A stretch of 64,000 nt of DNA. Origin: a virus. Below are positions 1 to 64,000 of this stretch, in pieces; the first letter of the stretch is position 1; each line of letters starts with the position of its first letter. The position numbers and the translations under genes were made by a program. The stretch is from positions 20,867 through 84,866 of the IMG/VR virus record IMGVR_UViG_3300034407_003683; one strand, written 5' to 3'. The notes below the pieces were generated by a model. The model was not told the DNA's origin. It ran no database searches and worked only from the letters and a program-made list of their open reading frames with translations.

Positions 1-1790
1 TTGGTTGTGTATGATCCACCACCGCCGCCACCGTTAGTTCCAGCTGCTCCTCCCGAACCTCCGGCAGTTCCGCCATTGCCGCCACTAGATACATTCCAAC
101 TATTATTCGGTGCATATCCGCCAGCACCTCCTCCACCACCGCCAGGAGCCCTAGGATATCCATTTAGGGTTCCGTATGTTGTGCTACTAGCACCGCCACC
201 ACTACCACCGCGACAAGATCCATGAGGAGATGATGAGCCATATGTATATCCATAACCACCAGCGGCAGTACTACCATTATAATGACCACCGCCGCCACCG
301 GTGCATCTCATAAGATATGAACCTCCACTGCTGCTCCATCTAAAGGCAGATTCGATTCCAGTGTATCCTGGCGATCCACCGGATATCGGACCAGTTTGTC
401 CAGCTTGAAACCAGATCACATTTCCAGGATTTACATTAAATGTACCATATGCCGAACCACCGCCGCCACCGCCGCCGGCTCCATATGTGGTGTGACCAGC
501 TGGTGGACTTCCAGAACCACCTCCACCAGCAACACCAAATATAGAAAGTTTATATACATTAGCTGGTACAGTCCATGTTCCTGAAAGTGTGCTTCCTTGT
601 GCTTGAACAAGGTATGTTCCGCTAGGTGGCGTCAACGAAGTGTCATTAATAGTTACAAAATTATTTGAAGTATTGCTAACTAAAGTTGTTCCAGAGCTAT
701 TAGCAATTCTAGTGAGTCTAAAATAAAAGTTTTCATTACCTTCTGTCAAAGAATCAGATGCGGCTGTATATGTTGGTGAAGTACCACTATTATTATTAAT
801 GGTAACATATCCCTCTTCAGTCTGATAACTTGCACTCAATGATGGAGATGAAATATCAGACTGTGATACACCAGTAATTCTGTAATATGCTCTAGAATTA
901 TTAGGGACATTTGTAGTTGTTATTGTAAAATTAAATGTACCGCCTTCGTTCACAGAAGCAGTTGATCTGCTTACACTAGCACCAATGGTGAGACTAGTAT
1001 CGTTGATTGTAACAGTTGAAGTATTACCTGCCAATGTATTATACGGTTCATTGAGGGTGAGTGTAATATATTCCACACCTTCTGTTAGATAATCATTGGT
1101 AACAGTAATAGGTAGTGAACCAAGTCCACCACTATTTAATATAATATTTCCTGTTAATTGTTGATTAATATCAGCACCATTAACTCCAGTAATTTGATAT
1201 CCTACTGCAGTGCCACTGGCCAATCCTGTGCTTTGAATATTATATGTAAATGAACCCCCCTCATTGACTGTGGAAGCTGTAGAAGATAAGGTCATAGTTT
1301 GTAATGTAAGTTCGATATCTGCACTATCAATTGAAGTATTAATTCCATCTGAAGCTGAACCAAATACTTTAAAATTATATGCACCACCCGATGCTGTAGT
1401 CGTAAGAGTAAGAACAGAAGAATCTGCAGCATAATCAATTGCACTATCTACAATATTACTTGGATAGAATGAGTATGAATATGTGAGAGGTATACCTTCT
1501 GGATCAGATGCTGTCAATCTAAGAATAGTTGATTCACCACCAGCACTATCCATAATATATGACGATGAATCGAAAGAAGCAGACGGTGCTGTATTGAGTA
1601 AAGCAATAGTTCCCCAACCAGATCCATTCCAAAGATATAATTTATTGTTACCTGTTACATATGCCTTTGTTCCAATAGTGACATTGGTAAGAGGTAACTG
1701 TGCTTGAGTAGCATAAACAACGGTTTCTTTATCTCTAACACCATCATCTTCTGCTGCACCAACTTTAAAATTTGAATAACTATTCGTCAA
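1..1790 (-). CDS. Virion/tail-fibre accessory protein, truncated by the left window edge. N-terminal module shared with 1800..3440, cadherin/Calx-beta-like Ig repeats, and a C-terminal glycine-rich domain
   Basis: Not in the ORF track because it has no stop inside the window. Hand translation from TTG at 1790, preceded by AGGA: MTNSYSNFKVGAAEDDGVRDKETVVYATQAQLPLTNVTIGTKAYVTGNNKLYLWNGSGWGTIALLNTAP...LTASDPEGIPLTYSY. Repeated NEGGxFxFxIxT...LTEG motifs follow, and the frame is still open at base 1 (GGGGGGSYTT). Confidence 0.85.
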   Translation of the reverse strand, partial: MTNSYSNFKVGAAEDDGVRDKETVVYATQAQLPLTNVTIGTKAYVTGNNKLYLWNGSGWGTIALLNTAPSASFDSSSYIMDSAGGESTILRLTASDPEGIPLTYSYSFYPSNIVDSAIDYAADSSVLTLTTTASGGAYNFKVFGSASDGINTSIDSADIELTLQTMTLSSTASTVNEGGSFTYNIQSTGLASGTAVGYQITGVNGADINQQLTGNIILNSGGLGSLPITVTNDYLTEGVEYITLTLNEPYNTLAGNTSTVTINDTSLTIGASVSRSTASVNEGGTFNFTITTTNVPNNSRAYYRITGVSQSDISSPSLSASYQTEEGYVTINNNSGTSPTYTAASDSLTEGNENFYFRLTRIANSSGTTLVSNTSNNFVTINDTSLTPPSGTYLVQAQGSTLSGTWTVPANVYKLSIFGVAGGGGSGSPPAGHTTYGAGGGGGGGSAYGTFNVNPGNVIWFQAGQTGPISGGSPGYTGIESAFRWSSSGGSYLMRCTGGGGGHYNGSTAAGGYGYTYGSSSPHGSCRGGSGGGASSTTYGTLNGYPRAPGGGGGGAGGYAPNNSWNVSSGGNGGTAGGSGGAAGTNGGGGGGSYTT

Positions 1791-1799
1791 TGTTATTTC

Positions 1800-3440
1800 C
1801 TAACTTCCAACATTATATGCAAACATTAAACCTGCGTTAGGAACTGTGTTACCAGGACCATCTTCACGTGGCGCCCCAACTGCTATCCAATTTCCATCTT
1901 GAGAAATGTGCGTGCTCCATTCTCCATAGTAATCACCACTAGCAATACCAGTTGGTGTTAATGTTTTCACAAGAGTCCAAGTTCCGCCAACATCTTGATA
2001 AACATATGTGGCTTCGTCCTTAGCACTAATGGCAATAACATCACCATTACGACTAACAGAAACTCCTCTAAAATCTCCTGCCCCAGGTTTGTTTATTTGT
2101 TGTTGTTGAGTCCAAGTTGATCCAGATCTTGTAAAAATATATACTGATGTAGATGAATTACCTGTAGCAGCCATTAAATCCCCAGCACCATTCATTGATA
2201 TTTGAAGTCCAAAAAGATCGCTTGCAACTGTATCGGATCCTGAAATTGCTTGTTGTTGAGTCCAAGTAGATCCAGATCTGGTAAATGTGTATACCTTACC
2301 ACCATTTTCTTCATAAGGCGCTGCAGCGGCAATTAGATCACCCGTAGAATTAATTCTTACCATAAACCCTACTTGATCACCAGCAGGAGTACCAGTAACA
2401 GTAGCAGTAATAGCCTGCTGTTGTGTCCAAGTTGATCCTGAACGAGTAAATACAAATATATTACCAGCATCAGCACCTAAAGTATCGTCTAATCTTTTCC
2501 CTGCAACTAAATATGTTGCATCAGCATTTAAATCAACTCCAGATCCAAATCTGTCGTTCGATGCTTGATCATTATCTTGAATCTTTGCTTGTTGAGTCCA
2601 AGTGTTACCTGACCTAGTATAGACGCGGACAGATCCTTCATAGACCCCAGTAGCGCCAGTCTCTCTTGGCACACCCACTGCAAAATAACTAAAGTCGTCT
2701 GTAGAACTCACATTGTTGTAAATGCCATAGTATGAGGCAGTGCCTGAATATAAAGTTGGTTGAATTCTTTGCACAGATGTCCAAGTGCTACCGCTACGAG
2801 TCCAATAGTGAACACCATATTCAAGACCAGCTGCTATCATTTGAGTTCCATCTGAGTTAAGTCTTATGCCATAACCTAGATTAGCAGAATTTACTAATGG
2901 ATCACTAACTGCAGTTGTTTCTGTTGGTGTGCCGACAGACCAATCAGGGCCAAATGTCAAAGTAAATGTAGAGATCTCTGACGCAATATTAACACCATCG
3001 GTTGCTTTAAATGTTAGAGTACCAGTTGATGTGGTTGCATTTGCTTCAGACTTTGGTGTGATCGTAAAGACCGAACTATCTTGTGATACAGTAGCCAATC
3101 CATTAAAGTCTGAATCAGCAACGACAGAATATGTAACAGCAAATCCTTCTGGGTCTGTAGCAAGAAGAGAGATAACAGTTGTTGTTACTCCGTCAGATGC
3201 GAGTGTATATGAAGCATCTGGACCAGTAGAGAATGTTGGAGTTGTATTAATAATTGCAATATTATACCATCCAGCACCAGACCAAAGATACAGTCTATTT
3301 GTTGCAATCACAAATGCTTGATCACCTGCTTCATTACCAGATAGAGGAAGATCGCCGATGACATCATAAGTAGTGGTGCCGCCTAAAATACCAACTTGAT
3401 TTGCAACCTCACCTCTTATTGAACTTAAAACATTTGTCAT
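1800..3440 (-). CDS. Virion protein with FG-GAP-like beta-propeller repeats (putative receptor-binding or tail accessory protein)
   Basis: About six copies of (F/Y/W)TRSG(S/N)TWTQQ-type repeats, with FG-GAP motifs (DRFGSGVDL, DLFGLQISM, IAVGAPRED). The N-terminal cadherin-like ATDPEG module is paralogous to the adjacent gene. Confidence 0.8.
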   Translation of the reverse strand: MTNVLSSIRGEVANQVGILGGTTTYDVIGDLPLSGNEAGDQAFVIATNRLYLWSGAGWYNIAIINTTPTFSTGPDASYTLASDGVTTTVISLLATDPEGFAVTYSVVADSDFNGLATVSQDSSVFTITPKSEANATTSTGTLTFKATDGVNIASEISTFTLTFGPDWSVGTPTETTAVSDPLVNSANLGYGIRLNSDGTQMIAAGLEYGVHYWTRSGSTWTSVQRIQPTLYSGTASYYGIYNNVSSTDDFSYFAVGVPRETGATGVYEGSVRVYTRSGNTWTQQAKIQDNDQASNDRFGSGVDLNADATYLVAGKRLDDTLGADAGNIFVFTRSGSTWTQQQAITATVTGTPAGDQVGFMVRINSTGDLIAAAAPYEENGGKVYTFTRSGSTWTQQQAISGSDTVASDLFGLQISMNGAGDLMAATGNSSTSVYIFTRSGSTWTQQQQINKPGAGDFRGVSVSRNGDVIAISAKDEATYVYQDVGGTWTLVKTLTPTGIASGDYYGEWSTHISQDGNWIAVGAPREDGPGNTVPNAGLMFAYNVGS

Positions 3441-3441
3441 A

Positions 3442-6327
3442 TTATTTCTCTGTTAGTAACCAGCCTTGGGCTACATTATAGTATACCAACCCAATTGCTG
3501 CTCTGTTAATATCAATAATAAAGTCTGAATCAGCCGCTTGAATCTTATGCCCATTTCTTGCCACTGTAATATTATTTGTTGCAGCATTGCCAGTTGCATC
3601 AATAATTCTAATTTCATCACCAATTAATGCAAGTGAAGGTAGAGTTACAGTTTTAGCAGATGTTGTTTCAATAAAGAGTTTATCTCCCGCAACTGCTGGA
3701 TAATTCGGCATTATTTGCGGCGAAGACCAAGTGTTAACTCTTCTAGTTGAAGTGCCTAAATCAAACGAATTGATTATAATATCATCATTCAAATTTGCTG
3801 CAGTAGCAAGAGTGATGGTATTACCATTCGTTGCAGTATAATCGCTATCCGTAAGAAGAATACCATTAAGGAATACTTGACTGTTTGTTATTTCGTATGC
3901 AAGATAGTTATTATTAAGATCTACACCAGAGAATGATAATTGACCAGAATCAGCAGTATATCTAAATTGATTTAAATAAGTTCCTGGTGCAGCAAAGGTA
4001 TTAATAACAACATCATCTGCAGAGTCTAGTGGATTTGAGAATACTATGCTTGATCCATTTGTAGCAGTAAAGTCAATATCACCTCTGAGTAAAATACCAT
4101 TCAAGAACACTTGAACCTGGCCATTCACATAGGTAAGTGTTGCACCACCATCATCGGCACCAGTAATAGAAGATTGCCCAGAATCAGCGGTATAGTGATA
4201 ATTTGTTAATGTAGGTGTTAGGATTTGACCACGAGTATTTAAGATTGTTACTAGGTCACCAGAATCCGTTGCACTTGTAAGAGTAACGGTAGAAGATGTG
4301 GTGCTATAATCATCACTATCTTTTAGAAGAATACCATTAAGAAATAGATTTGTAATACCTAGACTAATATCCAGAGTAAGGTTATTATCATCTGCACCAC
4401 TCAGGACAGTTGTAGGCGTTGCTGTTGTATAATAATATTTTGTTTCTATAACTGAATTTTGTGTGGCAACTCTACCGATGGTCTCAATAACACTAACAGA
4501 ATATCCTGAATCAGCACCAGAAGTCAAAGTAAGAGTATTGCTGCTAAGGGAATAGTCTGCACTATCTACAAGTACGATACCATTCAAATATACTATTGAA
4601 TTAGAAGGTAATACACTCAGAGTGTTACCGAATATATCTGCACCAGTAAATACTGTTTGAGCCGCAGTTGCAGTATAGTAAAACTTGTTAATATCAAGTT
4701 CACCACGAGCATTTACGGTTTGTCTTTCTAGTACATAATCAGAATCAATAATAACTTTAATTGCAGCACTATCCAATAACGGCGGTGCATATTCTTGGAT
4801 GGTAATTCTATCTTGTGAATCTGCAGCCTGCAAAAGTGTGATTGTAGTACCACTTGTTCTGGTATAATCATCAGAATCAATGAGTAGTGTACCATTTAAG
4901 AATACAAGAGTATTATCAAAGGCAGTATTAATACTTAAAGTTGCGTTATTATCATCAGCACCAGTAAATACGGACTGACCTGAAGTTGCAATATATTGGT
5001 ATGTTGATACCGAAATACCAGCTGAAGGATTCGCGTATGATCTTTCGCGAACATATGCAGAATCAACTAATTGAGTTATAAGAGCAGAATCTAAGTAGTG
5101 AGTCTGATGTTCCTGAACATATGCAGAATCAATAATGCTTCTGGCAATATCTGCATTGAGATCGTTAACGATACTAATCGTGTCTGTATTTGGATCTGTC
5201 GTAATGGAAATTCCAGCACCTGCCTCAAATATCAGTATATCTGATGCACTATCTGCAACAACATTATCTTGACCGCTAACGTGAATTGTACTAAAAGCAT
5301 TGCCGCCGCCGCCAGATGTTTGTCTAGCTTGGACATAAGCACTATCTACCGTTTCACCAATAATTGTAACAACAGTGGCAGAATCGGTACCACCTTCAGC
5401 CTGTGAAATTGTGATTGTTTTAGTTGTACCTGATCCACTAGCAGTTACTGCAGAACCAACAAAATTCAATGTAGTTGCTGCAGTTGAGAGTGGTGTGCCT
5501 TCTTCCTGAATTGTAATTTCACCACCAGATTGTCTTGCCTGAACGTATGCACTATCAATAAGGGATAGTGTATCGGCAGAATCATAATCTGTCTTAGTGC
5601 CAATTAGAGTAACTAATGTTGCATATGCACTATCGTCATCATTAAGTGCTGCAGCAATTTCATTTAATGTGTTTAGTGTTCCAGGAGCACCATCAATGAG
5701 TGCATCAATCTGTGCCGTAACATAAGCACTATCTGTAAAATTAGATGTATTATATTTTATCTGGTTCGCTTGAATATATGTTGCATCAACGATACCAGTT
5801 ACGAAAGCAGAATCAACCGAAAGATCTGTTTCATCTAGAATAATAATATCGCCGACCATACCAGAATGTATAGTACATTGATAGACCAATGATGTTGGTG
5901 CATTCATAGGTACTGTAAATTCAACAGTACCAGAACCACCATTGTTTGTTACACCATCACTATATGCTGAACCACCATCCGACACTCTAATTTCGAGTGG
6001 ATGTGATCCAGGAACATTGGTAAATTTATATGTTTTACCACGTGTTAGATATATTTTAGGATCTGTTGCAGATGAAGGAAAACCATCACCAGTAAATATA
6101 TAATTAGATCCATCACCAGAAAGTGAGAAAATAGTTTCGGCAGGTCTTCTTAGTTCAATATAAGCAGAATCAATTAATTGAGTTATAAGAGCAGAATCTA
6201 GAATATTACTTCCAGTTACTATTCCAGTACTGATTATATTTCCAGTAACTGTTAGTGTGTTACCAAAAGTTCCTGAGTCATTGACTACTAGACCGTTTTT
6301 TACTTTAAAGTCATGATGCTGAGCCAT
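3442..6327 (-). CDS. DS-rich virion structural/fibre protein with a cupredoxin-like domain and a C-terminal phage fibre domain
   Basis: Contains HPL...YQCTIHSGMVG, IDSAYVQARQ repeats and about six YxATxGQTxFxG...VxLNGxLL...DY Ig-like repeats. C-terminus TVTLP...GDEIRIID...NNITVARNG...QGWLLTEK is typical of marine T4-like fibres. Confidence 0.8.
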   Translation of the reverse strand: MAQHHDFKVKNGLVVNDSGTFGNTLTVTGNIISTGIVTGSNILDSALITQLIDSAYIELRRPAETIFSLSGDGSNYIFTGDGFPSSATDPKIYLTRGKTYKFTNVPGSHPLEIRVSDGGSAYSDGVTNNGGSGTVEFTVPMNAPTSLVYQCTIHSGMVGDIIILDETDLSVDSAFVTGIVDATYIQANQIKYNTSNFTDSAYVTAQIDALIDGAPGTLNTLNEIAAALNDDDSAYATLVTLIGTKTDYDSADTLSLIDSAYVQARQSGGEITIQEEGTPLSTAATTLNFVGSAVTASGSGTTKTITISQAEGGTDSATVVTIIGETVDSAYVQARQTSGGGGNAFSTIHVSGQDNVVADSASDILIFEAGAGISITTDPNTDTISIVNDLNADIARSIIDSAYVQEHQTHYLDSALITQLVDSAYVRERSYANPSAGISVSTYQYIATSGQSVFTGADDNNATLSINTAFDNTLVFLNGTLLIDSDDYTRTSGTTITLLQAADSQDRITIQEYAPPLLDSAAIKVIIDSDYVLERQTVNARGELDINKFYYTATAAQTVFTGADIFGNTLSVLPSNSIVYLNGIVLVDSADYSLSSNTLTLTSGADSGYSVSVIETIGRVATQNSVIETKYYYTTATPTTVLSGADDNNLTLDISLGITNLFLNGILLKDSDDYSTTSSTVTLTSATDSGDLVTILNTRGQILTPTLTNYHYTADSGQSSITGADDGGATLTYVNGQVQVFLNGILLRGDIDFTATNGSSIVFSNPLDSADDVVINTFAAPGTYLNQFRYTADSGQLSFSGVDLNNNYLAYEITNSQVFLNGILLTDSDYTATNGNTITLATAANLNDDIIINSFDLGTSTRRVNTWSSPQIMPNYPAVAGDKLFIETTSAKTVTLPSLALIGDEIRIIDATGNAATNNITVARNGHKIQAADSDFIIDINRAAIGLVYYNVAQGWLLTEK

Positions 6328-6358
6328 CGATTTCCCTATCCGTCGATGTTATTAATTT

Positions 6359-6366
6359 TATTTATA
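6359..6366 (-). promoter_or_regulatory. T4-type late promoter TATAAATA (overlaps the stop codon of the upstream gene)
   Basis: Exact TATAAATA on the minus strand, 32 nt upstream of the 6327 start. The gp33 late co-activator is encoded in this window. Confidence 0.75.
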
Positions 6367-9300
6367 CATCTACATTAATGCGTGTGATATTTATATTTGT
6401 GTTGGTATTTACTGGTGATACTAGCAGTCTCACATTACCGGCATTTATATCCCCATCAATGGTTCCTAGTGAGGCATTAGTAATAATATCTGCATATGTT
6501 GTCATATAAACAGTTGATCCATCATGTACCAATAGAATTTCACTAGAGTGATAACCACTAGTGTGTGACATTTGTACAATATATTTTGCTGTCCTATATG
6601 TTGCCGCAGCAAATGTATCTACTACTTGATCTACAGTTGTTGTTGTAAGGTTTGTTGCAGTTTGATCAATATACTCATTAACAATAGAAACAACGGTTGC
6701 TGAATCTGTACCACCACCACCAGAACCAAAGCCCAGAGCAGAAATATATGCAGAATCAATTAGATTTCTTACTTCGCCTGAGTCAAGTCCGATATTATTA
6801 CCACTGAGTTTTGCAACTGTGAGATGGTTACCAGAATCTGCTGCAGTATCAAGTGTTACAGTATTTCCACCAGACAAAGTATAATCTGTAGATGTTAATA
6901 GAATACCATTGAGGTAGACAACAACTTTATCATTGCTAAAGTCCAGAGTTGCAGAATTATCATCAACACCAGTAAATACTGTTTGACCAGAGTCTGCAGT
7001 ATATTCGTAAAGAGTCTGTGATAATGGAGCAAATGAACCAGTATTACCAGTCAGTGTTTGAATATTAACAATATGACCAGCAGTTACACCCGATGTAAAT
7101 GTAACTGTATCGCCTGTAACATTTTGTGTATAATCTGCAGAATCAATAAGAAGCAGACCATTGAGATATACATTCACTCTACCTTGTGTATAACTTAGAG
7201 TTGCGGCATTATCATCAGCACCAGTAAAGATCGTTTGACCAGAAGTAGCAGTGTAGATATAATGTCTCTGTTGAATTGCAGTGGCACCAGTATCATTACC
7301 AGAGAACTTTATAACATTTAGAATATCACCACTGTCTGCAGCAACTACCAGATCAACCTTAGTAGAATTAAAGGTATAATCTGATGCTGCAAGTAGTGAA
7401 CCGTTTAAGTAAGTTTGGAATTTACCAGAATCAATATCCAGTCCAGTAAATGATGATTGACCAGCCGTTGCAGTAAATTCATATGAAACCTGAGTAAGCG
7501 GCGCGGCAACTTCATTTAATTGTCTTGCCTGTACATATGCACTATCAACATCTGCAAGAATAATAGTAGAAACAGTGGCTGAATCTGTACCGGCACCACC
7601 AACTAGTGATTGTCTTAGTTGGACATAAGCACTATCAACAGTAGAATTGATGATGGAGACAACGGTAGCCGAATCTGTACCGGCAGAAGTTCTAGCGGCA
7701 ATATAGGCAGAATCAATAATATTAGTTATAAATCCAGAATCTCTTTGGAGATCAATTTGTCTTGCCTGGACATAGGCCGAATCAATAAGAGCAATAATTG
7801 CACCAGAATCAACACCACCTAGTGAATTATGAATTGCTATAACATGAGAAGAATCTAGAACATTTGGAGTTCCAGTTAATGATGAATATGCATAATCTTG
7901 TAAAGCTTGAACAAATGTTGCATCAACATCAGCAGTAATAATACTAGACACATTAGCGGAATCTAAAACATTAGGTGCACCAGTAAGATTTGCATAATTG
8001 GTATAATAGGTACCTTGTTGACCATCAAGTGTATCTGCATTCACATTTAAGGCATTAACAAATGCTTGATTAACATCAGTACTTATAATACTGGATACAT
8101 TAATTGAGTCAAGTACATTTGGTGTACCGGTCAATGATGCATATGCATAATCTTGTCTAGCCTGAACATATGCTGCATTCACATCAGTTGTAATGATATT
8201 AGATACGTTTACAGAATCAAGTACATTTGGAGTATTCGTGGCATTTGTATAATCTAGATAATAAGCACCATGTTGACCATCCAATGTATCTGCATTCACA
8301 TTTAAAGCATTTACAAATGCCTGATCTACATCAGCAGTTATAACACTTGACACATTTGCAGAATCAAGTATGTTAGGTTTTCCAGTTAATGAAGCATATG
8401 CAAAGTCTTGTGGCGTTTGCCTTGCTTGAACATATGCTGCATCTACATGAGCAGTAACACGGGCGTTTGTATAATACTGATTTGAACCTTCGGTAAGATT
8501 ACTTGTAGTCTTTGTACCAAAGTCGGAATCAAATCCAAGATATTGACCAGTAAGAGTGCTTGCTTCGAATGGAGCCGGTGTGTATGATGCATGGGCAGTA
8601 TTCAGTTCTGCAGTATCAGGTTCTGGACTATATGCATTAAATACTTTCCATACACCATCAGTTGCATCTCTAAAGAATCCAGCATGTGTATATGTGCCAG
8701 TCTCATTAACATTACCAGCAAAACCGATATCAATATATTGTGTAGGAGATCCGGCAGACTCAAGGTCATTAAGATAGAATAAGTTTTCATCAACAGAGAA
8801 TGATGCAGTATTTGCAGTAAAAGTAGTTCCTTGAACTTGTAGGTTACCACCAATAACAACATTACCAGATACATCGATATTACCAAATTCTACAGAGTCC
8901 GTAGTTCCGACAGACTGACCAATCGAAATATCACCGGTGTGATTATTATAAATGACACCAGTTCCACCGGATAACCCCTTGCGCGCAATCGGTTGAATCC
9001 ATGCTGAATCAGTTCTATCAATAATCCTAGCCTGAACGTATGCAGAATCAACCGTATCTGTAATTGTGTTATTAATTGTAATTGTAACAGTATTTCCAGA
9101 ATCACTCAATGAAGCAGAAATATCTGAATCAACACGGGCTTTTAAATAATACTGATTGGTAGAACCTTCGGTAAGATCATCGGTAGTCTTAGCAGCAAAG
9201 TTTGTATTAATAACTGCTTGTGATGTATTTGAATCTAGGTAATTTGCATCGTTAGTAAATGCACTAACATTAGTTGGTGCACCAGTTAATGATGCATATG

Positions 9301-11044
9301 CAAAGTCCTGTGGTGTCTGATTTGACTGAACATAGGTTGCATCAATAACGCCAGTAACCGTATTTGAATCCAAATAATTTGCATCATTAGCAAATTGACT
9401 TACGTTAGTCGGTACACCTGTAAGTGAAGCATAGGCATAATCCTGCCTTGCTTGTACATGAGCACTGTCAATAATAGAAATAACTTCGGCTGAATCTGTA
9501 GACTGTGCAGTAGTGATATAACCAGCATCATTAGTAAACTGACTCACATTAGTTGGTGCACCAGTTAAGGATGCATAGGCATAATCTTGTCTTAATTGTA
9601 CATATGCAGAATCAACTGTAGATACATCTACAGAATTACCTGATAAATCTCTAAATGCAAGTTTACCATTACTATCGGTAAGTTTAATATTACCAATATA
9701 CAGAGATGATCCACTAAGATAAAGATCACGGAATCTATTTGAAAGTGTACCAAGATCATATGTGGCATCAGCGGCCGGAATAATATCTTGTGATAGATTT
9801 TGAAAATTACTATCAATAATATTTTGTGCTTCAACCGAATCGAGAGAATTAGCTCTTACAATTGCCGGAATATCAGGTGCACCGGTTAGAGATGCATATG
9901 CATAATCCTGTTTAGATTGAATATAGGCGGAATCAACATTAGAAAGAGTAATATATCCAGCATCATTACCAAATGCACTTAAAGTGGTTGGTGCTCCAGT
10001 TAATGATGCATATGCATAATCTTGTTTTAACTGTACATAGGCAGAATCAATAATTGATTCAACTGCAGAAGAATCCAAATATGCAGGTATATTTTGTCTA
10101 GCCTGCACATATGCAGAATCAACTTGTAGCAATGTATCTGCATTATGTCTAACGGTCGTATAATATTGATTAACACCTTCCGACAAATTATCTGTCGATT
10201 TGGTTGCCAACCTTGCATCAAAATCTGAATCAGCTCTAACAGTAGTATAATAAAGGTTATTGCCTTCAGCTATATCTGTAGTAGATTTAGTGGTAATTCT
10301 AACATCAAAATCTGAATCTGCCCTAGCAGTAGTATAATAAAGATTTGTAGTACCTTCGGGCAGTCCATCAGTAGTTGCATCAGCCAAATCTGAATCAAAA
10401 TTAGCCTTAGAATAAACTTGTTCCACATCAATACTAAATTGACCAGTGACAGAATCATATACTAAATCACCAGATGCACTAAAGTGTGCTCTAATTTCCG
10501 CAGCACTGGCACCTGTATATGTTATAATACCGGTATTTGGATCATATGATACACTACCATCACCACCAGTATTTGTGACAGAAATTGCATTCTTTGCATC
10601 ACTATCAGCACGTGCAGTGGTATAATATAAATTAGTAGAACCTTCAGATAGCTCATCCGTTGTTCTTGTAATAAAATCAGAATCAATAATGCCTTGGGCT
10701 TCGGCCGAATCAAGTGCATTTGCTCTTACAATTGATGGAATATCTGGAGTGCCAGTAAGTGATGCATAAGCATAATCTTGCCTTGCTTGTACATAGGCAG
10801 AGTCAATAAGAGTTATAATCTCTCCAGAATCAAGTTGTGCTAGTGCTGTGACTTCAACGGCATCTGCAATTGCTTGGACTCTGGCAGAATCAACAAAAGC
10901 TCTAATAGTATCCGAAGTATCTTTGTAGTAAAGTTTACCATCTTCGAAGTTAATGGCGAGTTCACCATATTGCAAATCACCGGCGGTAGGAATTTTGCCG
11001 GCAATGGAAGATCTTTTAAGGAGTACCTTTGGTGTAGTAGTCAT
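6362..11044 (-). CDS. Large DS-rich tail-fibre-like protein (1560 aa)
   Basis: N-terminal LKRSSIAGKIPTAGDLQYGELAIN fibre-attachment motif (Mtd_N-like). Repeats include DSAYVQARQDYAYASLTGxP, LxEGxTNLYYTTARADSD and ADTLDG. About 49 DS dipeptides by hand count. Confidence 0.85.
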   Translation of the reverse strand: MTTTPKVLLKRSSIAGKIPTAGDLQYGELAINFEDGKLYYKDTSDTIRAFVDSARVQAIADAVEVTALAQLDSGEIITLIDSAYVQARQDYAYASLTGTPDIPSIVRANALDSAEAQGIIDSDFITRTTDELSEGSTNLYYTTARADSDAKNAISVTNTGGDGSVSYDPNTGIITYTGASAAEIRAHFSASGDLVYDSVTGQFSIDVEQVYSKANFDSDLADATTDGLPEGTTNLYYTTARADSDFDVRITTKSTTDIAEGNNLYYTTVRADSDFDARLATKSTDNLSEGVNQYYTTVRHNADTLLQVDSAYVQARQNIPAYLDSSAVESIIDSAYVQLKQDYAYASLTGAPTTLSAFGNDAGYITLSNVDSAYIQSKQDYAYASLTGAPDIPAIVRANSLDSVEAQNIIDSNFQNLSQDIIPAADATYDLGTLSNRFRDLYLSGSSLYIGNIKLTDSNGKLAFRDLSGNSVDVSTVDSAYVQLRQDYAYASLTGAPTNVSQFTNDAGYITTAQSTDSAEVISIIDSAHVQARQDYAYASLTGVPTNVSQFANDANYLDSNTVTGVIDATYVQSNQTPQDFAYASLTGAPTNVSAFTNDANYLDSNTSQAVINTNFAAKTTDDLTEGSTNQYYLKARVDSDISASLSDSGNTVTITINNTITDTVDSAYVQARIIDRTDSAWIQPIARKGLSGGTGVIYNNHTGDISIGQSVGTTDSVEFGNIDVSGNVVIGGNLQVQGTTFTANTASFSVDENLFYLNDLESAGSPTQYIDIGFAGNVNETGTYTHAGFFRDATDGVWKVFNAYSPEPDTAELNTAHASYTPAPFEASTLTGQYLGFDSDFGTKTTSNLTEGSNQYYTNARVTAHVDAAYVQARQTPQDFAYASLTGKPNILDSANVSSVITADVDQAFVNALNVNADTLDGQHGAYYLDYTNATNTPNVLDSVNVSNIITTDVNAAYVQARQDYAYASLTGTPNVLDSINVSSIISTDVNQAFVNALNVNADTLDGQQGTYYTNYANLTGAPNVLDSANVSSIITADVDATFVQALQDYAYSSLTGTPNVLDSSHVIAIHNSLGGVDSGAIIALIDSAYVQARQIDLQRDSGFITNIIDSAYIAARTSAGTDSATVVSIINSTVDSAYVQLRQSLVGGAGTDSATVSTIILADVDSAYVQARQLNEVAAPLTQVSYEFTATAGQSSFTGLDIDSGKFQTYLNGSLLAASDYTFNSTKVDLVVAADSGDILNVIKFSGNDTGATAIQQRHYIYTATSGQTIFTGADDNAATLSYTQGRVNVYLNGLLLIDSADYTQNVTGDTVTFTSGVTAGHIVNIQTLTGNTGSFAPLSQTLYEYTADSGQTVFTGVDDNSATLDFSNDKVVVYLNGILLTSTDYTLSGGNTVTLDTAADSGNHLTVAKLSGNNIGLDSGEVRNLIDSAYISALGFGSGGGGTDSATVVSIVNEYIDQTATNLTTTTVDQVVDTFAAATYRTAKYIVQMSHTSGYHSSEILLVHDGSTVYMTTYADIITNASLGTIDGDINAGNVRLLVSPVNTNTNINITRINVDV

Positions 11045-11088
11045 TGTTGATTCCTAATAAGGATAAAATAAGATAAAAATCTTAGTGC

Positions 11089-11096
11089 TATTTATA
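11089..11096 (-). promoter_or_regulatory. T4-type late promoter TATAAATA
   Basis: Exact octamer in the intergenic gap upstream of 11044. Confidence 0.75.
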
Positions 11097-12449
11097 TTAA
11101 TATGTGCCGCAGTCAATAGTTTGAATTTCAACATTACCCGCCGTAACTAAAAAGTCTGTGGCATCAAATGTTGCAATACCAGGATTAAGTGCTGTGGCCA
11201 ATTCAGCCGAAACTATTAATTGATTTGCACCATCTGTATATTCTAGGTCAATACCTTCGCCTGGATGTAAAAGTGCAGCAACTCGATCATCTACTCTTTC
11301 ATTTGTAAAATATAATCCTGTACCTTCTGCAATATTGGTAGTGGTTTTTGTTGCCAATCTTACATCGAATGCTGAATCTGCACGTGCAGTGGTATAATAT
11401 AAATTTGAACCTTCTGTAAGATCATTAGTAGTTTTTTGAGCAAAATCAGAATCAAAGCCCAAATACTTACCAACTAATGTATTAGATACAAATGCACCAG
11501 AAACATCAATATTGGGTGCCGATACTTTCTTATTAAAGTTCCATGTATCTGTTGATGCTTCATAATAAATATCAGCATTGGCACCATCAACGTGAATACC
11601 AGCCGAATCAGCTGCAGTTGCATTTGCAGCACCAGAAGCAAGAGTTATATTTTTATCATCAACTTCAAGTGTAGTTGAATTAATAGTTGTGGTGGTTCCA
11701 TCAACCTGTAGATTACCTGCAATAATTAAAGTACCTGTATTGCCTACAGGACTTGGATCAATTGTAATATCACCACTGGTAGAACTAATGGTGTTGCCGT
11801 CTAGGCTAAGGTTGTCGACAGTAAGTGATGTAAGGCCTAGTACATCTCCATCTAGATTAATATCAACTTGTACGCCATTGCCTTGAGCTACTGTGGCAGT
11901 ATTGACATTAGTTCCACCTAATATCTTTAATTCATTGCCTGTAATTAATTGCCCATCTTCTCCAATACCAGCAACATCTGCAGTAATATCTAAAGTATTT
12001 AAAGTATCGACATAATTTTTGGTAGCAGCATCTTGTGCTAAAGTAGGATCAACTACATTTTTAATTTGTGCTGTGGATGCATCAATTAATCCACTGGTTG
12101 AAGATAGTGTAATATTACCACTGGTAGAACTAATTGTATTACCATCGATGGATATATTGTCAACATTTAATAGATTAATTTTATTATTAGCATCTGTAAT
12201 AATAACACTCGAAGGTTTTATTTGACCCTTCGGATGATCCATCATATCGGTATAATATTTACCGCCTATGGTATGGATTTCTGCAGCCTTACCGCCATTA
12301 GTATTAGCACCGGCACCAATAAAGAGACGATCACCACCAGCAGAATCACCATCTGCATAACTATAGGCTAGTTCACCACTCTTAAGAATCTGATCATCAG
12401 GGATGATAGTACTAGTAGTGCCACTTCTTTTTATGAGATAAATTGGCAT
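11097..12449 (-). CDS. Tail-fibre-like virion protein
   Basis: N-terminal IKRS...GELAYSY...RLFIG motif, DAATKNYVD, and the LTEGSNLYYTTARADSAFD repeat shared with 6362..11044. Confidence 0.75.
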   Translation of the reverse strand: MPIYLIKRSGTTSTIIPDDQILKSGELAYSYADGDSAGGDRLFIGAGANTNGGKAAEIHTIGGKYYTDMMDHPKGQIKPSSVIITDANNKINLLNVDNISIDGNTISSTSGNITLSSTSGLIDASTAQIKNVVDPTLAQDAATKNYVDTLNTLDITADVAGIGEDGQLITGNELKILGGTNVNTATVAQGNGVQVDINLDGDVLGLTSLTVDNLSLDGNTISSTSGDITIDPSPVGNTGTLIIAGNLQVDGTTTTINSTTLEVDDKNITLASGAANATAADSAGIHVDGANADIYYEASTDTWNFNKKVSAPNIDVSGAFVSNTLVGKYLGFDSDFAQKTTNDLTEGSNLYYTTARADSAFDVRLATKTTTNIAEGTGLYFTNERVDDRVAALLHPGEGIDLEYTDGANQLIVSAELATALNPGIATFDATDFLVTAGNVEIQTIDCGTY

Positions 12450-12646
12450 TAGAACGTACCACCATCAATTTCAGATTCGTTATCCCATTTACCGGTGGCA
12501 GCATTATATAGTAGAATATCACCATCGGTAAGGCCAGTTATTGTTATATCTGTGAGATCTTCTAGTGTTTGAGCTGCAGCACCAGTAACCCTACGTATCG
12601 GAGTACCAATGGTGATTTTTCTTACTAAAGTTTGTTGAGTAGCCAT
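12449..12646 (-). CDS. Small virion-associated protein
   Basis: 65 aa, translationally coupled to its neighbours. LxDLxDV-like motif (LEDLTDITITGLTDGDILLYNAATGKW) typical of fibre-associated proteins. Confidence 0.7.
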   Translation of the reverse strand: MATQQTLVRKITIGTPIRRVTGAAAQTLEDLTDITITGLTDGDILLYNAATGKWDNESEIDGGTF

Positions 12647-13000
12647 CTACACACCCGTAACGTTAGGATTAACACGAATCTTTCCTTCAAGAACTCTTTC
12701 AATAACGGTAGAACCATTACTATCAACATAAGAGATCTCGACATCATATACATAAGACCCAACTTTTAAAGCCGATGTCTGTATATTTGTCAAAGAGAGT
12801 GTTAGTATCCCTCCGGTAGGGTCTGAAAGTGCGGCAGCAAATGTGGTTGTATCAGCCGAATCGCTATTAAAATTGCGCTTCATTTGAGCCGCAGCTGAGA
12901 AATTAGTTAGGTTTTTTGGATTACCATTTACATCTACTAGCTCTAATTCTAAAGCTATATCTGAACCTTGGTCAAAGGTAAATTTTTCGTATTCTGCCAT
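12647..13000 (-). CDS. Virion structural protein (BppU N-terminal-like Ig fold)
   Basis: FDQGSD...NLTNFSAAAQMKR...GILTLSLT...YVYDVEI...RVLEGKIRVNPNVT, a conserved pattern in marine T4-like phages. Confidence 0.7.
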   Translation of the reverse strand: MAEYEKFTFDQGSDIALELELVDVNGNPKNLTNFSAAAQMKRNFNSDSADTTTFAAALSDPTGGILTLSLTNIQTSALKVGSYVYDVEISYVDSNGSTVIERVLEGKIRVNPNVTGV

Positions 13001-13047
13001 TTATCCCAACTTCGATACTAAGTAACTCGAACATAATTAGTTAAAGT

Positions 13048-13055
13048 TATTTATA
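13048..13055 (-). promoter_or_regulatory. T4-type late promoter TATAAATA for the fibre operon
   Basis: Exact octamer 48 nt upstream of 13000. Confidence 0.75.
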
Positions 13056-13064
13056 AAAAAAGTT

Positions 13065-13096
13065 GTTTACAAAACCACATAAATATGATATAATAG
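13065..13096 (+). promoter_or_regulatory. Possible early (sigma70-type) promoter for the AT-rich island
   Basis: GTTTACA followed by ...ATATGA-TATATAAT. It resembles the other early promoters, but the canonical TATAAT sits at a 19-nt spacing (TATATA at 17). Confidence 0.4.
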
Positions 13097-13125
13097 AGAT
13101 ATAATTTGAGGAAAAGGGGTATTGG

Positions 13126-13962
13126 TTGGAACTAAATATATTATGTACATCTAAACCGTGTGATGGTCTTTTGTATTACAGCTATGAATATTGTAGTTAT
13201 CTAAATTCAATTGGAATTAAAACACAATTAATTATAATTCCACATCCAGGATTTAATCAAGAAGATTACTTTAATTCAATTACATCAAAATATATCTCAT
13301 ATCAAAATGTAACATTTGATCCAGATAGATGGTCAAATACTACACTCATTATGGGTCGAAGCATGCTGACAATTGGATATCTTAACAGAAATAGATATTC
13401 CATGGAACAATTGCTCTTACTTCATTTACTTTTTAGAGATACAATTGTTGCTGTCTATTCTGAAAATCATCCAATCGAATATGAAAATGCCTTAGAGTAT
13501 TTTTGTCCATACGATGTAATTGATATCTGTGACTATGATGTATATCCAAATGGTGTTGGAGAACATTTTGAAAAGAGAATTAATTTTGACATATATAAAC
13601 CTATAATCAATGATATTAAATTTAAATATCTTTTCAATGGAACCAATAAGAAATACTATACTGCAGCGCAAAATATTTTACATAAATATAAGTCACATGG
13701 AATTTTAGTATATGATCTAAGTGTCATTGATATAAACAACAATAATATTATAGTGCCTATGGATAATTTATTAGGTTCGTTTGAATCATACGTCTATACA
13801 AAAAATATATTGGATCCAGCTCCACGATTAATTCAAGAGTGTAAACACTTTAATAAAGAAATAATTATAGAAAATTCCAATCGCGGCCTAGAAGTCTATA
13901 TGAATAGGAATACTTATGAAAAAAATACTACTAGTTTCTGGTTGCAGTTTTACAACAGATAA
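13126..13962 (+). CDS. Hypothetical protein, possibly glycosyltransferase-fold related
   Basis: 278 aa ORF with TTG start after a GAGG-rich SD. First gene of the overlapping island operon. The C-terminal DPAPRLIQECK motif recalls GT-B signatures, but only weakly. Confidence 0.5.
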   Translation: MELNILCTSKPCDGLLYYSYEYCSYLNSIGIKTQLIIIPHPGFNQEDYFNSITSKYISYQNVTFDPDRWSNTTLIMGRSMLTIGYLNRNRYSMEQLLLLHLLFRDTIVAVYSENHPIEYENALEYFCPYDVIDICDYDVYPNGVGEHFEKRINFDIYKPIINDIKFKYLFNGTNKKYYTAAQNILHKYKSHGILVYDLSVIDINNNNIIVPMDNLLGSFESYVYTKNILDPAPRLIQECKHFNKEIIIENSNRGLEVYMNRNTYEKNTTSFWLQFYNR

Positions 13963-14650
13963 TTTTAATTCGCTTTTTCACCCAGAAATATCATGCGCTT
14001 GGCCTAAATGGCCAAAATTGTTAGCAAATAAATTAGATATGGATTTAATCAATTTAGCTAATTCAGGTGCTGGTAATGAATACATATATAGTACTCTTAT
14101 TGACAAAATATCTGAAATTAATCCAAAAAATATAGGGTTAACTATTGCAGCATGGTCACAATCACAGCGCTGTGACTATGAAATAAGAGATACTTCCCGA
14201 TGGCTACATGAAAGAATTGACGAAAAAGGTGACATACATTATTTTGTTAGAAAAAGTTTAAGATATTATTATAGTTTTCAATTATTATGCGAAAGACTAG
14301 ATATTCCATATAAGCAAATGCAAATGATAGAATTATTTGATGATTATCTTAATGGGTTAAAAGGGTTGCCCGGAAAAAATAATGAAAGAACTATATTATA
14401 TCCAAAAAATAAATCTATATCTCGAGATAAAGTGAATGCGTCGTTTTGCACTCATTCAATATTTGACAAAATAGATGATAATATGTTTTTAGGTTGGCCA
14501 ATCTTACCCGAGTTAAATGGATATAATATACAAAACAAAGTAACAGATAACTCTAGATTAAGGCATATTTTTTCTCTTTCTGAATTAGATAGCCACCCAA
14601 ATAAAAAAGGTCATGAAATGATAGCGGAATTTATATATGAAAATCTTTAG
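13916..14650 (+). CDS. SGNH/GDSL-like hydrolase or acyltransferase
   Basis: Block I LLVSGCSFT, block II NLANSGAGN, and C-terminal DSHPNKKGH (DxH). Confidence 0.7.
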   Translation: MKKILLVSGCSFTTDNFNSLFHPEISCAWPKWPKLLANKLDMDLINLANSGAGNEYIYSTLIDKISEINPKNIGLTIAAWSQSQRCDYEIRDTSRWLHERIDEKGDIHYFVRKSLRYYYSFQLLCERLDIPYKQMQMIELFDDYLNGLKGLPGKNNERTILYPKNKSISRDKVNASFCTHSIFDKIDDNMFLGWPILPELNGYNIQNKVTDNSRLRHIFSLSELDSHPNKKGHEMIAEFIYENL

Positions 14651-16121
14651 CGCAGCTCTTAATTCACATGATCATAATACATATGATGGTGTCTTGCACA
14701 AACAAATGGAGAGATATACTCGCTTTAAGCATAATATCCCATACCATTTTGATGCGTATGATATACATCCAGTTGAAACAAGGCAAAATAAATACGATTA
14801 TACTTTAATTAATGATTTTTATAAAGAACATTTTCTTTCTCAATATAAATTATTAGCTTTTACTTTTACTACAAATGCCCTTTCTAAATTAAAAAGTCAT
14901 AATATACATCAAAACTTTATAAACTTTAAACCAAAAAACATATGGGACTACTGTAAAATTGATAATCAATATTATATTGACCATCATCAATCTCATGCAA
15001 CATATGCATACTTGAGTTCTGGTTATAATGAGTCTGATATATTAGCAATTGACGGTAATGGATCTAATTTTAAATGCATCTTTATTGATAAATTTGGTAA
15101 TATTACAGATTTATCTAATAAATTACCTATCGGTCTAATATGGAATTTTATATCATATAATTGTGGGTTCGGTTATCTCAATGCGGGAAAGGTGATGGGG
15201 TTGGTAGCATATGGTGAATATAATAACTTACACAATTCTCTTTTTAATATAATGGTGACTGATATGGATAATAGTAAAAGTGATTATAAAGATTATTTAA
15301 AAAATGAGAATAAATTAGATTTAGCATTTACTTTACAAAAATTTACAATGGAACAAGTGTTCAAATATGTATTATCTCTTAAAACTTCAGATAATATATG
15401 TATAGCTGGTGGTGTTGCATATAATGGCTATATGAATGAAGAGTTTACAAAGCATTATAGAAACGTACATGTACCTCCGGCATGTGGGGATGAGGGACAA
15501 TCACTTGGGGCTTATATGCACGCCGACTATATTTTAAATAATAATATCCATGTACCTGAAACATATGCTGGACAAGAGTATAAATTTGATGAAGGAGACC
15601 CAATTACACCTAGAGAAGTTGGTCAAGCAATTGCTGATGGAAAAATTATAGGATGGTTTAATGGTAAATCTGAATCAGGAAATAGAGCTTTAGGTAATCG
15701 TAGTATTCTTGCTGATCCTCGTAATGCTCATATAAAAGATATTATTAATGAAACAATAAAAGAAAGAGAAGATTTTAGACCATTTGCGCCTGCAGTATTG
15801 GAACAACACTATAAAGATTATTTTAATACAAATCAACCTAGCCCATATATGTCGCGTATTGTGCCAGTTAAATCAGATAAGATACCTGGTGTGACTCATA
15901 TAGATAATACTGCTAGGATACAAACGGTAAATAGAAAACAGAACGAAAAATTTTATGATGTAATACATGGATTTTATCAAGCAACTGGAATTCCTATGGT
16001 ATTGAATACAAGTTTTAACTGTAAAGAACCAATAGTTGAAACACCAGAAGATGCAATAAGAACATTTAAAAGAACTAAGTTGGATATGGTAGTGATTAAT
16101 GGAAGAGCATTAAAGAAATGA
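14637..16121 (+). CDS. NodU/CmcH-family O-carbamoyltransferase
   Basis: Motifs HHQSHA, AIDGNG, GKVMGL, AGGVAYN, GDEGQSLG, RALGNRSILADP, REDFRPFAP and LNTSFN. Confidence 0.93.
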   Translation: MKIFSAALNSHDHNTYDGVLHKQMERYTRFKHNIPYHFDAYDIHPVETRQNKYDYTLINDFYKEHFLSQYKLLAFTFTTNALSKLKSHNIHQNFINFKPKNIWDYCKIDNQYYIDHHQSHATYAYLSSGYNESDILAIDGNGSNFKCIFIDKFGNITDLSNKLPIGLIWNFISYNCGFGYLNAGKVMGLVAYGEYNNLHNSLFNIMVTDMDNSKSDYKDYLKNENKLDLAFTLQKFTMEQVFKYVLSLKTSDNICIAGGVAYNGYMNEEFTKHYRNVHVPPACGDEGQSLGAYMHADYILNNNIHVPETYAGQEYKFDEGDPITPREVGQAIADGKIIGWFNGKSESGNRALGNRSILADPRNAHIKDIINETIKEREDFRPFAPAVLEQHYKDYFNTNQPSPYMSRIVPVKSDKIPGVTHIDNTARIQTVNRKQNEKFYDVIHGFYQATGIPMVLNTSFNCKEPIVETPEDAIRTFKRTKLDMVVINGRALKK

Positions 16122-16444
16122 AATATATAAATCCACAATGCGTAAGCTTCTCTTATAATGAAAATGGAAAAAAAATATACAAATCTCCATACGGATGGTG
16201 TAAAGGTATTGCTTACTGTACTGATGGATTTTTATTACCATGTTGTTGGTGTGATCAAACAAATCTTTATGAAGATTTTAAAAATTTAGGTTTTTATAAT
16301 GAAAATTTAAAATTAGAAAATAATGATAGTATAGAAGATATATTACTTTCAGAAACATGGAAAAATTTTATCCATGTTATATTAAGCACTCCCCATTTAG
16401 CCCCTCGAGTTTGTAAAAAGAAATGTGGTATATATGAGGGATAA
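16118..16444 (+). CDS. Stand-alone SPASM/twitch-like Fe-S domain protein
   Basis: CKGIAYCTDGFLLPCCWCD...SIEDILLSETW...VCKKKC. Confidence 0.65.
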   Translation: MKYINPQCVSFSYNENGKKIYKSPYGWCKGIAYCTDGFLLPCCWCDQTNLYEDFKNLGFYNENLKLENNDSIEDILLSETWKNFIHVILSTPHLAPRVCKKKCGIYEG

Positions 16445-17096
16445 TGATTATTATCGATATATGCTACATCAAAAAGAAAATGCTAGCATTAATATTGATA
16501 CGTCTAATAAGTGCATTCTAGAATGTCCTGGTTGCCAACGAAATGATTTAAGAAATAAAGATAAAATAAAAAATGGCAATATTATGCCTATATCTGATTT
16601 TATAAAAATTGTAGAATATTACGATAATATAAACTTATGCGGTCAAATATCAGATCCAGTTTATTATAGACATTTTAATGAATTTTTAGATATTACAAAA
16701 GAATATCCGACTAAAACTTTTAAAATAGCCACCGCGGCTCATCAAAAAAATTTACAATGGTATAAAAATGCATTTAATAGACATAATAATAATGTTCAAT
16801 GGATTTTTGGTTTAGACGGTTTACCCAATACTAGTTTTTTATATAGAATAAAACAGAATAGTCAATTAATATTTGATGCCATGATATTAGGCACAAAATT
16901 AAATAAAAAAATTTCATGGCAATTTATAGTTTTTGATTATAATAAACATCAAATTGAAGAAGCAAAAAAGATAGCAAAGGAAAATGATATAAGATTTATA
17001 TTAACAATATCTGATAGAAATAGAAATAGATCAGATAGTCCAGAAGAATATAAAAAAAAATATAAGATAAAAAATACAAAAAGAATTATAACATGA
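16425..17096 (+). CDS. Radical SAM protein (start may be ATG at 16434)
   Basis: CxxxCxxC motif (KCILECPGCQR), CGQISDP, and FGLDG. Confidence 0.85.
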   Translation: MVYMRDNDYYRYMLHQKENASINIDTSNKCILECPGCQRNDLRNKDKIKNGNIMPISDFIKIVEYYDNINLCGQISDPVYYRHFNEFLDITKEYPTKTFKIATAAHQKNLQWYKNAFNRHNNNVQWIFGLDGLPNTSFLYRIKQNSQLIFDAMILGTKLNKKISWQFIVFDYNKHQIEEAKKIAKENDIRFILTISDRNRNRSDSPEEYKKKYKIKNTKRIIT

Positions 17097-17797
17097 ATAT
17101 TATATGTGTTAAATGGGGTGATAAGTTTAATCATGAGCATGTTAATAGGCTCTATAAGATGATACTTAAAAATATAAAAGATGATTTTACATTTGTGTGT
17201 TACACAGAAAATCCAAATAATCTACACCCGGATATTAAAACTATTCCACTTGATCTCAATTTAAATCTAGAAAATTGGTGGTGGAAACTTACACTCTTTA
17301 AACATAAAACGGATGAAGTTAATATCTTTTTTGATCTTGATGTAGTAATTCAAAATGATATTACACATCTTAAAGATCTTTGTGTAGAAGATATGTTGTA
17401 TATGATAAAAGCATATTGGAAAACATATCCTTTAACTGAATTTGATACCAATCTAAACTCTTCTGTTATGATATGGAAAGGTGATTTATCTGATCTTTGG
17501 ATTAAATTTGAAAAAGATCAAGATTATTATATGCTCAAATATAATGGTATAGATTCTTATTTAGATCATGATCAACATGATAAACTACTTTACATTCCGA
17601 AAGGTGAAGTTTATTCTAGGTTATATGGTATAGATGAGAATAACTATTGGAAAGTTGGCACAGAATTTAAAAATTATTTCTATTCAGAAAAATATAATAT
17701 ATGCATTTTTAATGGTTGGCGTAGGAAAACCGATAAGATTAATAACAAATATTTACTAGATAATAATGGATACGAAGGCTTTGAACAATATTATTGA
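17093..17797 (+). CDS. GT-A fold glycosyltransferase
   Basis: N-terminal ICVKWGDKF...VNRLY, DxD motif FFDLDVVI, and NSSVMIW. Confidence 0.8.
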   Translation: MNIICVKWGDKFNHEHVNRLYKMILKNIKDDFTFVCYTENPNNLHPDIKTIPLDLNLNLENWWWKLTLFKHKTDEVNIFFDLDVVIQNDITHLKDLCVEDMLYMIKAYWKTYPLTEFDTNLNSSVMIWKGDLSDLWIKFEKDQDYYMLKYNGIDSYLDHDQHDKLLYIPKGEVYSRLYGIDENNYWKVGTEFKNYFYSEKYNICIFNGWRRKTDKINNKYLLDNNGYEGFEQYY

Positions 17798-18398
17798 TCC
17801 AATATATTGGAAAGTTTTATGGAATGCTGCTAATGCAGGCTACGACATGAAACAAATGCTTGACAGTTTGTCTCCTAATCAAATTAAATCTAAAGTATGG
17901 TTAGTTGAAATGTTAAGTATATGTGCAATAAAAAATCCATCTATTCAATTATATGGTGGGTGGAATGGATTTCCTCTTATTGACTTGTTAAGAGAAGAAT
18001 TCAAAATTTCATTATTAGAAAATATTGATTTAGATGAATCAGCGCTGAAGGTCTATAAAAATTTTATTAACAAAAAACAACTCAAAACTAGTGTATATAG
18101 AGCAAGACATGGAGATGCGTGTGAGCCATATAAAGTTGATAAGGAAATAGATATTGTAATTAATACTTCATCTGAACATATGCCAGATTTACCAGAACTT
18201 ATAAAAAGTAAAAACTATAAAAAATCTTGTATATTTGCGTTACAGAGTAATAATATGTTTTACGTTAAAGATCATATTAATTGTGTAAATAGTAAAGAAG
18301 AATTAGAAACAAAATCTAAATTATCTAGAATATTGTATTCTGGTACATATGTAATGCCAAATGGATATGAAAGATATATGGTAATAGGCAATGTCTAA
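17766..18398 (+). CDS. Class I SAM-dependent methyltransferase-like protein
   Basis: LYGGWNG motif I variant, acidic IDLD, DIVINTSSEH, and FALQSNN. Confidence 0.7.
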   Translation: MDTKALNNIIDPIYWKVLWNAANAGYDMKQMLDSLSPNQIKSKVWLVEMLSICAIKNPSIQLYGGWNGFPLIDLLREEFKISLLENIDLDESALKVYKNFINKKQLKTSVYRARHGDACEPYKVDKEIDIVINTSSEHMPDLPELIKSKNYKKSCIFALQSNNMFYVKDHINCVNSKEELETKSKLSRILYSGTYVMPNGYERYMVIGNV

Positions 18399-19296
18399 AG
18401 TTATTTTTAGTTTATATATTGACATCCCGGAAAATGAATTAGACGAACAGTCTGCTCATTGGGGATCAAACATATCAAAAACTCTTCATACGAAAATACA
18501 ATTAAAAGATAATTATAAATGGCTTATAGAGTCTCAACAAAGATATGCCAACTATATTGGTGTTGAGTATAAACACTATACATATGATTCTGCTTATATA
18601 AAATATAAAGAATGGTTTAATTTAAATTATCCAGAGGTTACGTCATATAACATTGTTAATTTTTATAAACTTAAATTATTATATAATTTAGCAAAAGACT
18701 ATGATGAAATATTATATCTAGATCTAGATGTTATTCCAGTTTCAACCGATAACTTTTTTAAAACTTGGGATTTATCACAAGGTATTGCTATTATGAGTGG
18801 TACAGCAGAAAGTCAAAAAGATATTGAAACTGATAATAGAGAACTTTTAAGAATTAAATATACGAATAATAGTAATAGATCGCCAATCGCAAAGTATTGG
18901 AATGCAAAAGCTATGCTTTTAGAAAAAGGATATACATGTGAATCAACAGTATTTAATACTGGAATTGTTGGAGCATCTCAAAAATGGCTTAAAGCTTTAG
19001 ACTATTTTGGTGACTTTAGAAATATAATAGATTATATGACGCAGCTAAAAACAGATGATGGATTTTATCCAGAACAGATTCAAAGCTTATTTGGATATGA
19101 TAATGAAACAATATGGGCATACAAAACACTAAGTAAAGATGTACCATGGCAAAAGCTAACACCAGATTGGCATTGTTTTATGGATAAATGGAGTTATATT
19201 CCATCAAATACTAAACTAGTTCATTGTATCAATAAAGATTTTAAGTATGTAAGAGATTGGTATGAAAAGAATAATATTCTCAATCTTTTCAAATAA
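18391..19296 (+). CDS. GT-A fold glycosyltransferase
   Basis: YDEILYLDLDVIP (DxD), FNTGIVG and DNETI. Paralogous to the next gene. Confidence 0.8.
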   Translation: MSKVIFSLYIDIPENELDEQSAHWGSNISKTLHTKIQLKDNYKWLIESQQRYANYIGVEYKHYTYDSAYIKYKEWFNLNYPEVTSYNIVNFYKLKLLYNLAKDYDEILYLDLDVIPVSTDNFFKTWDLSQGIAIMSGTAESQKDIETDNRELLRIKYTNNSNRSPIAKYWNAKAMLLEKGYTCESTVFNTGIVGASQKWLKALDYFGDFRNIIDYMTQLKTDDGFYPEQIQSLFGYDNETIWAYKTLSKDVPWQKLTPDWHCFMDKWSYIPSNTKLVHCINKDFKYVRDWYEKNNILNLFK

Positions 19297-20038
19297 AGTA
19301 GAGAAAAATCACCAGTCAACCGGCGATTTTAAAATATCTCAATTTATAAAATATAAAGATTCTTTAGTTAAATCGCAAAAGGCGTATGCACAAATTTGTA
19401 ATGCTGATTACGAATTATTTGAAGTATCAGAAACGCTGTATGATAAAATTCAATTTGACAAACTTTATAAAATGGAAGAGTTAACTCAATATTATGATGA
19501 AGTTCTTTATTTTGATTTAGATGTCATTCCTAATACAAATGAAAGTTTTTTTAAATCTAATGATTTAAATTCCATTTGTGCATATTCATTTGAAAGAACG
19601 TTACAATCAAATGTTCTACAAAGAAAAATATCAGAAAATGATTTTGATAAAATGAATGTATTTTCAAAAGGCTGTTGTAAAAAATCTATGCTATTACTTG
19701 AAGACATAAATTCTGATTATAAAGTAATTAACACAGGTATTATTGGAGGTAATAAATACTCTATAGATGCTTTATCATTTGATAAGCGATTAGAAAGTAC
19801 CTATGATATTTACAATCAAACAATTACTGATAATCTTTATCCTATAGAAATTTCTAGAAACTGGAGACCTAATAATGAAGTGTTTATTACATATATGATA
19901 GAAAAATACAAAGTTCCATTTATTAATATTGGTATTCAGTGGAATTTTATAATTGACGATATATATCCAAATGTCTCAGAAGCGGGTAAATTAATACATG
20001 TAGTGCATAAGGATTTTGGTAAAATATATGACAAATAA
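19262..20038 (+). CDS. GT-A fold glycosyltransferase
   Basis: YDEVLYFDLDVIP, INTGIIG, NNEVF and QWNF. Confidence 0.8.
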   Translation: MKRIIFSIFSNKVEKNHQSTGDFKISQFIKYKDSLVKSQKAYAQICNADYELFEVSETLYDKIQFDKLYKMEELTQYYDEVLYFDLDVIPNTNESFFKSNDLNSICAYSFERTLQSNVLQRKISENDFDKMNVFSKGCCKKSMLLLEDINSDYKVINTGIIGGNKYSIDALSFDKRLESTYDIYNQTITDNLYPIEISRNWRPNNEVFITYMIEKYKVPFINIGIQWNFIIDDIYPNVSEAGKLIHVVHKDFGKIYDK

Positions 20039-21236
20039 AAGAATAAAAAAACTTGAAACTATAGCAGATATCGTTTCAAAATTACCCTCTTATTGTTCTG
20101 CTGCATTTACTGAAATGTATGTAGACAATAATGGTCAATATAGATTATGCTGTCATGCTAAACCAAATCCAGTACTTAAACAATATACTAGTGATTCCAT
20201 TTTACCATTTGAATATTTTTTATCAAAAGAAATGGAAAATATTCGTGACTCAATGCTTGAAGGAAAACATATCCCAGATTGTGAAAAATGTAATTTGTTG
20301 GAAAAATATGGAAAATATTCATATAGACATAAATACATTGCGCGAGACGGGTTTATAACAGATATACAAGAAAAAACAATTAATCTAAAATTAAGAATTT
20401 CAGGATCATTCTGTAACCTTGCATGCTATATGTGCAATCCAGTAAATTCTACTACAAAGAGAAATGAATTAAATAAAATATTTGACATTGATAATACATT
20501 AAATGTATTTACTACAGGTATGAAAAATGCTAAAAGTGTTAAACATGCGCAGTGGAATGATATTGTAACTAATATATTAGAAAATATTCACCTCATTAAA
20601 ATAATTCATATGACTGGTGGGGAAACTTTACAACTTCCTAAATATTGGGAATTTTTGGATCTTATTCCAGATAAACATGCAAAGGAATTAATACTTACAC
20701 ATGATACTAATTTAACAAAGATTACATATAATAATCGCCATGTTTCAGATAATGCAAAGAGATTTAAATCATTTAATTTAAGTATTTCATGTGATCATAT
20801 ATTAGATAAATTATCTTGGATCAGATATCCAATTAACGTAGAAGAATTTGAGAATAATTTACAAGAAATAATATTAGATAAGAATATTAATAAAAACATT
20901 AATTGTACGGTTTCAATATTAAATATTGATGACTTATTTGAAATTAGAGACTACTATAAAAATAAATTTAAAGTTGATGTTTTATTTGAATGTATGGTTG
21001 TAAGCCCAAAAGAATTATCAATTTCTAATTTGCCAGAAAAACTTAAAGATGTATATAAAGAAAAATATAAAAATGATTTTGAATTTATATTAGCAGAGCT
21101 TAATAAACCAGCAGATCTAAAATTATTTGATAAAGGTCTAAAGTACTGTGATAAATTGTCAGCTCACCGACAATTTAATTTTAGAGTTCTATGGAAAGAT
21201 TGGCTAGAAAAAGTTACGACTTATAAAGATCAATAG
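20016..21236 (+). CDS. Radical SAM protein with N-terminal twitch/SPASM domain (start probably ATG at 20028)
   Basis: N-terminal C..F..MYVDNNGQYRLCC...CEKC, then CNLACYMC and MTGGE. Confidence 0.88.
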   Translation: MVKYMTNKRIKKLETIADIVSKLPSYCSAAFTEMYVDNNGQYRLCCHAKPNPVLKQYTSDSILPFEYFLSKEMENIRDSMLEGKHIPDCEKCNLLEKYGKYSYRHKYIARDGFITDIQEKTINLKLRISGSFCNLACYMCNPVNSTTKRNELNKIFDIDNTLNVFTTGMKNAKSVKHAQWNDIVTNILENIHLIKIIHMTGGETLQLPKYWEFLDLIPDKHAKELILTHDTNLTKITYNNRHVSDNAKRFKSFNLSISCDHILDKLSWIRYPINVEEFENNLQEIILDKNINKNINCTVSILNIDDLFEIRDYYKNKFKVDVLFECMVVSPKELSISNLPEKLKDVYKEKYKNDFEFILAELNKPADLKLFDKGLKYCDKLSAHRQFNFRVLWKDWLEKVTTYKDQ

Positions 21237-21702
21237 CAACTGACAGCGCTTCAATTAAATTATGTGCTTTTCTTAATTTAGTTTTTGCTTCTTTGTCTTC
21301 AGAGTCTTTTACAAAATCTAATTCAAATAATTTAAGTTTAAACATAAAAAGTTTTTCTTTATCTCTTTTAGAATCAAATTTTTTAAAAATATATTCTGCC
21401 AATATTTCGTGCAATGCGCTATCAATATCATTAATATCATAAATCATACCGCGTTCTTTAGCAACTCTGATTACTTGATTTTCATATGCTTCTACTTGAT
21501 CACGAATATGCTTATAAGTTAATTCATGAAGTGTATCAATGTCAATGTACTCGAGCAACTTTTGCCAATTAGGATCACCTTCTTCAGCATTAATGACTAT
21601 TTCAATTGTCTCATCTGCATTTCCCCAATACGAAGTAACAATAGTTCTTTCATTATTTGAAAAGTGTGCAGTTAAAAATTCATATTTATTTGTATCAATC
21701 AT
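21214..21702 (-). CDS. Hypothetical protein at the end of the baseplate/virion operon
   Basis: 162 aa, 2 nt downstream of the 21705 stop. Its 3' end overlaps the convergent radical SAM gene. Confidence 0.7.
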   Translation of the reverse strand: MIDTNKYEFLTAHFSNNERTIVTSYWGNADETIEIVINAEEGDPNWQKLLEYIDIDTLHELTYKHIRDQVEAYENQVIRVAKERGMIYDINDIDSALHEILAEYIFKKFDSKRDKEKLFMFKLKLFELDFVKDSEDKEAKTKLRKAHNLIEALSVAIDLYKS

Positions 21703-21704
21703 CT

Positions 21705-22772
21705 CTATACGCCTGTCTTAAGATTATATGTACTTTGGATTACTGATGTTCCATCAGGGAATTCTTGTGCGCGATAATCGTCAGTATTAACATAACGCGT
21801 CTGATAGTTACCAGCACCGTTTAATTTGGTATCTGTAATTGCAGCACCAGCAGCAAAGTTACCAGTACCATTAATACTATAGTCTAAATTATTTGCCGCC
21901 CAATATCTAGCAGTATCTCTTAACCATGTTTCAAGTGTTGTCCAATCATATCTTCTCACACTGTTTGCTGTATCATGATATATCATATTATGTGGAAGTT
22001 CCATATGAATACCATTACCAAATAAGAGTTTATATTCAACTGCTGTAAATGGTTGATCTAATGCTTCTGGAATTCCGCCGGCAGAATATGCTGCAGTATT
22101 TGCTCGAGTATCATTAAATACTGTACCAACATCAGTGTAACCGGCACCATCAAAATTTGTTGCACCTTGATATGCTATAGCAGTATTATTCCAGAAAACA
22201 TATTGACCAGTCCATCCTAAAATGCCAGGATTACCAGGATTAAGTGCCGGAACAATAAGACTATTAATCACATCACTCATAGACATATGCTGAATTACTG
22301 GTTTTGAAAATGAATAGTAATTCATTCGTAATGGTCTTGGAAAATTATAGTCAAGAGATAATCCAGTAGTTTTGGTTTGCTCTATTCTAGAATAATTTAC
22401 AGTGACTGTAGATGGTTCGGCAGTCTCAGCTTCTGTAGGGAATCTTTCAACTCTAGTTAAGTATGCACCTGCCTGCAACCTTGTATCAGCCATTGTACCT
22501 AGGTTACCACCACTAGCTACATAACTTAGTATAACACTAGGATTTGTAGAATAGATATTTCTTATCCATTGATGTACTCTAGCCAATTCCTGGCTAGTCA
22601 TCTCGCGCAGACCATATGCTCCTGCACGATCTCTCATTCCATGGATTTTACCTATAGGTGTTCCGGCAGAATGTTCATCGGCCATGTTAGGGTTATATTC
22701 GACCTCATTACCTGTGATCTTACTTATACCCTTATGCCAATCAACAATAAGTGGTCTTATCGGTCTAGTCAT
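21705..22772 (-). CDS. Putative virion structural protein
   Basis: 355 aa in the late operon, with three loosely repeated DT(R/K) segments. No family recognised with confidence. Confidence 0.6.
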   Translation of the reverse strand: MTRPIRPLIVDWHKGISKITGNEVEYNPNMADEHSAGTPIGKIHGMRDRAGAYGLREMTSQELARVHQWIRNIYSTNPSVILSYVASGGNLGTMADTRLQAGAYLTRVERFPTEAETAEPSTVTVNYSRIEQTKTTGLSLDYNFPRPLRMNYYSFSKPVIQHMSMSDVINSLIVPALNPGNPGILGWTGQYVFWNNTAIAYQGATNFDGAGYTDVGTVFNDTRANTAAYSAGGIPEALDQPFTAVEYKLLFGNGIHMELPHNMIYHDTANSVRRYDWTTLETWLRDTARYWAANNLDYSINGTGNFAAGAAITDTKLNGAGNYQTRYVNTDDYRAQEFPDGTSVIQSTYNLKTGV

Positions 22773-22781
22773 ATTAAATCC

Positions 22782-23393
22782 TTAAGGTATTGTTACATCA
22801 CTGTCAGTAGAAAGTAGATAACCACCTAATATAATTGTGCCTACAGAATCTTTAATTGAGAATGGAAAGACATAAGAGAATGATTGACTGTCAAATGTAA
22901 GTGAACTATCAATTGTGAGATTTTGAATTGTGACATTACCAAAATGAGCACTGTCTGCACTAATTTTGTTAAATTTAGCACTATCAAAATTTAGATATTC
23001 ACCAGATAAATTTCTAATCCGAGCACTGTCAATGTCTGCGCTATCAAATCTTAAATGATGACCAGTTGCAATATTAAAATATCCACTATCAATATCTGCA
23101 CTATCGGCATAAAGATAATTTACTCTCAGTCTATTAATAACAGCACTATCTGCATATAATGTCTTAACACTAAAAGTACCACCGGAATCAAATAGTGCTT
23201 CTGTGATACTATCAACTAATTCATGAAGATAATTGAGTGCTGATACAAAGTTGGAATCATTTTTACCAAACCGCGATGAGTCAAATGCTGAATCTAAATT
23301 ATCCAGATCCCCCATATAATCAGACAACTTATTATTCTTTGCAACCCACGTGCCAATAGAATTAGATGTTTGAATTTGTATTTTACGTGCCAT
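22782..23393 (-). CDS. DS-saturated virion protein
   Basis: 16 DS in 203 aa by hand count. The N-terminal LSDYMGDLDNL...NFVSALNYL is paralogous to the next gene. Late promoter upstream. Confidence 0.75.
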   Translation of the reverse strand: MARKIQIQTSNSIGTWVAKNNKLSDYMGDLDNLDSAFDSSRFGKNDSNFVSALNYLHELVDSITEALFDSGGTFSVKTLYADSAVINRLRVNYLYADSADIDSGYFNIATGHHLRFDSADIDSARIRNLSGEYLNFDSAKFNKISADSAHFGNVTIQNLTIDSSLTFDSQSFSYVFPFSIKDSVGTIILGGYLLSTDSDVTIP

Positions 23394-23415
23394 TTCTTAT
23401 ACCATCCATTGAAAC

Positions 23416-23423
23416 TATTTATA
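23416..23423 (-). promoter_or_regulatory. T4-type late promoter TATAAATA (overlaps the upstream stop codon)
   Basis: Exact octamer 23 nt upstream of 23393. Confidence 0.75.
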
Positions 23424-24600
23424 ATCGCCCATCACTATCATATTGACTAATTAGGTATGCACCAAATAGTCTAACAGGTTGGAAAGATACTGGATTTATT
23501 GAATCAGAATATATTGATAATAATGAAGTATATCTAAAGTGGTTATCTACTTCATTATCAGTACCTAGACTATCATGCCATACAACTCTACCACTATCAA
23601 TTCTATATGGAAAAGCACTATCAAAACCAGAATCTGCAGAATCAAATATATATCCAAAGCTAATACTATCTGTAAATCTAGCATCAAAATCTAATGCAAA
23701 CCCATCCAATTTTATGATACCAGGTGCGGCAGTAATTGCTTGACCCCATGGTTGATCACTCAGATAAAATGACGAATCTTGTCTAAAATTAGGATCATTT
23801 GATGAATCAAAATAATAACTAGAATCTGTAGCTAATTTAAATATTCCAAATTTTGCGCTGTCATATCTCAGAGATGATGAATCATTAGTGTAACCAGAAT
23901 CCCATGGTCCTCTCTTACGGAATGGAAATGGGAAATTATTTCCCGGACCCGACAGATTAACTATATTTGCACTATCTAGGAATAATCCAAATTTTGGATT
24001 ACTGTCAAACCTAATTGCCCAATTTCCAATTGAATCACCAGAATCTAATGAATCACCAGGATTATAGAAAGAATATAATTCACTATCTGTATAGTGCCAT
24101 TCACCAACTCTTAAATAACCACCAGTAAAGTTATTAAGATAAGCACTATCAATTGTCACATTTAATCTATGAGGAAGTGGTCTATTGAATTGTGTATATG
24201 GTGGTAAGACCCAAGCACCAAATGAATCATGATATCCAAAACTACTATCCAAAGAATCTCTGAGAACAATAGAACTATCAATAATTGTAGACAATTTATC
24301 AACTTTAAGTCTACGAATAACGGCACTATCAGATACTAATGTTTTATTAAATCTTAGTGGTATATCACTATCGTTGCTGTCACCACCAAAGAGAACATTA
24401 TCAACAAGATCTAAATATTTGAATAAATGATTTGCTGCACTTACAAAATTATTATCTGTATTTGCTGCTGCAAACCCAGGGAGATAATCGGCAGTTTTAG
24501 CAAGATCATCTAGATCTTCTTGGTAGTCACTTATATCATTAAGCCCACCAATAAAATCTGTGAGAGTATCATTACTATCAAATAAAGATTTACGCGCCAT
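23419..24600 (-). CDS. DS-saturated virion protein
   Basis: About 29 DS in 393 aa by hand count. N-terminus (ISDYQEDLDDL...NFVSAANHL) is paralogous to 22782..23393. Confidence 0.75.
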   Translation of the reverse strand: MARKSLFDSNDTLTDFIGGLNDISDYQEDLDDLAKTADYLPGFAAANTDNNFVSAANHLFKYLDLVDNVLFGGDSNDSDIPLRFNKTLVSDSAVIRRLKVDKLSTIIDSSIVLRDSLDSSFGYHDSFGAWVLPPYTQFNRPLPHRLNVTIDSAYLNNFTGGYLRVGEWHYTDSELYSFYNPGDSLDSGDSIGNWAIRFDSNPKFGLFLDSANIVNLSGPGNNFPFPFRKRGPWDSGYTNDSSSLRYDSAKFGIFKLATDSSYYFDSSNDPNFRQDSSFYLSDQPWGQAITAAPGIIKLDGFALDFDARFTDSISFGYIFDSADSGFDSAFPYRIDSGRVVWHDSLGTDNEVDNHFRYTSLLSIYSDSINPVSFQPVRLFGAYLISQYDSDGRL

Positions 24601-24802
24601 TTAATTTATCCACAATCTGATTAAGCAAGATTTTTATATCATTAACATCATTTTTAAGTGTGTTAATTTCTTCTTTTTCTTTTTTTAACCTAGCTTTTCT
24701 TTCCTTGGCAGACTCAATAGCTGTCTTATCTGTATTTAATATAGCATATGATTCAGCATCTCTAATTAAATTTTGTTCATCTAGAACTCTAAAATAACTC
24801 AT
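24590..24802 (-). CDS. Small coiled-coil protein conserved after the DUF4815 gene in marine T4-like phages
   Basis: NLIRD..S.AILNTD...EINTLKNDVNDIKILLNQIV heptad pattern. Confidence 0.75.
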   Translation of the reverse strand: MSYFRVLDEQNLIRDAESYAILNTDKTAIESAKERKARLKKEKEEINTLKNDVNDIKILLNQIVDKLNGA

Positions 24803-26373
24803 TATACACTCAGTGCAATTACTCTTAAATCTTTAATAATTGGTCCTCGGGCGCGGCTAATAGATCTCATAACAATCTTTAACTGGAATGTGGTAAATTC
24901 CGGTAATGCTCCACCATCACCACCTGCAAGATATTGATATTCTCTGAATATATATGGATTTTCATCAGAAGGATTATTACTAGTTGTTGTAAGAGCAGTC
25001 CAATTAGTTGTTCTAATATCTCCATCTGCAGCTGCCGTTCTATAGTATACTAAGAAATCAGCAACCGGGGCTTTATTTGCAGCTAAAATAATTTTAAGAC
25101 CAACTGCAGGTTCTTTAAGAGTTATAGTTTTTGTAATATGTTTTGATGCAGATGATCCACCAGTAGGTTGTGTTTCATCAACATAATTTAGTGGAACATT
25201 AAATCCAGAAGTTGCGGCAGAATCTTGTTTATCAATAATTCTATCAATAAGTGTTATGGATGCTCTCTGCATATCCAACATTGGTGATACAATATTAGAA
25301 CCAGTAGAAAAATCAATATGATGTTCTAAAGATTTCACATTTGCACCTAATTCAGTTGTTTCAATATCATCATTTGCAACAACATAGGCTTTGCTTTTAT
25401 AAACGGTATTTAAAATTTGAGCCTGCTGCACTGTATTTTCTTTTGAATATGCAGTTTCCGAGCCAGCAAATGATTTACCGCCAGTACCTAATATCCCCGC
25501 TGAATAACTAGTATTTTCTGGAATCAGCAATTGTACATTAGAATAATATGTTGACCATGGAATATTTTTGGTTACATTAACTGTATTACCACCACCAATA
25601 GCATTTGATGTTGCAGTACCGCCGGCAGTAATTTCATACCCAGTCCAATCAACTGCTGTAATTGTTTTTGCAGTACCCATGATATCAGTAGTTGCCAAAC
25701 CGCCAATTGTTGATGCTGAATCCAATCCTCTAATTGTGACTGGATCATTTACGATAAACCCATGTCCAACATCAGCAATTCTTACAGTTGCACTAGAGGC
25801 AAATGTTTGTACTGGATCCAATCCCAACAACTTTTTAGGAAGTGAGGCATTCTTAAGTACTGCAGTACCGGTAGTGGCTGTAAAATTAGCTCTATGTATA
25901 ACAAAAGCCATATCTTGATCTTGGGCAGCGGTAAATGTTCCACCATTTGCTGAATAGAAAAGTGTACCCAATGCTGGGTTTCTGGCAATTCTTCCTGCAG
26001 TAGTACCTACTTCAAATTCATCAATTTGTGCAATAAAAATTTCTGCATTAGGCGATGATGAGATAACTACAATTGCATAATCAGTTAAACCTTTTAGATA
26101 AAGGGGTTCCTCAAAAGCAAATGTTGTTGTAAGTGATGCATCAGAACTACCATTAATATTACCACCATTGACGTATACAATTGATTGTGGTACTATTTCA
26201 GTTGTTGATGGAACTCCATTTACCATTGGTCTAATTTGTAAACAAACTGGATCAGCCCCTGCAGTTTTAAAATATAATTCTATCTTAGTAAGATAAACTC
26301 CAGTTGGTTCATCTACAAAAAAAGATTGTGCAATAGGATTTCTACTAATTTGATAACCGAGCGAGGTCGCCAT
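24802..26373 (-). CDS. Baseplate/virion structural protein corresponding to the C-terminal half of the usual DUF4815 protein
   Basis: Begins NPIAQSFFVDEPTGVYLTKIELYFKT and ends FTTFQLKIVMRS...PIIKDLRVIALSV, the tail portion of the large cyanophage-type baseplate protein. Confidence 0.75.
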   Translation of the reverse strand: MATSLGYQISRNPIAQSFFVDEPTGVYLTKIELYFKTAGADPVCLQIRPMVNGVPSTTEIVPQSIVYVNGGNINGSSDASLTTTFAFEEPLYLKGLTDYAIVVISSSPNAEIFIAQIDEFEVGTTAGRIARNPALGTLFYSANGGTFTAAQDQDMAFVIHRANFTATTGTAVLKNASLPKKLLGLDPVQTFASSATVRIADVGHGFIVNDPVTIRGLDSASTIGGLATTDIMGTAKTITAVDWTGYEITAGGTATSNAIGGGNTVNVTKNIPWSTYYSNVQLLIPENTSYSAGILGTGGKSFAGSETAYSKENTVQQAQILNTVYKSKAYVVANDDIETTELGANVKSLEHHIDFSTGSNIVSPMLDMQRASITLIDRIIDKQDSAATSGFNVPLNYVDETQPTGGSSASKHITKTITLKEPAVGLKIILAANKAPVADFLVYYRTAAADGDIRTTNWTALTTTSNNPSDENPYIFREYQYLAGGDGGALPEFTTFQLKIVMRSISRARGPIIKDLRVIALSV

Positions 26374-29300
26374 TTACTTATCTCTTTCCATATAATTAGC
26401 AATTCTACCAATTAATCTATACAAAGGCCTTACCGTTTTACCCGAAATAGCCTGTACTATTTTTTGTTTAGTATTAAGTGGTTTATTTTCAACAAGGTCT
26501 CTGTAATATTCTGTGAGGAATACACCACCTTTAGCCATAAATTGATGTTTTTTCACTTTATTTGCAATCCATGGTCCAATAATGTCATAACCTTTCATCA
26601 TCATAGGATCATTTCTTCTCATCATGATGCCATATTTCTTTGTAATTCTAAATAGGTTATCATCAATTAAGCCTAATCCAAATGTTGCGGTACAAATATG
26701 AGTACCACCACCGCCGCCGCCACCGCCGTCGTCACCGCCGTCATCATCTCCATCACCATAACCGCCCACACCACTGCCAACGCCTCCATAACCGCCAACA
26801 TCATCCGCGCTCTGGAAAAGGCTACCGCCACCACCACCATCTTCGTAGCCGCCACCACCACTAGAACGTCTGTTTTCAACATTTATTCTGTGTTCAACAT
26901 TTAGAACTCTGGTAGATTTAATAGTTTGATCAACAGTATCCAGCCAACCGGTCGCGGAATATAGTGCCCTAGCAATTGTACCTGAAGCATTTTCTCTATT
27001 TGAACTAATATCTAAGATTTTAAATTCAGTAACACCAGTTCTAAATCTAAGGGCATTTGTATTAGGAATAAAGAATGATCCTTCAACAGCACCATTAATA
27101 TCTGTTGTTAGTACAGAAGATCCATCCGGATGTTGTGTAGCATTATTCTGTGTATTACCATAATCAATCGGATCATTTGAAATGCGAGTAAAAGTTTCTT
27201 CTCTTACCCAAGCATCAACACGTATTCCATCAAAATATGCCCAAACCTTTGAATTAGGTCTTAGTCCTTGAGCCTTAAAGTATACCTTCCTTGATCTCAT
27301 GAAAGGAATGAGAGCGATATTAAGTACTCTTTGATCAACAACTTCAAGTAATGTTTCTTCCGAAACAACTTTATTTACATTGGAGATAATTTGTGAAGAT
27401 GTGGTATCGGTCTTTGTGTTTGTTGAGTGTCCAACATTTAGATTATCAATGCCGATGCCACCCCAGTTCCACTGCCAGTTATTCCAAAGATAAGCTTGTG
27501 TAGTATCTAGTTTTGTACCACCACTAATTGTTTTCTTGGCCCTTACATTTATTTCTCTCCATTCATCAGATGATGGTGAAATATCAATGTCACCATGATA
27601 TATTACTGTTTCAAATGGATTAATAACTGTTGATCTAGAAGCTTGATTCTGAGTAATAAATGGTACTTCAGTATATTTAAGATAGATATTATCACCCTTC
27701 TTAATTACATTAGTTGATTCTGCAGAATCATAAACTAGTCTAATATTATCTTCATTAAACCTAGCAGCAAGATAATTTAATTTAGGATCAATTGCTGCTC
27801 TATAATCATTTTCTCTAATTGCAGAAAATATTTGTGTAGAGAAATTGTCAACAAAGAATCCAGATTTTGTTCTATCATTACCTGCAGAATCAAACACTTG
27901 TAGATTCTTTGTATCCATTTCTAAAAGACTTAACGCAGTAACATCTTCTAGATTATCAACTCTTCTTTCCAACTCTGCAATATCACGCATAGTATACCTA
28001 CGATGATCAATTCTTTCCATATTTAAATCAGAATCATTAATCGTATTTGCATTAAATGTGATATTAAACAAAGGTAAGTTTTTAGGTGGAACTATAGGTC
28101 TTTGTGGATTAAGACTAGGTGTACCTTTACGAAGTATAATATCACCTTCAGTATTAATTGTTAAGATTGCACTCTGTGGTTGATAATAGTTAATATCAGC
28201 AGTAACTGTATCATTTACTTGTGGTAATTCATTAATTCTTGCACCTAAACCTGTAGATGCAAAGTTACCCGCGGAATCAACTACTGATCTAAAATCTAGT
28301 ACATTTCTAAGAGAAATAGTTCTACCAGTATTTAATGTATGTGCCGGAATATCTCTATAATCAACTTGACCGGTGTAAGAGTTAATAGCAAAGAAATCAC
28401 CATTCACACCATGGTTAAAATGCTTATACCTTACAAAGATAGGACCAGATGGAGCTGAATATCCTGGCTTAAGTAACAACTGGCCTTTGCCATAATAATT
28501 ATCTCTTTGACCATTATCCAAGTTAAATCTGTTACTTACATCAGTACCATTAGAATCAACGGTTGTAACTCTTATAACTTTAAAAATATCAGGTTTATCA
28601 AATTGAAAATTACCATTACCATCAACTGCTCGGGTAAGTGTTGTTTCATTAAGTGTTTTATTTCTAATGACGCCGACAGATTTATTAACATAAGCCAAAA
28701 TTTCTACAGTAGCACTTATAGGTAAGCCTGTTAAGTTTGCAGCAGTAGATCCTGCACCACTATTACCCACACTAGTAAGAATAATATCATCATTGGTTTC
28801 TGCATATATCCAATCATTCACGTTTGCAAATGTCTCACCAGTGGCTGTAAGTGAAATGGATGCTGCACCAGAACCATTTGTAGTAACTTGGAATCTTCGC
28901 TGTACTGTCAGAGAAATATCATCTAAAGCCTGAGGTCTAACTCTAGGTAATGAAAACAAACTTCTATTTTTGTTAACATCTTTTAATTCAGCTTTACTCA
29001 ATGGCCGATATAGATTAAAATAGCTACTAGATGAACTACCGATACTTATTGCATTTCTAAAATTCTGTCCGGCATTCATTTGAACATCAAACAAATAATA
29101 ACGATAATAATTACCGGTATCTTCGGTTACAGCCCTAACTCTACAAGTACCAATAGTAGATCCACCATGTGCAGCTGCAGTCCGAATATTTAGTGGTTCA
29201 AATGTATTAATATTTGGAAGACCAGCAGTATTATTAGCAACACCGGCATCAACCAAAACATAGTTACCATAATCAGCCGCAATTACCTCATTACTAATAG

Positions 29301-30363
29301 TGGAAGTAGTTGCAGGTTTTGTAATTCTTTGTTTTAATGGTGCGTGTAATATTGCTCTGTAACCATCAACAACTGCAACACCATCACTGATTTTCATAAT
29401 CAAATTATCTACATCTGAATCTTCTTCAAATGTAAGTTTAAATGGCTTTACCAGATAATCGCCAGAATTTTCTTTAATGCGCGTTGCGATAACATTGTTA
29501 ATAACATTGAATGAATTATTTTCATCAACCGTACGAGCAACAACTCCATCTTTCAATGTAACAACAGGAATAAAATTATCTGTTGATGTAATCTTTGATT
29601 GTATAGTTAACTGTAAAGTAATTCTAAGTCTATCGGCACCAGGTGATGAAATATTTGGTGTAGCGCCTTGATTATCATATAGCCCTGTGTCATCATCTAC
29701 AGTAACAATATCTTCAACAATTTTATATCCAACAACATCTGATGCAGTATCAGAATATCTACTTACAATTGTTGATTGTGCCTCAGTAAATACAAAGAAA
29801 CCTTTGGCAAAGTATATACCTTGTGAGATAGAAAATCGTGTGCCGCGGCCGACTGCAGGGTTAACAGCTGTATTTGTTGTCTGTACCTTAAGTGTTACAG
29901 CACCATTTGTAATTGTTTCACCCGGAGTGAATTTAACAGACGAAGCTCCAGCAACACCAGCCGGAGCATTTGTATATGCAACATAAATGGTCGTTGGATT
30001 GGCAGCGCCATCGGCAGCAGCTACTTCAATAATTCTTGCAGTTACACCAGAAGTATTACCTGTAAAAATAGTACCAATAATTGTAGTTGGATCTGACGGA
30101 GGTGCATAGCTAGAAATATCTAATTTTGCAAATTCATATGCATTATTAAGAATTGACTCACCAGGTTTTACAACTCCACCTTCCTTAAATAGGTTGGTTC
30201 CAACATGTCTAATTTGATTCTGCAGAATGGTTTGCATCTGTGTAAGTTCACGTGCTTGCAAAGGTCTGCCACTATTAAATAGGATTCTGTAGTAGCCATC
30301 ACTGTCTACAAAATCATCCTTGTAAGTGTTACTTAAAACTCTTGAATTTAGTGTGCTAGCCAT
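26374..30363 (-). CDS. DUF4815-family large baseplate/virion protein with a Gly-rich linker and a CFI-box-like C-terminal domain
   Basis: YKDDF...YYRILFNSGRPLQARELTQMQTILQNQI...FKEG and RYTMRDIAELERRVDNLEDVTALSLLE. C-terminal GGGGGGGTHICTA domain. Confidence 0.8.
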   Translation of the reverse strand: MASTLNSRVLSNTYKDDFVDSDGYYRILFNSGRPLQARELTQMQTILQNQIRHVGTNLFKEGGVVKPGESILNNAYEFAKLDISSYAPPSDPTTIIGTIFTGNTSGVTARIIEVAAADGAANPTTIYVAYTNAPAGVAGASSVKFTPGETITNGAVTLKVQTTNTAVNPAVGRGTRFSISQGIYFAKGFFVFTEAQSTIVSRYSDTASDVVGYKIVEDIVTVDDDTGLYDNQGATPNISSPGADRLRITLQLTIQSKITSTDNFIPVVTLKDGVVARTVDENNSFNVINNVIATRIKENSGDYLVKPFKLTFEEDSDVDNLIMKISDGVAVVDGYRAILHAPLKQRITKPATTSTISNEVIAADYGNYVLVDAGVANNTAGLPNINTFEPLNIRTAAAHGGSTIGTCRVRAVTEDTGNYYRYYLFDVQMNAGQNFRNAISIGSSSSSYFNLYRPLSKAELKDVNKNRSLFSLPRVRPQALDDISLTVQRRFQVTTNGSGAASISLTATGETFANVNDWIYAETNDDIILTSVGNSGAGSTAANLTGLPISATVEILAYVNKSVGVIRNKTLNETTLTRAVDGNGNFQFDKPDIFKVIRVTTVDSNGTDVSNRFNLDNGQRDNYYGKGQLLLKPGYSAPSGPIFVRYKHFNHGVNGDFFAINSYTGQVDYRDIPAHTLNTGRTISLRNVLDFRSVVDSAGNFASTGLGARINELPQVNDTVTADINYYQPQSAILTINTEGDIILRKGTPSLNPQRPIVPPKNLPLFNITFNANTINDSDLNMERIDHRRYTMRDIAELERRVDNLEDVTALSLLEMDTKNLQVFDSAGNDRTKSGFFVDNFSTQIFSAIRENDYRAAIDPKLNYLAARFNEDNIRLVYDSAESTNVIKKGDNIYLKYTEVPFITQNQASRSTVINPFETVIYHGDIDISPSSDEWREINVRAKKTISGGTKLDTTQAYLWNNWQWNWGGIGIDNLNVGHSTNTKTDTTSSQIISNVNKVVSEETLLEVVDQRVLNIALIPFMRSRKVYFKAQGLRPNSKVWAYFDGIRVDAWVREETFTRISNDPIDYGNTQNNATQHPDGSSVLTTDINGAVEGSFFIPNTNALRFRTGVTEFKILDISSNRENASGTIARALYSATGWLDTVDQTIKSTRVLNVEHRINVENRRSSGGGGYEDGGGGGSLFQSADDVGGYGGVGSGVGGYGDGDDDGGDDGGGGGGGGTHICTATFGLGLIDDNLFRITKKYGIMMRRNDPMMMKGYDIIGPWIANKVKKHQFMAKGGVFLTEYYRDLVENKPLNTKQKIVQAISGKTVRPLYRLIGRIANYMERDK

Positions 30364-30374
30364 TCTCTATACCT

Positions 30375-31730
30375 TTAGAATTGAATAATAACTTTAATAT
30401 CTTCATTTTGTGCAAGTGATCTGTCAACCGGTGATCTATTATCAATAAACAATACTTCACCAGTATTAGGAAGAACCTCAGGAGATCTTGCCGCAGAATC
30501 AATCACACCTTCGCCACCACCATTTGTTTCTTCAATGAGTTCCCCATTTTGGAAAGCCACAAATCCAGTATCTGATGTCTGATGATAATATAGAATGTTT
30601 GAATCAATTTCATCTATATAGGCCCTAGCTAAGGTCGTTTGGCCTTCAATGATTTTATCAACAGTAAAGTTTGTGATAACACTTGAAAGTGTCATTGACT
30701 TAAGAGCATTACCGGTTGATCTATTAAAGATGGCATTATTTGCATCCCTAATATCTCTAATTAAACCTACTTGTCTAAAGTCTTGGTTAATAATAAGATC
30801 ACTATCCGTACCAAGCAATTCCGAATGGAACATAATTGATGCAGATTTTAGATCTTCTCTTGGATCTCTACCAATACCTGAATCAGCACCCAATACTGCC
30901 CGAGCAGTTGCATTAAGAGAGGCACCACCACCAGTAATACTAATTACTGGGTTTGTATATCCAGAACCATGGCCTTTAACATCACCATTAGTACTATCTT
31001 CCATTCTAATTCTAACAACTTGACCAGTTGCAGAATCAATTGTAACATTAACATTGGCAGAAGAACCATTAGGATCACTAATAGTTACAGATGGAATGCT
31101 AGTATAACCAGCACCACCATTTGTAATAATAACACTAAGAATCTCACCAGGTACTGCGGCATTTTGTACTGCCGCTTGTTTTAATTGGATACCAGTTGAG
31201 TTTGAATCTGTCGCGCCTTGCAATTGTGTAGGCATAAAGTTTGATGACATAAAATTAATTGCTGATGCAGAACTAATTGTGTAAAGGAATTTCCAAACAT
31301 ATCCATCTGCTTCACGTCGTGCATCTAAATTAGAATGTGTAGGTTCAACAGTAGATGGTACAATTGAACCATTGGCATCTCTACCACTTTCCAAACATAC
31401 ATACACTTGCTGATTTTCGGTCATTACATAATAAGGACGAACTGGATATCCACCTTGTTGATCATCATACTGCGAATATGTAGCACCAGATGACCAGTTA
31501 TTTCTAGGAACAACCAGTGATGTAGCTTGAACTTTCTTTACAGACTGCAAACCATTTCTAAACCCTTGAACTTCGATAGGATTATTTACCGGAGTTGGAA
31601 CAGTATCGGATGAATCCCACTGTTCTGACCGGCCGATGCCTATATAATACTTTCTGGTATCAGCAGTAAACTGATCAAAGAAATCCTGAGCGATTTGCCT
31701 TCTAAGGGCGTCTGTTACAATTGCTGGCAT
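30375..31730 (-). CDS. gp8: Baseplate wedge subunit gp8
   Basis: YYIGIGRSEQW, NWSSGATYSQYDD, YYVMTENQQVYVCL, DGYVWKFLYTI and EDIKVIIQF. Confidence 0.9.
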   Translation of the reverse strand: MPAIVTDALRRQIAQDFFDQFTADTRKYYIGIGRSEQWDSSDTVPTPVNNPIEVQGFRNGLQSVKKVQATSLVVPRNNWSSGATYSQYDDQQGGYPVRPYYVMTENQQVYVCLESGRDANGSIVPSTVEPTHSNLDARREADGYVWKFLYTISSASAINFMSSNFMPTQLQGATDSNSTGIQLKQAAVQNAAVPGEILSVIITNGGAGYTSIPSVTISDPNGSSANVNVTIDSATGQVVRIRMEDSTNGDVKGHGSGYTNPVISITGGGASLNATARAVLGADSGIGRDPREDLKSASIMFHSELLGTDSDLIINQDFRQVGLIRDIRDANNAIFNRSTGNALKSMTLSSVITNFTVDKIIEGQTTLARAYIDEIDSNILYYHQTSDTGFVAFQNGELIEETNGGGEGVIDSAARSPEVLPNTGEVLFIDNRSPVDRSLAQNEDIKVIIQF

Positions 31731-31745
31731 TTTTTATATATCCTA

Positions 31746-32606
31746 TTAAGTACTAATCTGAGCACCGAGTGCAATTCTTCTATAATAACCCACATCACTA
31801 TCATAAACTCCTATACAAGGTGCACCAGAATTACCATTGGTGACAAAGATTAGATTACCGTGAGGTGGTGAATTAGGTACTGTAGCTACAGTATAATTAT
31901 TTAAATCAATGGTTGTTGCCCGAGCTTTTACATAATCGGAATCAACAAGAGCAATAACTTCACCCGAATCCAAATTATCTGCTTGTTGGGACTGAATATA
32001 TGTTGAATCAATAATTGACTTTAAATATGACGAATCAGCTTGTGACTGAATGTAAGACGAATCAATTATTGATTTTAAATAAGATGAATCTGCCTGCAAT
32101 TTAATATATGAAGAATCAATCAGAGACAATATTTCAGCTGAATCAAGTCCAGTTGTAAAGGCTTGTCTAGCCTGGACATATGCAGAGTCAATCAAAGTAA
32201 TGGCATCGGCAGAATCAATTGAATTTGCTTGCACAATAACTAAAGTGGTTGCAGAATCAAATGCAGTACCAGTGATTAATGAGATATAAGCAGAGTCAAC
32301 AATAGATGTAATATCAGAAGTAAAGGCAAGAGTACCACTGGCATCTTGAATATAAATTGTTCTATCGGCAGTAGGATCAACAGGAATCAATTTAATTTCA
32401 CTGGAATCTACTGTGGTACCTTCAAATACAATACCACCACTCTCAAAATAAACACCAGATGTTCCTAGGCCAGCAGCACTTTGAAGAATACCAACACTAC
32501 CATAAAGTTCATCAAAATTCTCATTAACTTTTTGACCTGCCGTACGCAGATCATCACCGGTACCATCATTACCGGCTGCCCCTAAAAATATACTTTGCTT
32601 TGCCAT
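31746..32606 (-). CDS. gp9: Baseplate wedge/tail-fibre connector, gp9-like N-terminus, DS-rich body
   Basis: KQSIFLG...NDGTGDDLRTAGQKVNENFDELY is the gp9/gp10 N-terminal motif. 14 DS in 286 aa. Confidence 0.8.
   Translation of the reverse strand: MAKQSIFLGAAGNDGTGDDLRTAGQKVNENFDELYGSVGILQSAAGLGTSGVYFESGGIVFEGTTVDSSEIKLIPVDPTADRTIYIQDASGTLAFTSDITSIVDSAYISLITGTAFDSATTLVIVQANSIDSADAITLIDSAYVQARQAFTTGLDSAEILSLIDSSYIKLQADSSYLKSIIDSSYIQSQADSSYLKSIIDSTYIQSQQADNLDSGEVIALVDSDYVKARATTIDLNNYTVATVPNSPPHGNLIFVTNGNSGAPCIGVYDSDVGYYRRIALGAQIST
31990..32125 (-). repeat. In-frame 54-bp (18-aa) tandem repeat inside gp9
   Basis: IDSSYIKLQADSSYLKSI / IDSSYIQSQADSSYLKSI / IDSTYIQSQQAD. Boundaries are approximate. 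Confidence 0.8.
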
Positions 32607-32634
32607 TTTAAATCCTACACAAATGAATTACTAT

Positions 32635-32642
32635 TATTTATA
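32635..32642 (-). promoter_or_regulatory. T4-type late promoter TATAAATA
   Basis: Exact octamer upstream of gp9. Confidence 0.75.
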
Positions 32643-32646
32643 ACAC

Positions 32647-33651
32647 TTATATACCAATAACATAACCTTTTGCAACATAACCTGAGCTCATATAAGGTTT
32701 GGTATAACCGGTGAATTGTCTTGCATCCATGGTGGTATATGTATTATCAAAGCTTACGGCAGAACCGGTAATGTCTGCAGAATCATCCATTGTGACACCA
32801 GCTTTGGCATAACCACCCCATTCGTCAATACTGCTATACCATGTTTCAAAGAATGACATAGGATTACTAGTACCAAAGTAGTCAATGGTTCTATTTGGAT
32901 CCATTCTTTGTGGTGCACTATTTAGATCACCGTCATCATCTGGAATTAGAATAGAAGTATCGGCTTGTGGTGCACCATAAAGTATACTTGCATTTGCATA
33001 TACTTTTGATCTATTAGCAAATGGGTCATAAATTGATTCGGCAGTACTAATAGTAATAGCACCTTGACCTTCCAGAACTGTTTGAGCACCTAGATAAAAG
33101 CCAGAAGGGTGTACAAATTTTCTATAAAGTTCTTCCCAAGTACTTAATGATACTGGGGATTTAATTAGAACAGAAAAAATTTGATATAATCTACCATCGG
33201 TCATCACATATGCTTGTTCAGGACCGATTGGACTAATACCAACTCTAAGCAGTCTCTTTTTTGGATAAGTTATATCAACATCTTCATTAAAGAATGCTCT
33301 AAAGAAACCTTCGGCAGAATATAACGAACCTTTTACTCTAAAAAAGTTACCAAAGTTTCTTAATGCTTCTCTTGGAAACAAAAATTGACTCTGTGAAATA
33401 CCAAGAGCTAATTCATTAAAAACAAAATCCAATCTAGCTAAGGCAGTATCCTGTAAATCTCTTATTGTTTTTAATTCATTAATTACACCACCAACATTTT
33501 CATCAGAATCTAACCATTCATAATACCCCTCCAAAAATTCAATAATATTAGGATAGCTAGACTGAAAGTGTTCTGGTAGTGTCTCGAGTACTATACTTTT
33601 CCGAAAATTCGGCTCGAGTCTTAAATAATCTTTTTGTGTTTCAAACGACAT
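32647..33651 (-). CDS. gp7: Baseplate wedge initiator gp7-like (short form)
   Basis: LPEHFQSSYPNIIEFLEGYYEWLD, FFRVKGS...FFRAFFNEDV and YRKFVHPSGF. Lies between gp6 and gp9/gp8. Confidence 0.8.
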   Translation of the reverse strand: MSFETQKDYLRLEPNFRKSIVLETLPEHFQSSYPNIIEFLEGYYEWLDSDENVGGVINELKTIRDLQDTALARLDFVFNELALGISQSQFLFPREALRNFGNFFRVKGSLYSAEGFFRAFFNEDVDITYPKKRLLRVGISPIGPEQAYVMTDGRLYQIFSVLIKSPVSLSTWEELYRKFVHPSGFYLGAQTVLEGQGAITISTAESIYDPFANRSKVYANASILYGAPQADTSILIPDDDGDLNSAPQRMDPNRTIDYFGTSNPMSFFETWYSSIDEWGGYAKAGVTMDDSADITGSAVSFDNTYTTMDARQFTGYTKPYMSSGYVAKGYVIGI

Positions 33652-35495
33652 TAGACATTAACTTTTAATGATGGTGTTTGTCTATCTACTAGAGCAGTAG
33701 CTGATGATCTATCTGGATCCAATCTAAGGATATAATTTCTTAATGGTGCAACGTACCCATCGCTTTGTGGTAGTGCATTAATCTTAACATAATTATTACC
33801 ACTGATAACCTGAGATGGATTAAAACCAACCAATGACACTGTTCCATTTTCTGCTGAATATGATCCAACATTATCAAGTAGAACATTACCGTCCAAATCA
33901 AATATCTGAAGAACATTTGAAGAAAGTCTATTTTTAATTTGGGCTGGAACACCATTAAACTCAAATGCATCTGATTGTATTCTATAAAATACATCATCAG
34001 GTGTTGCAATGGTTGTAGGGAAATACAACACACCGGTATTTTCATTATTTGTAACAACAGTAAATCTCATTTGCATTTTTACTGCAATTGATGTTGAAAG
34101 AATTGATTTATTTAGAGCATCAATTTCAGTAGCAAGATTTGATTTTCTAAATACTGAATTAAAGTCACTCAAGTTATTTGAAAAATATGTTTTCATATAA
34201 TTGTAGACTTGAGTTTCGGTAGCACCAAGTGTAAATCCTGTAAGAGCCGGATCAAATTGGAATTGTGTATTCACTTCCAAATAAACATAAGCCGGATCCA
34301 CAAATTCTGTGGTCATTGACATAACAGAAAGGTTATCACTATAATTTGTAACGAATGCATCTTTTACAGCTTGTTGAACTGCTGCAGAAGTACCAGAAGT
34401 AAAATTAAGTGATATGAAAACTTTACCATAATCAATAGGAAGATTTTGGTCACCACTCCATACTGAGGCAGATCTAACCTGTGGGAAGTTAGATTCAATG
34501 GCGGCCTTATAATCAAGTGATGTAACCAATCTTTTCTGTGAGGCATAAGCAATTGGAGCAAGTTGTCTAATAGATTCAATTGTCTGCCTAGCGGCACCAC
34601 CAGTTGATTCTGTATTTGTTACCACATTTAATGTATAGTTAGTACCCCCAACCGAAATACCTGAACTGGCAGAGAATACAGTACCATTATTTGCAGCTTC
34701 ACCAACACAAGAAAGATATGTAATAACTACCTTTTCGCCAGGCTCTGGTGATTTACCAAATGAAATACCATCACCAAAATTAAGTTCATAGAATCCATTT
34801 GGTGCTTCTAGAATAGAGAAATGTGTAGAATTTGCATCAACCTGAATTGCAAATGATAGTGGTGTATATGTTGTAAAACTAGATGAGCTTACCGTATTAT
34901 ATACTACAACATTTGCAGTTGATGTATCAATGGTCTCATCTGGAATAATATAGATTTGTCTTTCTGTCTTTTCGCCGACAATAAATGTCTTTGTTTTTTC
35001 GGTACCTTCATAAACAGGAATTTCTGTTGATCCAGTACTAGTCTTAAATGTATATAGTCCTGTACCATCATCACTAGCATAGACAGATTCACGTGTTCTG
35101 AATGTATATGATACACCATCAATTGAACTAGTAAATTGTTTACCAGTAGGTATCTCTAATTTTGCAGGTCTACTAGAAACACCGGCCAGACTAACGCTTA
35201 GATTAATAAGGGCATATGCTGCACTACGAGATCTAATTTCGTATCCCAACATTGTTGCATGAGATACTACAGAACTTCTTAGTTGTGCAGTACTTAAAAA
35301 TGCTTCATTCAATGAAAAGTTTGCAGTTAAAGCATTTACATGAGTATTATAAGCCAATACATCAAGGATATTTGAGAGACCTGAAGCCTCAAAATCATAA
35401 CTTGCATATTGCGGTTGATTACTTAGGTAATCTTTTAACCTGGCTTTAATATTAGTAAAATCTAGATCGGCTGACCTAACTGTGCTTGTTGCCAT
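33651..35495 (-). CDS. gp6: Baseplate wedge subunit gp6
   Basis: LDFTNIKARLKDYL...YDFEASGLSNILDVLAYNTH...NEAFLSTAQLRSSVVSHA and YASQKRLVT..DY. Confidence 0.93.
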   Translation of the reverse strand: MATSTVRSADLDFTNIKARLKDYLSNQPQYASYDFEASGLSNILDVLAYNTHVNALTANFSLNEAFLSTAQLRSSVVSHATMLGYEIRSRSAAYALINLSVSLAGVSSRPAKLEIPTGKQFTSSIDGVSYTFRTRESVYASDDGTGLYTFKTSTGSTEIPVYEGTEKTKTFIVGEKTERQIYIIPDETIDTSTANVVVYNTVSSSSFTTYTPLSFAIQVDANSTHFSILEAPNGFYELNFGDGISFGKSPEPGEKVVITYLSCVGEAANNGTVFSASSGISVGGTNYTLNVVTNTESTGGAARQTIESIRQLAPIAYASQKRLVTSLDYKAAIESNFPQVRSASVWSGDQNLPIDYGKVFISLNFTSGTSAAVQQAVKDAFVTNYSDNLSVMSMTTEFVDPAYVYLEVNTQFQFDPALTGFTLGATETQVYNYMKTYFSNNLSDFNSVFRKSNLATEIDALNKSILSTSIAVKMQMRFTVVTNNENTGVLYFPTTIATPDDVFYRIQSDAFEFNGVPAQIKNRLSSNVLQIFDLDGNVLLDNVGSYSAENGTVSLVGFNPSQVISGNNYVKINALPQSDGYVAPLRNYILRLDPDRSSATALVDRQTPSLKVNV

Positions 35496-35496
35496 T

Positions 35497-35943
35497 TTAT
35501 CGTAACCTTGTCAGTGTTAAATCTAATAATACCAATTCAGATGTGCTCAATACCTGAAACTCTACTGTAACTCTTACTTCATTGTTATCAGGTTTTATAT
35601 TTGCATCAACTCTAGTTACTTCAGCTCTTGGCTCATATAAGTCAACAGCTTCAATAATCTGATTGGCTAATAAATCAATATCGGTATCAGTATCTAGTTC
35701 GAATAAGAAATCATTTAAGTTACCACCAAATTCCATATTAAATGGCTTTTCGGTGTAATTAGTAAGAAGAAGATTTTTTACAGATTGTTTTACATCTGCA
35801 GCATCTGTTTTCTTGTAAATATCTCCAGAAGGTTTGGCAGTAAATGTTAGATCAATATCGGAATATGACTGACGTCGTGCAGAAATAATTGGCTGACTAC
35901 TTAGGTTGCCGTCCTCAATTGAAAATGCTTTTGTTACTGCCAT
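35497..35943 (-). CDS. gp25: Baseplate wedge subunit gp25
   Basis: YSDIDLTF...DVKQSVKNLLLTNYTEKPF...FG...LFE...YEPRAEV. Confidence 0.92.
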   Translation of the reverse strand: MAVTKAFSIEDGNLSSQPIISARRQSYSDIDLTFTAKPSGDIYKKTDAADVKQSVKNLLLTNYTEKPFNMEFGGNLNDFLFELDTDTDIDLLANQIIEAVDLYEPRAEVTRVDANIKPDNNEVRVTVEFQVLSTSELVLLDLTLTRLR

Positions 35944-35962
35944 TTGTATAACCTCATGTTCT

Positions 35963-35970
35963 TATTTATA
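35963..35970 (-). promoter_or_regulatory. T4-type late promoter TATAAATA
   Basis: Exact octamer 20 nt upstream of gp25. Confidence 0.75.
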
Positions 35971-37995
35971 TCATTCTTGGATGCATTCTAATAACTCGTC
36001 CGTACTTTGTACAAAGTTATTAAAGCGCGTTTCAATGGTATTTGTATATGTTACACCATAATCACTAGATATTGTCGGCGTAATAAGAACAATTTGAGCA
36101 ATCATTGAACCATCTTTATTTAATGTATCATAACTCAAAATCATTTTTTCAAACTGTAGACTATCTTTCCACCAAGAGGCAAGATCAAATGTTTTCTTCA
36201 TATCAATATTACCATTTCTATCTCTCAGTTCATATACAACTGCTCTGCCTTCTTTTTTCAATGCATTAATTCCATTTGCAGTCACAGTTTCATTAATATA
36301 TGGTCTATAGATACCTTCGGCAACAATTAGTCTATGTTCGTCATATTCAATATTATCAATCATAATTGCTCTAATGGCATGAGCATGCAGTAATAGATTC
36401 CTTGCTACTGCAATACGTTCATCATTTGTAGTTACATGATCGAATGTAATTGAATGCCCATAACCACCTAAGAATTTAGCAATTGTGACACCCTGAGCTA
36501 ACTCGGTCCGTGATGATATCTGTCCTAAATTTTCTGGTTTATATTTTGGTGCTACATTCAGTACTGTTGTCTTATTGGCAACCGAACCTCTAAATCTTTT
36601 TGTTTCGGCACCAATATTTTTACCAATGACATCCTTAGGATTTACTCTACGAACAGTTGCTTCATTAGATTCAATTCTGTCAATATCATCAGGAATGGCA
36701 TTTGTAAATGTTGCAGATATAATACCTTCTGCCAATACAGCACCAACAAATGTCTCATTTTGCTGATTGGAAGTATCTCTTAATTTAGATCTAACTTCTG
36801 TTGTTGAGAGTGTTCTATCAGAAACCCCACCATAGTCTGCATCTCTATTGATCTGATTATATAATGAGTTACCTGGATCAATTGAAACTTTTCTGGTAAG
36901 GAATTCAGATTCATTTAAGTATGACTGCATAATTACATTATCAGGTTGTGCTGTAGTCTTTTCTGTGGCAACTGTTGTATCATTAATATTCGTGTAACCT
37001 GCAGGACCACCTGGACCGCCACCATAACTAGCATAAACTGCAGTATCGGATGCAATTGCAGTATCTGCCATACCCGTTAAATCACCTGTAAATGTATTTG
37101 CATACATTGCTGTTGCATGAATCGATGTAGAATTCATTCTTGGGATGTGTGATGTATGTCCATAATACACCATATTCTCACCACCAATTGTACCAGAATC
37201 ACCACCAACAAAGAGACTAGATGCACCAATGTTTATTGATGGGGCAGATAATATAGCTTCCTCTTCTGATGTCTGTCGTAGTAATCCCTTTGAAACCTGT
37301 TCCATCTCACCTTGCACGACGGTCGAATTATCACCTTTAATATAATTATCTACATTTCCATGTACAAAATGCATTTCATTTTTAGTAATTTGAGTAGATA
37401 CATTACCATTAATTAGTGATTGGACATTTCCATTGATATCCTGTCTATAACCACCTTTAATATCGTCTACCTTATCGCCACCAGCTGTTACGTTAATATC
37501 CCCACCAACATCCAAATCAAAATTACCATCAACACGTAGTTTTAGATTACCATGATATGTAATATCACCATCACCTTCGATGATAACTTTTTCATCACCA
37601 GCAGTAATTCGTACAGTATTTTTTGTGCTGTACATTAGAATAGTACCATCTGGTTGGAATTCTACACCAGTACCGGTACGATGTTTAATAAGAATTCTTT
37701 CACGGCCGGGTGTGTCATCAAACTCTGTTACATGACCAGCAAGTGTTTTTCTAACTTGATTATATGGATATTCAGCTGATGGAAAATCTTTTAATTCTAA
37801 ACCTAGGTCCTTATCACCACCACCATAAGGTAGTGTATTTTCTTCTACGCCACGTGCTTCTAAATTTGTAGATTGTTTACCAGCATATTTGCGCATAGGA
37901 AAATTACCAGAGAAATCGGCAAATCCATCTACAGGCTTATTACTATTATCTGCTACGCCATCGGCTTCTAGGTCATCATTGGTGTAGTTACTCAT
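35971..37995 (-). CDS. gp5 C-terminal part (beta-helix spike) with a degenerate peptidase M15A-like C-terminal domain
   Basis: YPYNQVRKTLAGHVTEFDDTPGRERILIKHRTGTG is the gp5 motif, followed by 8-residue (I/V)xG(N/D) spike repeats. The C-terminus follows the M15A layout without its Zn ligands. Confidence 0.8.
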   Translation of the reverse strand: MSNYTNDDLEADGVADNSNKPVDGFADFSGNFPMRKYAGKQSTNLEARGVEENTLPYGGGDKDLGLELKDFPSAEYPYNQVRKTLAGHVTEFDDTPGRERILIKHRTGTGVEFQPDGTILMYSTKNTVRITAGDEKVIIEGDGDITYHGNLKLRVDGNFDLDVGGDINVTAGGDKVDDIKGGYRQDINGNVQSLINGNVSTQITKNEMHFVHGNVDNYIKGDNSTVVQGEMEQVSKGLLRQTSEEEAILSAPSINIGASSLFVGGDSGTIGGENMVYYGHTSHIPRMNSTSIHATAMYANTFTGDLTGMADTAIASDTAVYASYGGGPGGPAGYTNINDTTVATEKTTAQPDNVIMQSYLNESEFLTRKVSIDPGNSLYNQINRDADYGGVSDRTLSTTEVRSKLRDTSNQQNETFVGAVLAEGIISATFTNAIPDDIDRIESNEATVRRVNPKDVIGKNIGAETKRFRGSVANKTTVLNVAPKYKPENLGQISSRTELAQGVTIAKFLGGYGHSITFDHVTTNDERIAVARNLLLHAHAIRAIMIDNIEYDEHRLIVAEGIYRPYINETVTANGINALKKEGRAVVYELRDRNGNIDMKKTFDLASWWKDSLQFEKMILSYDTLNKDGSMIAQIVLITPTISSDYGVTYTNTIETRFNNFVQSTDELLECIQE

Positions 37996-39731
37996 TCGTC
38001 ATTCCCATCTACTGAATCAAATTTTTTGGCATAGTCGGCCGATTTAAATCCTGGACCATATGTTAAATTACTACTAATATCAGCATCAGTTATATTACCA
38101 CTTCCTACATCAGATAAATCTAACATTTTTAGACCAGGTTTAACTTTCAAAAAGCTTATAACTAATTTATCATATGCTTCCCATTGTTCTCTAGTAATAG
38201 ACTTAGGATCAAGTTTATCATATGATTTTTCTTCTTTAGTACAATTATAACCTGCATCAAATATAACCATAACAGCAGAATTTATATAAGTTAATTGTGT
38301 TGATGCTTGTACACTTACTTGTTTAAATATATCTGCAACGTTGTCGATAAAATCCTTTGGTGTTAAATTTGCTGGTCTGCTAGCCCAAAAGTTAACACTT
38401 AGATCCAAAGGTAATACGCGTTCGACTGAACCATCTCTTAATATAAAATAATGAGCAGGTCCACTTAAATCACTTTCAATTGGAACCTTTTCTTTGGCTT
38501 TTAGAAAGTCATTTCTATTTCTGTTAATAATTTGTGTGTTCCAGTCCTTTGCACTTTTAGCTCTTCTGTCTGTTGGTGATGCATTCCAACCGGTGACGAA
38601 ATTAGTTATTTCACGGCGGCATGATGCAGCATCAAGTTCAATTTCCTTTGAACTAATAACTCTTGTATATAAAAACCCTTCGACCGGTCTAGAGTTTGAT
38701 GTTCCAATTTCTTCGATCGGTACTGAAGGCTTTAGATTTGGAACCAAGTTACCCTTCGATAATACACCTGATAAATTTGTTCTTCCATCAGCTCTTACCA
38801 ACGTTGGTATATTATCTGCCGTAAAACCTTCGGCTGTAGCATGACTGCCGGTAAGTGCAGGAATACTTGTACCTAATTCATTAAATTTTGGAACATTATT
38901 TACTAGTGATGTTGTAACAGATTGAATATTACTAAAATCAACACCCATAGAACCAAGTGGACTAGTCTCGGCAACATTGGCTAAATTTGTATTTGCTTTT
39001 TTAATTGCATTTAATAAAGTTGGTGATGATGGCGAAACTGGTGTATTGGCTTTTATATTTCCTATATTAACTTTAGTCTTAAATGAGCCTATAGGATTAC
39101 CCAAGGCCTTCATTTGTCTAATTGTAGAAACTTTTTGAGCTTTTACGGCTTCACTCTTTTGATCAATGCTAGTTAATTTTCCAACATTTGTTGTGAGTTG
39201 ACCTACAATTGATTTAAAGTCATCACCAGTTAGCCCTATCTTTTTTAATTGCTCTTGAACTTCTGGATCATCAGTTGCATTGTTTGCTTCTGCAACTGCC
39301 TCATTAATTTTGTCCTCATTTAATTTAAAAACTTCTTGAGCTGCAGCTCTAATACCTTCAGGACTACCATTTGCAATTGCTTTTCTAATAATTGTTTCTT
39401 CCTTGGTAGTTTTACCAGTAATTGCATCAATGGCAGATTTATTTGGAGCTGATGGTGTATTAACATTTGAAGTGTCTTTACCAATAACTGCACCAGATAA
39501 GGCAGGAGTTGGATCCTTTTTAGTACCACGTGGTTTTACACTTGCTGCCTTAGTAATAAAACCAGAAACTGCATTACCAAAATCACCAGAGCCAGCCGCT
39601 AATGTATTAAACAGATGAATTGCTTCTCTATCCAAAGCATCTTTTTCTGCTTTTGTTAACTGCGCAGCTTCTTTTATTTCTTTATTCTTATTCTTAAGAG
39701 ATTGTCTATTTGTTTGCCAAGTATCAGCCAT
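37992..39731 (-). CDS. Baseplate hub-associated protein with a degenerate Amidase_2/PGRP-like C-terminal domain
   Basis: PAHYFILRDGSVERVLPL resembles the amidase YHYxIxRDGxVExGRP motif. The first Zn-His position reads TGW. N-terminal half is helical. Confidence 0.6.
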   Translation of the reverse strand: MADTWQTNRQSLKNKNKEIKEAAQLTKAEKDALDREAIHLFNTLAAGSGDFGNAVSGFITKAASVKPRGTKKDPTPALSGAVIGKDTSNVNTPSAPNKSAIDAITGKTTKEETIIRKAIANGSPEGIRAAAQEVFKLNEDKINEAVAEANNATDDPEVQEQLKKIGLTGDDFKSIVGQLTTNVGKLTSIDQKSEAVKAQKVSTIRQMKALGNPIGSFKTKVNIGNIKANTPVSPSSPTLLNAIKKANTNLANVAETSPLGSMGVDFSNIQSVTTSLVNNVPKFNELGTSIPALTGSHATAEGFTADNIPTLVRADGRTNLSGVLSKGNLVPNLKPSVPIEEIGTSNSRPVEGFLYTRVISSKEIELDAASCRREITNFVTGWNASPTDRRAKSAKDWNTQIINRNRNDFLKAKEKVPIESDLSGPAHYFILRDGSVERVLPLDLSVNFWASRPANLTPKDFIDNVADIFKQVSVQASTQLTYINSAVMVIFDAGYNCTKEEKSYDKLDPKSITREQWEAYDKLVISFLKVKPGLKMLDLSDVGSGNITDADISSNLTYGPGFKSADYAKKFDSVDGNDE

Positions 39732-40626
39732 CGTTTAACCTTCTATAAATCTCTTCGCCAGCACTAATTCTTTCTTGCTGACCTTTTACTTTTGGATTTT
39801 CAAATCTATCTTCGAAGATAAGACATGCTTCTCTCACCGTTTGTGCTCTTTTTAAGTCATTTAGTCTATAATATGTTTTATTATCATATAACTCTTTTAC
39901 AGTAAAAAGCAATTGGCAATACATTGTATCCCATGGTATATTTTTACTAGCGGCAAAATTAACTAGTTTTTGATATCTATGTTTGGCATTGGCTGATGAA
40001 TTCCATTGCGCAATACCAAATGATCTTTCCGAACCACCTGATCTGGCCTTAGGATTTAAATCTCCATTATTTTGATTGGCACCAGATTCGACAAAGAAAT
40101 TACCAATAATACCACAAGCTTGTTTATGTGAAAAACCACCACCCTGTTGTGATATAAAAAAGTTAAATGCCTTCTCAATATTTGTGCCACCTATCAAATA
40201 TGTATCATCAATTTTATTGGCTGGTATATTATTTTTTACATTGGTTTGTGCATCAGTTAATGGTTGCCTCTGTACTTGGTCTGGAATTCCAGCCTCATTT
40301 GCAATATAATTTGGTGTGATTGGTCTTTCATATTTTGGAATTGATCCTAAAACCAATGGTAATTGTGAGCTTTTACCATCAAGGAAAATACCATAAACTT
40401 GTGCTTGTGGTTTAATGCCTAGATTGGTTCCAATACCTGAGGTACCACCTTCGGTAATTGGTGCTGCTACAGAAGCCCATGGTAAATCACCATCACTAAT
40501 ATCACTAGTATTTTCTGAATGAATACCAAATATTCTAACTCTGATTCTACCTAACTCGAGTGGATCATTGATATCTTTTACAATACCAATAAACCATCTA
40601 GTATCATCACCGTAATATTCTTTCAT
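39724..40626 (-). CDS. gp5: gp5 N-terminal OB-fold plus phage tail lysozyme domain
   Basis: WFIGIVKDINDPLELGRIRVRIFGIH...DLPWA...GIFLDG..SQLPLVLGSIP, followed by GIIGNFFVESG...FGIAQWN...QLLFTVKEL. Confidence 0.88.
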   Translation of the reverse strand: MKEYYGDDTRWFIGIVKDINDPLELGRIRVRIFGIHSENTSDISDGDLPWASVAAPITEGGTSGIGTNLGIKPQAQVYGIFLDGKSSQLPLVLGSIPKYERPITPNYIANEAGIPDQVQRQPLTDAQTNVKNNIPANKIDDTYLIGGTNIEKAFNFFISQQGGGFSHKQACGIIGNFFVESGANQNNGDLNPKARSGGSERSFGIAQWNSSANAKHRYQKLVNFAASKNIPWDTMYCQLLFTVKELYDNKTYYRLNDLKRAQTVREACLIFEDRFENPKVKGQQERISAGEEIYRRLNDG

Positions 40627-41966
40627 TATCCCAAAACCTTTAATGGATTATCATCGTTAAAGTTTGTCAGTTTCACACAATTTAAATGTATGTTATAATT
40701 AGTAGATGAAAAAGAATGTTTAGCACTATAGATCAAATAATCACCAGACTTTTTAAGGTCCAATTTGACATCCTCAACCATTGGTCTATTTGCTAAAAAC
40801 AATATTCTAACAATATTGCCAGTTGTATAATGTGCTTTCTTTTCAATAAATCCAGCACCTTCAATACGAATTGTGATTGGTGACTTTGTTAAAAACTTAT
40901 TTAAAGCTCTTGCTATAATTTTCTTTGAGTGATCTGTATTGGTGTTATCTTCATCATATGATTTAAATCTTTCGGATCCATCATCATATGCACCAGATTC
41001 AGATATAACAGAAATTTGCTTTGATCTATATTTCTGCAATAACATATCATCAATTTCAAAATTATCTGCAAATGCTTGGTCTTTGGTAGTTATAGAAGTA
41101 TTTAATACCTTTGACATTGCATCTTTATTTACATCAAATTCATAATCTTTACTGGTAGCACTGTGTGTACTATAGAATGAATGCCTAGCGCCAACCAAAC
41201 CATCAGCAATAATATTAAACATATTTTCGATATTTTCAATTTTATATTCCTTAATAGGAACATGTCTAAATTGAGGAGTTACTTCTCTATCAAAGTTAGA
41301 AATACTATATGTAAAAGGCGAGGAAATATTAATAGGTTGTCTATCCAACATTGTTTTTAAATCAGAATAGATTAAATCATTTGTTGTAAAACTAGAAAAT
41401 AGATATGTCGGAAACCCATCAGCTGTTGTTGCTCTATTCTTAATCCACTGCATTGATTCAAGTGGTGAAAGATTAGGCACAATAACTTTAAGTTTGTTTT
41501 GAAATATATCTGACGTAATATTGTTTACATCTTTATTCAACCACTCTTTTGATATATTTGAAATAATCTTTTGTGGGCTACCAGAATATGCCTTATTGAC
41601 ATTTTGTACATTTGATTTAAATAAAATATCCTCAACCAAATGTAGTACCAATAAATCAACTTGTTCATTAGCTTTTTTATTAGAAATAATTTTATCAATA
41701 ACAAATCTTTTTTCAATAATGTCTTCAGAATTTTCTGTCTGTTTCATTATAATAGTGCAATATTCAGCACCTTGTAGATCTAATCTATCATATAATCTAA
41801 ATGAATCAATCAGAGCAAGCTGGCCAGTCAGATATGGTAAATCCATATGCTCAAAAATCTCAATATCAGTGACAGCGCCGACTAAATCTTGAGGCTCTAA
41901 CATTCTAGATGAATTAATGATAACAGATTGTAGTATATAACCTGCCGTTGTTTTAATCTGAGACAT
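40626..41966 (-). CDS. Baseplate hub protein (gp27-like)
   Basis: IEIFEHMDLPYLTGQLALIDS...G.EYCTI and C-terminal ITIRIEG...GNIVRI...SGDYLIYSAKHSF. Sits between gp53 and gp5. Confidence 0.7.
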   Translation of the reverse strand: MSQIKTTAGYILQSVIINSSRMLEPQDLVGAVTDIEIFEHMDLPYLTGQLALIDSFRLYDRLDLQGAEYCTIIMKQTENSEDIIEKRFVIDKIISNKKANEQVDLLVLHLVEDILFKSNVQNVNKAYSGSPQKIISNISKEWLNKDVNNITSDIFQNKLKVIVPNLSPLESMQWIKNRATTADGFPTYLFSSFTTNDLIYSDLKTMLDRQPINISSPFTYSISNFDREVTPQFRHVPIKEYKIENIENMFNIIADGLVGARHSFYSTHSATSKDYEFDVNKDAMSKVLNTSITTKDQAFADNFEIDDMLLQKYRSKQISVISESGAYDDGSERFKSYDEDNTNTDHSKKIIARALNKFLTKSPITIRIEGAGFIEKKAHYTTGNIVRILFLANRPMVEDVKLDLKKSGDYLIYSAKHSFSSTNYNIHLNCVKLTNFNDDNPLKVLG

Positions 41967-41972
41967 ACTATA

Positions 41973-42722
41973 TTAACTTTTTATAGATTGGAAGAAAGCC
42001 GAAGTTATTTCTTGCATTAGTTCTGGTCTTATGATTTTAATTTGTTTTAAAGAATCATTTTCCTTAACATATCTATCTAGGTGTGTCACCTCTGTGAGTT
42101 GTGCACCTGGTCCTATCCTAGGATCAATATCAACATAATTACCATCTGCATCCTCATAATGATGTGCTGCCAAATATTCTTTACTAACAGAAGAGGAAAT
42201 AATAGAACCAGAGGCCGAGGCAGTTGTTGCCACGTTTCTAATAACCTCTCCGGTCAAATATGTTGATGTTGAATCAATTACTACCTGGCCTAAATCTAAA
42301 TATCTTCGTACGACATCACCTTTGGCTCCTGATGTACTACCGGCGGCAGTTTGACCAACCAATAGAATACCAGTTAAATCATCTCTTGTGGTAACAGTAT
42401 AATGTGGAAAATCTCTCTTAGCCACATCTTCAAGTTGTTTCATTGTCAAAGGCCAACCACTAGCTCTTAAATGATCATTCATCAAAAAGAATGTCCAATG
42501 ATATTCCGGAGTGCCGTATAGTTTATATGACACTTGATCTGGTCTATCATTTTCTTGAATATCGTAATACTGATAAAAACTTACATTATCCTTAACTTGA
42601 TCAATAACGTCAGAATAAAGTGACACATTTTGGAATATTTCATATGTTACTTGCTCACCACCTAGTGTTTCTTGATCTCCAAACACATATGGAATTCTAG
42701 GAAAGTTTCTAAAATATAACAT
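41973..42722 (-). CDS. gp53: Baseplate wedge subunit gp53
   Basis: YFRNFPRIPY...YDIQENDRPDQVSYKLYGTPEYHWTFFLMN...WPL and IKIIRPE. Confidence 0.92.
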   Translation of the reverse strand: MLYFRNFPRIPYVFGDQETLGGEQVTYEIFQNVSLYSDVIDQVKDNVSFYQYYDIQENDRPDQVSYKLYGTPEYHWTFFLMNDHLRASGWPLTMKQLEDVAKRDFPHYTVTTRDDLTGILLVGQTAAGSTSGAKGDVVRRYLDLGQVVIDSTSTYLTGEVIRNVATTASASGSIISSSVSKEYLAAHHYEDADGNYVDIDPRIGPGAQLTEVTHLDRYVKENDSLKQIKIIRPELMQEITSAFFQSIKS

Positions 42723-43900
42723 TAGTAACCCTTCTGTATATCTTGTTTTGATAGTGCACGATATTCTTGGAATACTAGTGTCATATCAACTTCTGTAGGT
42801 TGCCCATCTGCATGGAATACCATACTATTAGGATTATATGTAACCTGACAGCTTCTTAAATATGAGAATTGAATCATTGGTACCTTTGCTTTGGCACCAA
42901 TAAAATCAAATTCAATCTTAAATAGATTTGGAAATTTATAACCAGCAGGAACACCATTAATCATATCAATAGTTTCTGGATACATTTCTTCTCTAAATGT
43001 TTGAATGATTTTTTCAATTTGAGTTGCTTCTGCCGAAGATGTTGAAATTAATCTAAAAGTGAATGTAAAGTTTCTAATGTTTGGTTGTTCAAACATAGTT
43101 CTAGTACCAGGATTAATGCCAACTTGTAATGCAGTGGCAGCGGCAGTCCTTAGTCCAACCTTAGGGATAAACTGTGTTGCCCTAGCAGCAGCTACCGAAG
43201 CCGCTGCACCACTAATTTGACCAGTTGCCAAATTAAAGATACTTTCCATACCTTCACTAATACCTCTGGCAACTGCACCAGTTAGTGATGATCCAGCATT
43301 TAAAGCACCAATAGCAGTAAGTCCACCTGGTCCTAAATTGGATTGACCATATGCAACATCGTCATTAAATACTAATGATTGAGGCATATACATTTGAATA
43401 ATTGGTGAGTTTGTAACTCTTTTTGTTTTTACATCAGTGATACCACCATTAGACTTTTTTACGTCATCATTGGATTGTTTATCTTTGGCAGCAACTGCAA
43501 CATCAACTCCGGCGCGTTTAAAATCTTCCTGATTACCAAAATCTGCCACATCCTTTTCAGTTGCTCCATAACTAGCCTTTGCATTATCTGATAGATTTTC
43601 ACCACGGATACCGGCATCAATTAATGGAATATCAAAATAACTTTTAAGTGAAGATGTCGACACTGTATATGCATCAACCTGGTGCAATGAAAAACGCATT
43701 CTGGCAGGAAATGATGCATATCCATCAGCTGGATATCTATAAACTTGAGTACCTGCAAATTGTGTTTTTGCACGATTTACCATTGCATTTGGATTTGTTT
43801 TTGTACCAGCTGGAATAATACCCTTTATAGTATTATGTCTATTCTGTGATGCAGCTGTGGTGCCGAAGTTTGGACTACCAGGTCCGTCTTGTCTAGCCAT
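42722..43900 (-). CDS. gp48: Baseplate tail-tube cap gp48
   Basis: IQMYMPQSL, INPGTRTMFEQPNIRNFTFTFRL...EATQIEKIIQTFREEMYP and CQVTYNP. Confidence 0.88.
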   Translation of the reverse strand: MARQDGPGSPNFGTTAASQNRHNTIKGIIPAGTKTNPNAMVNRAKTQFAGTQVYRYPADGYASFPARMRFSLHQVDAYTVSTSSLKSYFDIPLIDAGIRGENLSDNAKASYGATEKDVADFGNQEDFKRAGVDVAVAAKDKQSNDDVKKSNGGITDVKTKRVTNSPIIQMYMPQSLVFNDDVAYGQSNLGPGGLTAIGALNAGSSLTGAVARGISEGMESIFNLATGQISGAAASVAAARATQFIPKVGLRTAAATALQVGINPGTRTMFEQPNIRNFTFTFRLISTSSAEATQIEKIIQTFREEMYPETIDMINGVPAGYKFPNLFKIEFDFIGAKAKVPMIQFSYLRSCQVTYNPNSMVFHADGQPTEVDMTLVFQEYRALSKQDIQKGY

Positions 43901-43910
43901 CTACACTTCC

Positions 43911-43918
43911 TATAAATA
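43911..43918 (+). promoter_or_regulatory. T4-type late promoter TATAAATA for gp4
   Basis: Exact octamer on the plus strand, 32 nt before 43950. Confidence 0.75.
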
Positions 43919-43933
43919 AATAAATTACAACCT

Positions 43934-43941
43934 TATTTATA
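43934..43941 (-). promoter_or_regulatory. T4-type late promoter TATAAATA for the gp48-baseplate operon
   Basis: Exact octamer on the minus strand, facing the plus-strand promoter. Confidence 0.75.
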
Positions 43942-43949
43942 ATCAAAAA

Positions 43950-44444
43950 ATGGCATATTCAGGCAAATACAAACCAAACATTAAGAAATACAAGGGTGAT
44001 CCGGACAAAGTGACATATAGGTCACATTGGGAAAAACTTTGTTTTATGTGGTGTGATCGTAACCCAGAGATAAAAAATTGGAGCTCTGAAGAAATAGTAG
44101 TTCCATACTACTGGGATATTGATAAAAGATATCATAGATATTTTGTTGATCTTAAAATTACATTCAATAATGGCAAAACTATATTGGTTGAAATTAAGCC
44201 GGCCAAGGAAACAGAACCACCAAAGAATCCAAATAAGAGTAAGCGATACATAGGAGAGGCAATGACCTATGTAAAGAACATGAATAAGTGGGAAGCCGCA
44301 AATTCTTTTGCCAAGGACAGAGGATGGGATTTTCAAATATGGACAGAAAATACTTTAAAGTCCATGGGTATTATGAAAGAACAAAAAGGTAAGATAAAAC
44401 CATTGAAACCACTAAAACCATATCGTAAAAAACCTAAAAAATAA
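43950..44444 (+). CDS. gp4: Head completion nuclease gp4
   Basis: KYKGDPDKVTYRSHWE...WSSEEIVVPY...HRYFVD...LVEIKP...NMNKWEAA. Confidence 0.92.
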   Translation: MAYSGKYKPNIKKYKGDPDKVTYRSHWEKLCFMWCDRNPEIKNWSSEEIVVPYYWDIDKRYHRYFVDLKITFNNGKTILVEIKPAKETEPPKNPNKSKRYIGEAMTYVKNMNKWEAANSFAKDRGWDFQIWTENTLKSMGIMKEQKGKIKPLKPLKPYRKKPKK

Positions 44445-44452
44445 TATAAATA
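44445..44452 (+). promoter_or_regulatory. T4-type late promoter TATAAATA for gp2
   Basis: Exact octamer between gp4 and gp2. Confidence 0.7.
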
Positions 44453-44457
44453 GTATC

Positions 44458-45048
44458 ATGAGTAGTTTATTTGCAAAATTAGAATATGAAGCATTCCGAT
44501 CCGGAATTAATCCTCGCACTAAAGAAGCACAGGATTGGTTTCGTAAAAAAGCACAGCAGATGCGACGGATCAATCGAACTGAATTATTACAAGATGATCA
44601 GGTAAAGTTAGCAAATAGACAAAATCCTTTAATCGGTTCTATGAATATGTTTTTCTATGATCCAAAGACAAAGGATACTCTGCCCTTCTACGATAGATTT
44701 CCATTGGCTATTATCGTAGGACCCGCAGAGAAGGGATTTTATGGTTTGAATCTACACTATTTGCCACCAGTATTAAGAGCAAAAATGCTGGATGCTTTAT
44801 TGGATATTACTAATAATAAAAAATATGATTCAACAACGCGTTTTCAAATGTCATATAAGATGTTACAATCATCTAGTAAATTGAGATATTTCAAACCATG
44901 TTTCAAACACTATCTTACATCTCATGTAAAATCTAGGTTGGCTCGAGTCGAAGCACCAGAATGGGAAATTGCAACCTTCCTACCAACAGCCAGTTGGGAG
45001 AAGTCAAGTGCAGCAAATGTCTACAGAGAATCGAGGAAAGCCTTATGA
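44458..45048 (+). CDS. gp2: DNA end protector protein gp2
   Basis: GSMNMFFYDPKTKDTLPFYDRFPL...FYGLNLHYLPP...CFKHYL...WEIATFLP. Confidence 0.92.
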   Translation: MSSLFAKLEYEAFRSGINPRTKEAQDWFRKKAQQMRRINRTELLQDDQVKLANRQNPLIGSMNMFFYDPKTKDTLPFYDRFPLAIIVGPAEKGFYGLNLHYLPPVLRAKMLDALLDITNNKKYDSTTRFQMSYKMLQSSSKLRYFKPCFKHYLTSHVKSRLARVEAPEWEIATFLPTASWEKSSAANVYRESRKAL

Positions 45049-45737
45049 GTAGTATAGATCAACTAAAATCACTTGCATCATCTAAATTAGGATTTGCAAG
45101 AACAAATCAATTTTTGGTTGAATTACCTACCACTTTTAGTGGTACTGGTGGCTTTTTAGGGCAGTTAACCACATTACTTACCAGTGGTGTAGGTTTAGGT
45201 TCTGGTGGTGGTGATCTTAATATACTTTGTGCTAATGCAACATTGCCTGGTAAACAAATTATAACACATGAACGTAGAATTGGTATGGAGTTTCAAAAGG
45301 TTGCCTATGGTTATGCAGTCGATGATGTAACACTCACATTCTATGCACTAAATGATTATGGCGTTCGTAAATACTTTGATGAATGGAAAAATACCATATT
45401 AAATGAGAATGGTAATATTGCTGGTTATAAAAAAGATTATGTAAAAGATATTAAAATACATCAATTAAGAAAACCAATTAAAAATATTGGTACTAATGCA
45501 GGACCTATTAAAGTAAACATTGGATTGGGTGGTGGTTCTGTATATTCTGTAAGGCTAATAGATGCCTTTCCAACAACAATACAAGCGATTGAATTAAACA
45601 ATGACATGGATGGACTGGTGCAGATATCAGTTCAAATGTCATATACAAATTGGGAACCAGTAAGTAGTGGTCAAGGCTGGATTCAAGCCTCTGGCGGTAT
45701 TGCTGGCGGCCTAGGTGGATTATCTAATTTTTTATAG
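45045..45737 (+). CDS. gp54: Baseplate tail-tube initiator gp54 (tube-fold). Start corrected from 44961 to the ATG at 45045
   Basis: ARTNQFLVEL, LC.NATLPG, DDVTLTFY...YFDEW and DAFPTTI..IEL. ATGA overlap with the gp2 stop, preceded by GAGG. Confidence 0.75.
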   Translation: MSSIDQLKSLASSKLGFARTNQFLVELPTTFSGTGGFLGQLTTLLTSGVGLGSGGGDLNILCANATLPGKQIITHERRIGMEFQKVAYGYAVDDVTLTFYALNDYGVRKYFDEWKNTILNENGNIAGYKKDYVKDIKIHQLRKPIKNIGTNAGPIKVNIGLGGGSVYSVRLIDAFPTTIQAIELNNDMDGLVQISVQMSYTNWEPVSSGQGWIQASGGIAGGLGGLSNFL

Positions 45738-45745
45738 GAGTTATT

Positions 45746-45985
45746 ATGGGTAAGAAAAAACAAAGAGCACATCAGACATCAAAGGGTCAACGTAAATCAC
45801 AAGACTCACGATGGACTAAAGAGGCTCGTAGAGAATGGGTTGGTAGTACTGCACAGTTGACTGCAAAGGTTGCGGCATTTAAAAAGGGTAAGAATGTCAT
45901 GTTGACTATTAAAAACCCTAATACCAATGAAACAAATAAACCGTTTATTCGGGTGAATGCAAAGGACGTTTGGAGAACTGCATAA
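45746..45985 (+). CDS. Small basic hypothetical protein
   Basis: 79 aa, GGAG SD, in operon context. C-terminal NPNTNETNKPFIRV motif. Confidence 0.7.
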   Translation: MGKKKQRAHQTSKGQRKSQDSRWTKEARREWVGSTAQLTAKVAAFKKGKNVMLTIKNPNTNETNKPFIRVNAKDVWRTA

Positions 45986-46698
45986 TGGCACTGCCAAGAT
46001 TGAATGAATCACCACAGTATGAATTAGTTATACCTTCTACCAAAAAAACTATACAATTTAGACCTTTTTTGGTAAAAGAACAAAAGGTATTGATGATTGC
46101 TTATGAATCACAAGATCGTAAGCAAATTTTAAATTCTATTTTAAATACCATTGAAGCTTGTGCACCAGAAATTAATGCAAAGACACTTTCTGCTTATGAT
46201 ATTGATTATATTTTTACAAAGATTAGAACAAAATCTGTTGGAGAAAAAGCTACTATTATTGCAACTTGTAATGAATGTGAACATAAGAATGAAATAGATG
46301 TTGATTTGGATGGTGCATATATTGACGGCGATGTAAAAAATAACATTATTAAAATAACAGATGAAATTTCAATTAAAATGAGATATCCAAGTTATTATGA
46401 AATGATTAATAATGATATCATCACATCGGACAATGCTACTGGTAGTGAAATATTAAATGAGACTGTTAAACTTTCCATTGAAAGTGTAATGACAGAAGAA
46501 GAAAATATTAGTCTTAGAGATGAGTCTGACGAGGAAATTGAAAGATTTATTAATTCATTGAAAACAGAACAGTTTGGAAAAATTAATGACTTTATTCTTT
46601 CTGTTCCTAAATTAAAATTTAATATGAACTATGTTTGTGAATCTTGTAATAAAACAAATGAAAAAGTGTTGGAGGGAATGGAGAATTTTTTTTCCTAA
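45985..46698 (+). CDS. gp26: Baseplate hub assembly protein gp26 (start at ATG 45985)
   Basis: MALP...YELVIPST...FRPFLVKEQKVL, DIDYIFTKIRTKSVGE, two CxxC motifs (CNEC, CESC), and the ending EGMENFFS. Confidence 0.9.
   Translation: MALPRLNESPQYELVIPSTKKTIQFRPFLVKEQKVLMIAYESQDRKQILNSILNTIEACAPEINAKTLSAYDIDYIFTKIRTKSVGEKATIIATCNECEHKNEIDVDLDGAYIDGDVKNNIIKITDEISIKMRYPSYYEMINNDIITSDNATGSEILNETVKLSIESVMTEEENISLRDESDEEIERFINSLKTEQFGKINDFILSVPKLKFNMNYVCESCNKTNEKVLEGMENFFS
46686..46692 (+). other. Candidate -1 ribosomal frameshift heptamer T TTT TTT at the end of gp26
   Basis: The gp26 frame reads GAG AAT TTT TTT TCC TAA. A -1 slip gives ...TTT TTC CTA AAC CTC TCT CAT, which enters gp51. Confidence 0.65.
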
Positions 46699-46868
46699 AC
46701 CTCTCTCATGATACATTAGAAAACTATTATAGGACGAACTTTCAACTATTGCAAAATTTTCATTATTCTCTTACTGAAATAGATGAAATGATGCCGTGGG
46801 AGAGAGAGGTATATTTAGCCATGTTAATGCAGGATCTTAAGGAAAAGAACGAGAGTATAAACCAATGA
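46689..46868 (+). CDS. gp51: gp51-like baseplate hub assembly segment with no start codon of its own (-1 frame extension of gp26)
   Basis: Missed by the ORF track. Reads FFLNLSHDTLENYYRTNFQLLQNFHYSLTEIDEMMPWEREVYLAMLMQDLKEKNESINQ*. The frame opens after the TGA at 46659 and has no ATG, GTG or TTG before the conserved LSH...NYY block. Its stop overlaps the next ATG. Confidence 0.8.
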   Translation, partial: FFLNLSHDTLENYYRTNFQLLQNFHYSLTEIDEMMPWEREVYLAMLMQDLKEKNESINQ

Positions 46869-48394
46869 CAACACTAGCTGATATTAATAATACGCTTATA
46901 GAACAATCCGATGTATTAAGAGATAATAATACCGGAATAGAAAAGCTCACTAGAACAGTTGGTGTTTTTACCAGAAGTTTTAGACAAAGCGCATTAGATA
47001 ATTTAGAAGCTAGCCGTGAAGTAAGTCAAGGTACATCCGGTGCTGCTACCATTCAACAAACCCAACAAAACATACAAACAGATAGTCCCTCAGGTGGTGG
47101 ATTTTTAGAATTTTTAGGATTAGGTCGATTAGGTACTATGTTAGCCAGTGGTATTGGTTTGGCAATGGTTGGTGGTTTATTTAAATCTTTACTTAAAAAA
47201 GGTATTTTTGGTGCTGCTGCTGTTTTTCTAGCCGATGAAATTGGTGACTGGGTTAGAAATGCTACTGGTAGTCAGTTATATGGCGACCTTACTGAAGCTG
47301 GTATAGTTGGTGCTGGTGTTGGTTCGATATTTGGTCCAAAGGGTGCCATTGCTGGAGCTCTTATTACGGCAGTACAATCCGCATCAACAAAATTAGGTAA
47401 GTATATTGAGACAGAAACTGGCAATTTAAAATATGATTTTAATGTGCTTTTAGGTCAAACCGCACAGGCAGTAACCGGTATAGCTGGTGCGGCCGGTATT
47501 GGTTTTATGATGGGAGGTCCAATTGGCGCACTCATCGGTGGTACTGTTGCAGCTGGTCTGCAATTACATGATGCTATGGAAAGATATAAAAATGATCCTG
47601 CATTTCAAAAGCAAGTGGATGATGCAAAGAAGAAAATAGAAGAAACACTTGCTAGCATTAAAGATACTTTTCTAAATACAATTAACAAATATTTGGATGA
47701 TTTTGTTACAACAGATGCTGAAAAGAAAGCAGTAACAGATGCCATGAGCCAAACTACTGCTGGACAAAAAATGTTAGAAAGAGAAAGAATCGCCGAAAAT
47801 CAAATTAGCACATTGGGTAGCCTTAGAGAAAAGGCAGAAGGTAGTAGAGATATATCTGAATTAACAGCAATAGCAGCAGAAGCTGGAGTTAATATTAGTA
47901 ATATGAGTAAAGATCCGATGTTATTAGCGGTGGGAATTTATCAGGCAATAATGAAAAGGCAGGACGAATTAAAAGAATCGCTAAAGGATGTAAGAATTGA
48001 AAGAAAAAATCTGGAGAGACAACTTAGCATCAAACAAACTACAAGCGGCGAGAGCTCTACAAGAATTGACAGTAGGATTGCCGCCATTTCGGCACAATTA
48101 AATAATCCTAATGTTGTAGGAGATCAAAAAACCATTTTGGAATCCCAGCTTATAGCATTAAGAAAAGAAAAAGCATTATTAGAAAAATCAGTTACTAATA
48201 ATGGGGCAACTCTTACAAATGCTATTAGGGATATGAGAGGACCAGATGCTGGTTATATTAATGCAGTTGACGCATCAACTACTAACAATATTGGAAGTGC
48301 TTCCACCACCCTCGTAGGTTCCGGTACTAGTACCATGGACATAAATAATCCGAACTTTATGAGAGCGATGGAAGCTCGTTTGGTTGGACGTTAG
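46865..48394 (+). CDS. Tape-measure-like protein (gp29 equivalent)
   Basis: Helical 509 aa protein with Gly/Ala-rich hydrophobic GAIAG/GALIG segments and coiled coils. Follows gp26/gp51. Confidence 0.6.
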   Translation: MTTLADINNTLIEQSDVLRDNNTGIEKLTRTVGVFTRSFRQSALDNLEASREVSQGTSGAATIQQTQQNIQTDSPSGGGFLEFLGLGRLGTMLASGIGLAMVGGLFKSLLKKGIFGAAAVFLADEIGDWVRNATGSQLYGDLTEAGIVGAGVGSIFGPKGAIAGALITAVQSASTKLGKYIETETGNLKYDFNVLLGQTAQAVTGIAGAAGIGFMMGGPIGALIGGTVAAGLQLHDAMERYKNDPAFQKQVDDAKKKIEETLASIKDTFLNTINKYLDDFVTTDAEKKAVTDAMSQTTAGQKMLERERIAENQISTLGSLREKAEGSRDISELTAIAAEAGVNISNMSKDPMLLAVGIYQAIMKRQDELKESLKDVRIERKNLERQLSIKQTTSGESSTRIDSRIAAISAQLNNPNVVGDQKTILESQLIALRKEKALLEKSVTNNGATLTNAIRDMRGPDAGYINAVDASTTNNIGSASTTLVGSGTSTMDINNPNFMRAMEARLVGR

Positions 48395-49299
48395 TCTTCT
48401 TGAGCCAATTTGGCAAAATAGGACATAGTGTCATCATCATCTGATAGGTTCATTGCCTCTGCCGTAACAGGTTCTGCAACTTTATACTCTGGCTGAGGAG
48501 CCGGTGTATTCATCATAGATTCCTGTTTCATTGTAGGTGCACCCATAGACATTTCCTCACCTAGAACTCGGGCCAATTTAGCCTTCAATTCGTCATAGGT
48601 TTTATAATTGGATGGGTCATTAAAATCATTTAGATTATGTAATGAGTTGTAGACACTTTCCAATTTAGACTCATCGCCGTCATACAGAGATGATGCTGAT
48701 GCAAATTCAGACTTATCATAATTGCGATAACCTTCAACTTGACGGATCTTCAATTTAAAGTCTGCACCTTCCCAAAAATCAAATGGGTTTACAGGCTTTT
48801 CATCCTGGAATGATGGTTGCATCACATCCATGATTTTATCAAAGATCTTTTTACCGAATTTATAAAGTACAACTCGACCCTCATTTTGAGGAGCAGAAGG
48901 ATCTTCTACAACAAGAGCATTGACTACATAGTGGAGTCGGCGCTTTTGTTTACGAGCGGTTTCTTTATCTTCTTCGTGTCCAGAATTCCAGAGCTTTGAG
49001 TTGAGTTCACCAACTGGATCAGGTTGACCAATAGATGTAAGGCTGTTTTCGATATACCAAAGACCGGTTGGCCCTTTGAATCCATGGTCCCAATATCGGA
49101 CCCATGGTAGGTCTGAACCTTCCGTTGCTGGGAGGAATCGTAATACTGCATATCCATTTCCTGCTTTATCTACGGTAGGTTTCCAAATACGTTCATCGTC
49201 ATAGTTCTTTTTCTCACCACCAGGACCACCAACGGCCTCTGCTGCCTGAACAAGTTTAGAAATATCTGTACGATTACGTTTTAGTGTTTCGAATGACAT
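48391..49299 (-). CDS. gp32: Single-stranded DNA-binding protein gp32 (start corrected to ATG 49299)
   Basis: DERIWKPTVDKAGNGYAVLRFLP, HGFKGPTGLWYIENSLT, KFGKKIFDKI, FDFWEGADFKLKI and an acidic tail. AAGGA SD lies upstream of 49299. Confidence 0.95.
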   Translation of the reverse strand: MSFETLKRNRTDISKLVQAAEAVGGPGGEKKNYDDERIWKPTVDKAGNGYAVLRFLPATEGSDLPWVRYWDHGFKGPTGLWYIENSLTSIGQPDPVGELNSKLWNSGHEEDKETARKQKRRLHYVVNALVVEDPSAPQNEGRVVLYKFGKKIFDKIMDVMQPSFQDEKPVNPFDFWEGADFKLKIRQVEGYRNYDKSEFASASSLYDGDESKLESVYNSLHNLNDFNDPSNYKTYDELKAKLARVLGEEMSMGAPTMKQESMMNTPAPQPEYKVAEPVTAEAMNLSDDDDTMSYFAKLAQED

Positions 49300-49344
49300 A
49301 GTTATTGTATCCTTTGTATAACTGAAATATGATTTTGTATGTTT

Positions 49345-49373
49345 ATTATAACACAATATAGCTGTATTGTACA
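49345..49373 (-). promoter_or_regulatory. Sigma70-type promoter for gp32
   Basis: TGTACA-17 nt-TATAAT with TG at the extended -10 position. Confidence 0.65.
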
Positions 49374-49389
49374 ACTATATATAATGTTT

Positions 49390-49632
49390 TTATTCAAAAA
49401 AAGCAGAATCAAGAGAATTAAGTTTAGGCAAAAAGTTTAAGTTCATTGCCTCAGCCTCAAGTTTGCTTTTTATGATCGGTGATATGAATTTACCCACATC
49501 CTCCGGATCAATTTCGTTCTTATCACAAACATGTAGAATAGCATCCATATAGGTAATTTTAAGATCACCCACTGTTTTTTCTATAAGTTTTGTGAATCTA
49601 TTTTTATTTAAGAAGTGATTTTCGACCGTCAT
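49390..49632 (-). CDS. gp33: Late transcription co-activator gp33
   Basis: FTKLIE...ITYMDAILHVCDKNEIDPEDVGKFISPIIKSKLEAEAMNLNFL. Confidence 0.9.
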   Translation of the reverse strand: MTVENHFLNKNRFTKLIEKTVGDLKITYMDAILHVCDKNEIDPEDVGKFISPIIKSKLEAEAMNLNFLPKLNSLDSAFFE

Positions 49633-50765
49633 TTATCCAATACCCTTAACAAGATTGTATCACTATTAAGTCTGCCATTTGGTACAGTAGATTTAGTAGT
49701 GAGTTTTTTCCATTCCTTATCAATTTGATTTGGACTTTTACCTAATGCAAATGGTAGGAAATCATTTGGTTTTCTTAGTCGTACAGCTCTACTCTGAGGA
49801 CTAATATTCTTAATTGACGTACCTGAGATTTCAAATCCACTAGGGCTTTCGGTTATATACTCTGTAATTACACGAGTCTTTGTGTTAAATGTGTATAACC
49901 TAAATGAACCAACAACTTTAATTGGTGGAATTGATACCAATTTAAAGTCTGTATCCTCTTTTTTATATTGTACCTTAGAGATTTGTTTGTCTGCTGCACG
50001 AGGTCCCTTAACCTTTGTGGCTCTGGTAGCCCGTGCAGCAGATTTAATACGATCAAGGTCTGCCAACATTGTCTGACATTCCTCGACCCTACGTTTGAGT
50101 TCTGGTTTTTTCAGGTGTGAATAACCTTCCACAGCCTGTTCACAACGCTTGTGATAAGCGTCTTCATAATCTAATAACCATCCCTCAATTACGGAACGAA
50201 CTGGTATGGTTGCAGAACCACTCAGCCCATGTTTCTTAAATTGATTATACACATCCAATGTAGCTTTTTCACCAGCCATCCATGCATCTTCTAATTCCAA
50301 TAAATCTTGCATAATAGTATTAGAGATTTTATTGGCAAGTCGTTGTGCTGGTGAAAGTGTTACAATATTCTCTTCTTTAGTATCTGCCTTCTTTTCAGCC
50401 AATAGTACTCTACCGACTTCCAATAGTTCTTGCATATAGTTATTAAGAGAATTAGCCCAATATTCTACAATATCACTGCTCGGTAAATCTGAATTTAACC
50501 AAAATGATATGGCAGAATAATGAGTAAAAGCATAGAACTTATATTCAGGATTTGCAGTAATGGCTGCAGCATCCTTTTTATTAAAAGTTCTTTTTACATA
50601 ATTTTTAATCGTGCCCGATAAATCCTTACGATCGACTTCGAAATGGAAGTAAATTTTTACTGCCTCAAATCCTTTGTCGATCGGAGCAGCGGCCAGACCT
50701 GTTTTGGATCTAGCTCTTGGTGCTCTTTTTTTAATTTTTTTACCTTTTAATGCGGTCAAAGCCAT
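49629..50765 (-). CDS. Conserved early hypothetical protein of T4-like phages
   Basis: 378 aa behind an early promoter, coupled to gp33. No function recognised. Confidence 0.75.
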   Translation of the reverse strand: MALTALKGKKIKKRAPRARSKTGLAAAPIDKGFEAVKIYFHFEVDRKDLSGTIKNYVKRTFNKKDAAAITANPEYKFYAFTHYSAISFWLNSDLPSSDIVEYWANSLNNYMQELLEVGRVLLAEKKADTKEENIVTLSPAQRLANKISNTIMQDLLELEDAWMAGEKATLDVYNQFKKHGLSGSATIPVRSVIEGWLLDYEDAYHKRCEQAVEGYSHLKKPELKRRVEECQTMLADLDRIKSAARATRATKVKGPRAADKQISKVQYKKEDTDFKLVSIPPIKVVGSFRLYTFNTKTRVITEYITESPSGFEISGTSIKNISPQSRAVRLRKPNDFLPFALGKSPNQIDKEWKKLTTKSTVPNGRLNSDTILLRVLDK

Positions 50766-50797
50766 GATAACTCCTCTGCCTTTTTGATTATGGTACT

Positions 50798-50827
50798 ATT
50801 CTATCATACTTTTGGCGTCTTGTAAAC
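50798..50827 (-). promoter_or_regulatory. Early promoter GTTTACA-17-TAGAAT (TG extended -10) with conserved leader
   Basis: -35 at 50821-50826, -10 at 50798-50803, leader AGTACCATAATCAAAAAGG, then GAGGAG SD. Confidence 0.85.
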
Positions 50828-50852
50828 CCCTAAAATGCATTTATTTACATTT

Positions 50853-51200
50853 TTATCCGCGGCGCATTCTGGCAATTTCGTAGGCATCGTTAGAATCCTT
50901 ACGAATGGGAACACTATTGGACTTATGAAGAGTGCCAATCCCAGCGAGCTCATCACCGGTATATTGGTTAGCCTTACGCTTACCTTCTACCTTCATGATG
51001 AGGTCGCTGGTGGGCACAGTCTCGGCCACGGTATAATCTGGAAGGTCAGCTTTCCAGCGAGTAGTACTCTTTTGATATCCTAAAGACTTGAGGAGCTTGG
51101 CAGTCTCTGCTTCGGCGCGGAGAACAGCGGCAGTCTTTTTGGAGGTCTTTCTCTTACGAGTTGAGAGTGTACTCATACCACGGACGAGGTGCATAGTCAT
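50853..51200 (-). CDS. Conserved basic hypothetical protein of T4-like phages
   Basis: C-terminal YTG...GIGTLHKSNSVPI...EIARMRR motif. Confidence 0.75.
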   Translation of the reverse strand: MTMHLVRGMSTLSTRKRKTSKKTAAVLRAEAETAKLLKSLGYQKSTTRWKADLPDYTVAETVPTSDLIMKVEGKRKANQYTGDELAGIGTLHKSNSVPIRKDSNDAYEIARMRRG

Positions 51201-51499
51201 TACTGTAATAATCCTTTCGTTTTAGGAATAATAATGCTTGATGTCATACTCGAGTATTGGGTTGCCAATTGCTCGATTGTCTTAATAACAAATAGAACAT
51301 TATTTTTATTAAACTGAAAATCGCCTTTAGGTTCCTCGCCTGTCATACAAATACCAGGAACCATTGCCATACCTTCTTGTGTAATCTGTACCATACGAGG
51401 TTTATTGATCACAATCACTTGGTCCAGTTGCTCTACAAATTTACCAATAACTTCTGCGCCGTTGACAAACACAACAGTTACAATATCATCTTTTTTCAT
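51200..51499 (-). CDS. Putative Sm/LSm-like fold protein
   Basis: IVTVVFVNGAEVIGK...IVINKPRMV...NVLFV...LATQY beta-rich pattern. Confidence 0.5.
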   Translation of the reverse strand: MKKDDIVTVVFVNGAEVIGKFVEQLDQVIVINKPRMVQITQEGMAMVPGICMTGEEPKGDFQFNKNNVLFVIKTIEQLATQYSSMTSSIIIPKTKGLLQ

Positions 51500-51663
51500 C
51501 TACCGTATCCTTTAGCAGTCATTTCATTGATTCGTTCTTGAAGATACTGACGGACGATTTTCTGAATACCATCATATTGTCCGTCAGTAATATTTTTCAT
51601 TCTTTCAAGTTCACCCTCAAACACACGAACTGCCATCATACGATCACTTGATAAATTTTCCAT
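51496..51663 (-). CDS. 55-aa hypothetical protein (missed by track), probably leaderless
   Basis: MENLSSDRMMAVRVFEGELERMKNITDGQYDGIQKIVRQYLQERINEMTAKGYGR*. Its stop overlaps the next ATG (ATGA). Confidence 0.7.
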   Translation of the reverse strand: MENLSSDRMMAVRVFEGELERMKNITDGQYDGIQKIVRQYLQERINEMTAKGYGR

Positions 51664-51667
51664 TATA

Positions 51668-52330
51668 CTATTCTATCACACTTTGTGGTGCTTGTAAACC
51701 ACTAATTGCATCAACCATAACTTTTGCATCTGCAAGTTCATCAGCTTTTAATGCTGTAACATTATCATCCAACTCCTTGAATGCTCGTGTCTCACGTAAT
51801 TTCTCAAGTAAGAATTCATTCTGACTAATACGGGTTTTAATAACAGCATTTGCGGTAGAGTTTTTATATTCAAGTAGAACGTATGCACGATATTGTGTAC
51901 CATTTTGCACAATTTCTTGTTCTTTTACCGAATATCCTGCAACATCTGCATCTGCAATAATGTTACGAGTCACTTGTTCAAAATTGTTTTGGACAGTAGC
52001 ATCAAAGTCTGTTGATCCCAATTTAGTTTTAAACAATTTCATTTGTGAACGAATTCGGCTATCAATACGATCAGCCAGTGTAGTCTTTGCAGATAGTACT
52101 GCAATATCAACCGCCAATTGTAGATCAGGTGTTACTGCAGTACCTACAGCATATACAGCATCATCCTCTTTAGGAATGGCAGTATACCATTTAGGCATAT
52201 CATCAATTTGAGTTTTGACTTGAGCAGATTGATAATCATACATCTGTTTTGACATTACTGTCTCTGGTGGGGTTTTTTCACAGGCGCTAAGTGCAATCGC
52301 TGCAATTGGGATTAATACTAACTTTTTCAT
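51668..52330 (-). CDS. Lipoprotein (LPP20-like); start corrected to 52330
   Basis: MKKLVLIPIAAIALSAC lipobox, PKWY, YAVGTA...AVDIAVLSAKTTLA and YRAYVL. GGAG SD. Confidence 0.8.
   Translation of the reverse strand: MKKLVLIPIAAIALSACEKTPPETVMSKQMYDYQSAQVKTQIDDMPKWYTAIPKEDDAVYAVGTAVTPDLQLAVDIAVLSAKTTLADRIDSRIRSQMKLFKTKLGSTDFDATVQNNFEQVTRNIIADADVAGYSVKEQEIVQNGTQYRAYVLLEYKNSTANAVIKTRISQNEFLLEKLRETRAFKELDDNVTALKADELADAKVMVDAISGLQAPQSVIE
51670..51699 (-). promoter_or_regulatory. Early promoter embedded in the last codons of the lipoprotein gene
   Basis: GTTTACA (51693-51699), 17 nt ending GTGTGA, then TAGAAT (51670-51675), 6 nt, and ATG. Confidence 0.75.
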
Positions 52331-52331
52331 T

Positions 52332-52457
52332 TTATACTCCATTAAGAACTGCGACAATATTATCGCGCATACCGGAACTGACAAACCAATTTAAGATTTC
52401 CGGCTGATAAATTACAATGGCAATGCCACTAAAAATACCCATAATATAACTGATCAT
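52332..52457 (-). CDS. 41-aa membrane protein (missed by track)
   Basis: MISYIMGIFSGIAIVIYQPEILNWFVSSGMRDNIVAVLNGV*. GGAG SD and ATGA overlap with the upstream stop. Confidence 0.65.
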   Translation of the reverse strand: MISYIMGIFSGIAIVIYQPEILNWFVSSGMRDNIVAVLNGV

Positions 52458-52741
52458 CAAAATACTCCTATGCTGACCAATGTGCTGAATAGTTTAGATA
52501 CACCGTGTGAATTCTCTTCAACACCAAATAAGAACTCACCAAAACTTCTATTTTTAGAAGGAATTTCTTTTTCGACAATGATTATATCAGGTGGTGGAGA
52601 ATTACTACAGTCGTATTTCTCTACAGCTTCAATAGTACTACCATCCTTATATTGGATTTGTTTACTATAAAAGCATTCCTGAGCTTGGACATTAGTTCCA
52701 ATCATTATCCATAGCAATGGTATCACGCATTTTTTCACCAT
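52457..52741 (-). CDS. Signal-peptide-bearing small protein (start probably 52741)
   Basis: MVKKCVIPLLWIMIGTNVQA-QECFYS with two Cys and a C-terminal amphipathic segment. GGAG SD. Overlaps the upstream ORF by 50 nt. Confidence 0.55.
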   Translation of the reverse strand: MVKKCVIPLLWIMIGTNVQAQECFYSKQIQYKDGSTIEAVEKYDCSNSPPPDIIIVEKEIPSKNRSFGEFLFGVEENSHGVSKLFSTLVSIGVF

Positions 52742-52988
52742 AATATTTCTCCGCGTATTGAGGTGCATCCTGATAATGATTATGATTTTCGTCCATTTTG
52801 GAAATCATATCGTCAAACTTTTTACGCTCAGGCTTGTCTACCTCGTCAACATATTTACGAACACGAGCGGCACTTGCGGCCAACCTTGCACGTCTTGCTT
52901 TACGAATAGCAAATCTTTCGGATGCCTCACGAATTGCATCCATCCGCTCATCATATGTAGAATTTTTAGTAATAACAATATTCGACAT
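52692..52988 (-). CDS. Hypothetical early protein
   Basis: 98 aa, coupled to 52988..53272. Ends YYGE...DNDWN. Confidence 0.65.
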   Translation of the reverse strand: MSNIVITKNSTYDERMDAIREASERFAIRKARRARLAASAARVRKYVDEVDKPERKKFDDMISKMDENHNHYQDAPQYAEKYYGEKMRDTIAMDNDWN

Positions 52989-53272
52989 TAAACAATCTCC
53001 ATCATTTTTGCTTCAGCTGCAGTATTCAGAATAGTCTGCCACATCTGTTTAGCACCATCATCTGTTTCGAAAAATTCTTCTGTGGCAAAATCCATTGATG
53101 ATGAGAAATAAAGAGTATTTGCGACACCATATGTCTCTACCCAATGTACACCATCTTCGATATCATCTGCGCGGCGGCGGATCTCACCTTCGGTTGTCAT
53201 AATACAGAAACGTAGACCACCTTCGTCTGCGTTAACAAAATTAATACCTAGATCCAAAGTTTTGTTAGTCAT
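52988..53272 (-). CDS. Hypothetical early protein
   Basis: 94 aa with GAGGAG SD directly behind an early promoter. Confidence 0.75.
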   Translation of the reverse strand: MTNKTLDLGINFVNADEGGLRFCIMTTEGEIRRRADDIEDGVHWVETYGVANTLYFSSSMDFATEEFFETDDGAKQMWQTILNTAAEAKMMEIV

Positions 53273-53310
53273 AATAAAAGCTCCTCTATTGCCTTTTTGA
53301 TTATGGTACT

Positions 53311-53340
53311 ATTATATCATACAAAAATGCATTTGTAAAC
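53311..53340 (-). promoter_or_regulatory. Early promoter GTTTACA-17-TATAAT with conserved leader
   Basis: -35 at 53334-53339, -10 at 53311-53316, leader AGTACCATAATCAAAAAGG. Confidence 0.85.
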
Positions 53341-53389
53341 AAAAAAACGCACTAAAATATGTAATAAAAACAACCAGTAGTAAAATAGT

Positions 53390-53653
53390 TTAGGAGCGAT
53401 ATATCTTAAGGAGATGTTCTTCGAACTGTTCAACCTTATCTATTCGATTAGGCCACAGGATATATTCTTTTTCTGGGTTCTTTTTGAGATTATTAAGGAG
53501 AGGAATAATGGCATTATAAAGTTTATCCAATTTTTCCTGAGTTGTTGTTGCTTCTACGGCTACATCACCGGCGGCTTTTTGAGCATCTTGTACGGCCTGA
53601 AGTTCTGATTCATCAACTGCAGTAAAACCAAAATCAAACATATTATCAGACAT
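53390..53653 (-). CDS. Conserved hypothetical protein (start corrected to 53653)
   Basis: FDFGFTAVDESEL...LYNAIIPLLNNLKKNPEKEYILWPNR. AAGGAG SD. Confidence 0.75.
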   Translation of the reverse strand: MSDNMFDFGFTAVDESELQAVQDAQKAAGDVAVEATTTQEKLDKLYNAIIPLLNNLKKNPEKEYILWPNRIDKVEQFEEHLLKIYRS

Positions 53654-53780
53654 GCCCATCTCTCCTTTGGTACATATATTGGACAAAGCAGACCCAGGCT
53701 AAGATAGCCCAAAAGAATCCACCTTGGCTAATTAGATAGGCAAAAATACTTACCATCACATAATCATACCATCTTAACAT
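53646..53780 (-). CDS. 44-aa membrane protein (missed by track)
   Basis: MLRWYDYVMVSIFAYLISQGGFFWAILAWVCFVQYMYQRRDGHV*. GAGGAG SD; the stop overlaps the next gene. Confidence 0.7.
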   Translation of the reverse strand: MLRWYDYVMVSIFAYLISQGGFFWAILAWVCFVQYMYQRRDGHV

Positions 53781-53793
53781 TGGGTCTCCTCAA

Positions 53794-54129
53794 TTAGAAT
53801 GAAATTTTACCGCCTACGATTGTGGCAGTTTGCTTGAAGTCTGCATCGAAATCATTTTCCATGTATACAGAAATATTATCTGTTACCGCATACTTGATAT
53901 CAATGTCTGATGAATTAACATTAAATGCGCCTTGATCAGCAGTTGTATCAACCATCTTAGTAGTTACACCAAGAGTAAAATCACCAGAAGCGATTGATGG
54001 GCCAAAATAAATCTCGTTAACTTCTGTGTCGAGATTACGCTCTACACCAACAGTTGTTGTGATTGTAGACTCAGCATTTGCTGCTGATGCGAAACCAGCG
54101 GCAAACAGTGCAACCATTACTTTTTTCAT
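53794..54129 (-). CDS. Small outer-membrane beta-barrel-like protein
   Basis: Signal peptide MKKVMVALFAAGFASAANA, alternating beta-strands, and a terminal Phe (GGKISF). Confidence 0.7.
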   Translation of the reverse strand: MKKVMVALFAAGFASAANAESTITTTVGVERNLDTEVNEIYFGPSIASGDFTLGVTTKMVDTTADQGAFNVNSSDIDIKYAVTDNISVYMENDFDADFKQTATIVGGKISF

Positions 54130-54156
54130 TTTATTATTATCTTTCTTTATTAGATG

Positions 54157-54300
54157 TTAAAAGTGGGAAGGAACCCCGCATCGCAGTGAACCTTCCCTTA
54201 TTAAGCAGAGCCTAGTTATAGATCTAGGATGCATTCTCCTTTATTGTTATCGTCCCTGACAGTAAGGACTATCGGGTCTATTAGGGGACCAACCCATTAC
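54157..54300 (-). ncRNA. Candidate structured RNA/leader with a 25-codon uORF upstream of the OMP-like gene
   Basis: Stems GGTC/GACC, GTCCT/AGGGAC, CCTAG/CTAGG and GGGAAGG/CCTTCCC followed by ACTTTT. AAGGAG precedes ATG at 54234, which runs to TAA at 54157. Confidence 0.35.
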
Positions 54301-54301
54301 G

Positions 54302-54457
54302 TTATTTATTCTTTCTAATTTTTCTATTCTTAGAATATTCTCTTTGTAGTACCTCGGCAGCAATATCTTTTCTCTCACGCCGGCGCTTCCGGGCAGATTC
54401 ACTTTTAAGGATTCGTTTTTCCTTTGACTCTATTTTAAATTCATGTTCTAGTTCCAT
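54302..54457 (-). CDS. 51-aa highly basic protein (missed by track)
   Basis: MELEHEFKIESKEKRILKSESARKRRRERKDIAAEVLQREYSKNRKIRKNK*. GGAGG SD. Confidence 0.65.
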   Translation of the reverse strand: MELEHEFKIESKEKRILKSESARKRRRERKDIAAEVLQREYSKNRKIRKNK

Positions 54458-54475
54458 GTTTCCTCCATAAAGATT

Positions 54476-54550
54476 TGGAGCGGGTACGGAGAGTCGAACT
54501 CCGATCTTCAGCTTGGAAGGCTGTAGTAATAGCCATTATACTATACCCGC
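54476..54550 (-). tRNA. tRNA-Gly(TCC)
   Basis: GCGGGTA...CAGC-CTTCCAA-GCTG...GGAGTTCGACTCTCC-GTACCCGC-T-CCA; CCA is encoded. Confidence 0.95.
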
Positions 54551-54553
54551 ATA

Positions 54554-54629
54554 TGGTACTCGGTGAGGGATTTGAACCCCCGACAAACGCGTTATGAGCA
54601 CGTGGTTCTAACCGCTGAACTAACCGAGT
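54554..54629 (-). tRNA. tRNA with CAT anticodon (elongator Met or Ile2; not initiator)
   Basis: ACTCGGT/ACCGAGT acceptor stem, ACGTG-CTCATAA-CGCGT anticodon arm, TTCAAAT T-loop and CCA. It lacks the C1:A72 mismatch and GGG/CCC pairs of fMet. Confidence 0.9.
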
Positions 54630-54634
54630 AAATT

Positions 54635-54711
54635 TGGCGATTCCGAGAGGATTCGAACCCCTGACCCATTGCTTAGAAGGCAATTGCTCTATCCAACTGA
54701 GCTACGGAACC
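54635..54711 (-). tRNA. tRNA-Arg(TCT)
   Basis: GGTTCCG...ATTGC-CTTCTAA-GCAAT...GGGGTTCGAATCCTC-TCGGAATC-G-CCA. Confidence 0.95.
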
Positions 54712-54800
54712 AATAATCTAGCCGCCCCCTGCAGAGGTTTGACTTTAGTTCAAGCGGAAAGGAATACGCTATCCCATGGTGTCGGCCAGACCATTATAAG

Positions 54801-54852
54801 ATTTAGAAGATGCTCTACTGAGAGAGGAGCGAGACAGGAGCATCTTCTAAAT
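54801..54852. repeat. Perfect 15-bp inverted repeat (long hairpin) upstream of the tRNA cluster
   Basis: ATTTAGAAGATGCTC (54801-54815) and GAGCATCTTCTAAAT (54838-54852) flank a 22-nt spacer that contains an extra CTG/CAG pairing. Confidence 0.9.
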
Positions 54853-55097
54853 TAGTAAATCCATTCAACTTCAATACCAAATTCTTTTTTACCTTCGTAT
54901 TTATCGGTCGCACTATTATAACCACTATTATAATATGTCTGCATACCAATTACTTTTTTACCAGCAGTTTCGTAATCTTCACGAAGCATATCAAATGCTT
55001 CTTTTAATGCAGAAGGTTCTCCGTTCGATTCATAACCAGTAATAGGGTGAGTGGTAAACATAGAACCAAATGCTTTAGATGTTTGTACTTTAGCCAT
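54852..55097 (-). CDS. Hypothetical early protein
   Basis: 81 aa, coupled to 55097..55399. Confidence 0.7.
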   Translation of the reverse strand: MAKVQTSKAFGSMFTTHPITGYESNGEPSALKEAFDMLREDYETAGKKVIGMQTYYNSGYNSATDKYEGKKEFGIEVEWIY

Positions 55098-55399
55098 TAT
55101 GCTGCCCTCTTTTCGAACTGTTGATATACCTCATTTAGATCTTCGAGGGTACAACAAAGACTCAACAGATACCTAGCATGTGACTTTGATGTCACATTTG
55201 CAATATAATCAAACAGACCATAATACTCCATCTGGTACTCGTATTGCTCAACAGTGGTAATACCTTGTTCTGCCCAATGAGCTGGGTCAGAGACAGTCAT
55301 GCCGTAATAAGATCCAGGATTTTCATCCATCCACTTTTTACCTTCGGCATTCTTTGATTCGATGTGATCACGTAATGCGATTTGTGATTTTGCAAACAT
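55097..55399 (-). CDS. Hypothetical early protein
   Basis: 100 aa with GAGGAG SD behind an early promoter. Confidence 0.75.
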   Translation of the reverse strand: MFAKSQIALRDHIESKNAEGKKWMDENPGSYYGMTVSDPAHWAEQGITTVEQYEYQMEYYGLFDYIANVTSKSHARYLLSLCCTLEDLNEVYQQFEKRAA

Positions 55400-55432
55400 A
55401 TAAGGCTCCTCTTCCTTTTTGATTATGATATT

Positions 55433-55462
55433 ATTATATCATACTTTTTTGAATATGTAAAC
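55433..55462 (-). promoter_or_regulatory. Early promoter GTTTACA-17-TATAAT with conserved leader
   Basis: -35 at 55456-55461, -10 at 55433-55438, leader AATATCATAATCAAAAAGG. Confidence 0.85.
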
Positions 55463-55490
55463 CCCTAAAATGCATTTTTTTTAATTTATT

Positions 55491-55724
55491 TTAATATGGG
55501 TTACCACTACCATCTACACCAGATACCACAATTGGTGGGCACTCACATACTTTAGTTGTAGCAATCTGATTAGTTAATTCATCAATTCGCTTATATGCAT
55601 TCTGCAATTGTTCTTGTAATTCGTAGACATTTTTTTCCAAAAGTTCAATATGTCCATCTCTGTTCATAATTTCCCTCCGAAAAAGTTCCGTTTCCGATTG
55701 TTCGTGATCTTGAAATTCTGCCAT
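55491..55724 (-). CDS. Small coiled-coil protein (start may be the internal MNRDG)
   Basis: Heptads LLEKNVYELQEQLQNAYKRIDELTNQ. GGAGG precedes the internal ATG. Confidence 0.55.
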   Translation of the reverse strand: MAEFQDHEQSETELFRREIMNRDGHIELLEKNVYELQEQLQNAYKRIDELTNQIATTKVCECPPIVVSGVDGSGNPY

Positions 55725-56089
55725 TGTTCTAATAAAACCTCCTGTAATTCATATGCTTCTATCTCCCACGGTAAATTCATATATTCTTCATGACTGCTAT
55801 AGAAATTACATTCAGTAAAGAATTCCTTATAGACTAATTGTTTAACGTGTACCATCTCATGAAAGATAGTGGTTGTAAAATCATCACCTAGGCCTAGTTT
55901 TTTGTCAATATCAATTTGATATTCTCTTTTACCAATATCTAGACATGTACCGTGATAACCTTTGAGTTTCCTTAGTGTGATATTAATTTCACATTTTTTG
56001 ATTCGAGGCATTAATTGTCGCCAAGTGAATGATGCACACTCAAATGCAATTTCTCTTTGCCGTTTACTTCCACCTTCTACAAAAATCAT
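55664..56089 (-). CDS. Zn-metallopeptidase-like (HExxH) protein
   Basis: TTIFHEMVHVKQ and YMNLPWEIEAY. GAGG SD behind an early promoter. Confidence 0.8.
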   Translation of the reverse strand: MIFVEGGSKRQREIAFECASFTWRQLMPRIKKCEINITLRKLKGYHGTCLDIGKREYQIDIDKKLGLGDDFTTTIFHEMVHVKQLVYKEFFTECNFYSSHEEYMNLPWEIEAYELQEVLLEQWQNFKITNNRKRNFFGGKL

Positions 56090-56116
56090 AAGACACCTCT
56101 TTTTGATTATGATACT

Positions 56117-56146
56117 ATTATATCATACTTTTTCGGAGATGTAAAC
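56117..56146 (-). promoter_or_regulatory. Early promoter GTTTACA-17-TATAAT with conserved leader
   Basis: -35 at 56140-56145, -10 at 56117-56122, leader AGTATCATAATCAAAAAGAGG. Confidence 0.85.
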
Positions 56147-56151
56147 CCCTT

Positions 56152-56847
56152 TTATAGTATTCCATTAGCTGGTGGTCTCCAACCAATACTTTCATCTTTC
56201 ATTGGTTTTTCCACAATCTCGCCGCGGCGGCCATACTTTTCAATTACAATATTGTCTGGTAATTTAAACTTTAGATTATCATGCATATGGTGAAGAATAA
56301 ATTCACACCGATGTTCCTTACCAGAACCATTAAAATCTTTAAAGATATTTTGCCACAAAGGCCTCCAATTGTTTGTTAACCTATTGTTATTCATATTACC
56401 TCTATCAGAATTGATATAGATGTCAGTGTAACTTCTTAGATTAAAATCAAAAATTGAATCAAATCCATACATATGGATTCTATCTGCCTTTAGATGTTGA
56501 GCGGCAAAATATACTGCCATGTGACCACAATTTAGATCGGTATAATTTGCAGCATATTTTGGCAATTTGGTATAGAACATTTTAATCTGATGTGACCTTT
56601 GCATATGGAATCCTGGATGTTTTTCCATATACACCTTAGGTCTTGCTCCTAGAATCCATTCTCCAGGCACATCAACATCACCCTTATGAATAGTCTTCAT
56701 CATCTTAAAGTCCACCATGCACGATGCATAGCAATTCTCAATAGGAAATGGTGCTTTATTACACGCTAGTTTTAATCCTTTTCTAGGAGCTTCATTATAG
56801 AATACTGCGGAATCCCCATTACCCACCACATGTACTGTCTTAGCCAC
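56152..56847 (-). CDS. Sialyltransferase/MAF-like Rossmann-fold glycan-modifying protein
   Basis: VHVVGNGDS...LACN, NCGHMAVYFA...RIHMYGFD (GT29/DUF115-like pattern). Confidence 0.6.
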   Translation of the reverse strand: MAKTVHVVGNGDSAVFYNEAPRKGLKLACNKAPFPIENCYASCMVDFKMMKTIHKGDVDVPGEWILGARPKVYMEKHPGFHMQRSHQIKMFYTKLPKYAANYTDLNCGHMAVYFAAQHLKADRIHMYGFDSIFDFNLRSYTDIYINSDRGNMNNNRLTNNWRPLWQNIFKDFNGSGKEHRCEFILHHMHDNLKFKLPDNIVIEKYGRRGEIVEKPMKDESIGWRPPANGIL

Positions 56848-57523
56848 GTAGAGCCTCCATAATTTTCATTTTACCTCTAATCCTATCATTACCTTGTTCA
56901 CCAGTCCAATGCATAATCTTTTTATTTGGACTATCTTCATTATCAGCTTCAACTTGTAGTCGTAACCAATTATATATGTTTGGTAGTTCGGCGATATAGG
57001 TAATCATAGTAATAGGGTTTAACATACTATGTAACACTTCTTGATCACCAACTGCTGGATTTCTTTTTACAGCTTCAGCCCATTGTTTTAGAATATCTGG
57101 TTTCTGATGAAAACCAACAACACCAGAATTGTGCCATTGTTCATTACGCCGTAACAACCATGGTCTATCAATTGCCATTGTAAGTTTATTTGGTTGAATA
57201 TATCTAAACATATTTTCAATATTACCTAGTATTTCACAATCAGTATCAATCCAAAACACATTATGACCTGGTGCGGATAACATTGCAGCTGGTTTATGAA
57301 ACCAACCTTTGTCATAGTTCTCATCACCCTTATTAATATCCATGTAACAAAAAACACCAGCCCTATCATAGACACGTTTTTTCATTTCTTCTGACATACC
57401 AAAATTGGCAACTGCAATTGGTATGGTATTATGCTTAAAATAGTTATCTAAAAACCATGGCAATTGCCATTCAGTTTTTTTATCACATCCAGTAACAATT
57501 AATTTTTCGGGCATCTTAGGCAT
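56840..57523 (-). CDS. GT-A nucleotide-diphospho-sugar transferase
   Basis: IVTGCD, GWFHKP, FWIDTDCEI (DxD), NSGVVGF and GDQEVL. Confidence 0.8.
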   Translation of the reverse strand: MPKMPEKLIVTGCDKKTEWQLPWFLDNYFKHNTIPIAVANFGMSEEMKKRVYDRAGVFCYMDINKGDENYDKGWFHKPAAMLSAPGHNVFWIDTDCEILGNIENMFRYIQPNKLTMAIDRPWLLRRNEQWHNSGVVGFHQKPDILKQWAEAVKRNPAVGDQEVLHSMLNPITMITYIAELPNIYNWLRLQVEADNEDSPNKKIMHWTGEQGNDRIRGKMKIMEALRG

Positions 57524-58166
57524 TGATTATCTCATATCCATCTTTATAATTGTGTTTTGCGATACAGCCGTCTTCTTTCTGAATAGTAGTAAAACTATCC
57601 ACGGCCATACAAACCCAAGGATAATATTCTTGCAACCATGAGAAGTTTTGAAGATTAATAAATGTATCAGCCGGTGCGGCATTAATTAATGCTTTAGCAA
57701 TAAACTTTTTTGCACCAACAGGATTAATCATATAACCATGTGCACCACCAAAGTATTGTTTCTGAACTAGTCCATCAACTCCAAGCTTTATTGGTGTATT
57801 AAATTTACCATATGATGGTTTTGAGAATGTCATACATCCATCAAATTTCTCATTTACTGGGACTGGGCCGGTAATAACAGCATCATGCTCAAAGACTACA
57901 ATTGTCTCATCATTTTCAACTGCCATCTCCCATAGTGAATGATGTGATAAAAAGCACGACATACAATTTTCTAATCGAGAGTATCGTTCAACAAATCCGT
58001 GAGGAGAAATACCTTTCTTATGTAGAATTTCCCATGGTTTGTCTTTAGGAGTATATGCTTTGTGCATATTAACTTCAAGTCCATATTTGGCGGCAGATTT
58101 AATACATCTTTCTGCCGCCTTTACAGACTGAGGATTATCCATAATTGTAATTACAAAGGCTTTCAT
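57516..58166 (-). CDS. GT25-like glycosyltransferase
   Basis: KAFVITI, SCFLSHHSLWE...VVFEHDA, GAHGYMINP.GAKK. Confidence 0.85.
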   Translation of the reverse strand: MKAFVITIMDNPQSVKAAERCIKSAAKYGLEVNMHKAYTPKDKPWEILHKKGISPHGFVERYSRLENCMSCFLSHHSLWEMAVENDETIVVFEHDAVITGPVPVNEKFDGCMTFSKPSYGKFNTPIKLGVDGLVQKQYFGGAHGYMINPVGAKKFIAKALINAAPADTFINLQNFSWLQEYYPWVCMAVDSFTTIQKEDGCIAKHNYKDGYEIINA

Positions 58167-58167
58167 A

Positions 58168-58866
58168 TCAATTCACCGTAGTTGATGGGAGTCCTTGAAC
58201 TCTTGTAAAATAAAGTTTAGTCACACCCAAGTTAGGAATAATTTGCTTACACATTATTGCATCGTTTGGCCAAACACCATGTTCTTTGACTGCCTCAAGT
58301 AAGTTTTTAGCACCCTTAGGTTTAATTATATATGCAGAATTTCCGGCAAGGCCTTGAGGAATATTGAACTCATCAATATCTGGTACTGGTTGTACCCATG
58401 CTGGTTTACTCTGTACAATATCATGGAATTGATGCGCACGGCGCGTAGCTGACGCAGGAGAGTTAATGCCAATGATATCATAGTTACTCTTAAGGATAGA
58501 TTTATAATCTAATTTTTCAATAAACAATGCATCATGTTCCATAATAAGTATTGGTTTATCAATTGTGGTGCATTTATGCCACAACAACCAATGGCTCATT
58601 GCACATGCAATTCTACTATTCTTATTTGATGTCTGATATGCAGACTTAACAAGACCAGTTCTAAGGTCTGTCTCTTTACCTTCCCATGGATATTTCCATT
58701 TAAGACCATTGCCGATCATAATAGTATGTGCCATATCAGGTGTCACAGCATCAAATATATTAATATCAAAATTATTTTTTACTTTTTTTGACGATTTAAT
58801 AAGGTTATTTGTTCCGACCTGTGATGTTTCACTATTTGCTAATGTTATGGCATATGCATCTAACAT
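58168..58866 (-). CDS. GT25-like glycosyltransferase (start corrected to 58866)
   Basis: AYAITL, FDAVTP, ACAMSHWLLW...LIMEHDA, GNSAYIIKPKGAKNL. Confidence 0.85.
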   Translation of the reverse strand: MLDAYAITLANSETSQVGTNNLIKSSKKVKNNFDINIFDAVTPDMAHTIMIGNGLKWKYPWEGKETDLRTGLVKSAYQTSNKNSRIACAMSHWLLWHKCTTIDKPILIMEHDALFIEKLDYKSILKSNYDIIGINSPASATRRAHQFHDIVQSKPAWVQPVPDIDEFNIPQGLAGNSAYIIKPKGAKNLLEAVKEHGVWPNDAIMCKQIIPNLGVTKLYFTRVQGLPSTTVN

Positions 58867-58867
58867 A

Positions 58868-59554
58868 TTAGAAACCTCTGTATCTATTTTTATGCCCTGA
58901 AATTTTATGATTAATATCGGCCTTAATAAAGACAATATCCATCTGATTTACAACATTATGTCTCATTGCAATGTGATCAACTCCAGTTGGAATAAAACCA
59001 TTAGCATACATTGTGTCAATATATTTACTAAAATTTGGTGCACCTTTATTATATGGCATTATTGGCATTTCTAATATTGCTACTTTGGCATGTTCCATTG
59101 CATCAGAGCCACCATTAATAATATCTACCTCAGCACCCTGTGTATCCATTTTAATAAAATCTGGTAAAGGTAGATTCTTTTCTTCAATTACTGTATTAAG
59201 TTTCTTTGTAGTTAACAGTACAGATTTACCTTCGGAATAATTAACAGTTAATTCCTTATAATAACTATCACCAGTACTTGCCTTACCACTATTAGCTAAA
59301 AAGAACTCCACTGTTCTATCATCTGCATCTGATAATACCTGATGCATATACATATCATTATTTAATGAAATTGCACATTTATTATTTGGATTGGCTTCGA
59401 ACATAATATATTTGGCATTAGGAATATGCTTTCGCCATTCCTGGGTCCATCTACCTACATTAGCACCAATATCATATACTACATCAATGTTATATCCAGC
59501 ATTAATTACTTCATTAATAACCGTAGTACAAGGTCTTTCCATATTTCTAGCCAA
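58868..59554 (-). CDS. FkbM-family methyltransferase
   Basis: YDIGANVG, MFEANP, DFIKMDTQGAE and QMDIVF. Confidence 0.9.
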   Translation of the reverse strand: MARNMERPCTTVINEVINAGYNIDVVYDIGANVGRWTQEWRKHIPNAKYIMFEANPNNKCAISLNNDMYMHQVLSDADDRTVEFFLANSGKASTGDSYYKELTVNYSEGKSVLLTTKKLNTVIEEKNLPLPDFIKMDTQGAEVDIINGGSDAMEHAKVAILEMPIMPYNKGAPNFSKYIDTMYANGFIPTGVDHIAMRHNVVNQMDIVFIKADINHKISGHKNRYRGF

Positions 59555-59555
59555 T

Positions 59556-60284
59556 TTATTCTCCTATAATTCCGGCATTTACCAGATCAATATAATTTTC
59601 TTCTCTACTCTTAGGCTTGTGTCTGATGTGTATCATATTAGCCTTTTCCGGATTTGGAAGATAGCTACTGTAATCCCATTTCTCATCCAAATATTTATCT
59701 AGTTTAAAGTTAGCTTTTACACACAGAACATGGAAGATACCTTCATCAACATACGGCCTAGGGCTAATCTGTTCAAATACTTTTCTCATGGCCGGATTAA
59801 TTTGTGCCCTCATTAATTGTCTAAATTCTCTAGGCATAACATAGATGGCACCAGACCACATAGGATAGTTTGGATTGCCCAATCTAGGAAACTCATTAAT
59901 GAATGCAGGTAATTGTCTCTCACGGTGGATCTGATCAAATGGTGCAATGCCTTTTGCTTCAAATACATTTTCGGTACAACTAGTTGTGACAAACTTATCG
60001 GTATCCAATACAACTACTGTATCATAATCATCATATTCTTCATTAATTGCGGCACACTTCTGACACTGACCTCTTAAACCTTTTTGGAATGGTTCTCCAT
60101 CCAAGAGCTTATATTCAGCACCAAGTTTATCGGCATACTTTTTAATATTCTCTACACTCTTTTCTACGATGAATGGTAACCTACCACCACGAGATTCCAT
60201 CTCTTGAATTACATTTGGCCGAAATGGGTGAAAGTGTTGTAGAATAATATTTTTCATTTTATATAGTTCTTTCTGTTTCCACAA
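59556..60284 (-). CDS. GT-A fold glycosyltransferase (start probably MKNIILQH at 60257)
   Basis: YDTVVVLDTDKF, SGAIY and DEGIFH. Paralogous to its neighbours. Confidence 0.75.
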   Translation of the reverse strand: MWKQKELYKMKNIILQHFHPFRPNVIQEMESRGGRLPFIVEKSVENIKKYADKLGAEYKLLDGEPFQKGLRGQCQKCAAINEEYDDYDTVVVLDTDKFVTTSCTENVFEAKGIAPFDQIHRERQLPAFINEFPRLGNPNYPMWSGAIYVMPREFRQLMRAQINPAMRKVFEQISPRPYVDEGIFHVLCVKANFKLDKYLDEKWDYSSYLPNPEKANMIHIRHKPKSREENYIDLVNAGIIGE

Positions 60285-60916
60285 TAATGTACTAGTGTAG
60301 CATCCGGAGCAGCTTCCTCTGGTAGGTCACAAAATCTATCATGAGGAATTTCTAATTTTGTTTTATTATCTAAAATGCCTGATTGCACAATTAAATAATG
60401 CATTATGATCTCATCGTTTGGTGGTAATCCATCGGATGACATACTATTATGTATTACGTCAGTATTCAATTCTTTTCTAAGATTGATTCGTTGTTCTCTA
60501 GTAAATTTAACACAATTGCCAAAGAACATAGGCTGTTGTCTGGTATAGAGTTTTGGCCATTTACGACCATTTTTACTACCACTGATATTTCGCATACCGA
60601 CTTTATGAAGCCGTCCAATACCATTATGAATAAAAATATTATCCAATTTACCAGTAAATAACATATCCATATCTAACATAAGTACATTATCATACTCATC
60701 ATATTTTTCATTCAACATAAAGATTTTTTGAATTACCAACCATGGCTTTGTTTTTGTATTGGGAAACCAGTCACCCATAGGAAATCCTTGAAGCAATTCA
60801 TAATCTGCTCCAATTCTTCTAGAATAGTCTTCAATACTATTTTTACAAATATTTGCCCATCTAGGCATATCACCATGCCAATGCTGTAAAATAATATTTT
60901 TCATTATAGATTCCAT
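60254..60916 (-). CDS. GT-A fold glycosyltransferase (start probably 60904)
   Basis: YDNVLMLDMDM, NDEIIMHY and LVHYCG. Confidence 0.75.
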   Translation of the reverse strand: MESIMKNIILQHWHGDMPRWANICKNSIEDYSRRIGADYELLQGFPMGDWFPNTKTKPWLVIQKIFMLNEKYDEYDNVLMLDMDMLFTGKLDNIFIHNGIGRLHKVGMRNISGSKNGRKWPKLYTRQQPMFFGNCVKFTREQRINLRKELNTDVIHNSMSSDGLPPNDEIIMHYLIVQSGILDNKTKLEIPHDRFCDLPEEAAPDATLVHYCGNRKNYIK

Positions 60917-61722
60917 TCAGAAACAGGTAGATTTACTACTCGTTTAATTTTATCGGCCGGCCAATTATCTGCACCATTTAATTGAATATGTACCATATTT
61001 GCATTTTTTCTTAAATCAATTACTGGCCTTGGTTGTTGTTTATTACCTGGATCAAAGTGGACAGAACTATTCCATTTATAGTCCATGGTCAACCAATCAA
61101 ATGCACATACTTCTAACATTGCATGAAAATAAGGTTGATCACAAGTATAGAATGCCGGCAGATTAAATACTTTAGCCAAATTTACATATTTTGCAAAATC
61201 GTATAACTTTTCTCTTGCTTTTGCCAATCCAGCCTTAGAGTAAATAATAACACCGGTATTATAAACTTTAGGTAGACCATCGGTAGTACGTGGCATTTTT
61301 ACTGGCCACTTTTTTTCAATAAGTGCTACCCATTTTTCATCATTGGCGTTATTAATTCCACCACCAATAGTATATTTTTTTCTGGTCAATGGTGCATTAA
61401 TTTCTTCACAGATACCAATTTCAAAATTAGTACCATAGAATTGTTCAAAAATGTTTTCATTACAAATATCTGTTGGTACAACATCGCAATCTGCATACAT
61501 AATATAATCATATTCAGAATATTCATCTTCGAATATTGGTTTAAATTTACCATAATTTGCAGAATAGGAACCTAAGTCTGTCCTAAATTTTGGATTGTGT
61601 TCGTACTTATGATCTGCCCCAATTCTTTTGGCATACTGTTCCATGGCTTCAATACCAGCCATATTACCAGGTCGTTCAGTACCATCCCAACATTGATATA
61701 TCAGTGTTTTCATAATTACCAC
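60904..61722 (-). CDS. GT-A fold glycosyltransferase (start probably 61713)
   Basis: YDYIMYADCDV, YNTGVIIY, CDQPYF and WN...VHI. Confidence 0.8.
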   Translation of the reverse strand: MVIMKTLIYQCWDGTERPGNMAGIEAMEQYAKRIGADHKYEHNPKFRTDLGSYSANYGKFKPIFEDEYSEYDYIMYADCDVVPTDICNENIFEQFYGTNFEIGICEEINAPLTRKKYTIGGGINNANDEKWVALIEKKWPVKMPRTTDGLPKVYNTGVIIYSKAGLAKAREKLYDFAKYVNLAKVFNLPAFYTCDQPYFHAMLEVCAFDWLTMDYKWNSSVHFDPGNKQQPRPVIDLRKNANMVHIQLNGADNWPADKIKRVVNLPVSEWNL

Positions 61723-62858
61723 TTTGGTGATGTAAGAATATTATTTACATTTAGATTATCTTTCATCTTTTCTGCAATAAACTTTACATCATCAACCAAA
61801 CCTTTATTTAATGTAATGGGTTTAAACCCTAGGCTTTTAAGCCCTTCATTACTCACAGATAGATCATTCTCTGCAAGTTCTTTACGAGGATTATCGACAT
61901 ACTTAATAGTACCACCATACGATTCTGCACACAATTCGGCAAGTTGTTTTACAGACATAACCTCTGAAACTTGATTAAAGATACGAACCTTACCTTTACT
62001 TGGTGGATTTTGTACGGCCAGTGCAACACACCGAGCAGTATCTTCAATATGAATAAAGGCGCGTTTTTGACCACCAATACCATAGACAGTAATATCATTA
62101 CCAGTTGCTGCCTGAGAGATAAAACGATTTAACACAGTACCATAGATTCCATCATAATCAAATCTGTTGGTGAGCGTCTCATGTTTTCTAGTTTGTTCGG
62201 TTTGTGTTCCCCAAACAATACCTTGGTGTAGATCAGTAATTTTAAGCCCCCAGTTCTTATTATAGAATTGGAATAGCAATTGGTCCATAGATTTGGTCAT
62301 ATGATAAACACTACCAGGATTTGTAGGATATAGAATATCAACATCCTTTTCGGTAGAGTTAATCTTTACATTCAGATAACCTTCTGGAATATCGCCAAAC
62401 TCTTTCGAATAACCATATACACCCATTGTACCCAAATGTACCAAGTGAATATCTGGATTTACTTCTACAATTGCAGAAAGAATATTATGTGTGTTGGTGA
62501 TATTATTGTCAACCGTATAGCGCCGAGTTGTAGAATTAATCATTGAGTATGGAGCAGCACGTTGTTCGGCAAAATGGATGATGGTATCTGGATAAAAAAC
62601 AGAAATAATATCTAATAACTCATCATAATTATTAATATCAGTATTGACGATATCAATGCTACCACCAATCATTGCGCGGGCAACTTTAATTCTCTGGCCA
62701 GGGTCACTAATATTGGTAAGTGAATTTGAACCTAGTTCTTTATCAATCTTCCGCCGAACAAGATTATCAATAATGAGAACATCATGACCTTCATCCAATA
62801 ACTTTAACGATGTAGGCCAACCACAGAACCCATCACCACCTAATACAATAATTCTCAT
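61716..62858 (-). CDS. sqdB: UDP-sulfoquinovose synthase
   Basis: GGDGFCGWPT, DNLVRR, HFAEQRAAPYSM, LVHLGTMGVYGY, PGSVYHMTK..DQLLF, DLHQGIVWGT, NRFDYDG.YGTVLNRF and RAFIHI: SqdB/SQD1-specific motifs along the whole length. Confidence 0.93.
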   Translation of the reverse strand: MRIIVLGGDGFCGWPTSLKLLDEGHDVLIIDNLVRRKIDKELGSNSLTNISDPGQRIKVARAMIGGSIDIVNTDINNYDELLDIISVFYPDTIIHFAEQRAAPYSMINSTTRRYTVDNNITNTHNILSAIVEVNPDIHLVHLGTMGVYGYSKEFGDIPEGYLNVKINSTEKDVDILYPTNPGSVYHMTKSMDQLLFQFYNKNWGLKITDLHQGIVWGTQTEQTRKHETLTNRFDYDGIYGTVLNRFISQAATGNDITVYGIGGQKRAFIHIEDTARCVALAVQNPPSKGKVRIFNQVSEVMSVKQLAELCAESYGGTIKYVDNPRKELAENDLSVSNEGLKSLGFKPITLNKGLVDDVKFIAEKMKDNLNVNNILTSPKW

Positions 62859-63649
62859 TCGTCTACTCCAATTTGTTTCATTAATTCTTTTACATCTTCA
62901 CCGCGGTTTGGTAGTTTATCCTTTAGGAAAAAATGTACAAAATTTGCTTCTTTAATTTTACTATTATCTATTGCAGTATAAAGTGCGTTCCATTTCCAAT
63001 CAAGCTTCTGCACGGTCATACCACACGTATTTACCCAGTAATTAAGTAGTGTTTGGTCTGTAGACCATTTCCAACCACCCATACCATCAACAAACTTTTT
63101 AAACTCTTCGCGGCGAATAAATTGTTCTGGTGTCTGTCCATTCAGATATTTTGCAAATGATTTATTCATTACCATCATTCCCATATTCATAAATGGGAAT
63201 CCAGTTGCTTCATTATATTGCCAATTGATTTTTAATTGACCATATTGCATTTTAGAATAATTGGAAATTTTTTGCACATACCATGGTAGAATAGGCATGG
63301 ATGCTTCGACAACTCCACCAAAATCTGCTTCTGGTTTTAGGTCATCAAAAATATTTGGAGCATCTGTACGGATATAGATATCGGCATCAATAATAGCAAT
63401 CTGATCGTATTGGTCAAAATATGAAAAGGCATTTTCCTTCTCATAGATTGGAAGGAATCCACCATGCTTTTCATATGACTCTTTACTACGATTTGTAACA
63501 AAGATATCTGGTTTAATTCTTAATTTTGGTATGGTCTGTACAATATGATCAATATTATGTTTTGCACAATATTCTGCACACGATTGGATACAGTGTTTAT
63601 ATAGTCTAGACTTTGCACCAACAGCAACTTGGTAAATCAATCTTTTCAT
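62855..63649 (-). CDS. GT-A (GT8-like) glycosyltransferase
   Basis: YDQIAIIDADIYI, NMGMMVMN, TDQTLLNYW, WKWNAL and FVHFF. Confidence 0.85.
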   Translation of the reverse strand: MKRLIYQVAVGAKSRLYKHCIQSCAEYCAKHNIDHIVQTIPKLRIKPDIFVTNRSKESYEKHGGFLPIYEKENAFSYFDQYDQIAIIDADIYIRTDAPNIFDDLKPEADFGGVVEASMPILPWYVQKISNYSKMQYGQLKINWQYNEATGFPFMNMGMMVMNKSFAKYLNGQTPEQFIRREEFKKFVDGMGGWKWSTDQTLLNYWVNTCGMTVQKLDWKWNALYTAIDNSKIKEANFVHFFLKDKLPNRGEDVKELMKQIGVDE

Positions 63650-63689
63650 AATTACTCACTTTATTACATAACTAATATTATATATTAAC

Positions 63690-64000
63690 CTAGTTTGTTA
63701 TCATAAATCTCAAATTCTCGTGATCAGGATAGTTCACTACGACTGGACCTTCAGGACACTCATAGTCAATATGTGCCAATAGAATTGCTTCTCCTGGTTT
63801 AATCATATCTTTATGTTCTTGGTCTATTGTAAATGAGAAACCAAACTTATCAATCTTCTCACTTGCCGGACCACTGAACTTTGCTATACTTGGAATTGCT
63901 TTATGGACATGATATTTACTGTCTTTGACTTCAAGTCTGAATCCAGTTACCTTACAATCATCTCTATGCTTTTCTCTTGCAACTACAACATCAAAAGATC
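63690..64000 (-). CDS. 3' end of a hypothetical protein (start outside window)
   Basis: Open frame ...SFDVVVAREKHRDDCKVTGFRLEVKD...HIDYECPEGPVVVNYP...MITN* running off the right edge. Confidence 0.7.
   Translation of the reverse strand, partial: SFDVVVAREKHRDDCKVTGFRLEVKDSKYHVHKAIPSIAKFSGPASEKIDKFGFSFTIDQEHKDMIKPGEAILLAHIDYECPEGPVVVNYPDHENLRFMITN

What the first reader, a model, noticed from the sequence alone, without database searches (positions are those of the whole stretch)
46662..46868. Programmed -1 frameshift fusing gp26 to gp51 right before the tape measure gene (lambda G/GT-like)
Seen: gp26 ends GAG AAT TTT TTT TCC TAA, containing a perfect X XXY YYZ heptamer (T TTT TTT, 46686-46692). 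The gp51-like sequence (LSHDTLENYYRTNFQL...MMPWEREVY) is in the -1 frame. That frame is open from 46662 to 46868 with no ATG, GTG or TTG ahead of the conserved block, and its stop overlaps the ATG of the tape-measure-like gene. Known: tail assembly chaperones of siphoviruses and many myoviruses (lambda G/GT) use a -1 frameshift directly upstream of the tape measure gene. T4 itself is not known to use one, and gp26/gp51 are annotated as separate hub factors. Inference: in this lineage gp26 and gp26-51 are the G/GT equivalents, and annotated short gp51 genes may have false starts.
Basis: partly seen in the sequence, partly recalled or inferred. Interest (0 to 1): 0.8.

Follow-up and report, generated by a model that had tools for sequence, protein, structure and literature searches.

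The report
Frameshifted tail chaperone gene gp26/gp51
This uncultured marine T4-like phage very probably makes a short and a long tail-assembly chaperone from one gene by letting some ribosomes slip back one base on a run of T's; the signal is real and kept in every relative, but the trick was already published for T4-like phages in 2022.

Summary
gp26 (45985-46698, PF12322) ends GAG AAT TTT TTT TCC TAA. The heptamer T_TTT_TTT (46686-46692) is in X_XXY_YYZ phase. The -1 frame is open from 46662 to 46868, has no start before TTG 46749, and its stop overlaps the ATG of the next, tape-measure-like ORF.

All 54 distinct junctions from relatives (Kyanoviridae, pelagiphage, Melnitz, KVP40, phiN3, IMG/VR contigs) keep T_TTT_TTN in phase and the gp51-like block in the -1 frame. 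There is no length variation over the first 75 nt after the heptamer. Synonymous sites are fixed far beyond codon usage (about 1e-12).

T4 gp51 is a gp26 paralogue plus this same extension in frame. It aligns to the modelled fusion without a gap. T4 gene 26, which has no extension, has lost the heptamer.

An SD-like GGAGG lies 9-10 nt upstream and is kept at the codon level (P=4e-8). No conserved downstream RNA structure was found. Contigs from four separate metagenome studies reproduce the T8 run.

The gp26 N-terminal domain best matches solved tail assembly chaperones.

Not new: papers citing Vladimirov, Gautam and Davidson (Virology 2022) attribute this idea to that paper. This scan has also reported it on at least 35 other genomes. 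It is a new member of a known kind.

The parts
45045..45737 (+). Tail-tube-like gene (gp19/gp54-type paralogue), upstream member of the tube - chaperone - tape measure order
   Evidence: phrog_45 tail tube, E=5e-34. The positional equivalent is annotated as tail tube or tube initiator in C48C1, HTVC008M, KVP40 and phiN3.
45985..46698 (+). gp26 = short chaperone form (TAC-N), 237 aa, zero-frame product
   Evidence: PF12322 T4_baseplate, E=2.2e-54, and phrog_150, E=1.2e-55. 876 homologues were found, and the best 120 are all 235-239 aa. AF2 model has mean pLDDT 86. Residues 1-90 best match HK97 TAC 2ob9 and its relatives 3fgx and 3klu, Z 6.5-7.2.
46671..46676 (+). SD-like GGAGGG, 9 nt upstream of the heptamer; likely frameshift stimulator of the dnaX type (inferred)
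   Evidence: Mean anti-SD duplex energy at this offset is -7.9 kcal/mol in 34 representatives, against -1.3 in the gene body. The Glu codon is GAG in 20 of 27 against 6.7 expected, P=4e-8. The preceding codon ends in G in 16 of 34 against 7.6 expected, P=7e-4.
46686..46692 (+). Slippery heptamer T_TTT_TTT (X_XXY_YYZ) in gp26 phase; site of the -1 slip
   Evidence: T_TTT_TTN in phase in 54 of 54 distinct junctions. In 34 of 34 representatives below 70% identity the preceding codon is NNT and the first Phe codon is TTT; joint probability from codon usage is about 1e-12. In 4 representatives the -1 frame opens exactly at the heptamer, and the zero-frame stop follows 0-6 nt after it, so the slip can only occur here.
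46692..46868 (+). -1 frame extension (58 codons plus TGA), the 'gp51' segment; C-terminal part of the long form (TAC-NC, 294 aa = 236 + 58)
   Evidence: phrog_634 gp51, E=1.3e-22, and the C-terminal positions 234-282 of phrog_150. It is colinear with T4 gp51 residues ~200-249. The 82-column alignment of 34 representatives is gap-free. None of the 34 has a stop in this frame, and all 34 have stops in both other frames. Codon-position-3 entropy is 1.23 against 0.78 and 0.64 upstream of any common ATG.
46749..46868 (+). Only conventional ORF in this frame (TTG start, 39 aa); would cut off 19 conserved codons. Regarded as a false gene model
46865..48394 (+). 509-aa tape-measure-like ORF (gp29 position); its ATG overlaps the stop of the extension
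   Evidence: The call rests on position; glycine-rich hydrophobic stretches are visible in the translation. Protein-atlas features point to a cluster carrying PF25671 T4_Tape_measure (score 0.92, 153 shared features; a lead only). There is no BLASTP similarity to T4 gp29 or to the HTVC008M tape measure, and only weak similarity to the positional equivalent in C48C1 (E=6e-6).

Best explanation
gp26 and 'gp51' are one recoded gene. Most ribosomes read gp26 to its TAA and release the 237-aa short form. On T_TTT_TTT (46686-46692), a minority slip back one base with both Phe-tRNAs. This slip is probably helped by 16S rRNA pairing with the GGAGGG 9 nt upstream. These ribosomes then read 58 more codons in the -1 frame and make a 294-aa long form (...GMENFFFLNLSHD...). 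The two products correspond to T4 gp26 and T4 gp51. They are the short (TAC-N) and long (TAC-NC) tail assembly chaperones that act on the hub and tape measure during tail initiation, as G and GT do in lambda. Shown here: the sequence anatomy, its conservation, the colinearity with T4 gp51 and the TAC-like fold. Inferred: that the slip happens, how often it happens, the stimulator role of the SD-like element, and what each domain binds.
For: Anatomy. Conservation: 54 of 54 distinct junctions keep heptamer, phase and -1 frame. The synonymous sites that make the heptamer are fixed in 34 of 34 representatives, about 1e-12 by codon usage. The second codon may be Phe or Leu (TTT/TTC/TTA/TTG), so the nucleotides rather than the residue are conserved. 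There are no indels between the heptamer and the extension, no stop in the -1 frame, and codon periodicity in the -1 frame upstream of any start. 27 of 34 representatives have no start codon before the conserved block. The allowed shift window collapses onto the heptamer. T4 gp51 hits PF12322 over residues 1-201 (E=3.9e-52) and phrog_150 end to end, and it aligns to the modelled fusions without a gap at the junction. T4 gene 26 ends ...GAG TTC TTT GAG TTA CTA TAA: it keeps FF but not the heptamer. Only one PF12322 gene is present in the held 97.9 kb of this genome. The SD-like element is conserved at the codon level. The top three structural matches of 48,161 chains are tail assembly chaperone folds. 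Contigs from four separate studies reproduce T8. Published context.
Against: No protein, ribosome-profiling or reporter data are available for any member. No conserved downstream RNA structure was found. That is compatible with low-efficiency sites such as lambda G/GT, but it leaves the efficiency unknown. Seven of 34 representatives (for example P-SSM2, S-H9-2, KVP40, phiN3) have an ATG or GTG in the -1 frame just after the gp26 stop, so a free short gp51 could also be made in those phages. The L-E-G residues that encode the SD-like motif are themselves conserved, and T4 gp26 has AGAGG at the same place without shifting. The genome record is only 58% complete, so a second full-length gp51-type gene cannot be excluded.
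Confidence: 0.85

Rival explanations
1. gp51 is an independent small gene. It would be translated by its own initiation (TTG 46749, or a non-canonical start) or by termination-reinitiation after the gp26 stop. On this view the T run is just the codons of a conserved Phe-Phe.
For: GenBank records annotate short gp51 ORFs. Seven of 34 representatives have a start codon within 8 nt after the heptamer. FF is conserved as residues even in T4 gp26.
Against: In the window the first start removes 19 conserved codons. 27 of 34 representatives have no start before the block. The -1 phase and the exact spacing are invariant. The synonymous T's of the heptamer are fixed at about 1e-12, and the second codon can change to Leu while keeping TT. 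T4, which does not need the slip, has GAG TTC TTT. T4 gp51 shows that the extension works when fused to a gp26-like domain.
Confidence: 0.07
2. The long form arises mainly by transcriptional slippage. RNA polymerase would add one U on the T8 run, so a fraction of mRNAs carry gp26 and the extension in one frame.
For: The window and 15 of 34 representatives have T8. Homopolymer runs can cause polymerase slippage (general knowledge; reviewed in PMC5009743).
Against: Half of the representatives have only T6 (17 of 34) and two have T7, which is short for productive slippage. Polymerase slippage does not need the run to sit in X_XXY_YYZ phase, yet the phase is invariant and the preceding codon always ends in T. 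An SD-like element at the dnaX spacing points to the ribosome.
Confidence: 0.05
3. Artefact or decay: the T8 run is a homopolymer sequencing or assembly error in a single fused gene, or a recent frameshift mutation.
For: Homopolymers are error-prone. T4 has an in-frame fused gene.
Against: Contigs from four separate studies span the site with no gap. Every relative down to 22-35% identity has the same two-frame layout. All 120 best homologues stop at 235-239 aa.
Confidence: 0.01

Closest known systems
[quoted passage not shown] Vladimirov, Gautam and Davidson, Virology 2022;566:9-15 (PMID 34826709)
   Same: Same protein family (PF12322, phrog_150, phrog_634). Same short/long pair; the long form equals the short form plus the ~50-aa extension. 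Citing texts say that paper reports poly-T -1 slippery signals in TAC-N genes of T4-like phages, and that some T4-like phages instead carry a short gene plus a long fused gene.
   Different: T4 itself encodes the pair as two divergently transcribed genes and has no heptamer. Here one gene plus a slip does the job. I could not read the paper itself. I therefore cannot say whether it covers this clade, the SD-like element or the scale of the mis-annotation.
Lambda gpG/gpGT and the conserved -1 frameshift of tail assembly chaperone genes (Levin et al. 1993; Xu, Hendrix and Duda 2004; summarised in PMC5009743)
   Same: Gene order is tube gene, chaperone, -1 extension, tape measure. The shift is at the very 3' end of the short ORF, and the extension has no start of its own. 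The N-terminal domain of gp26 best matches the HK97 chaperone fold (2ob9, Z 6.8).
   Different: No sequence match to any other Pfam family, the Pfam TAC and lambda T-domain families included, at E<=0.1. gp26 is about twice as long, with an extra four-cysteine domain. The heptamer is T_TTT_TTN rather than G_GGA_AAG (my knowledge). The partners are hub proteins of a contractile tail. PMC5009743 still lists T4 as the exception.
P2 gpE/gpE+E' (myovirus tail chaperones; Christie et al. 2002; from my own knowledge)
   Same: A contractile-tail phage with a U-rich heptamer (T_TTT_TTG, as I recall it) and a -1 slip just before the tape measure gene.
   Different: Unrelated sequence families, and a higher reported efficiency (2-3 fold that of lambda). 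Not tested here.
E. coli dnaX tau/gamma frameshift (Larsen et al. 1994; from my own knowledge)
   Same: An internal SD-like sequence about 10 nt upstream of an X_XXY_YYZ heptamer. Here GGAGGG lies 9 nt upstream and is conserved at synonymous sites.
   Different: dnaX also has a strong downstream stem-loop and about 50% efficiency. No conserved downstream structure was found here. The function is unrelated.

Membership tests
T4 gp26/gp51 family (PF12322 T4_baseplate; phrog_150, phrog_634) | Significant match of the zero-frame product to the family profile | tested here: met
   PF12322 E=2.2e-54 over residues 10-236; phrog_150 E=1.2e-55.
T4 gp26/gp51 family (PF12322 T4_baseplate; phrog_150, phrog_634) | Long form = gp26-like domain followed directly by the gp51 C-terminal extension | tested here: met
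   The extension hits phrog_634 (E=1.3e-22) and positions 234-282 of phrog_150. The modelled fusion aligns to T4 gp51 with no gap at the junction.
Programmed -1 ribosomal frameshift cassette | X_XXY_YYZ heptamer in the zero-frame phase inside the overlap of the two frames | tested here: met
   T_TTT_TTT at 46686-46692. Present in 54 of 54 distinct junctions; the shift window collapses onto it.
Programmed -1 ribosomal frameshift cassette | Downstream frame is coding but has no initiation codon of its own | tested here: met
   First start in the window is TTG 46749. 27 of 34 representatives have none before the block. Codon periodicity and absence of stops in the -1 frame.
Programmed -1 ribosomal frameshift cassette | Selection on the slippery nucleotides beyond the protein sequence | tested here: met
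   The NNT codon before the run and a TTT first Phe codon occur in 34 of 34, about 1e-12 by codon usage. T4 gene 26 has GAG TTC TTT.
Programmed -1 ribosomal frameshift cassette | Stimulatory element (upstream SD-like or downstream structure) | tested here: inconclusive
   The upstream GGAGG is conserved at the codon level, but it also encodes conserved residues. RNAalifold finds no consensus downstream structure, and single-sequence z-scores average -0.76.
Programmed -1 ribosomal frameshift cassette | Detection of the trans-frame protein | not testable with these tools
   No proteome or reporter data are available.
Tail assembly chaperones (lambda G/GT type) | Position between tail tube gene and tape measure gene | tested here: inconclusive
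   A tube-like gene lies upstream (phrog_45). The downstream 509-aa ORF is tape-measure-like by position and by a feature-based lead only.
Tail assembly chaperones (lambda G/GT type) | TAC fold | tested here: met
   The top three of 48,161 chains are 3fgx (Z 7.2; I recall it as TAC-like), 2ob9 HK97 TAC (Z 6.8) and 3klu YqbN (Z 6.5; I recall it as a prophage TAC relative). They cover model residues 1-94 and 82-86 residues of each chain. Z is below the tool's caution line of 8. Foldseek found nothing.
Tail assembly chaperones (lambda G/GT type) | Sequence match to Pfam TAC or lambda T-domain families | tested here: not met
   No such family at E<=0.1 for gp26 or the extension. TACs are known to be very diverse, so this limits the family claim and not the functional analogy.
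Tail assembly chaperones (lambda G/GT type) | Short form binds the tape measure; the extension binds the tube or hub protein | not testable with these tools
   Needs pull-downs or structures.

The most novel reading that the evidence does not exclude
The ratio of short to long chaperone in marine T4-like phages may be set by a dnaX-type mechanism. In that case 16S rRNA pairs with an internal GGAGG 9-10 nt upstream of T_TTT_TTN, with no downstream RNA structure. This would hold even in phages of hosts that make little use of SD sequences. It would also follow that the several hundred short 'gp51 baseplate hub assembly catalyst' ORFs in public phage records are not genes but the tail of gp26. 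Whether the 2022 paper already says this I could not check.
Probability: 0.4. Interest if true: 0.4.

Novelty: new member of a known kind. Interest (0 to 1): 0.3.

Why it matters
This closes the long-standing 'T4 is the exception' gap for the otherwise universal G/GT frameshift of long-tailed phages. T4-like phages outside the T-even group use the frameshift, and T4 replaced it with a gene duplication. In practice it shows that gp51 in Kyanoviridae, pelagiphages, Melnitz, KVP40-like and phiM12-like genomes is mis-annotated or missed, and that gp26 should carry a ribosomal-slippage join. It also gives T4 gp51, the 'essential protein of unknown function' of the hub pathway (PMC3004832), a concrete role as the long chaperone form. 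Because this has been published and this scan has found it repeatedly, the present window adds a well-documented example and some detail (SD-like element, negative control in T4). It does not add a discovery.

Tried and rejected
- Complex prediction of gp26 with the 509-aa ORF: no verdict, so not used either way.
- Foldseek of the gp26 model against PDB and AlphaFold Swiss-Prot: only noise (GTP cyclohydrolase FolE2, urate oxidase, TM below 0.2).
- phmmer of gp26 against PDB sequences: nothing.
- NCBIfam: no family for gp26, the extension, the 509-aa ORF or T4 gp51.
- BLASTP of the 509-aa ORF against T4 gp29 and the HTVC008M tape measure: nothing significant.
- RNAalifold on 34 representatives from the heptamer to +75: no consensus pairs. 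A short CUCUC...GAGAG hairpin folds in some sequences but not in the window.
- Sequencing runs: no RNA holder listed, so expression could not be examined.
- Literature searches for gp26/gp51 with frameshift, paralog, cyanophage or baseplate hub assembly catalyst returned nothing relevant.
- The key paper surfaced only through the reference list of PRFect and is not held in the library. Its content is therefore known to me only through two citing sentences.

Full report
**Observation.**
gp26 runs from ATG 45985 to TAA 46696-46698 and ends GAG AAT TTT TTT TCC TAA.
- The eight T's are 46686-46693. T_TTT_TTT at 46686-46692 is in X_XXY_YYZ phase.
- The -1 frame is closed by TGA at 46659-46661 and then open to TGA at 46866-46868. 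That stop shares its TGA with the ATG at 46865 of a 509-aa ORF.
- The first ATG, GTG or TTG in the -1 frame is TTG 46749.
- With a tandem slip of both Phe-tRNAs, the junction reads ...GMENFFFLNLSHD....

**What the pieces are.**
- The zero-frame product matches PF12322 (T4_baseplate, E=2.2e-54) and phrog_150 'baseplate hub'.
- The 58 codons of the -1 frame match phrog_634 'baseplate hub assembly catalyst' (gp51), E=1.3e-22. They also match the last 49 positions of the phrog_150 profile.
- The reason is that T4 gp51 (249 aa) is itself a PF12322 protein over residues 1-201 (E=3.9e-52). It matches phrog_150 from end to end.
- I aligned modelled frameshift fusions from the window, Melnitz, S-H9-2, P-SSM2, KVP40 and phiN3 with T4 gp51 and gp26. 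The alignment is colinear with no gap at the junction. T4 gp26 stops three residues after the Phe-Phe.
- In T4 the two genes are adjacent but divergently transcribed.
- T4 gene 26 keeps the two Phe residues but spells them GAG TTC TTT, which is not slippery.

**Neighbourhood.**
- Upstream lie a gp4-type head completion gene, a gp2-type DNA end protector, a tail-tube-like gene (45045-45737, phrog_45) and a 79-aa ORF of unknown function.
- Downstream is the 509-aa ORF, followed by a gp32-like ORF on the other strand (my reading of the translation; its positional equivalent in C48C1 is annotated as a single-strand DNA binding protein).
- The order tube, chaperone, extension, long glycine-rich protein is the lambda V-G-T-H order.
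- The tape-measure identity of the 509-aa ORF is only inferred. It has no sequence similarity to T4 gp29 or to the annotated HTVC008M tape measure. It has weak similarity to the positional equivalent in phage C48C1. A feature-based lead points to a T4_Tape_measure cluster, below the tool's own reliability mark.

**Comparative test.**
- A search of IMG/VR with gp26 gave 78 loci, and I added nine GenBank phages. All 54 distinct junctions have T_TTT_TTN in phase at the end of gp26 and the gp51-like block in the -1 frame.
- I took 34 representatives below 70% protein identity (down to 22-35% for KVP40, phiN3, Melnitz and the cyanophages). Heptamers: TTTTTTT 17, TTTTTTC 8, TTTTTTA 8, TTTTTTG 1.
- The codon before the run always ends in T (GAT, AAT, AGT, TCT), and the first Phe codon is always TTT. 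The joint probability from each gene's own codon usage is about 1e-12. This treats lineages as independent, which overstates it somewhat.
- The second codon may be Phe or Leu, so it is the nucleotides that are held.
- The gp26 stop follows 0, 3 or 6 nt after the heptamer. The -1 frame opens 0 to 75 nt before it, and in four representatives exactly at it. The only place where a shift can join the two frames in all lineages is therefore the heptamer.
- The 82 columns from the heptamer onward align without a single gap. None of the 34 sequences has a stop in the -1 frame, and all 34 have stops in the other two frames.
- Upstream of the first common ATG, column entropy is highest at the third position of -1 frame codons: 1.23 against 0.78 and 0.64.
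- 27 of 34 representatives have no ATG, GTG or TTG before the conserved block.

**Database annotation reflects this.**
- gp51 is absent from the ACG-2014e and ACG-2014b records.
- It starts inside the conserved block in Melnitz, C48C1 (35 aa) and HTVC008M (45 aa).
- It has a plausible start only where an ATG happens to follow the gp26 stop, as in P-SSM2, S-H9-2, KVP40 and phiN3.

**Artefact excluded.**
- Contigs from four separate estuary and marine metagenome studies span 46300-47100 or 46580-47100 with a few substitutions and no insertion or deletion.
- The 120 best of 876 protein homologues are all 235-239 aa.
- The held genome record (97.9 kb, 58% complete) has a single PF12322 gene.

**Stimulators.**
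- RNAalifold finds no consensus structure downstream. Single-sequence folds are unremarkable (mean z -0.76).
- Upstream, GGAGGG (46671-46676) lies 9 nt from the heptamer. Across the 34 representatives, the anti-SD duplex energy at this offset averages -7.9 kcal/mol, against -1.3 for comparable windows in the gene body.
- The motif encodes conserved Leu-Glu-Gly. But Glu is GAG in 20 of 27 cases where 6.7 are expected (P=4e-8). The preceding codon ends in G in 16 of 34 where 7.6 are expected (P=7e-4).
- This is the geometry of the dnaX upstream stimulator (my knowledge). I rate a stimulator role as likely but not shown. T4 gp26 has AGAGG at the same place without shifting.

**Fold.**
- An AlphaFold2 model of gp26 from 44 homologues has mean pLDDT 86.
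- Foldseek against PDB and Swiss-Prot models gave nothing.
- The exhaustive VIA-align search put three chains on top out of 48,161. They are 3fgx (Z 7.2), 2ob9 'bacteriophage HK97 tail assembly chaperone' (Z 6.8) and 3klu YqbN (Z 6.5).
- All three align to model residues 1-94 and cover most of each chain. I recall 3fgx and 3klu as members of the same chaperone fold group.
- The Z values are below the tool's caution line, but the agreement of the three top hits supports a TAC-like N-terminal domain.
- The rest of gp26 carries four invariant cysteines (C95, C98, C218, C221). Several weak structural matches over this part of the model (residues ~87-237) are small zinc-binding domains.

**Mechanism proposed.**
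- Most ribosomes terminate at TAA 46696 and release the 237-aa short form.
- A minority slip -1 on T_TTT_TTT and add 58 residues, giving a 294-aa long form equivalent to T4 gp51.
- In T4, gp51 is required for hub assembly but is absent from the particle (PMC3004832), and public records name it the hub assembly 'catalyst'. That fits a product needed in small amounts.
- By analogy with lambda (PMC5009743), the shared domain would hold the tape measure or hub, and the extension would recruit the tube or hub subunits. This part is inference.

**Rivals.**
- Independent initiation of a short gp51 does not explain the start-less conserved codons, the fixed phase and spacing, or the silent-site conservation. 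It may occur in addition in the seven lineages that have a start codon before the conserved block.
- Transcriptional slippage could contribute on T8. But half of the lineages have only T6, and polymerase slippage would not need the codon phase that is invariably kept.
- An assembly error is excluded.

**Novelty.**
- PRFect (PMC10885494) cites Vladimirov, Gautam and Davidson, Virology 2022;566:9-15. It cites them for the statement that some T4-like phages carry a short TAC gene plus a long fused gene instead of frameshifting.
- PMC12846349 cites the same paper for poly-T -1 slippery signals in TAC-N genes of T4-like phages. I could not obtain the paper itself.
- This scan has reported the same arrangement on at least 35 other genomes, and several of those reports name the same paper.
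- The finding is therefore correct and well supported, but it is a new member of a known kind.
- What may go beyond the published account, and what I could not check against it, is threefold: the codon-level evidence for an upstream SD-like stimulator, the loss of the heptamer in T4 gene 26 as a natural control, and the extent of gp51 mis-annotation (520 phage records match the extension).

Noticed in passing
L087:3079-3183, L088:3055-3192, L001:2578-2721, L082 and L083 (gap 1205-1385): GenBank records of relatives annotate gp51 as 35-47 aa ORFs that start inside the conserved block (C48C1, HTVC008M, Melnitz), or do not annotate it at all (ACG-2014e, ACG-2014b). None of the nine records I opened carries a joined gp26 CDS.
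   Followed up: partly
window 45746-45985: A 79-aa lysine- and arginine-rich ORF lies between the tail-tube-like gene and gp26, and its stop overlaps the gp26 ATG (TAATG). It matches only phrog_23239 (unknown function, E=1.3e-6).
   Followed up: no
L088:3205-3537, L001:2739-3068, L085:2699-3118: HTVC008M, Melnitz and phiN3 have an extra 110-140 aa ORF between the gp51 segment and the large tape-measure-like gene. The window, KVP40, P-SSM2 and S-H9-2 do not.
   Followed up: no
L016, L025, L026, L028 (42 nt upstream of the heptamer): Four related IMG/VR loci have an ATG in the -1 frame inside gp26, 42 nt before the heptamer. It would give an overlapping ORF that begins with a basic peptide (M-R/W-N-R-K...). 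It may be chance, or it may be an alternative route to the extension.
   Followed up: no
window 46773-46814: Short, high-depth contigs from other organisms in the metagenomes pile up on the stretch that encodes ...EMMPWEREVY... (depth up to 146 against a background of 8-17). This shows that the block is conserved at the nucleotide level among abundant relatives.
   Followed up: no
window 43950-44444: The gp4-type head completion protein (phrog_218) also matches PF08722 TnsA-like endonuclease N-terminal domain (E=4.3e-18).
   Followed up: no
whole window (G000:C1:20867-84866): The window comes from a 97.9-kb linear IMG/VR virus record rated 58% complete. Twenty DNA runs from 13 estuary, marine and seawater metagenome studies hold the stretch. 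The closest isolate by the gp51 segment is phage C48C1 (Kyanoviridae, 65.5% identity).
   Followed up: partly

What the first reader, a model, noticed from the sequence alone, without database searches (positions are those of the whole stretch)
61716..62858. Phage-encoded UDP-sulfoquinovose synthase (sqdB) inside a glycosyltransferase operon
Seen: a full-length SqdB with intact NAD-binding and catalytic motifs, overlapping GT genes on both sides. No neighbour is recognisable to me as sqdX, sqdC or sqdD. Known: SqdB makes UDP-SQ for the sulfolipid SQDG, which replaces phospholipid under P limitation. The Sulfolobus homologue Agl3 instead supplies SQ for protein N-glycans. Inference: it either acts as a phosphate-sparing lipid-remodelling auxiliary gene or, given the context, donates a sulfonated sugar for virion or host-surface glycans.
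Basis: partly seen in the sequence, partly recalled or inferred. Interest (0 to 1): 0.75.

Follow-up and report, generated by a model that had tools for sequence, protein, structure and literature searches.

The report
Phage sulfo-sugar synthase in glycan island
An uncultured marine T4-like phage carries an intact gene for the enzyme that makes the sulfonated sugar donor UDP-sulfoquinovose, placed in a swappable part of a phage sugar-transferase operon, so it most likely feeds a phage-built sulfonated glycan rather than the classical sulfolipid.

Summary
ORF 61716-62858 (-) encodes a 380-aa protein collinear end to end with Arabidopsis SQD1, with every NAD-binding, catalytic and substrate residue checked kept. 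It overlaps GT genes on both sides, on a T4-like myovirus contig.

It belongs to a supported clade (SH-aLRT 99) of 37 viral sequences plus one bacterium. About 45 IMG/VR contigs, two of them complete genomes, share the operon: GT8-like, SqdB, three GT8-like paralogues, FkbM methyltransferase, two GT25, three more genes.

No SqdD, SqdC or SqdX-type partner is present, here or in the complete relatives.

SqdB lies in a hypervariable segment between conserved anchors. Related phages carry other sugar-tailoring modules there, including a carbohydrate sulfotransferase. All cassette proteins are soluble.

I therefore favour a donor for a cytoplasmically built sulfo-glycan (0.55) over sulfolipid remodelling (0.2). 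The acceptor is unknown: virion protein, host lipo-oligosaccharide, or hydroxymethyl-cytosine DNA, which relatives seem to make.

Viral SQD1 has been listed as an auxiliary gene in two papers, read as membrane remodelling. This scan has already reported the same phage clade on other DNA (e1-3446462), and many other phage sqdB genes. Nothing is tested biochemically.

The parts
61716..62858 (-). SqdB: UDP-sulfoquinovose synthase homologue, 380 aa
   Evidence: Full-length match to SQD1 structures (318 bits). NF041015 E 1.8e-112. NAD-binding, catalytic and substrate residues invariant in 37 viral clade members, R101 in 36. Groups with SqdB, not GalE-type SDRs.
62855..63649 (-). A: distant GT8-like GT-A glycosyltransferase with a DxD motif; conserved left-hand member of the island
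   Evidence: PF01501 E 9e-5, just under the Pfam cutoff; 6 of 10 family members match it. Present in 37 of 46 anchored loci, with or without SqdB. D88 and D90 invariant.
60904..61722 (-). C: GT-A glycosyltransferase, paralogue of A, D and E; candidate sulfoquinovosyl-transferase because a C/E-type gene usually follows SqdB
   Evidence: hhalign A-C 99.3%, C-E 99.9%. 4 of 9 members hit PF01501. A low-confidence model (pLDDT 58) matches only GT-A transferases: PBCV-1 A64R, LH3, XXT1, LgtC. Gene order.
60254..60916 (-). D: GT-A paralogue of the C/E group
   Evidence: hhalign D-E 100%, C-D 99.2%.
59556..60284 (-). E: GT-A paralogue; adjacent to SqdB in several cassette variants
   Evidence: hhalign; gene orders such as 'B E'.
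58868..59554 (-). F: FkbM-family methyltransferase, probably a sugar O-methyltransferase
   Evidence: TIGR01444 E 4e-18; PF05050 E 8e-15.
58168..58935 (-). G: GT25 glycosyltransferase, conserved core
   Evidence: PF01755 E 1.3e-15. The G-H pair is conserved in all island loci.
57516..58166 (-). H: GT25 glycosyltransferase, paralogue of G, conserved core
   Evidence: PF01755 E 1.9e-13; hhalign G-H 100%.
56840..57523 (-). I: probable GT-A nucleotide-sugar transferase, conserved core
   Evidence: PF03407 E 1.1e-3, below cutoff, so a weak assignment. Conserved position.
56152..56847 (-). J: conserved core protein with a sialyltransferase-like (GT42, CstII-type) fold; a lead only
   Evidence: AF2 model pLDDT 67. 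The top 14 Foldseek PDB hits are CstII, CstI or Pasteurella sialyltransferases, at E about 1e-3 and TM about 0.4. One related Atlas cluster carries PF01973 in 34% of members. At least 565 relatives in IMG/VR.
55664..56089 (-). K: conserved 141-aa protein of unknown function closing the operon
   Evidence: Conserved after J in most loci. Only PHROGs of unknown function match.
63690..63998 (-). 3' part of a 155-aa ORF upstream of A, cut by the window end; first of two small genes between a late-promoter motif and the cassette
   Evidence: The ORF runs to window-equivalent 64157 (L002 6557-7024). TATAAATA lies at L002 7492-7499 (-), window-equivalent 64625-64632, 16 nt before the preceding ORF.

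Best explanation
The gene encodes an active UDP-sulfoquinovose synthase. During infection it converts host UDP-glucose and host sulfite into UDP-sulfoquinovose. That donor is used by one of the adjacent soluble GT-A glycosyltransferases, most likely the C/E-type paralogue that follows SqdB. The sugar becomes part of a methylated oligosaccharide assembled in the cytoplasm by the phage's own operon (A, C-E, FkbM, two GT25, I, J, K). SqdB belongs to the exchangeable 'sugar-tailoring' segment of this island, so it sets the glycan variant, here an anionic C-sulfonated one. Shown: enzyme family and intact active site; operon structure; conservation in a viral clade; absence of SQDG-specific partners; module swapping. 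Inferred: the activity itself, which GT uses UDP-SQ, and that the product is a glycan. Unknown: the acceptor. I rank virion proteins or host lipo-oligosaccharide core above DNA.
For: Enzyme: end-to-end match to SQD1. The GxxGxxG motif, R101, T145, Y182, H183, K186 and Q209 are kept in all 37 viral clade members, R101 in 36. Full-length genes persist across a clade with 54-100% pairwise identity.

Operon: overlaps of 4 to 13 nt between successive genes. A, C, D and E are paralogous GT8-like GT-A proteins and G and H are GT25. The order A-B-C-D-E-F-G-H-I-J-K recurs in about 45 IMG/VR loci and on ENA and NCBI contigs with RNR-RNaseH-PhoH-PDDEXK upstream.

No lipid partner: real SqdD and SqdC profiles from ten Rhodobacteraceae sqdBDC operons match no cassette protein. 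There is no GT4 gene in this record or in two complete relatives with terminal repeats.

Module swap: 46 unique loci have both anchors (PDDEXK on one side, the GT25 pair on the other). Twelve have SqdB. Others carry at the same place a PF03567 carbohydrate sulfotransferase plus a methyltransferase, or a RuBisCO-like protein with NTP-transferase, a TylF-like methyltransferase and a HAD-NTP-transferase fusion.

Cytoplasmic assembly: proteins A to K have no hydrophobic segment.

Nearest cellular SqdBs sit in polysaccharide contexts: Stf0 sulfotransferases in Paramylibacter, GT1/epimerase/GT2 in a SAR116 genome, BcsB-like plus GT2 in roseobacters.
Against: No biochemical data exist for any member. 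The NCBIfam equivalog cutoff is not reached (376 against 575 bits), although genuine bacterial SqdBs score 321-347. GT8 is the family of SqdD, so a very divergent diacylglycerol sulfoquinovosyl-transferase among A, C, D and E cannot be ruled out from sequence. No acceptor is identified. An earlier follow-up on this genome found no link between fibre Asp-Ser repeats and GT content (e1-5360407). The phage supplies no sulfite source: no PAPS reductase here or in four relatives. Evidence on timing is weak. A late-promoter motif lies upstream, but so does a sigma-70-like site, and the motif is exact in only 12 of 45 related loci.
Confidence: 0.55

Rival explanations
1. Sulfolipid auxiliary gene. 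Phage SqdB only raises the UDP-sulfoquinovose pool. The host's own SqdD or SqdX, or a very divergent GT8-like cassette protein, then makes SQDG, sparing phosphorus for phage DNA synthesis.
For: The enzyme is a bona fide SqdB. The phage carries PhoH. About a fifth of sampled Rhodobacteraceae genomes have sqdB, many with sqdD beside it. A, C, D and E are distantly GT8-like, the family of SqdD. Two papers read viral SQD1 as membrane-related: PMC13288924 and, with a glycosylation slant, PMC7785012.
Against: No SqdD, SqdC or SqdX is present. The gene is translationally coupled within a ten-gene GT and methyltransferase operon, not placed among stress genes. At the same position relatives carry a sulfotransferase or other nucleotide-sugar modules, which makes no sense for lipid remodelling. 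The viral clade is old and distinct from any host sqdB apart from one nested bacterium. That pattern differs from the close host similarity I would expect, from general knowledge, of a recently captured host gene.
Confidence: 0.2
2. DNA hypermodification. UDP-sulfoquinovose is transferred to 5-hydroxymethyl-cytosine in phage DNA, alone or as part of a longer sugar chain, to block host nucleases.
For: Two complete relatives that carry the SqdB cassette encode a T4-type dCMP hydroxymethylase (253 bits to PDB 1b5e). Only one of them has a T4 alpha-glucosyltransferase-like gene, so the other needs a different transferase if its DNA is glycosylated. Earlier scan notes propose SQ on DNA in unrelated jumbo phages (e1-5402690, e1-5402704; unchecked here).
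Against: Within 6 kb of the hydroxymethylase in 81 loci there is no cassette-family gene. A dedicated alpha-GT-like gene is adjacent in 22 of them. The hydroxymethylase lies about 46 kb from the cassette in the complete genome. From general knowledge, the DNA glycans described in T-even-type phages have one to three sugars, whereas this island has eight or more transferases plus a methyltransferase. No ParB-like or TAGT-like gene was noted in the cassette. No hydroxymethylase was found in this 58%-complete record.
Confidence: 0.1
3. Changed chemistry. The protein keeps the SQD1 fold and residues but makes another 6-modified UDP-hexose, or acts only as a 4,6-dehydratase or epimerase for the neighbouring transferases.
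For: It is below the NCBIfam equivalog cutoff. No sulfite-producing gene is linked. Some cassette variants have a second SDR next to it.
Against: The SQD1-specific His183 and all other active-site residues are invariant. The protein scores higher on the UDP-SQ synthase model than genuine cyanobacterial and roseobacter SqdBs do. As far as I know, no other reaction has been described for this family.
Confidence: 0.08

Closest known systems
Arabidopsis SQD1 / bacterial SqdB (UDP-sulfoquinovose synthase of SQDG synthesis; PDB 1qrr, 1i24)
   Same: Same length and fold class, collinear over the whole protein, with identical NAD-binding, catalytic (T, Y-H-x-x-K) and substrate-contact residues. It is 54-58% identical to the SqdBs of classical sqdB-sqdD-sqdC operons.
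   Different: It is encoded by a lytic-type T4-like phage. No SqdD, SqdC or SqdX is nearby or elsewhere in the complete relatives. It forms its own viral clade.
Sulfolobus acidocaldarius Agl3 (UDP-SQ synthase feeding the N-glycan of surface proteins)
   Same: It sets the precedent that this enzyme family supplies a glycan rather than a lipid. The NCBIfam model NF041015 is the best family hit.
   Different: From general knowledge, the archaeal pathway builds the glycan on a lipid carrier with a membrane oligosaccharyl-transferase. The phage cassette has only soluble proteins. I did not align an Agl3 sequence here.
GT8-rich 'LPS-like' glycosyltransferase clusters of pelagimyophages and related marine T4-like phages (Zaragoza-Solas et al. 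2020, PMC7029224)
   Same: The same kind of phage, with clusters of GT8-type transferases of untested role. The baseplate protein is 32-40% identical to HTVC008M, Melnitz and C48C1.
   Different: That paper does not mention a sulfo-sugar gene: the stem 'sulfo' occurs nowhere in its main text. It also does not describe the anchor, variable-segment and core layout shown here.
Viral SQD1 / UDP-sulfoquinovose synthase listed as an auxiliary metabolic gene (Mara et al. 2020, PMC7785012; mSystems 2026, PMC13288924)
   Same: The same enzyme family annotated on viral contigs. The 2026 paper lists SQD1 among the most highly expressed viral AMGs in estuarine-coastal waters, the habitat where this stretch occurs.
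   Different: One report concerns a Mu-like virus. The other is a bulk annotation read as membrane remodelling. Neither analyses gene context or partners.
Chlorovirus PBCV-1 A64R and mycobacteriophage virion glycosylation (virus-encoded cytoplasmic GTs acting on capsid proteins)
   Same: Soluble virus-encoded GT-A enzymes act without the host secretory route. A64R is the top structural match of cassette protein C.
   Different: The match is weak (TM 0.42-0.53, model pLDDT 58). No glycosylated virion protein is known or predicted for this phage.

Membership tests
UDP-sulfoquinovose synthase (SQD1/SqdB/Agl3, extended SDR) | Full-length collinearity with a solved SQD1, far above other SDR sugar enzymes | tested here: met
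   318 bits over residues 2-380 against 1qrr. The next family, GalE, scores 47 bits.
UDP-sulfoquinovose synthase (SQD1/SqdB/Agl3, extended SDR) | N-terminal GxxGxxG NAD+ site and the catalytic Thr145, Tyr182 and Lys186 | tested here: met
   G7, G10, G13, T144, Y185 and K189 are invariant in 37 viral and 80 cellular sequences.
UDP-sulfoquinovose synthase (SQD1/SqdB/Agl3, extended SDR) | SQD1-specific His183 next to the catalytic Tyr, and the substrate contacts Arg101 and Gln209 | tested here: met
   H186, R100 and Q212 are kept. H and Q are invariant and R is kept in 36 of 37. The residue roles are from my knowledge of the SQD1 structure papers.
UDP-sulfoquinovose synthase (SQD1/SqdB/Agl3, extended SDR) | Curated equivalog score (NF041015, 575 bits) | tested here: inconclusive
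   376 bits, below the cutoff. Cyanobacterial, roseobacter, Corynebacterium and Bacillota SqdBs score only 321-347, so the cutoff excludes ordinary bacterial SqdB as well.
UDP-sulfoquinovose synthase (SQD1/SqdB/Agl3, extended SDR) | Conversion of UDP-glucose and sulfite to UDP-6-sulfoquinovose | not testable with these tools
   Needs an enzyme assay.
SQDG (sulfolipid) pathway, proteobacterial type sqdB-sqdD-sqdC | Glycogenin-like GT8 SqdD encoded with sqdB | tested here: not met
   An SqdD profile from ten Rhodobacteraceae operons gives only short DxD-region matches to A, C, D, E and I; the best is 70% probability over 34 columns. An SqdD HMM finds nothing in 78 viral loci.
SQDG (sulfolipid) pathway, proteobacterial type sqdB-sqdD-sqdC | SqdC encoded with sqdB | tested here: not met
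   No cassette protein matches the SqdC profile: probability 0.7% or less.
SQDG pathway, cyanobacterial and plant type sqdB-sqdX / SQD1-SQD2 | GT4 (Glycos_transf_1) sulfoquinovosyl-transferase | tested here: not met
   PF00534 is absent from this record and from four relatives, two of them complete. All 14 control genomes matched.
Lipid-carrier glycan pathways (Agl3/AglB N-glycosylation; Wzx/Wzy O-antigen) | Membrane proteins in the cluster: initiating transferase, flippase, polymerase or oligosaccharyl-transferase | tested here: not met
   A Kyte-Doolittle scan finds no hydrophobic segment in A to K or in the ten ORFs downstream.
Phage hmC-DNA sugar modification | dCMP hydroxymethylase in the genome and a transferase genetically linked to it | tested here: inconclusive
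   The hydroxymethylase is present in two complete relatives but was not found in this 58% fragment. No cassette-family gene lies within 6 kb of it in 81 loci.
GT-rich island of marine T4-like (pelagimyophage-like) phages | A cluster of GT8-type and other transferases in a T4-like marine myovirus | tested here: met

The most novel reading that the evidence does not exclude
A widespread group of marine T4-like phages builds a carbon-sulfonated (sulfoquinovose-containing), methylated glycan in the host cytoplasm and attaches it to a non-lipid acceptor: virion proteins, host lipo-oligosaccharide or hmC-DNA. Related phages reach a similar anionic decoration with a sulfotransferase module instead. 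As far as I could find, this would be the first sulfoquinovose glycoconjugate described for any virus, and a virus-driven source of sulfoquinovose in coastal seawater.
Probability: 0.5. Interest if true: 0.75.

Novelty: new variant of a known kind. Interest (0 to 1): 0.55.

Why it matters
[quoted passage not shown] If phages of marine heterotrophs make UDP-sulfoquinovose for their own glycans, there would be an unrecognised viral source and a new class of sulfoquinovose glycoconjugates. It would also mean that the viral 'SQD1' hits which surveys read as membrane remodelling need re-reading. The layout is a conserved transferase core with an exchangeable sugar-tailoring segment holding SqdB, a sulfotransferase or other nucleotide-sugar modules. 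That resembles O-antigen diversity and suggests selection on a surface or nucleic-acid decoration. Testing is straightforward: an enzyme assay, then a search for a +226 Da sulfo-hexose on proteins, lipo-oligosaccharide or nucleosides.

Tried and rejected
- Megablast of 20 kb of the window against GenBank phages gave no match.
- tblastn of SqdB against the same phages found only generic SDRs at 28% identity or less. No cultured phage in that collection has it. Records close to this genome may be hidden by the tool.
- Profile searches of families A and C against PDB sequences gave no hit at E up to 1.
- The AF2 model of C has pLDDT 58. I use it only to say 'GT-A fold'.
- Host identification failed. 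There are no tRNAs in the flanks, the nearest GenBank phage C48C1 has no host on record, and no paper mentions it.
- A scan note says a SAR11 genome has a similar SqdB (e1-3187074). In 401 sampled alphaproteobacterial genomes I found no match above 60% identity. The lead is neither confirmed nor refuted.
- Paramylibacter sqdB has the same GC content as its flanks, so the direction of transfer cannot be told.
- No collagen-like Gly-X-Y repeats, which could have been a GT25 target, occur in the record.
- No CMP-sugar synthetase for J, no PAPS reductase and no NTP-transferase were found.
- Expression: no RNA holder was listed for the 6-kb stretch. With the gene alone, five metatranscriptome runs held small shares. 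Laid contigs of 150-250 nt are 92-98% identical to sqdB and its neighbours. DNA carry-over cannot be excluded and timing cannot be read, so I do not count this as evidence.
- Late-promoter conservation upstream of the cassette is exact in only 12 of 45 loci. That is too weak to call the operon late.
- No intrinsic terminator above chance level lies between the promoter motif and the cassette.
Full report
**Observation.** The ORF at 61716-62858 on the minus strand is real, with an ATG start and 380 aa.
- It aligns from residue 2 to 380 with Arabidopsis SQD1 (PDB 1qrr, 318 bits, E 6e-94). The next solved family, UDP-galactose 4-epimerase, reaches 47 bits.
- The best NCBIfam model is NF041015, UDP-sulfoquinovose synthase (E 1.8e-112, 376 bits). 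That is below the curated 575-bit cutoff.
- I checked what the cutoff means. SqdBs from a cyanobacterium, roseobacters, Corynebacterium and Oceanobacillus score only 321-347 bits. The model is narrow, and failing its cutoff says nothing here.
- The gene overlaps its upstream neighbour by 4 nt and its downstream neighbour by 7 nt.

**The replicon.** The window is bases 20867-84866 of a 97.9-kb IMG/VR virus record judged 58% complete.
- It encodes T4-type baseplate wedge and hub proteins, gp32, a T4 baseplate protein, RNase H, PhoH and a class II ribonucleotide reductase.
- Its gp6 homologue is 40% identical to phage C48C1 (Kyanoviridae), 34% to the Methylophilales phage Melnitz and 32% to Pelagibacter phage HTVC008M.
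- Near-identical DNA occurs in seawater, marine and estuary metagenomes of at least eleven studies.
- The host is unknown.

**Enzyme identity.** I aligned 37 viral clade members with 80 cellular SqdBs.
- The GxxGxxG motif and the SQD1 equivalents Thr145, Tyr182, His183, Lys186 and Gln209 are invariant. Arg101 is kept in 36 of 37 viral sequences.
- Pairwise identity in the viral clade ranges from 54 to 100%, with a median of 69%. All but one incomplete copy are 376-387 aa long. This fits long-term purifying selection.
- I accept the protein as a UDP-sulfoquinovose synthase, pending an assay.

**Anatomy of the operon.** All genes are on the minus strand and tightly packed. In order:
- A (62855-63649)
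- SqdB
- C (60904-61722)
- D (60254-60916)
- E (59556-60284)
- F (58868-59554), an FkbM methyltransferase
- G and H (58168-58935 and 57516-58166), both GT25
- I (56840-57523), a weak Nucleotid_trans match
- J (56152-56847)
- K (55664-56089)

Further points on these proteins:
- Profile-profile comparison shows that A, C, D and E are paralogues (96-100% probability), and so are G and H.
- A and C are distant GT8-like proteins: 6 of 10 and 4 of 9 family members hit PF01501. Both carry an invariant DxD motif.
- A low-confidence model of C matches only GT-A transferases.
- A moderate model of J matches GT42 sialyltransferases in its top 14 hits, at E about 1e-3. I treat this as a lead.
- None of A to K has a hydrophobic segment. 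There is no flippase, polymerase, oligosaccharyl-transferase or initiating transferase.

**Distribution and phylogeny.**
- IMG/VR holds 78 loci with an SqdB relative.
- In about 45 of them, those at 65% identity or more, the A-to-K operon is recognisable with small rearrangements.
- The 72%-identical proteins in the large protein collection, including one filed under an NCBI MAG, sit in the same phage synteny: RNR, RNase H, PhoH, PDDEXK, then the cassette.
- Two carriers are complete genomes with terminal repeats, of 152.7 and 146.6 kb.
- In a quick maximum-likelihood tree of 138 sequences, the window protein falls in a clade of 37 viral sequences plus Paramylibacter ulvae (SH-aLRT 99).
- Other virus-labelled SqdBs sit in at least three other places in that tree, among them giant-virus MAGs and a group of 110-285-kb contigs.
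- None of the cassette families occurs next to sqdB in the 80 most similar bacterial loci.

**Test against the sulfolipid pathway.**
- I located classical operons in Rhodobacteraceae by intersecting PF01501 and SqdB matches in 201 genomes. Many show sqdB followed within about 150 nt by a 262-285-aa GT8 (SqdD) and then SqdC.
- Profiles of these SqdD and SqdC proteins find no counterpart among the cassette proteins. They match only a short stretch around the DxD motif.
- They find no SqdD in any viral locus.
- PF00534, the family of SqdX and SQD2, is absent from this record and from four relatives, two of them complete.
- The phage therefore brings no recognisable SQDG synthase.
- It also brings no sulfite source: no PAPS reductase.

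**SqdB is a swappable module.**
- Protein J has at least 565 relatives in IMG/VR, many more than SqdB has.
- The G-H-I-J(-K) block on one side, and PDDEXK, two small genes and A on the other, are conserved anchors.
- Among 46 unique loci that contain both anchors, 12 carry SqdB.
- The others carry different gene sets at the same place. One set has a PF03567 carbohydrate sulfotransferase and a methyltransferase.
- Another set has a RuBisCO-like protein, an NTP-transferase, a TylF-like O-methyltransferase and a HAD-NTP-transferase fusion.
- These are sugar-activating or sugar-decorating functions. This is the strongest argument that SqdB supplies a variant sugar for a glycan made by the conserved transferases.
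- The sulfotransferase alternative suggests that a sulfur-bearing anionic decoration is a recurring solution.
- The nearest cellular SqdBs also sit in polysaccharide contexts.

**The acceptor is open.**
- Cytoplasmic assembly allows phage proteins, lipid A-core on the inner leaflet, a lipid, or DNA.
- All ten TATAAATA motifs in the window, and both in the next 20 kb, lie no more than 47 nt upstream of an ORF start on the same strand. In the window they occur only in the virion module. They behave as T4-type late promoters.
- One motif lies two small genes upstream of A, at window-equivalent 64625-64632. No terminator above chance level follows it.
- A good sigma-70-like site lies 850 nt further upstream, and the motif is exact in only 12 of 45 related loci. 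Late expression is possible but not shown.
- For DNA: two complete cassette-bearing relatives encode a T4-type dCMP hydroxymethylase (253 bits to 1b5e). One also encodes an alpha-glucosyltransferase-like protein. The hydroxymethylase has 555 relatives in IMG/VR.
- No cassette-type gene lies within 6 kb of the hydroxymethylase in 81 loci, and 22 of them have their own alpha-GT-like gene. I keep DNA as a minor rival.

**Known or new.**
- One paper reports a putative UDP-SQ synthase on a Mu-like virus (PMC7785012).
- A 2026 survey lists SQD1 among the most expressed viral auxiliary genes in estuaries and reads it as membrane remodelling (PMC13288924).
- The pelagimyophage paper describes GT8-rich clusters but mentions no sulfo-sugar gene (PMC7029224).
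- I found no paper on sqdB in T4-like phages.
- Within this scan the same clade was already reported on other DNA (e1-3446462). Phage sqdB genes have been noted in at least 21 genomes.
- The enzyme is a known kind. The context, a swappable donor module in a viral glycan island, is a new variant. It remains untested.

**Limits.**
- Everything rests on sequence, gene neighbourhood and two modest structure models.
- The loci are related, so the counts are not independent events.
- The tree is a quick search with no outgroup.
- The record is incomplete, so absences in it are weak. I relied on the two complete relatives for those.

Noticed in passing
L271:2117-3031 and L271:3792-5000 (complete relative G206, 146.6 kb): A T4-type dCMP hydroxymethylase (253 bits to PDB 1b5e) sits beside an alpha-glucosyltransferase-like gene and a UDP-glucose-dehydrogenase-like gene. 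The hydroxymethylase has 555 relatives in IMG/VR. Many marine T4-like phages of this group probably have hmC, partly glucosylated, DNA.
   Followed up: partly
L198:6677-7381; also L181, L188, L201-L203, L205, L032: In related phages a PF03567 carbohydrate sulfotransferase occupies the island position that SqdB holds here. L032 has both.
   Followed up: partly
L220:5021-6163 and neighbours (13-14 loci, e.g. L219, L235, L237, L248-L259): Another alternative module contains a RuBisCO-like protein (PF00016, E 9e-21), an NTP-transferase, a TylF-like methyltransferase and, in some loci, a HAD-NTP-transferase fusion. This is an unusual nucleotide-sugar pathway in a phage.
   Followed up: no
window 56152-56847: Conserved core protein J has a CstII-like (GT42 sialyltransferase) predicted fold. 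No CMP-sugar synthetase is encoded by these phages, so it would depend on a host CMP-sugar such as CMP-Kdo.
   Followed up: partly
window 13126-21236: A low-GC island (26-30% GC) on the opposite strand inside the virion module, with a NodU/CmcH-type carbamoyltransferase and a radical-SAM protein. This is a second candidate glycan-tailoring cluster. C48C1 has a similar carbamoyltransferase.
   Followed up: no
L082:8001-10881 and L179 (Paramylibacter ulvae and a sister genome): The only bacterial SqdB nested in the viral clade (67% identity) lies next to two Stf0 sulfotransferases and near a 650-aa GT8-domain protein. Its GC content equals that of its flanks, so the direction of transfer is unresolved.
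   Followed up: partly
L084:9278-12669 (Tateyamaria); same layout in L101, L122: In several roseobacters sqdB is followed by a BcsB-like protein and a 611-aa GT2 synthase rather than by sqdD. This hints at a sulfoquinovose-containing exported polymer, as an earlier scan note also proposed.
   Followed up: no
L058, L060 (GVMAG contigs); L049-L067 (110-285 kb contigs): SqdB homologues at 49-55% identity lie on giant-virus MAG contigs and on large virus-labelled contigs. They fall in separate parts of the tree, which suggests several independent acquisitions by viruses, or some cellular contigs mislabelled as viral.
   Followed up: no
window 6359-44452; L002 7492-7499 and 11533-11540: All twelve TATAAATA motifs lie 5-47 nt upstream of an ORF start on the same strand. 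In the window they occur only in the virion module. They behave as T4-type late promoters.
   Followed up: partly
L002:7021-7476 (window-equivalent 64154-64609): A small protein with two hydrophobic helices and a weak EF-hand match is conserved in 45 of 46 loci just upstream of the glycosyltransferase island. It is the only membrane-type protein near the island.
   Followed up: no
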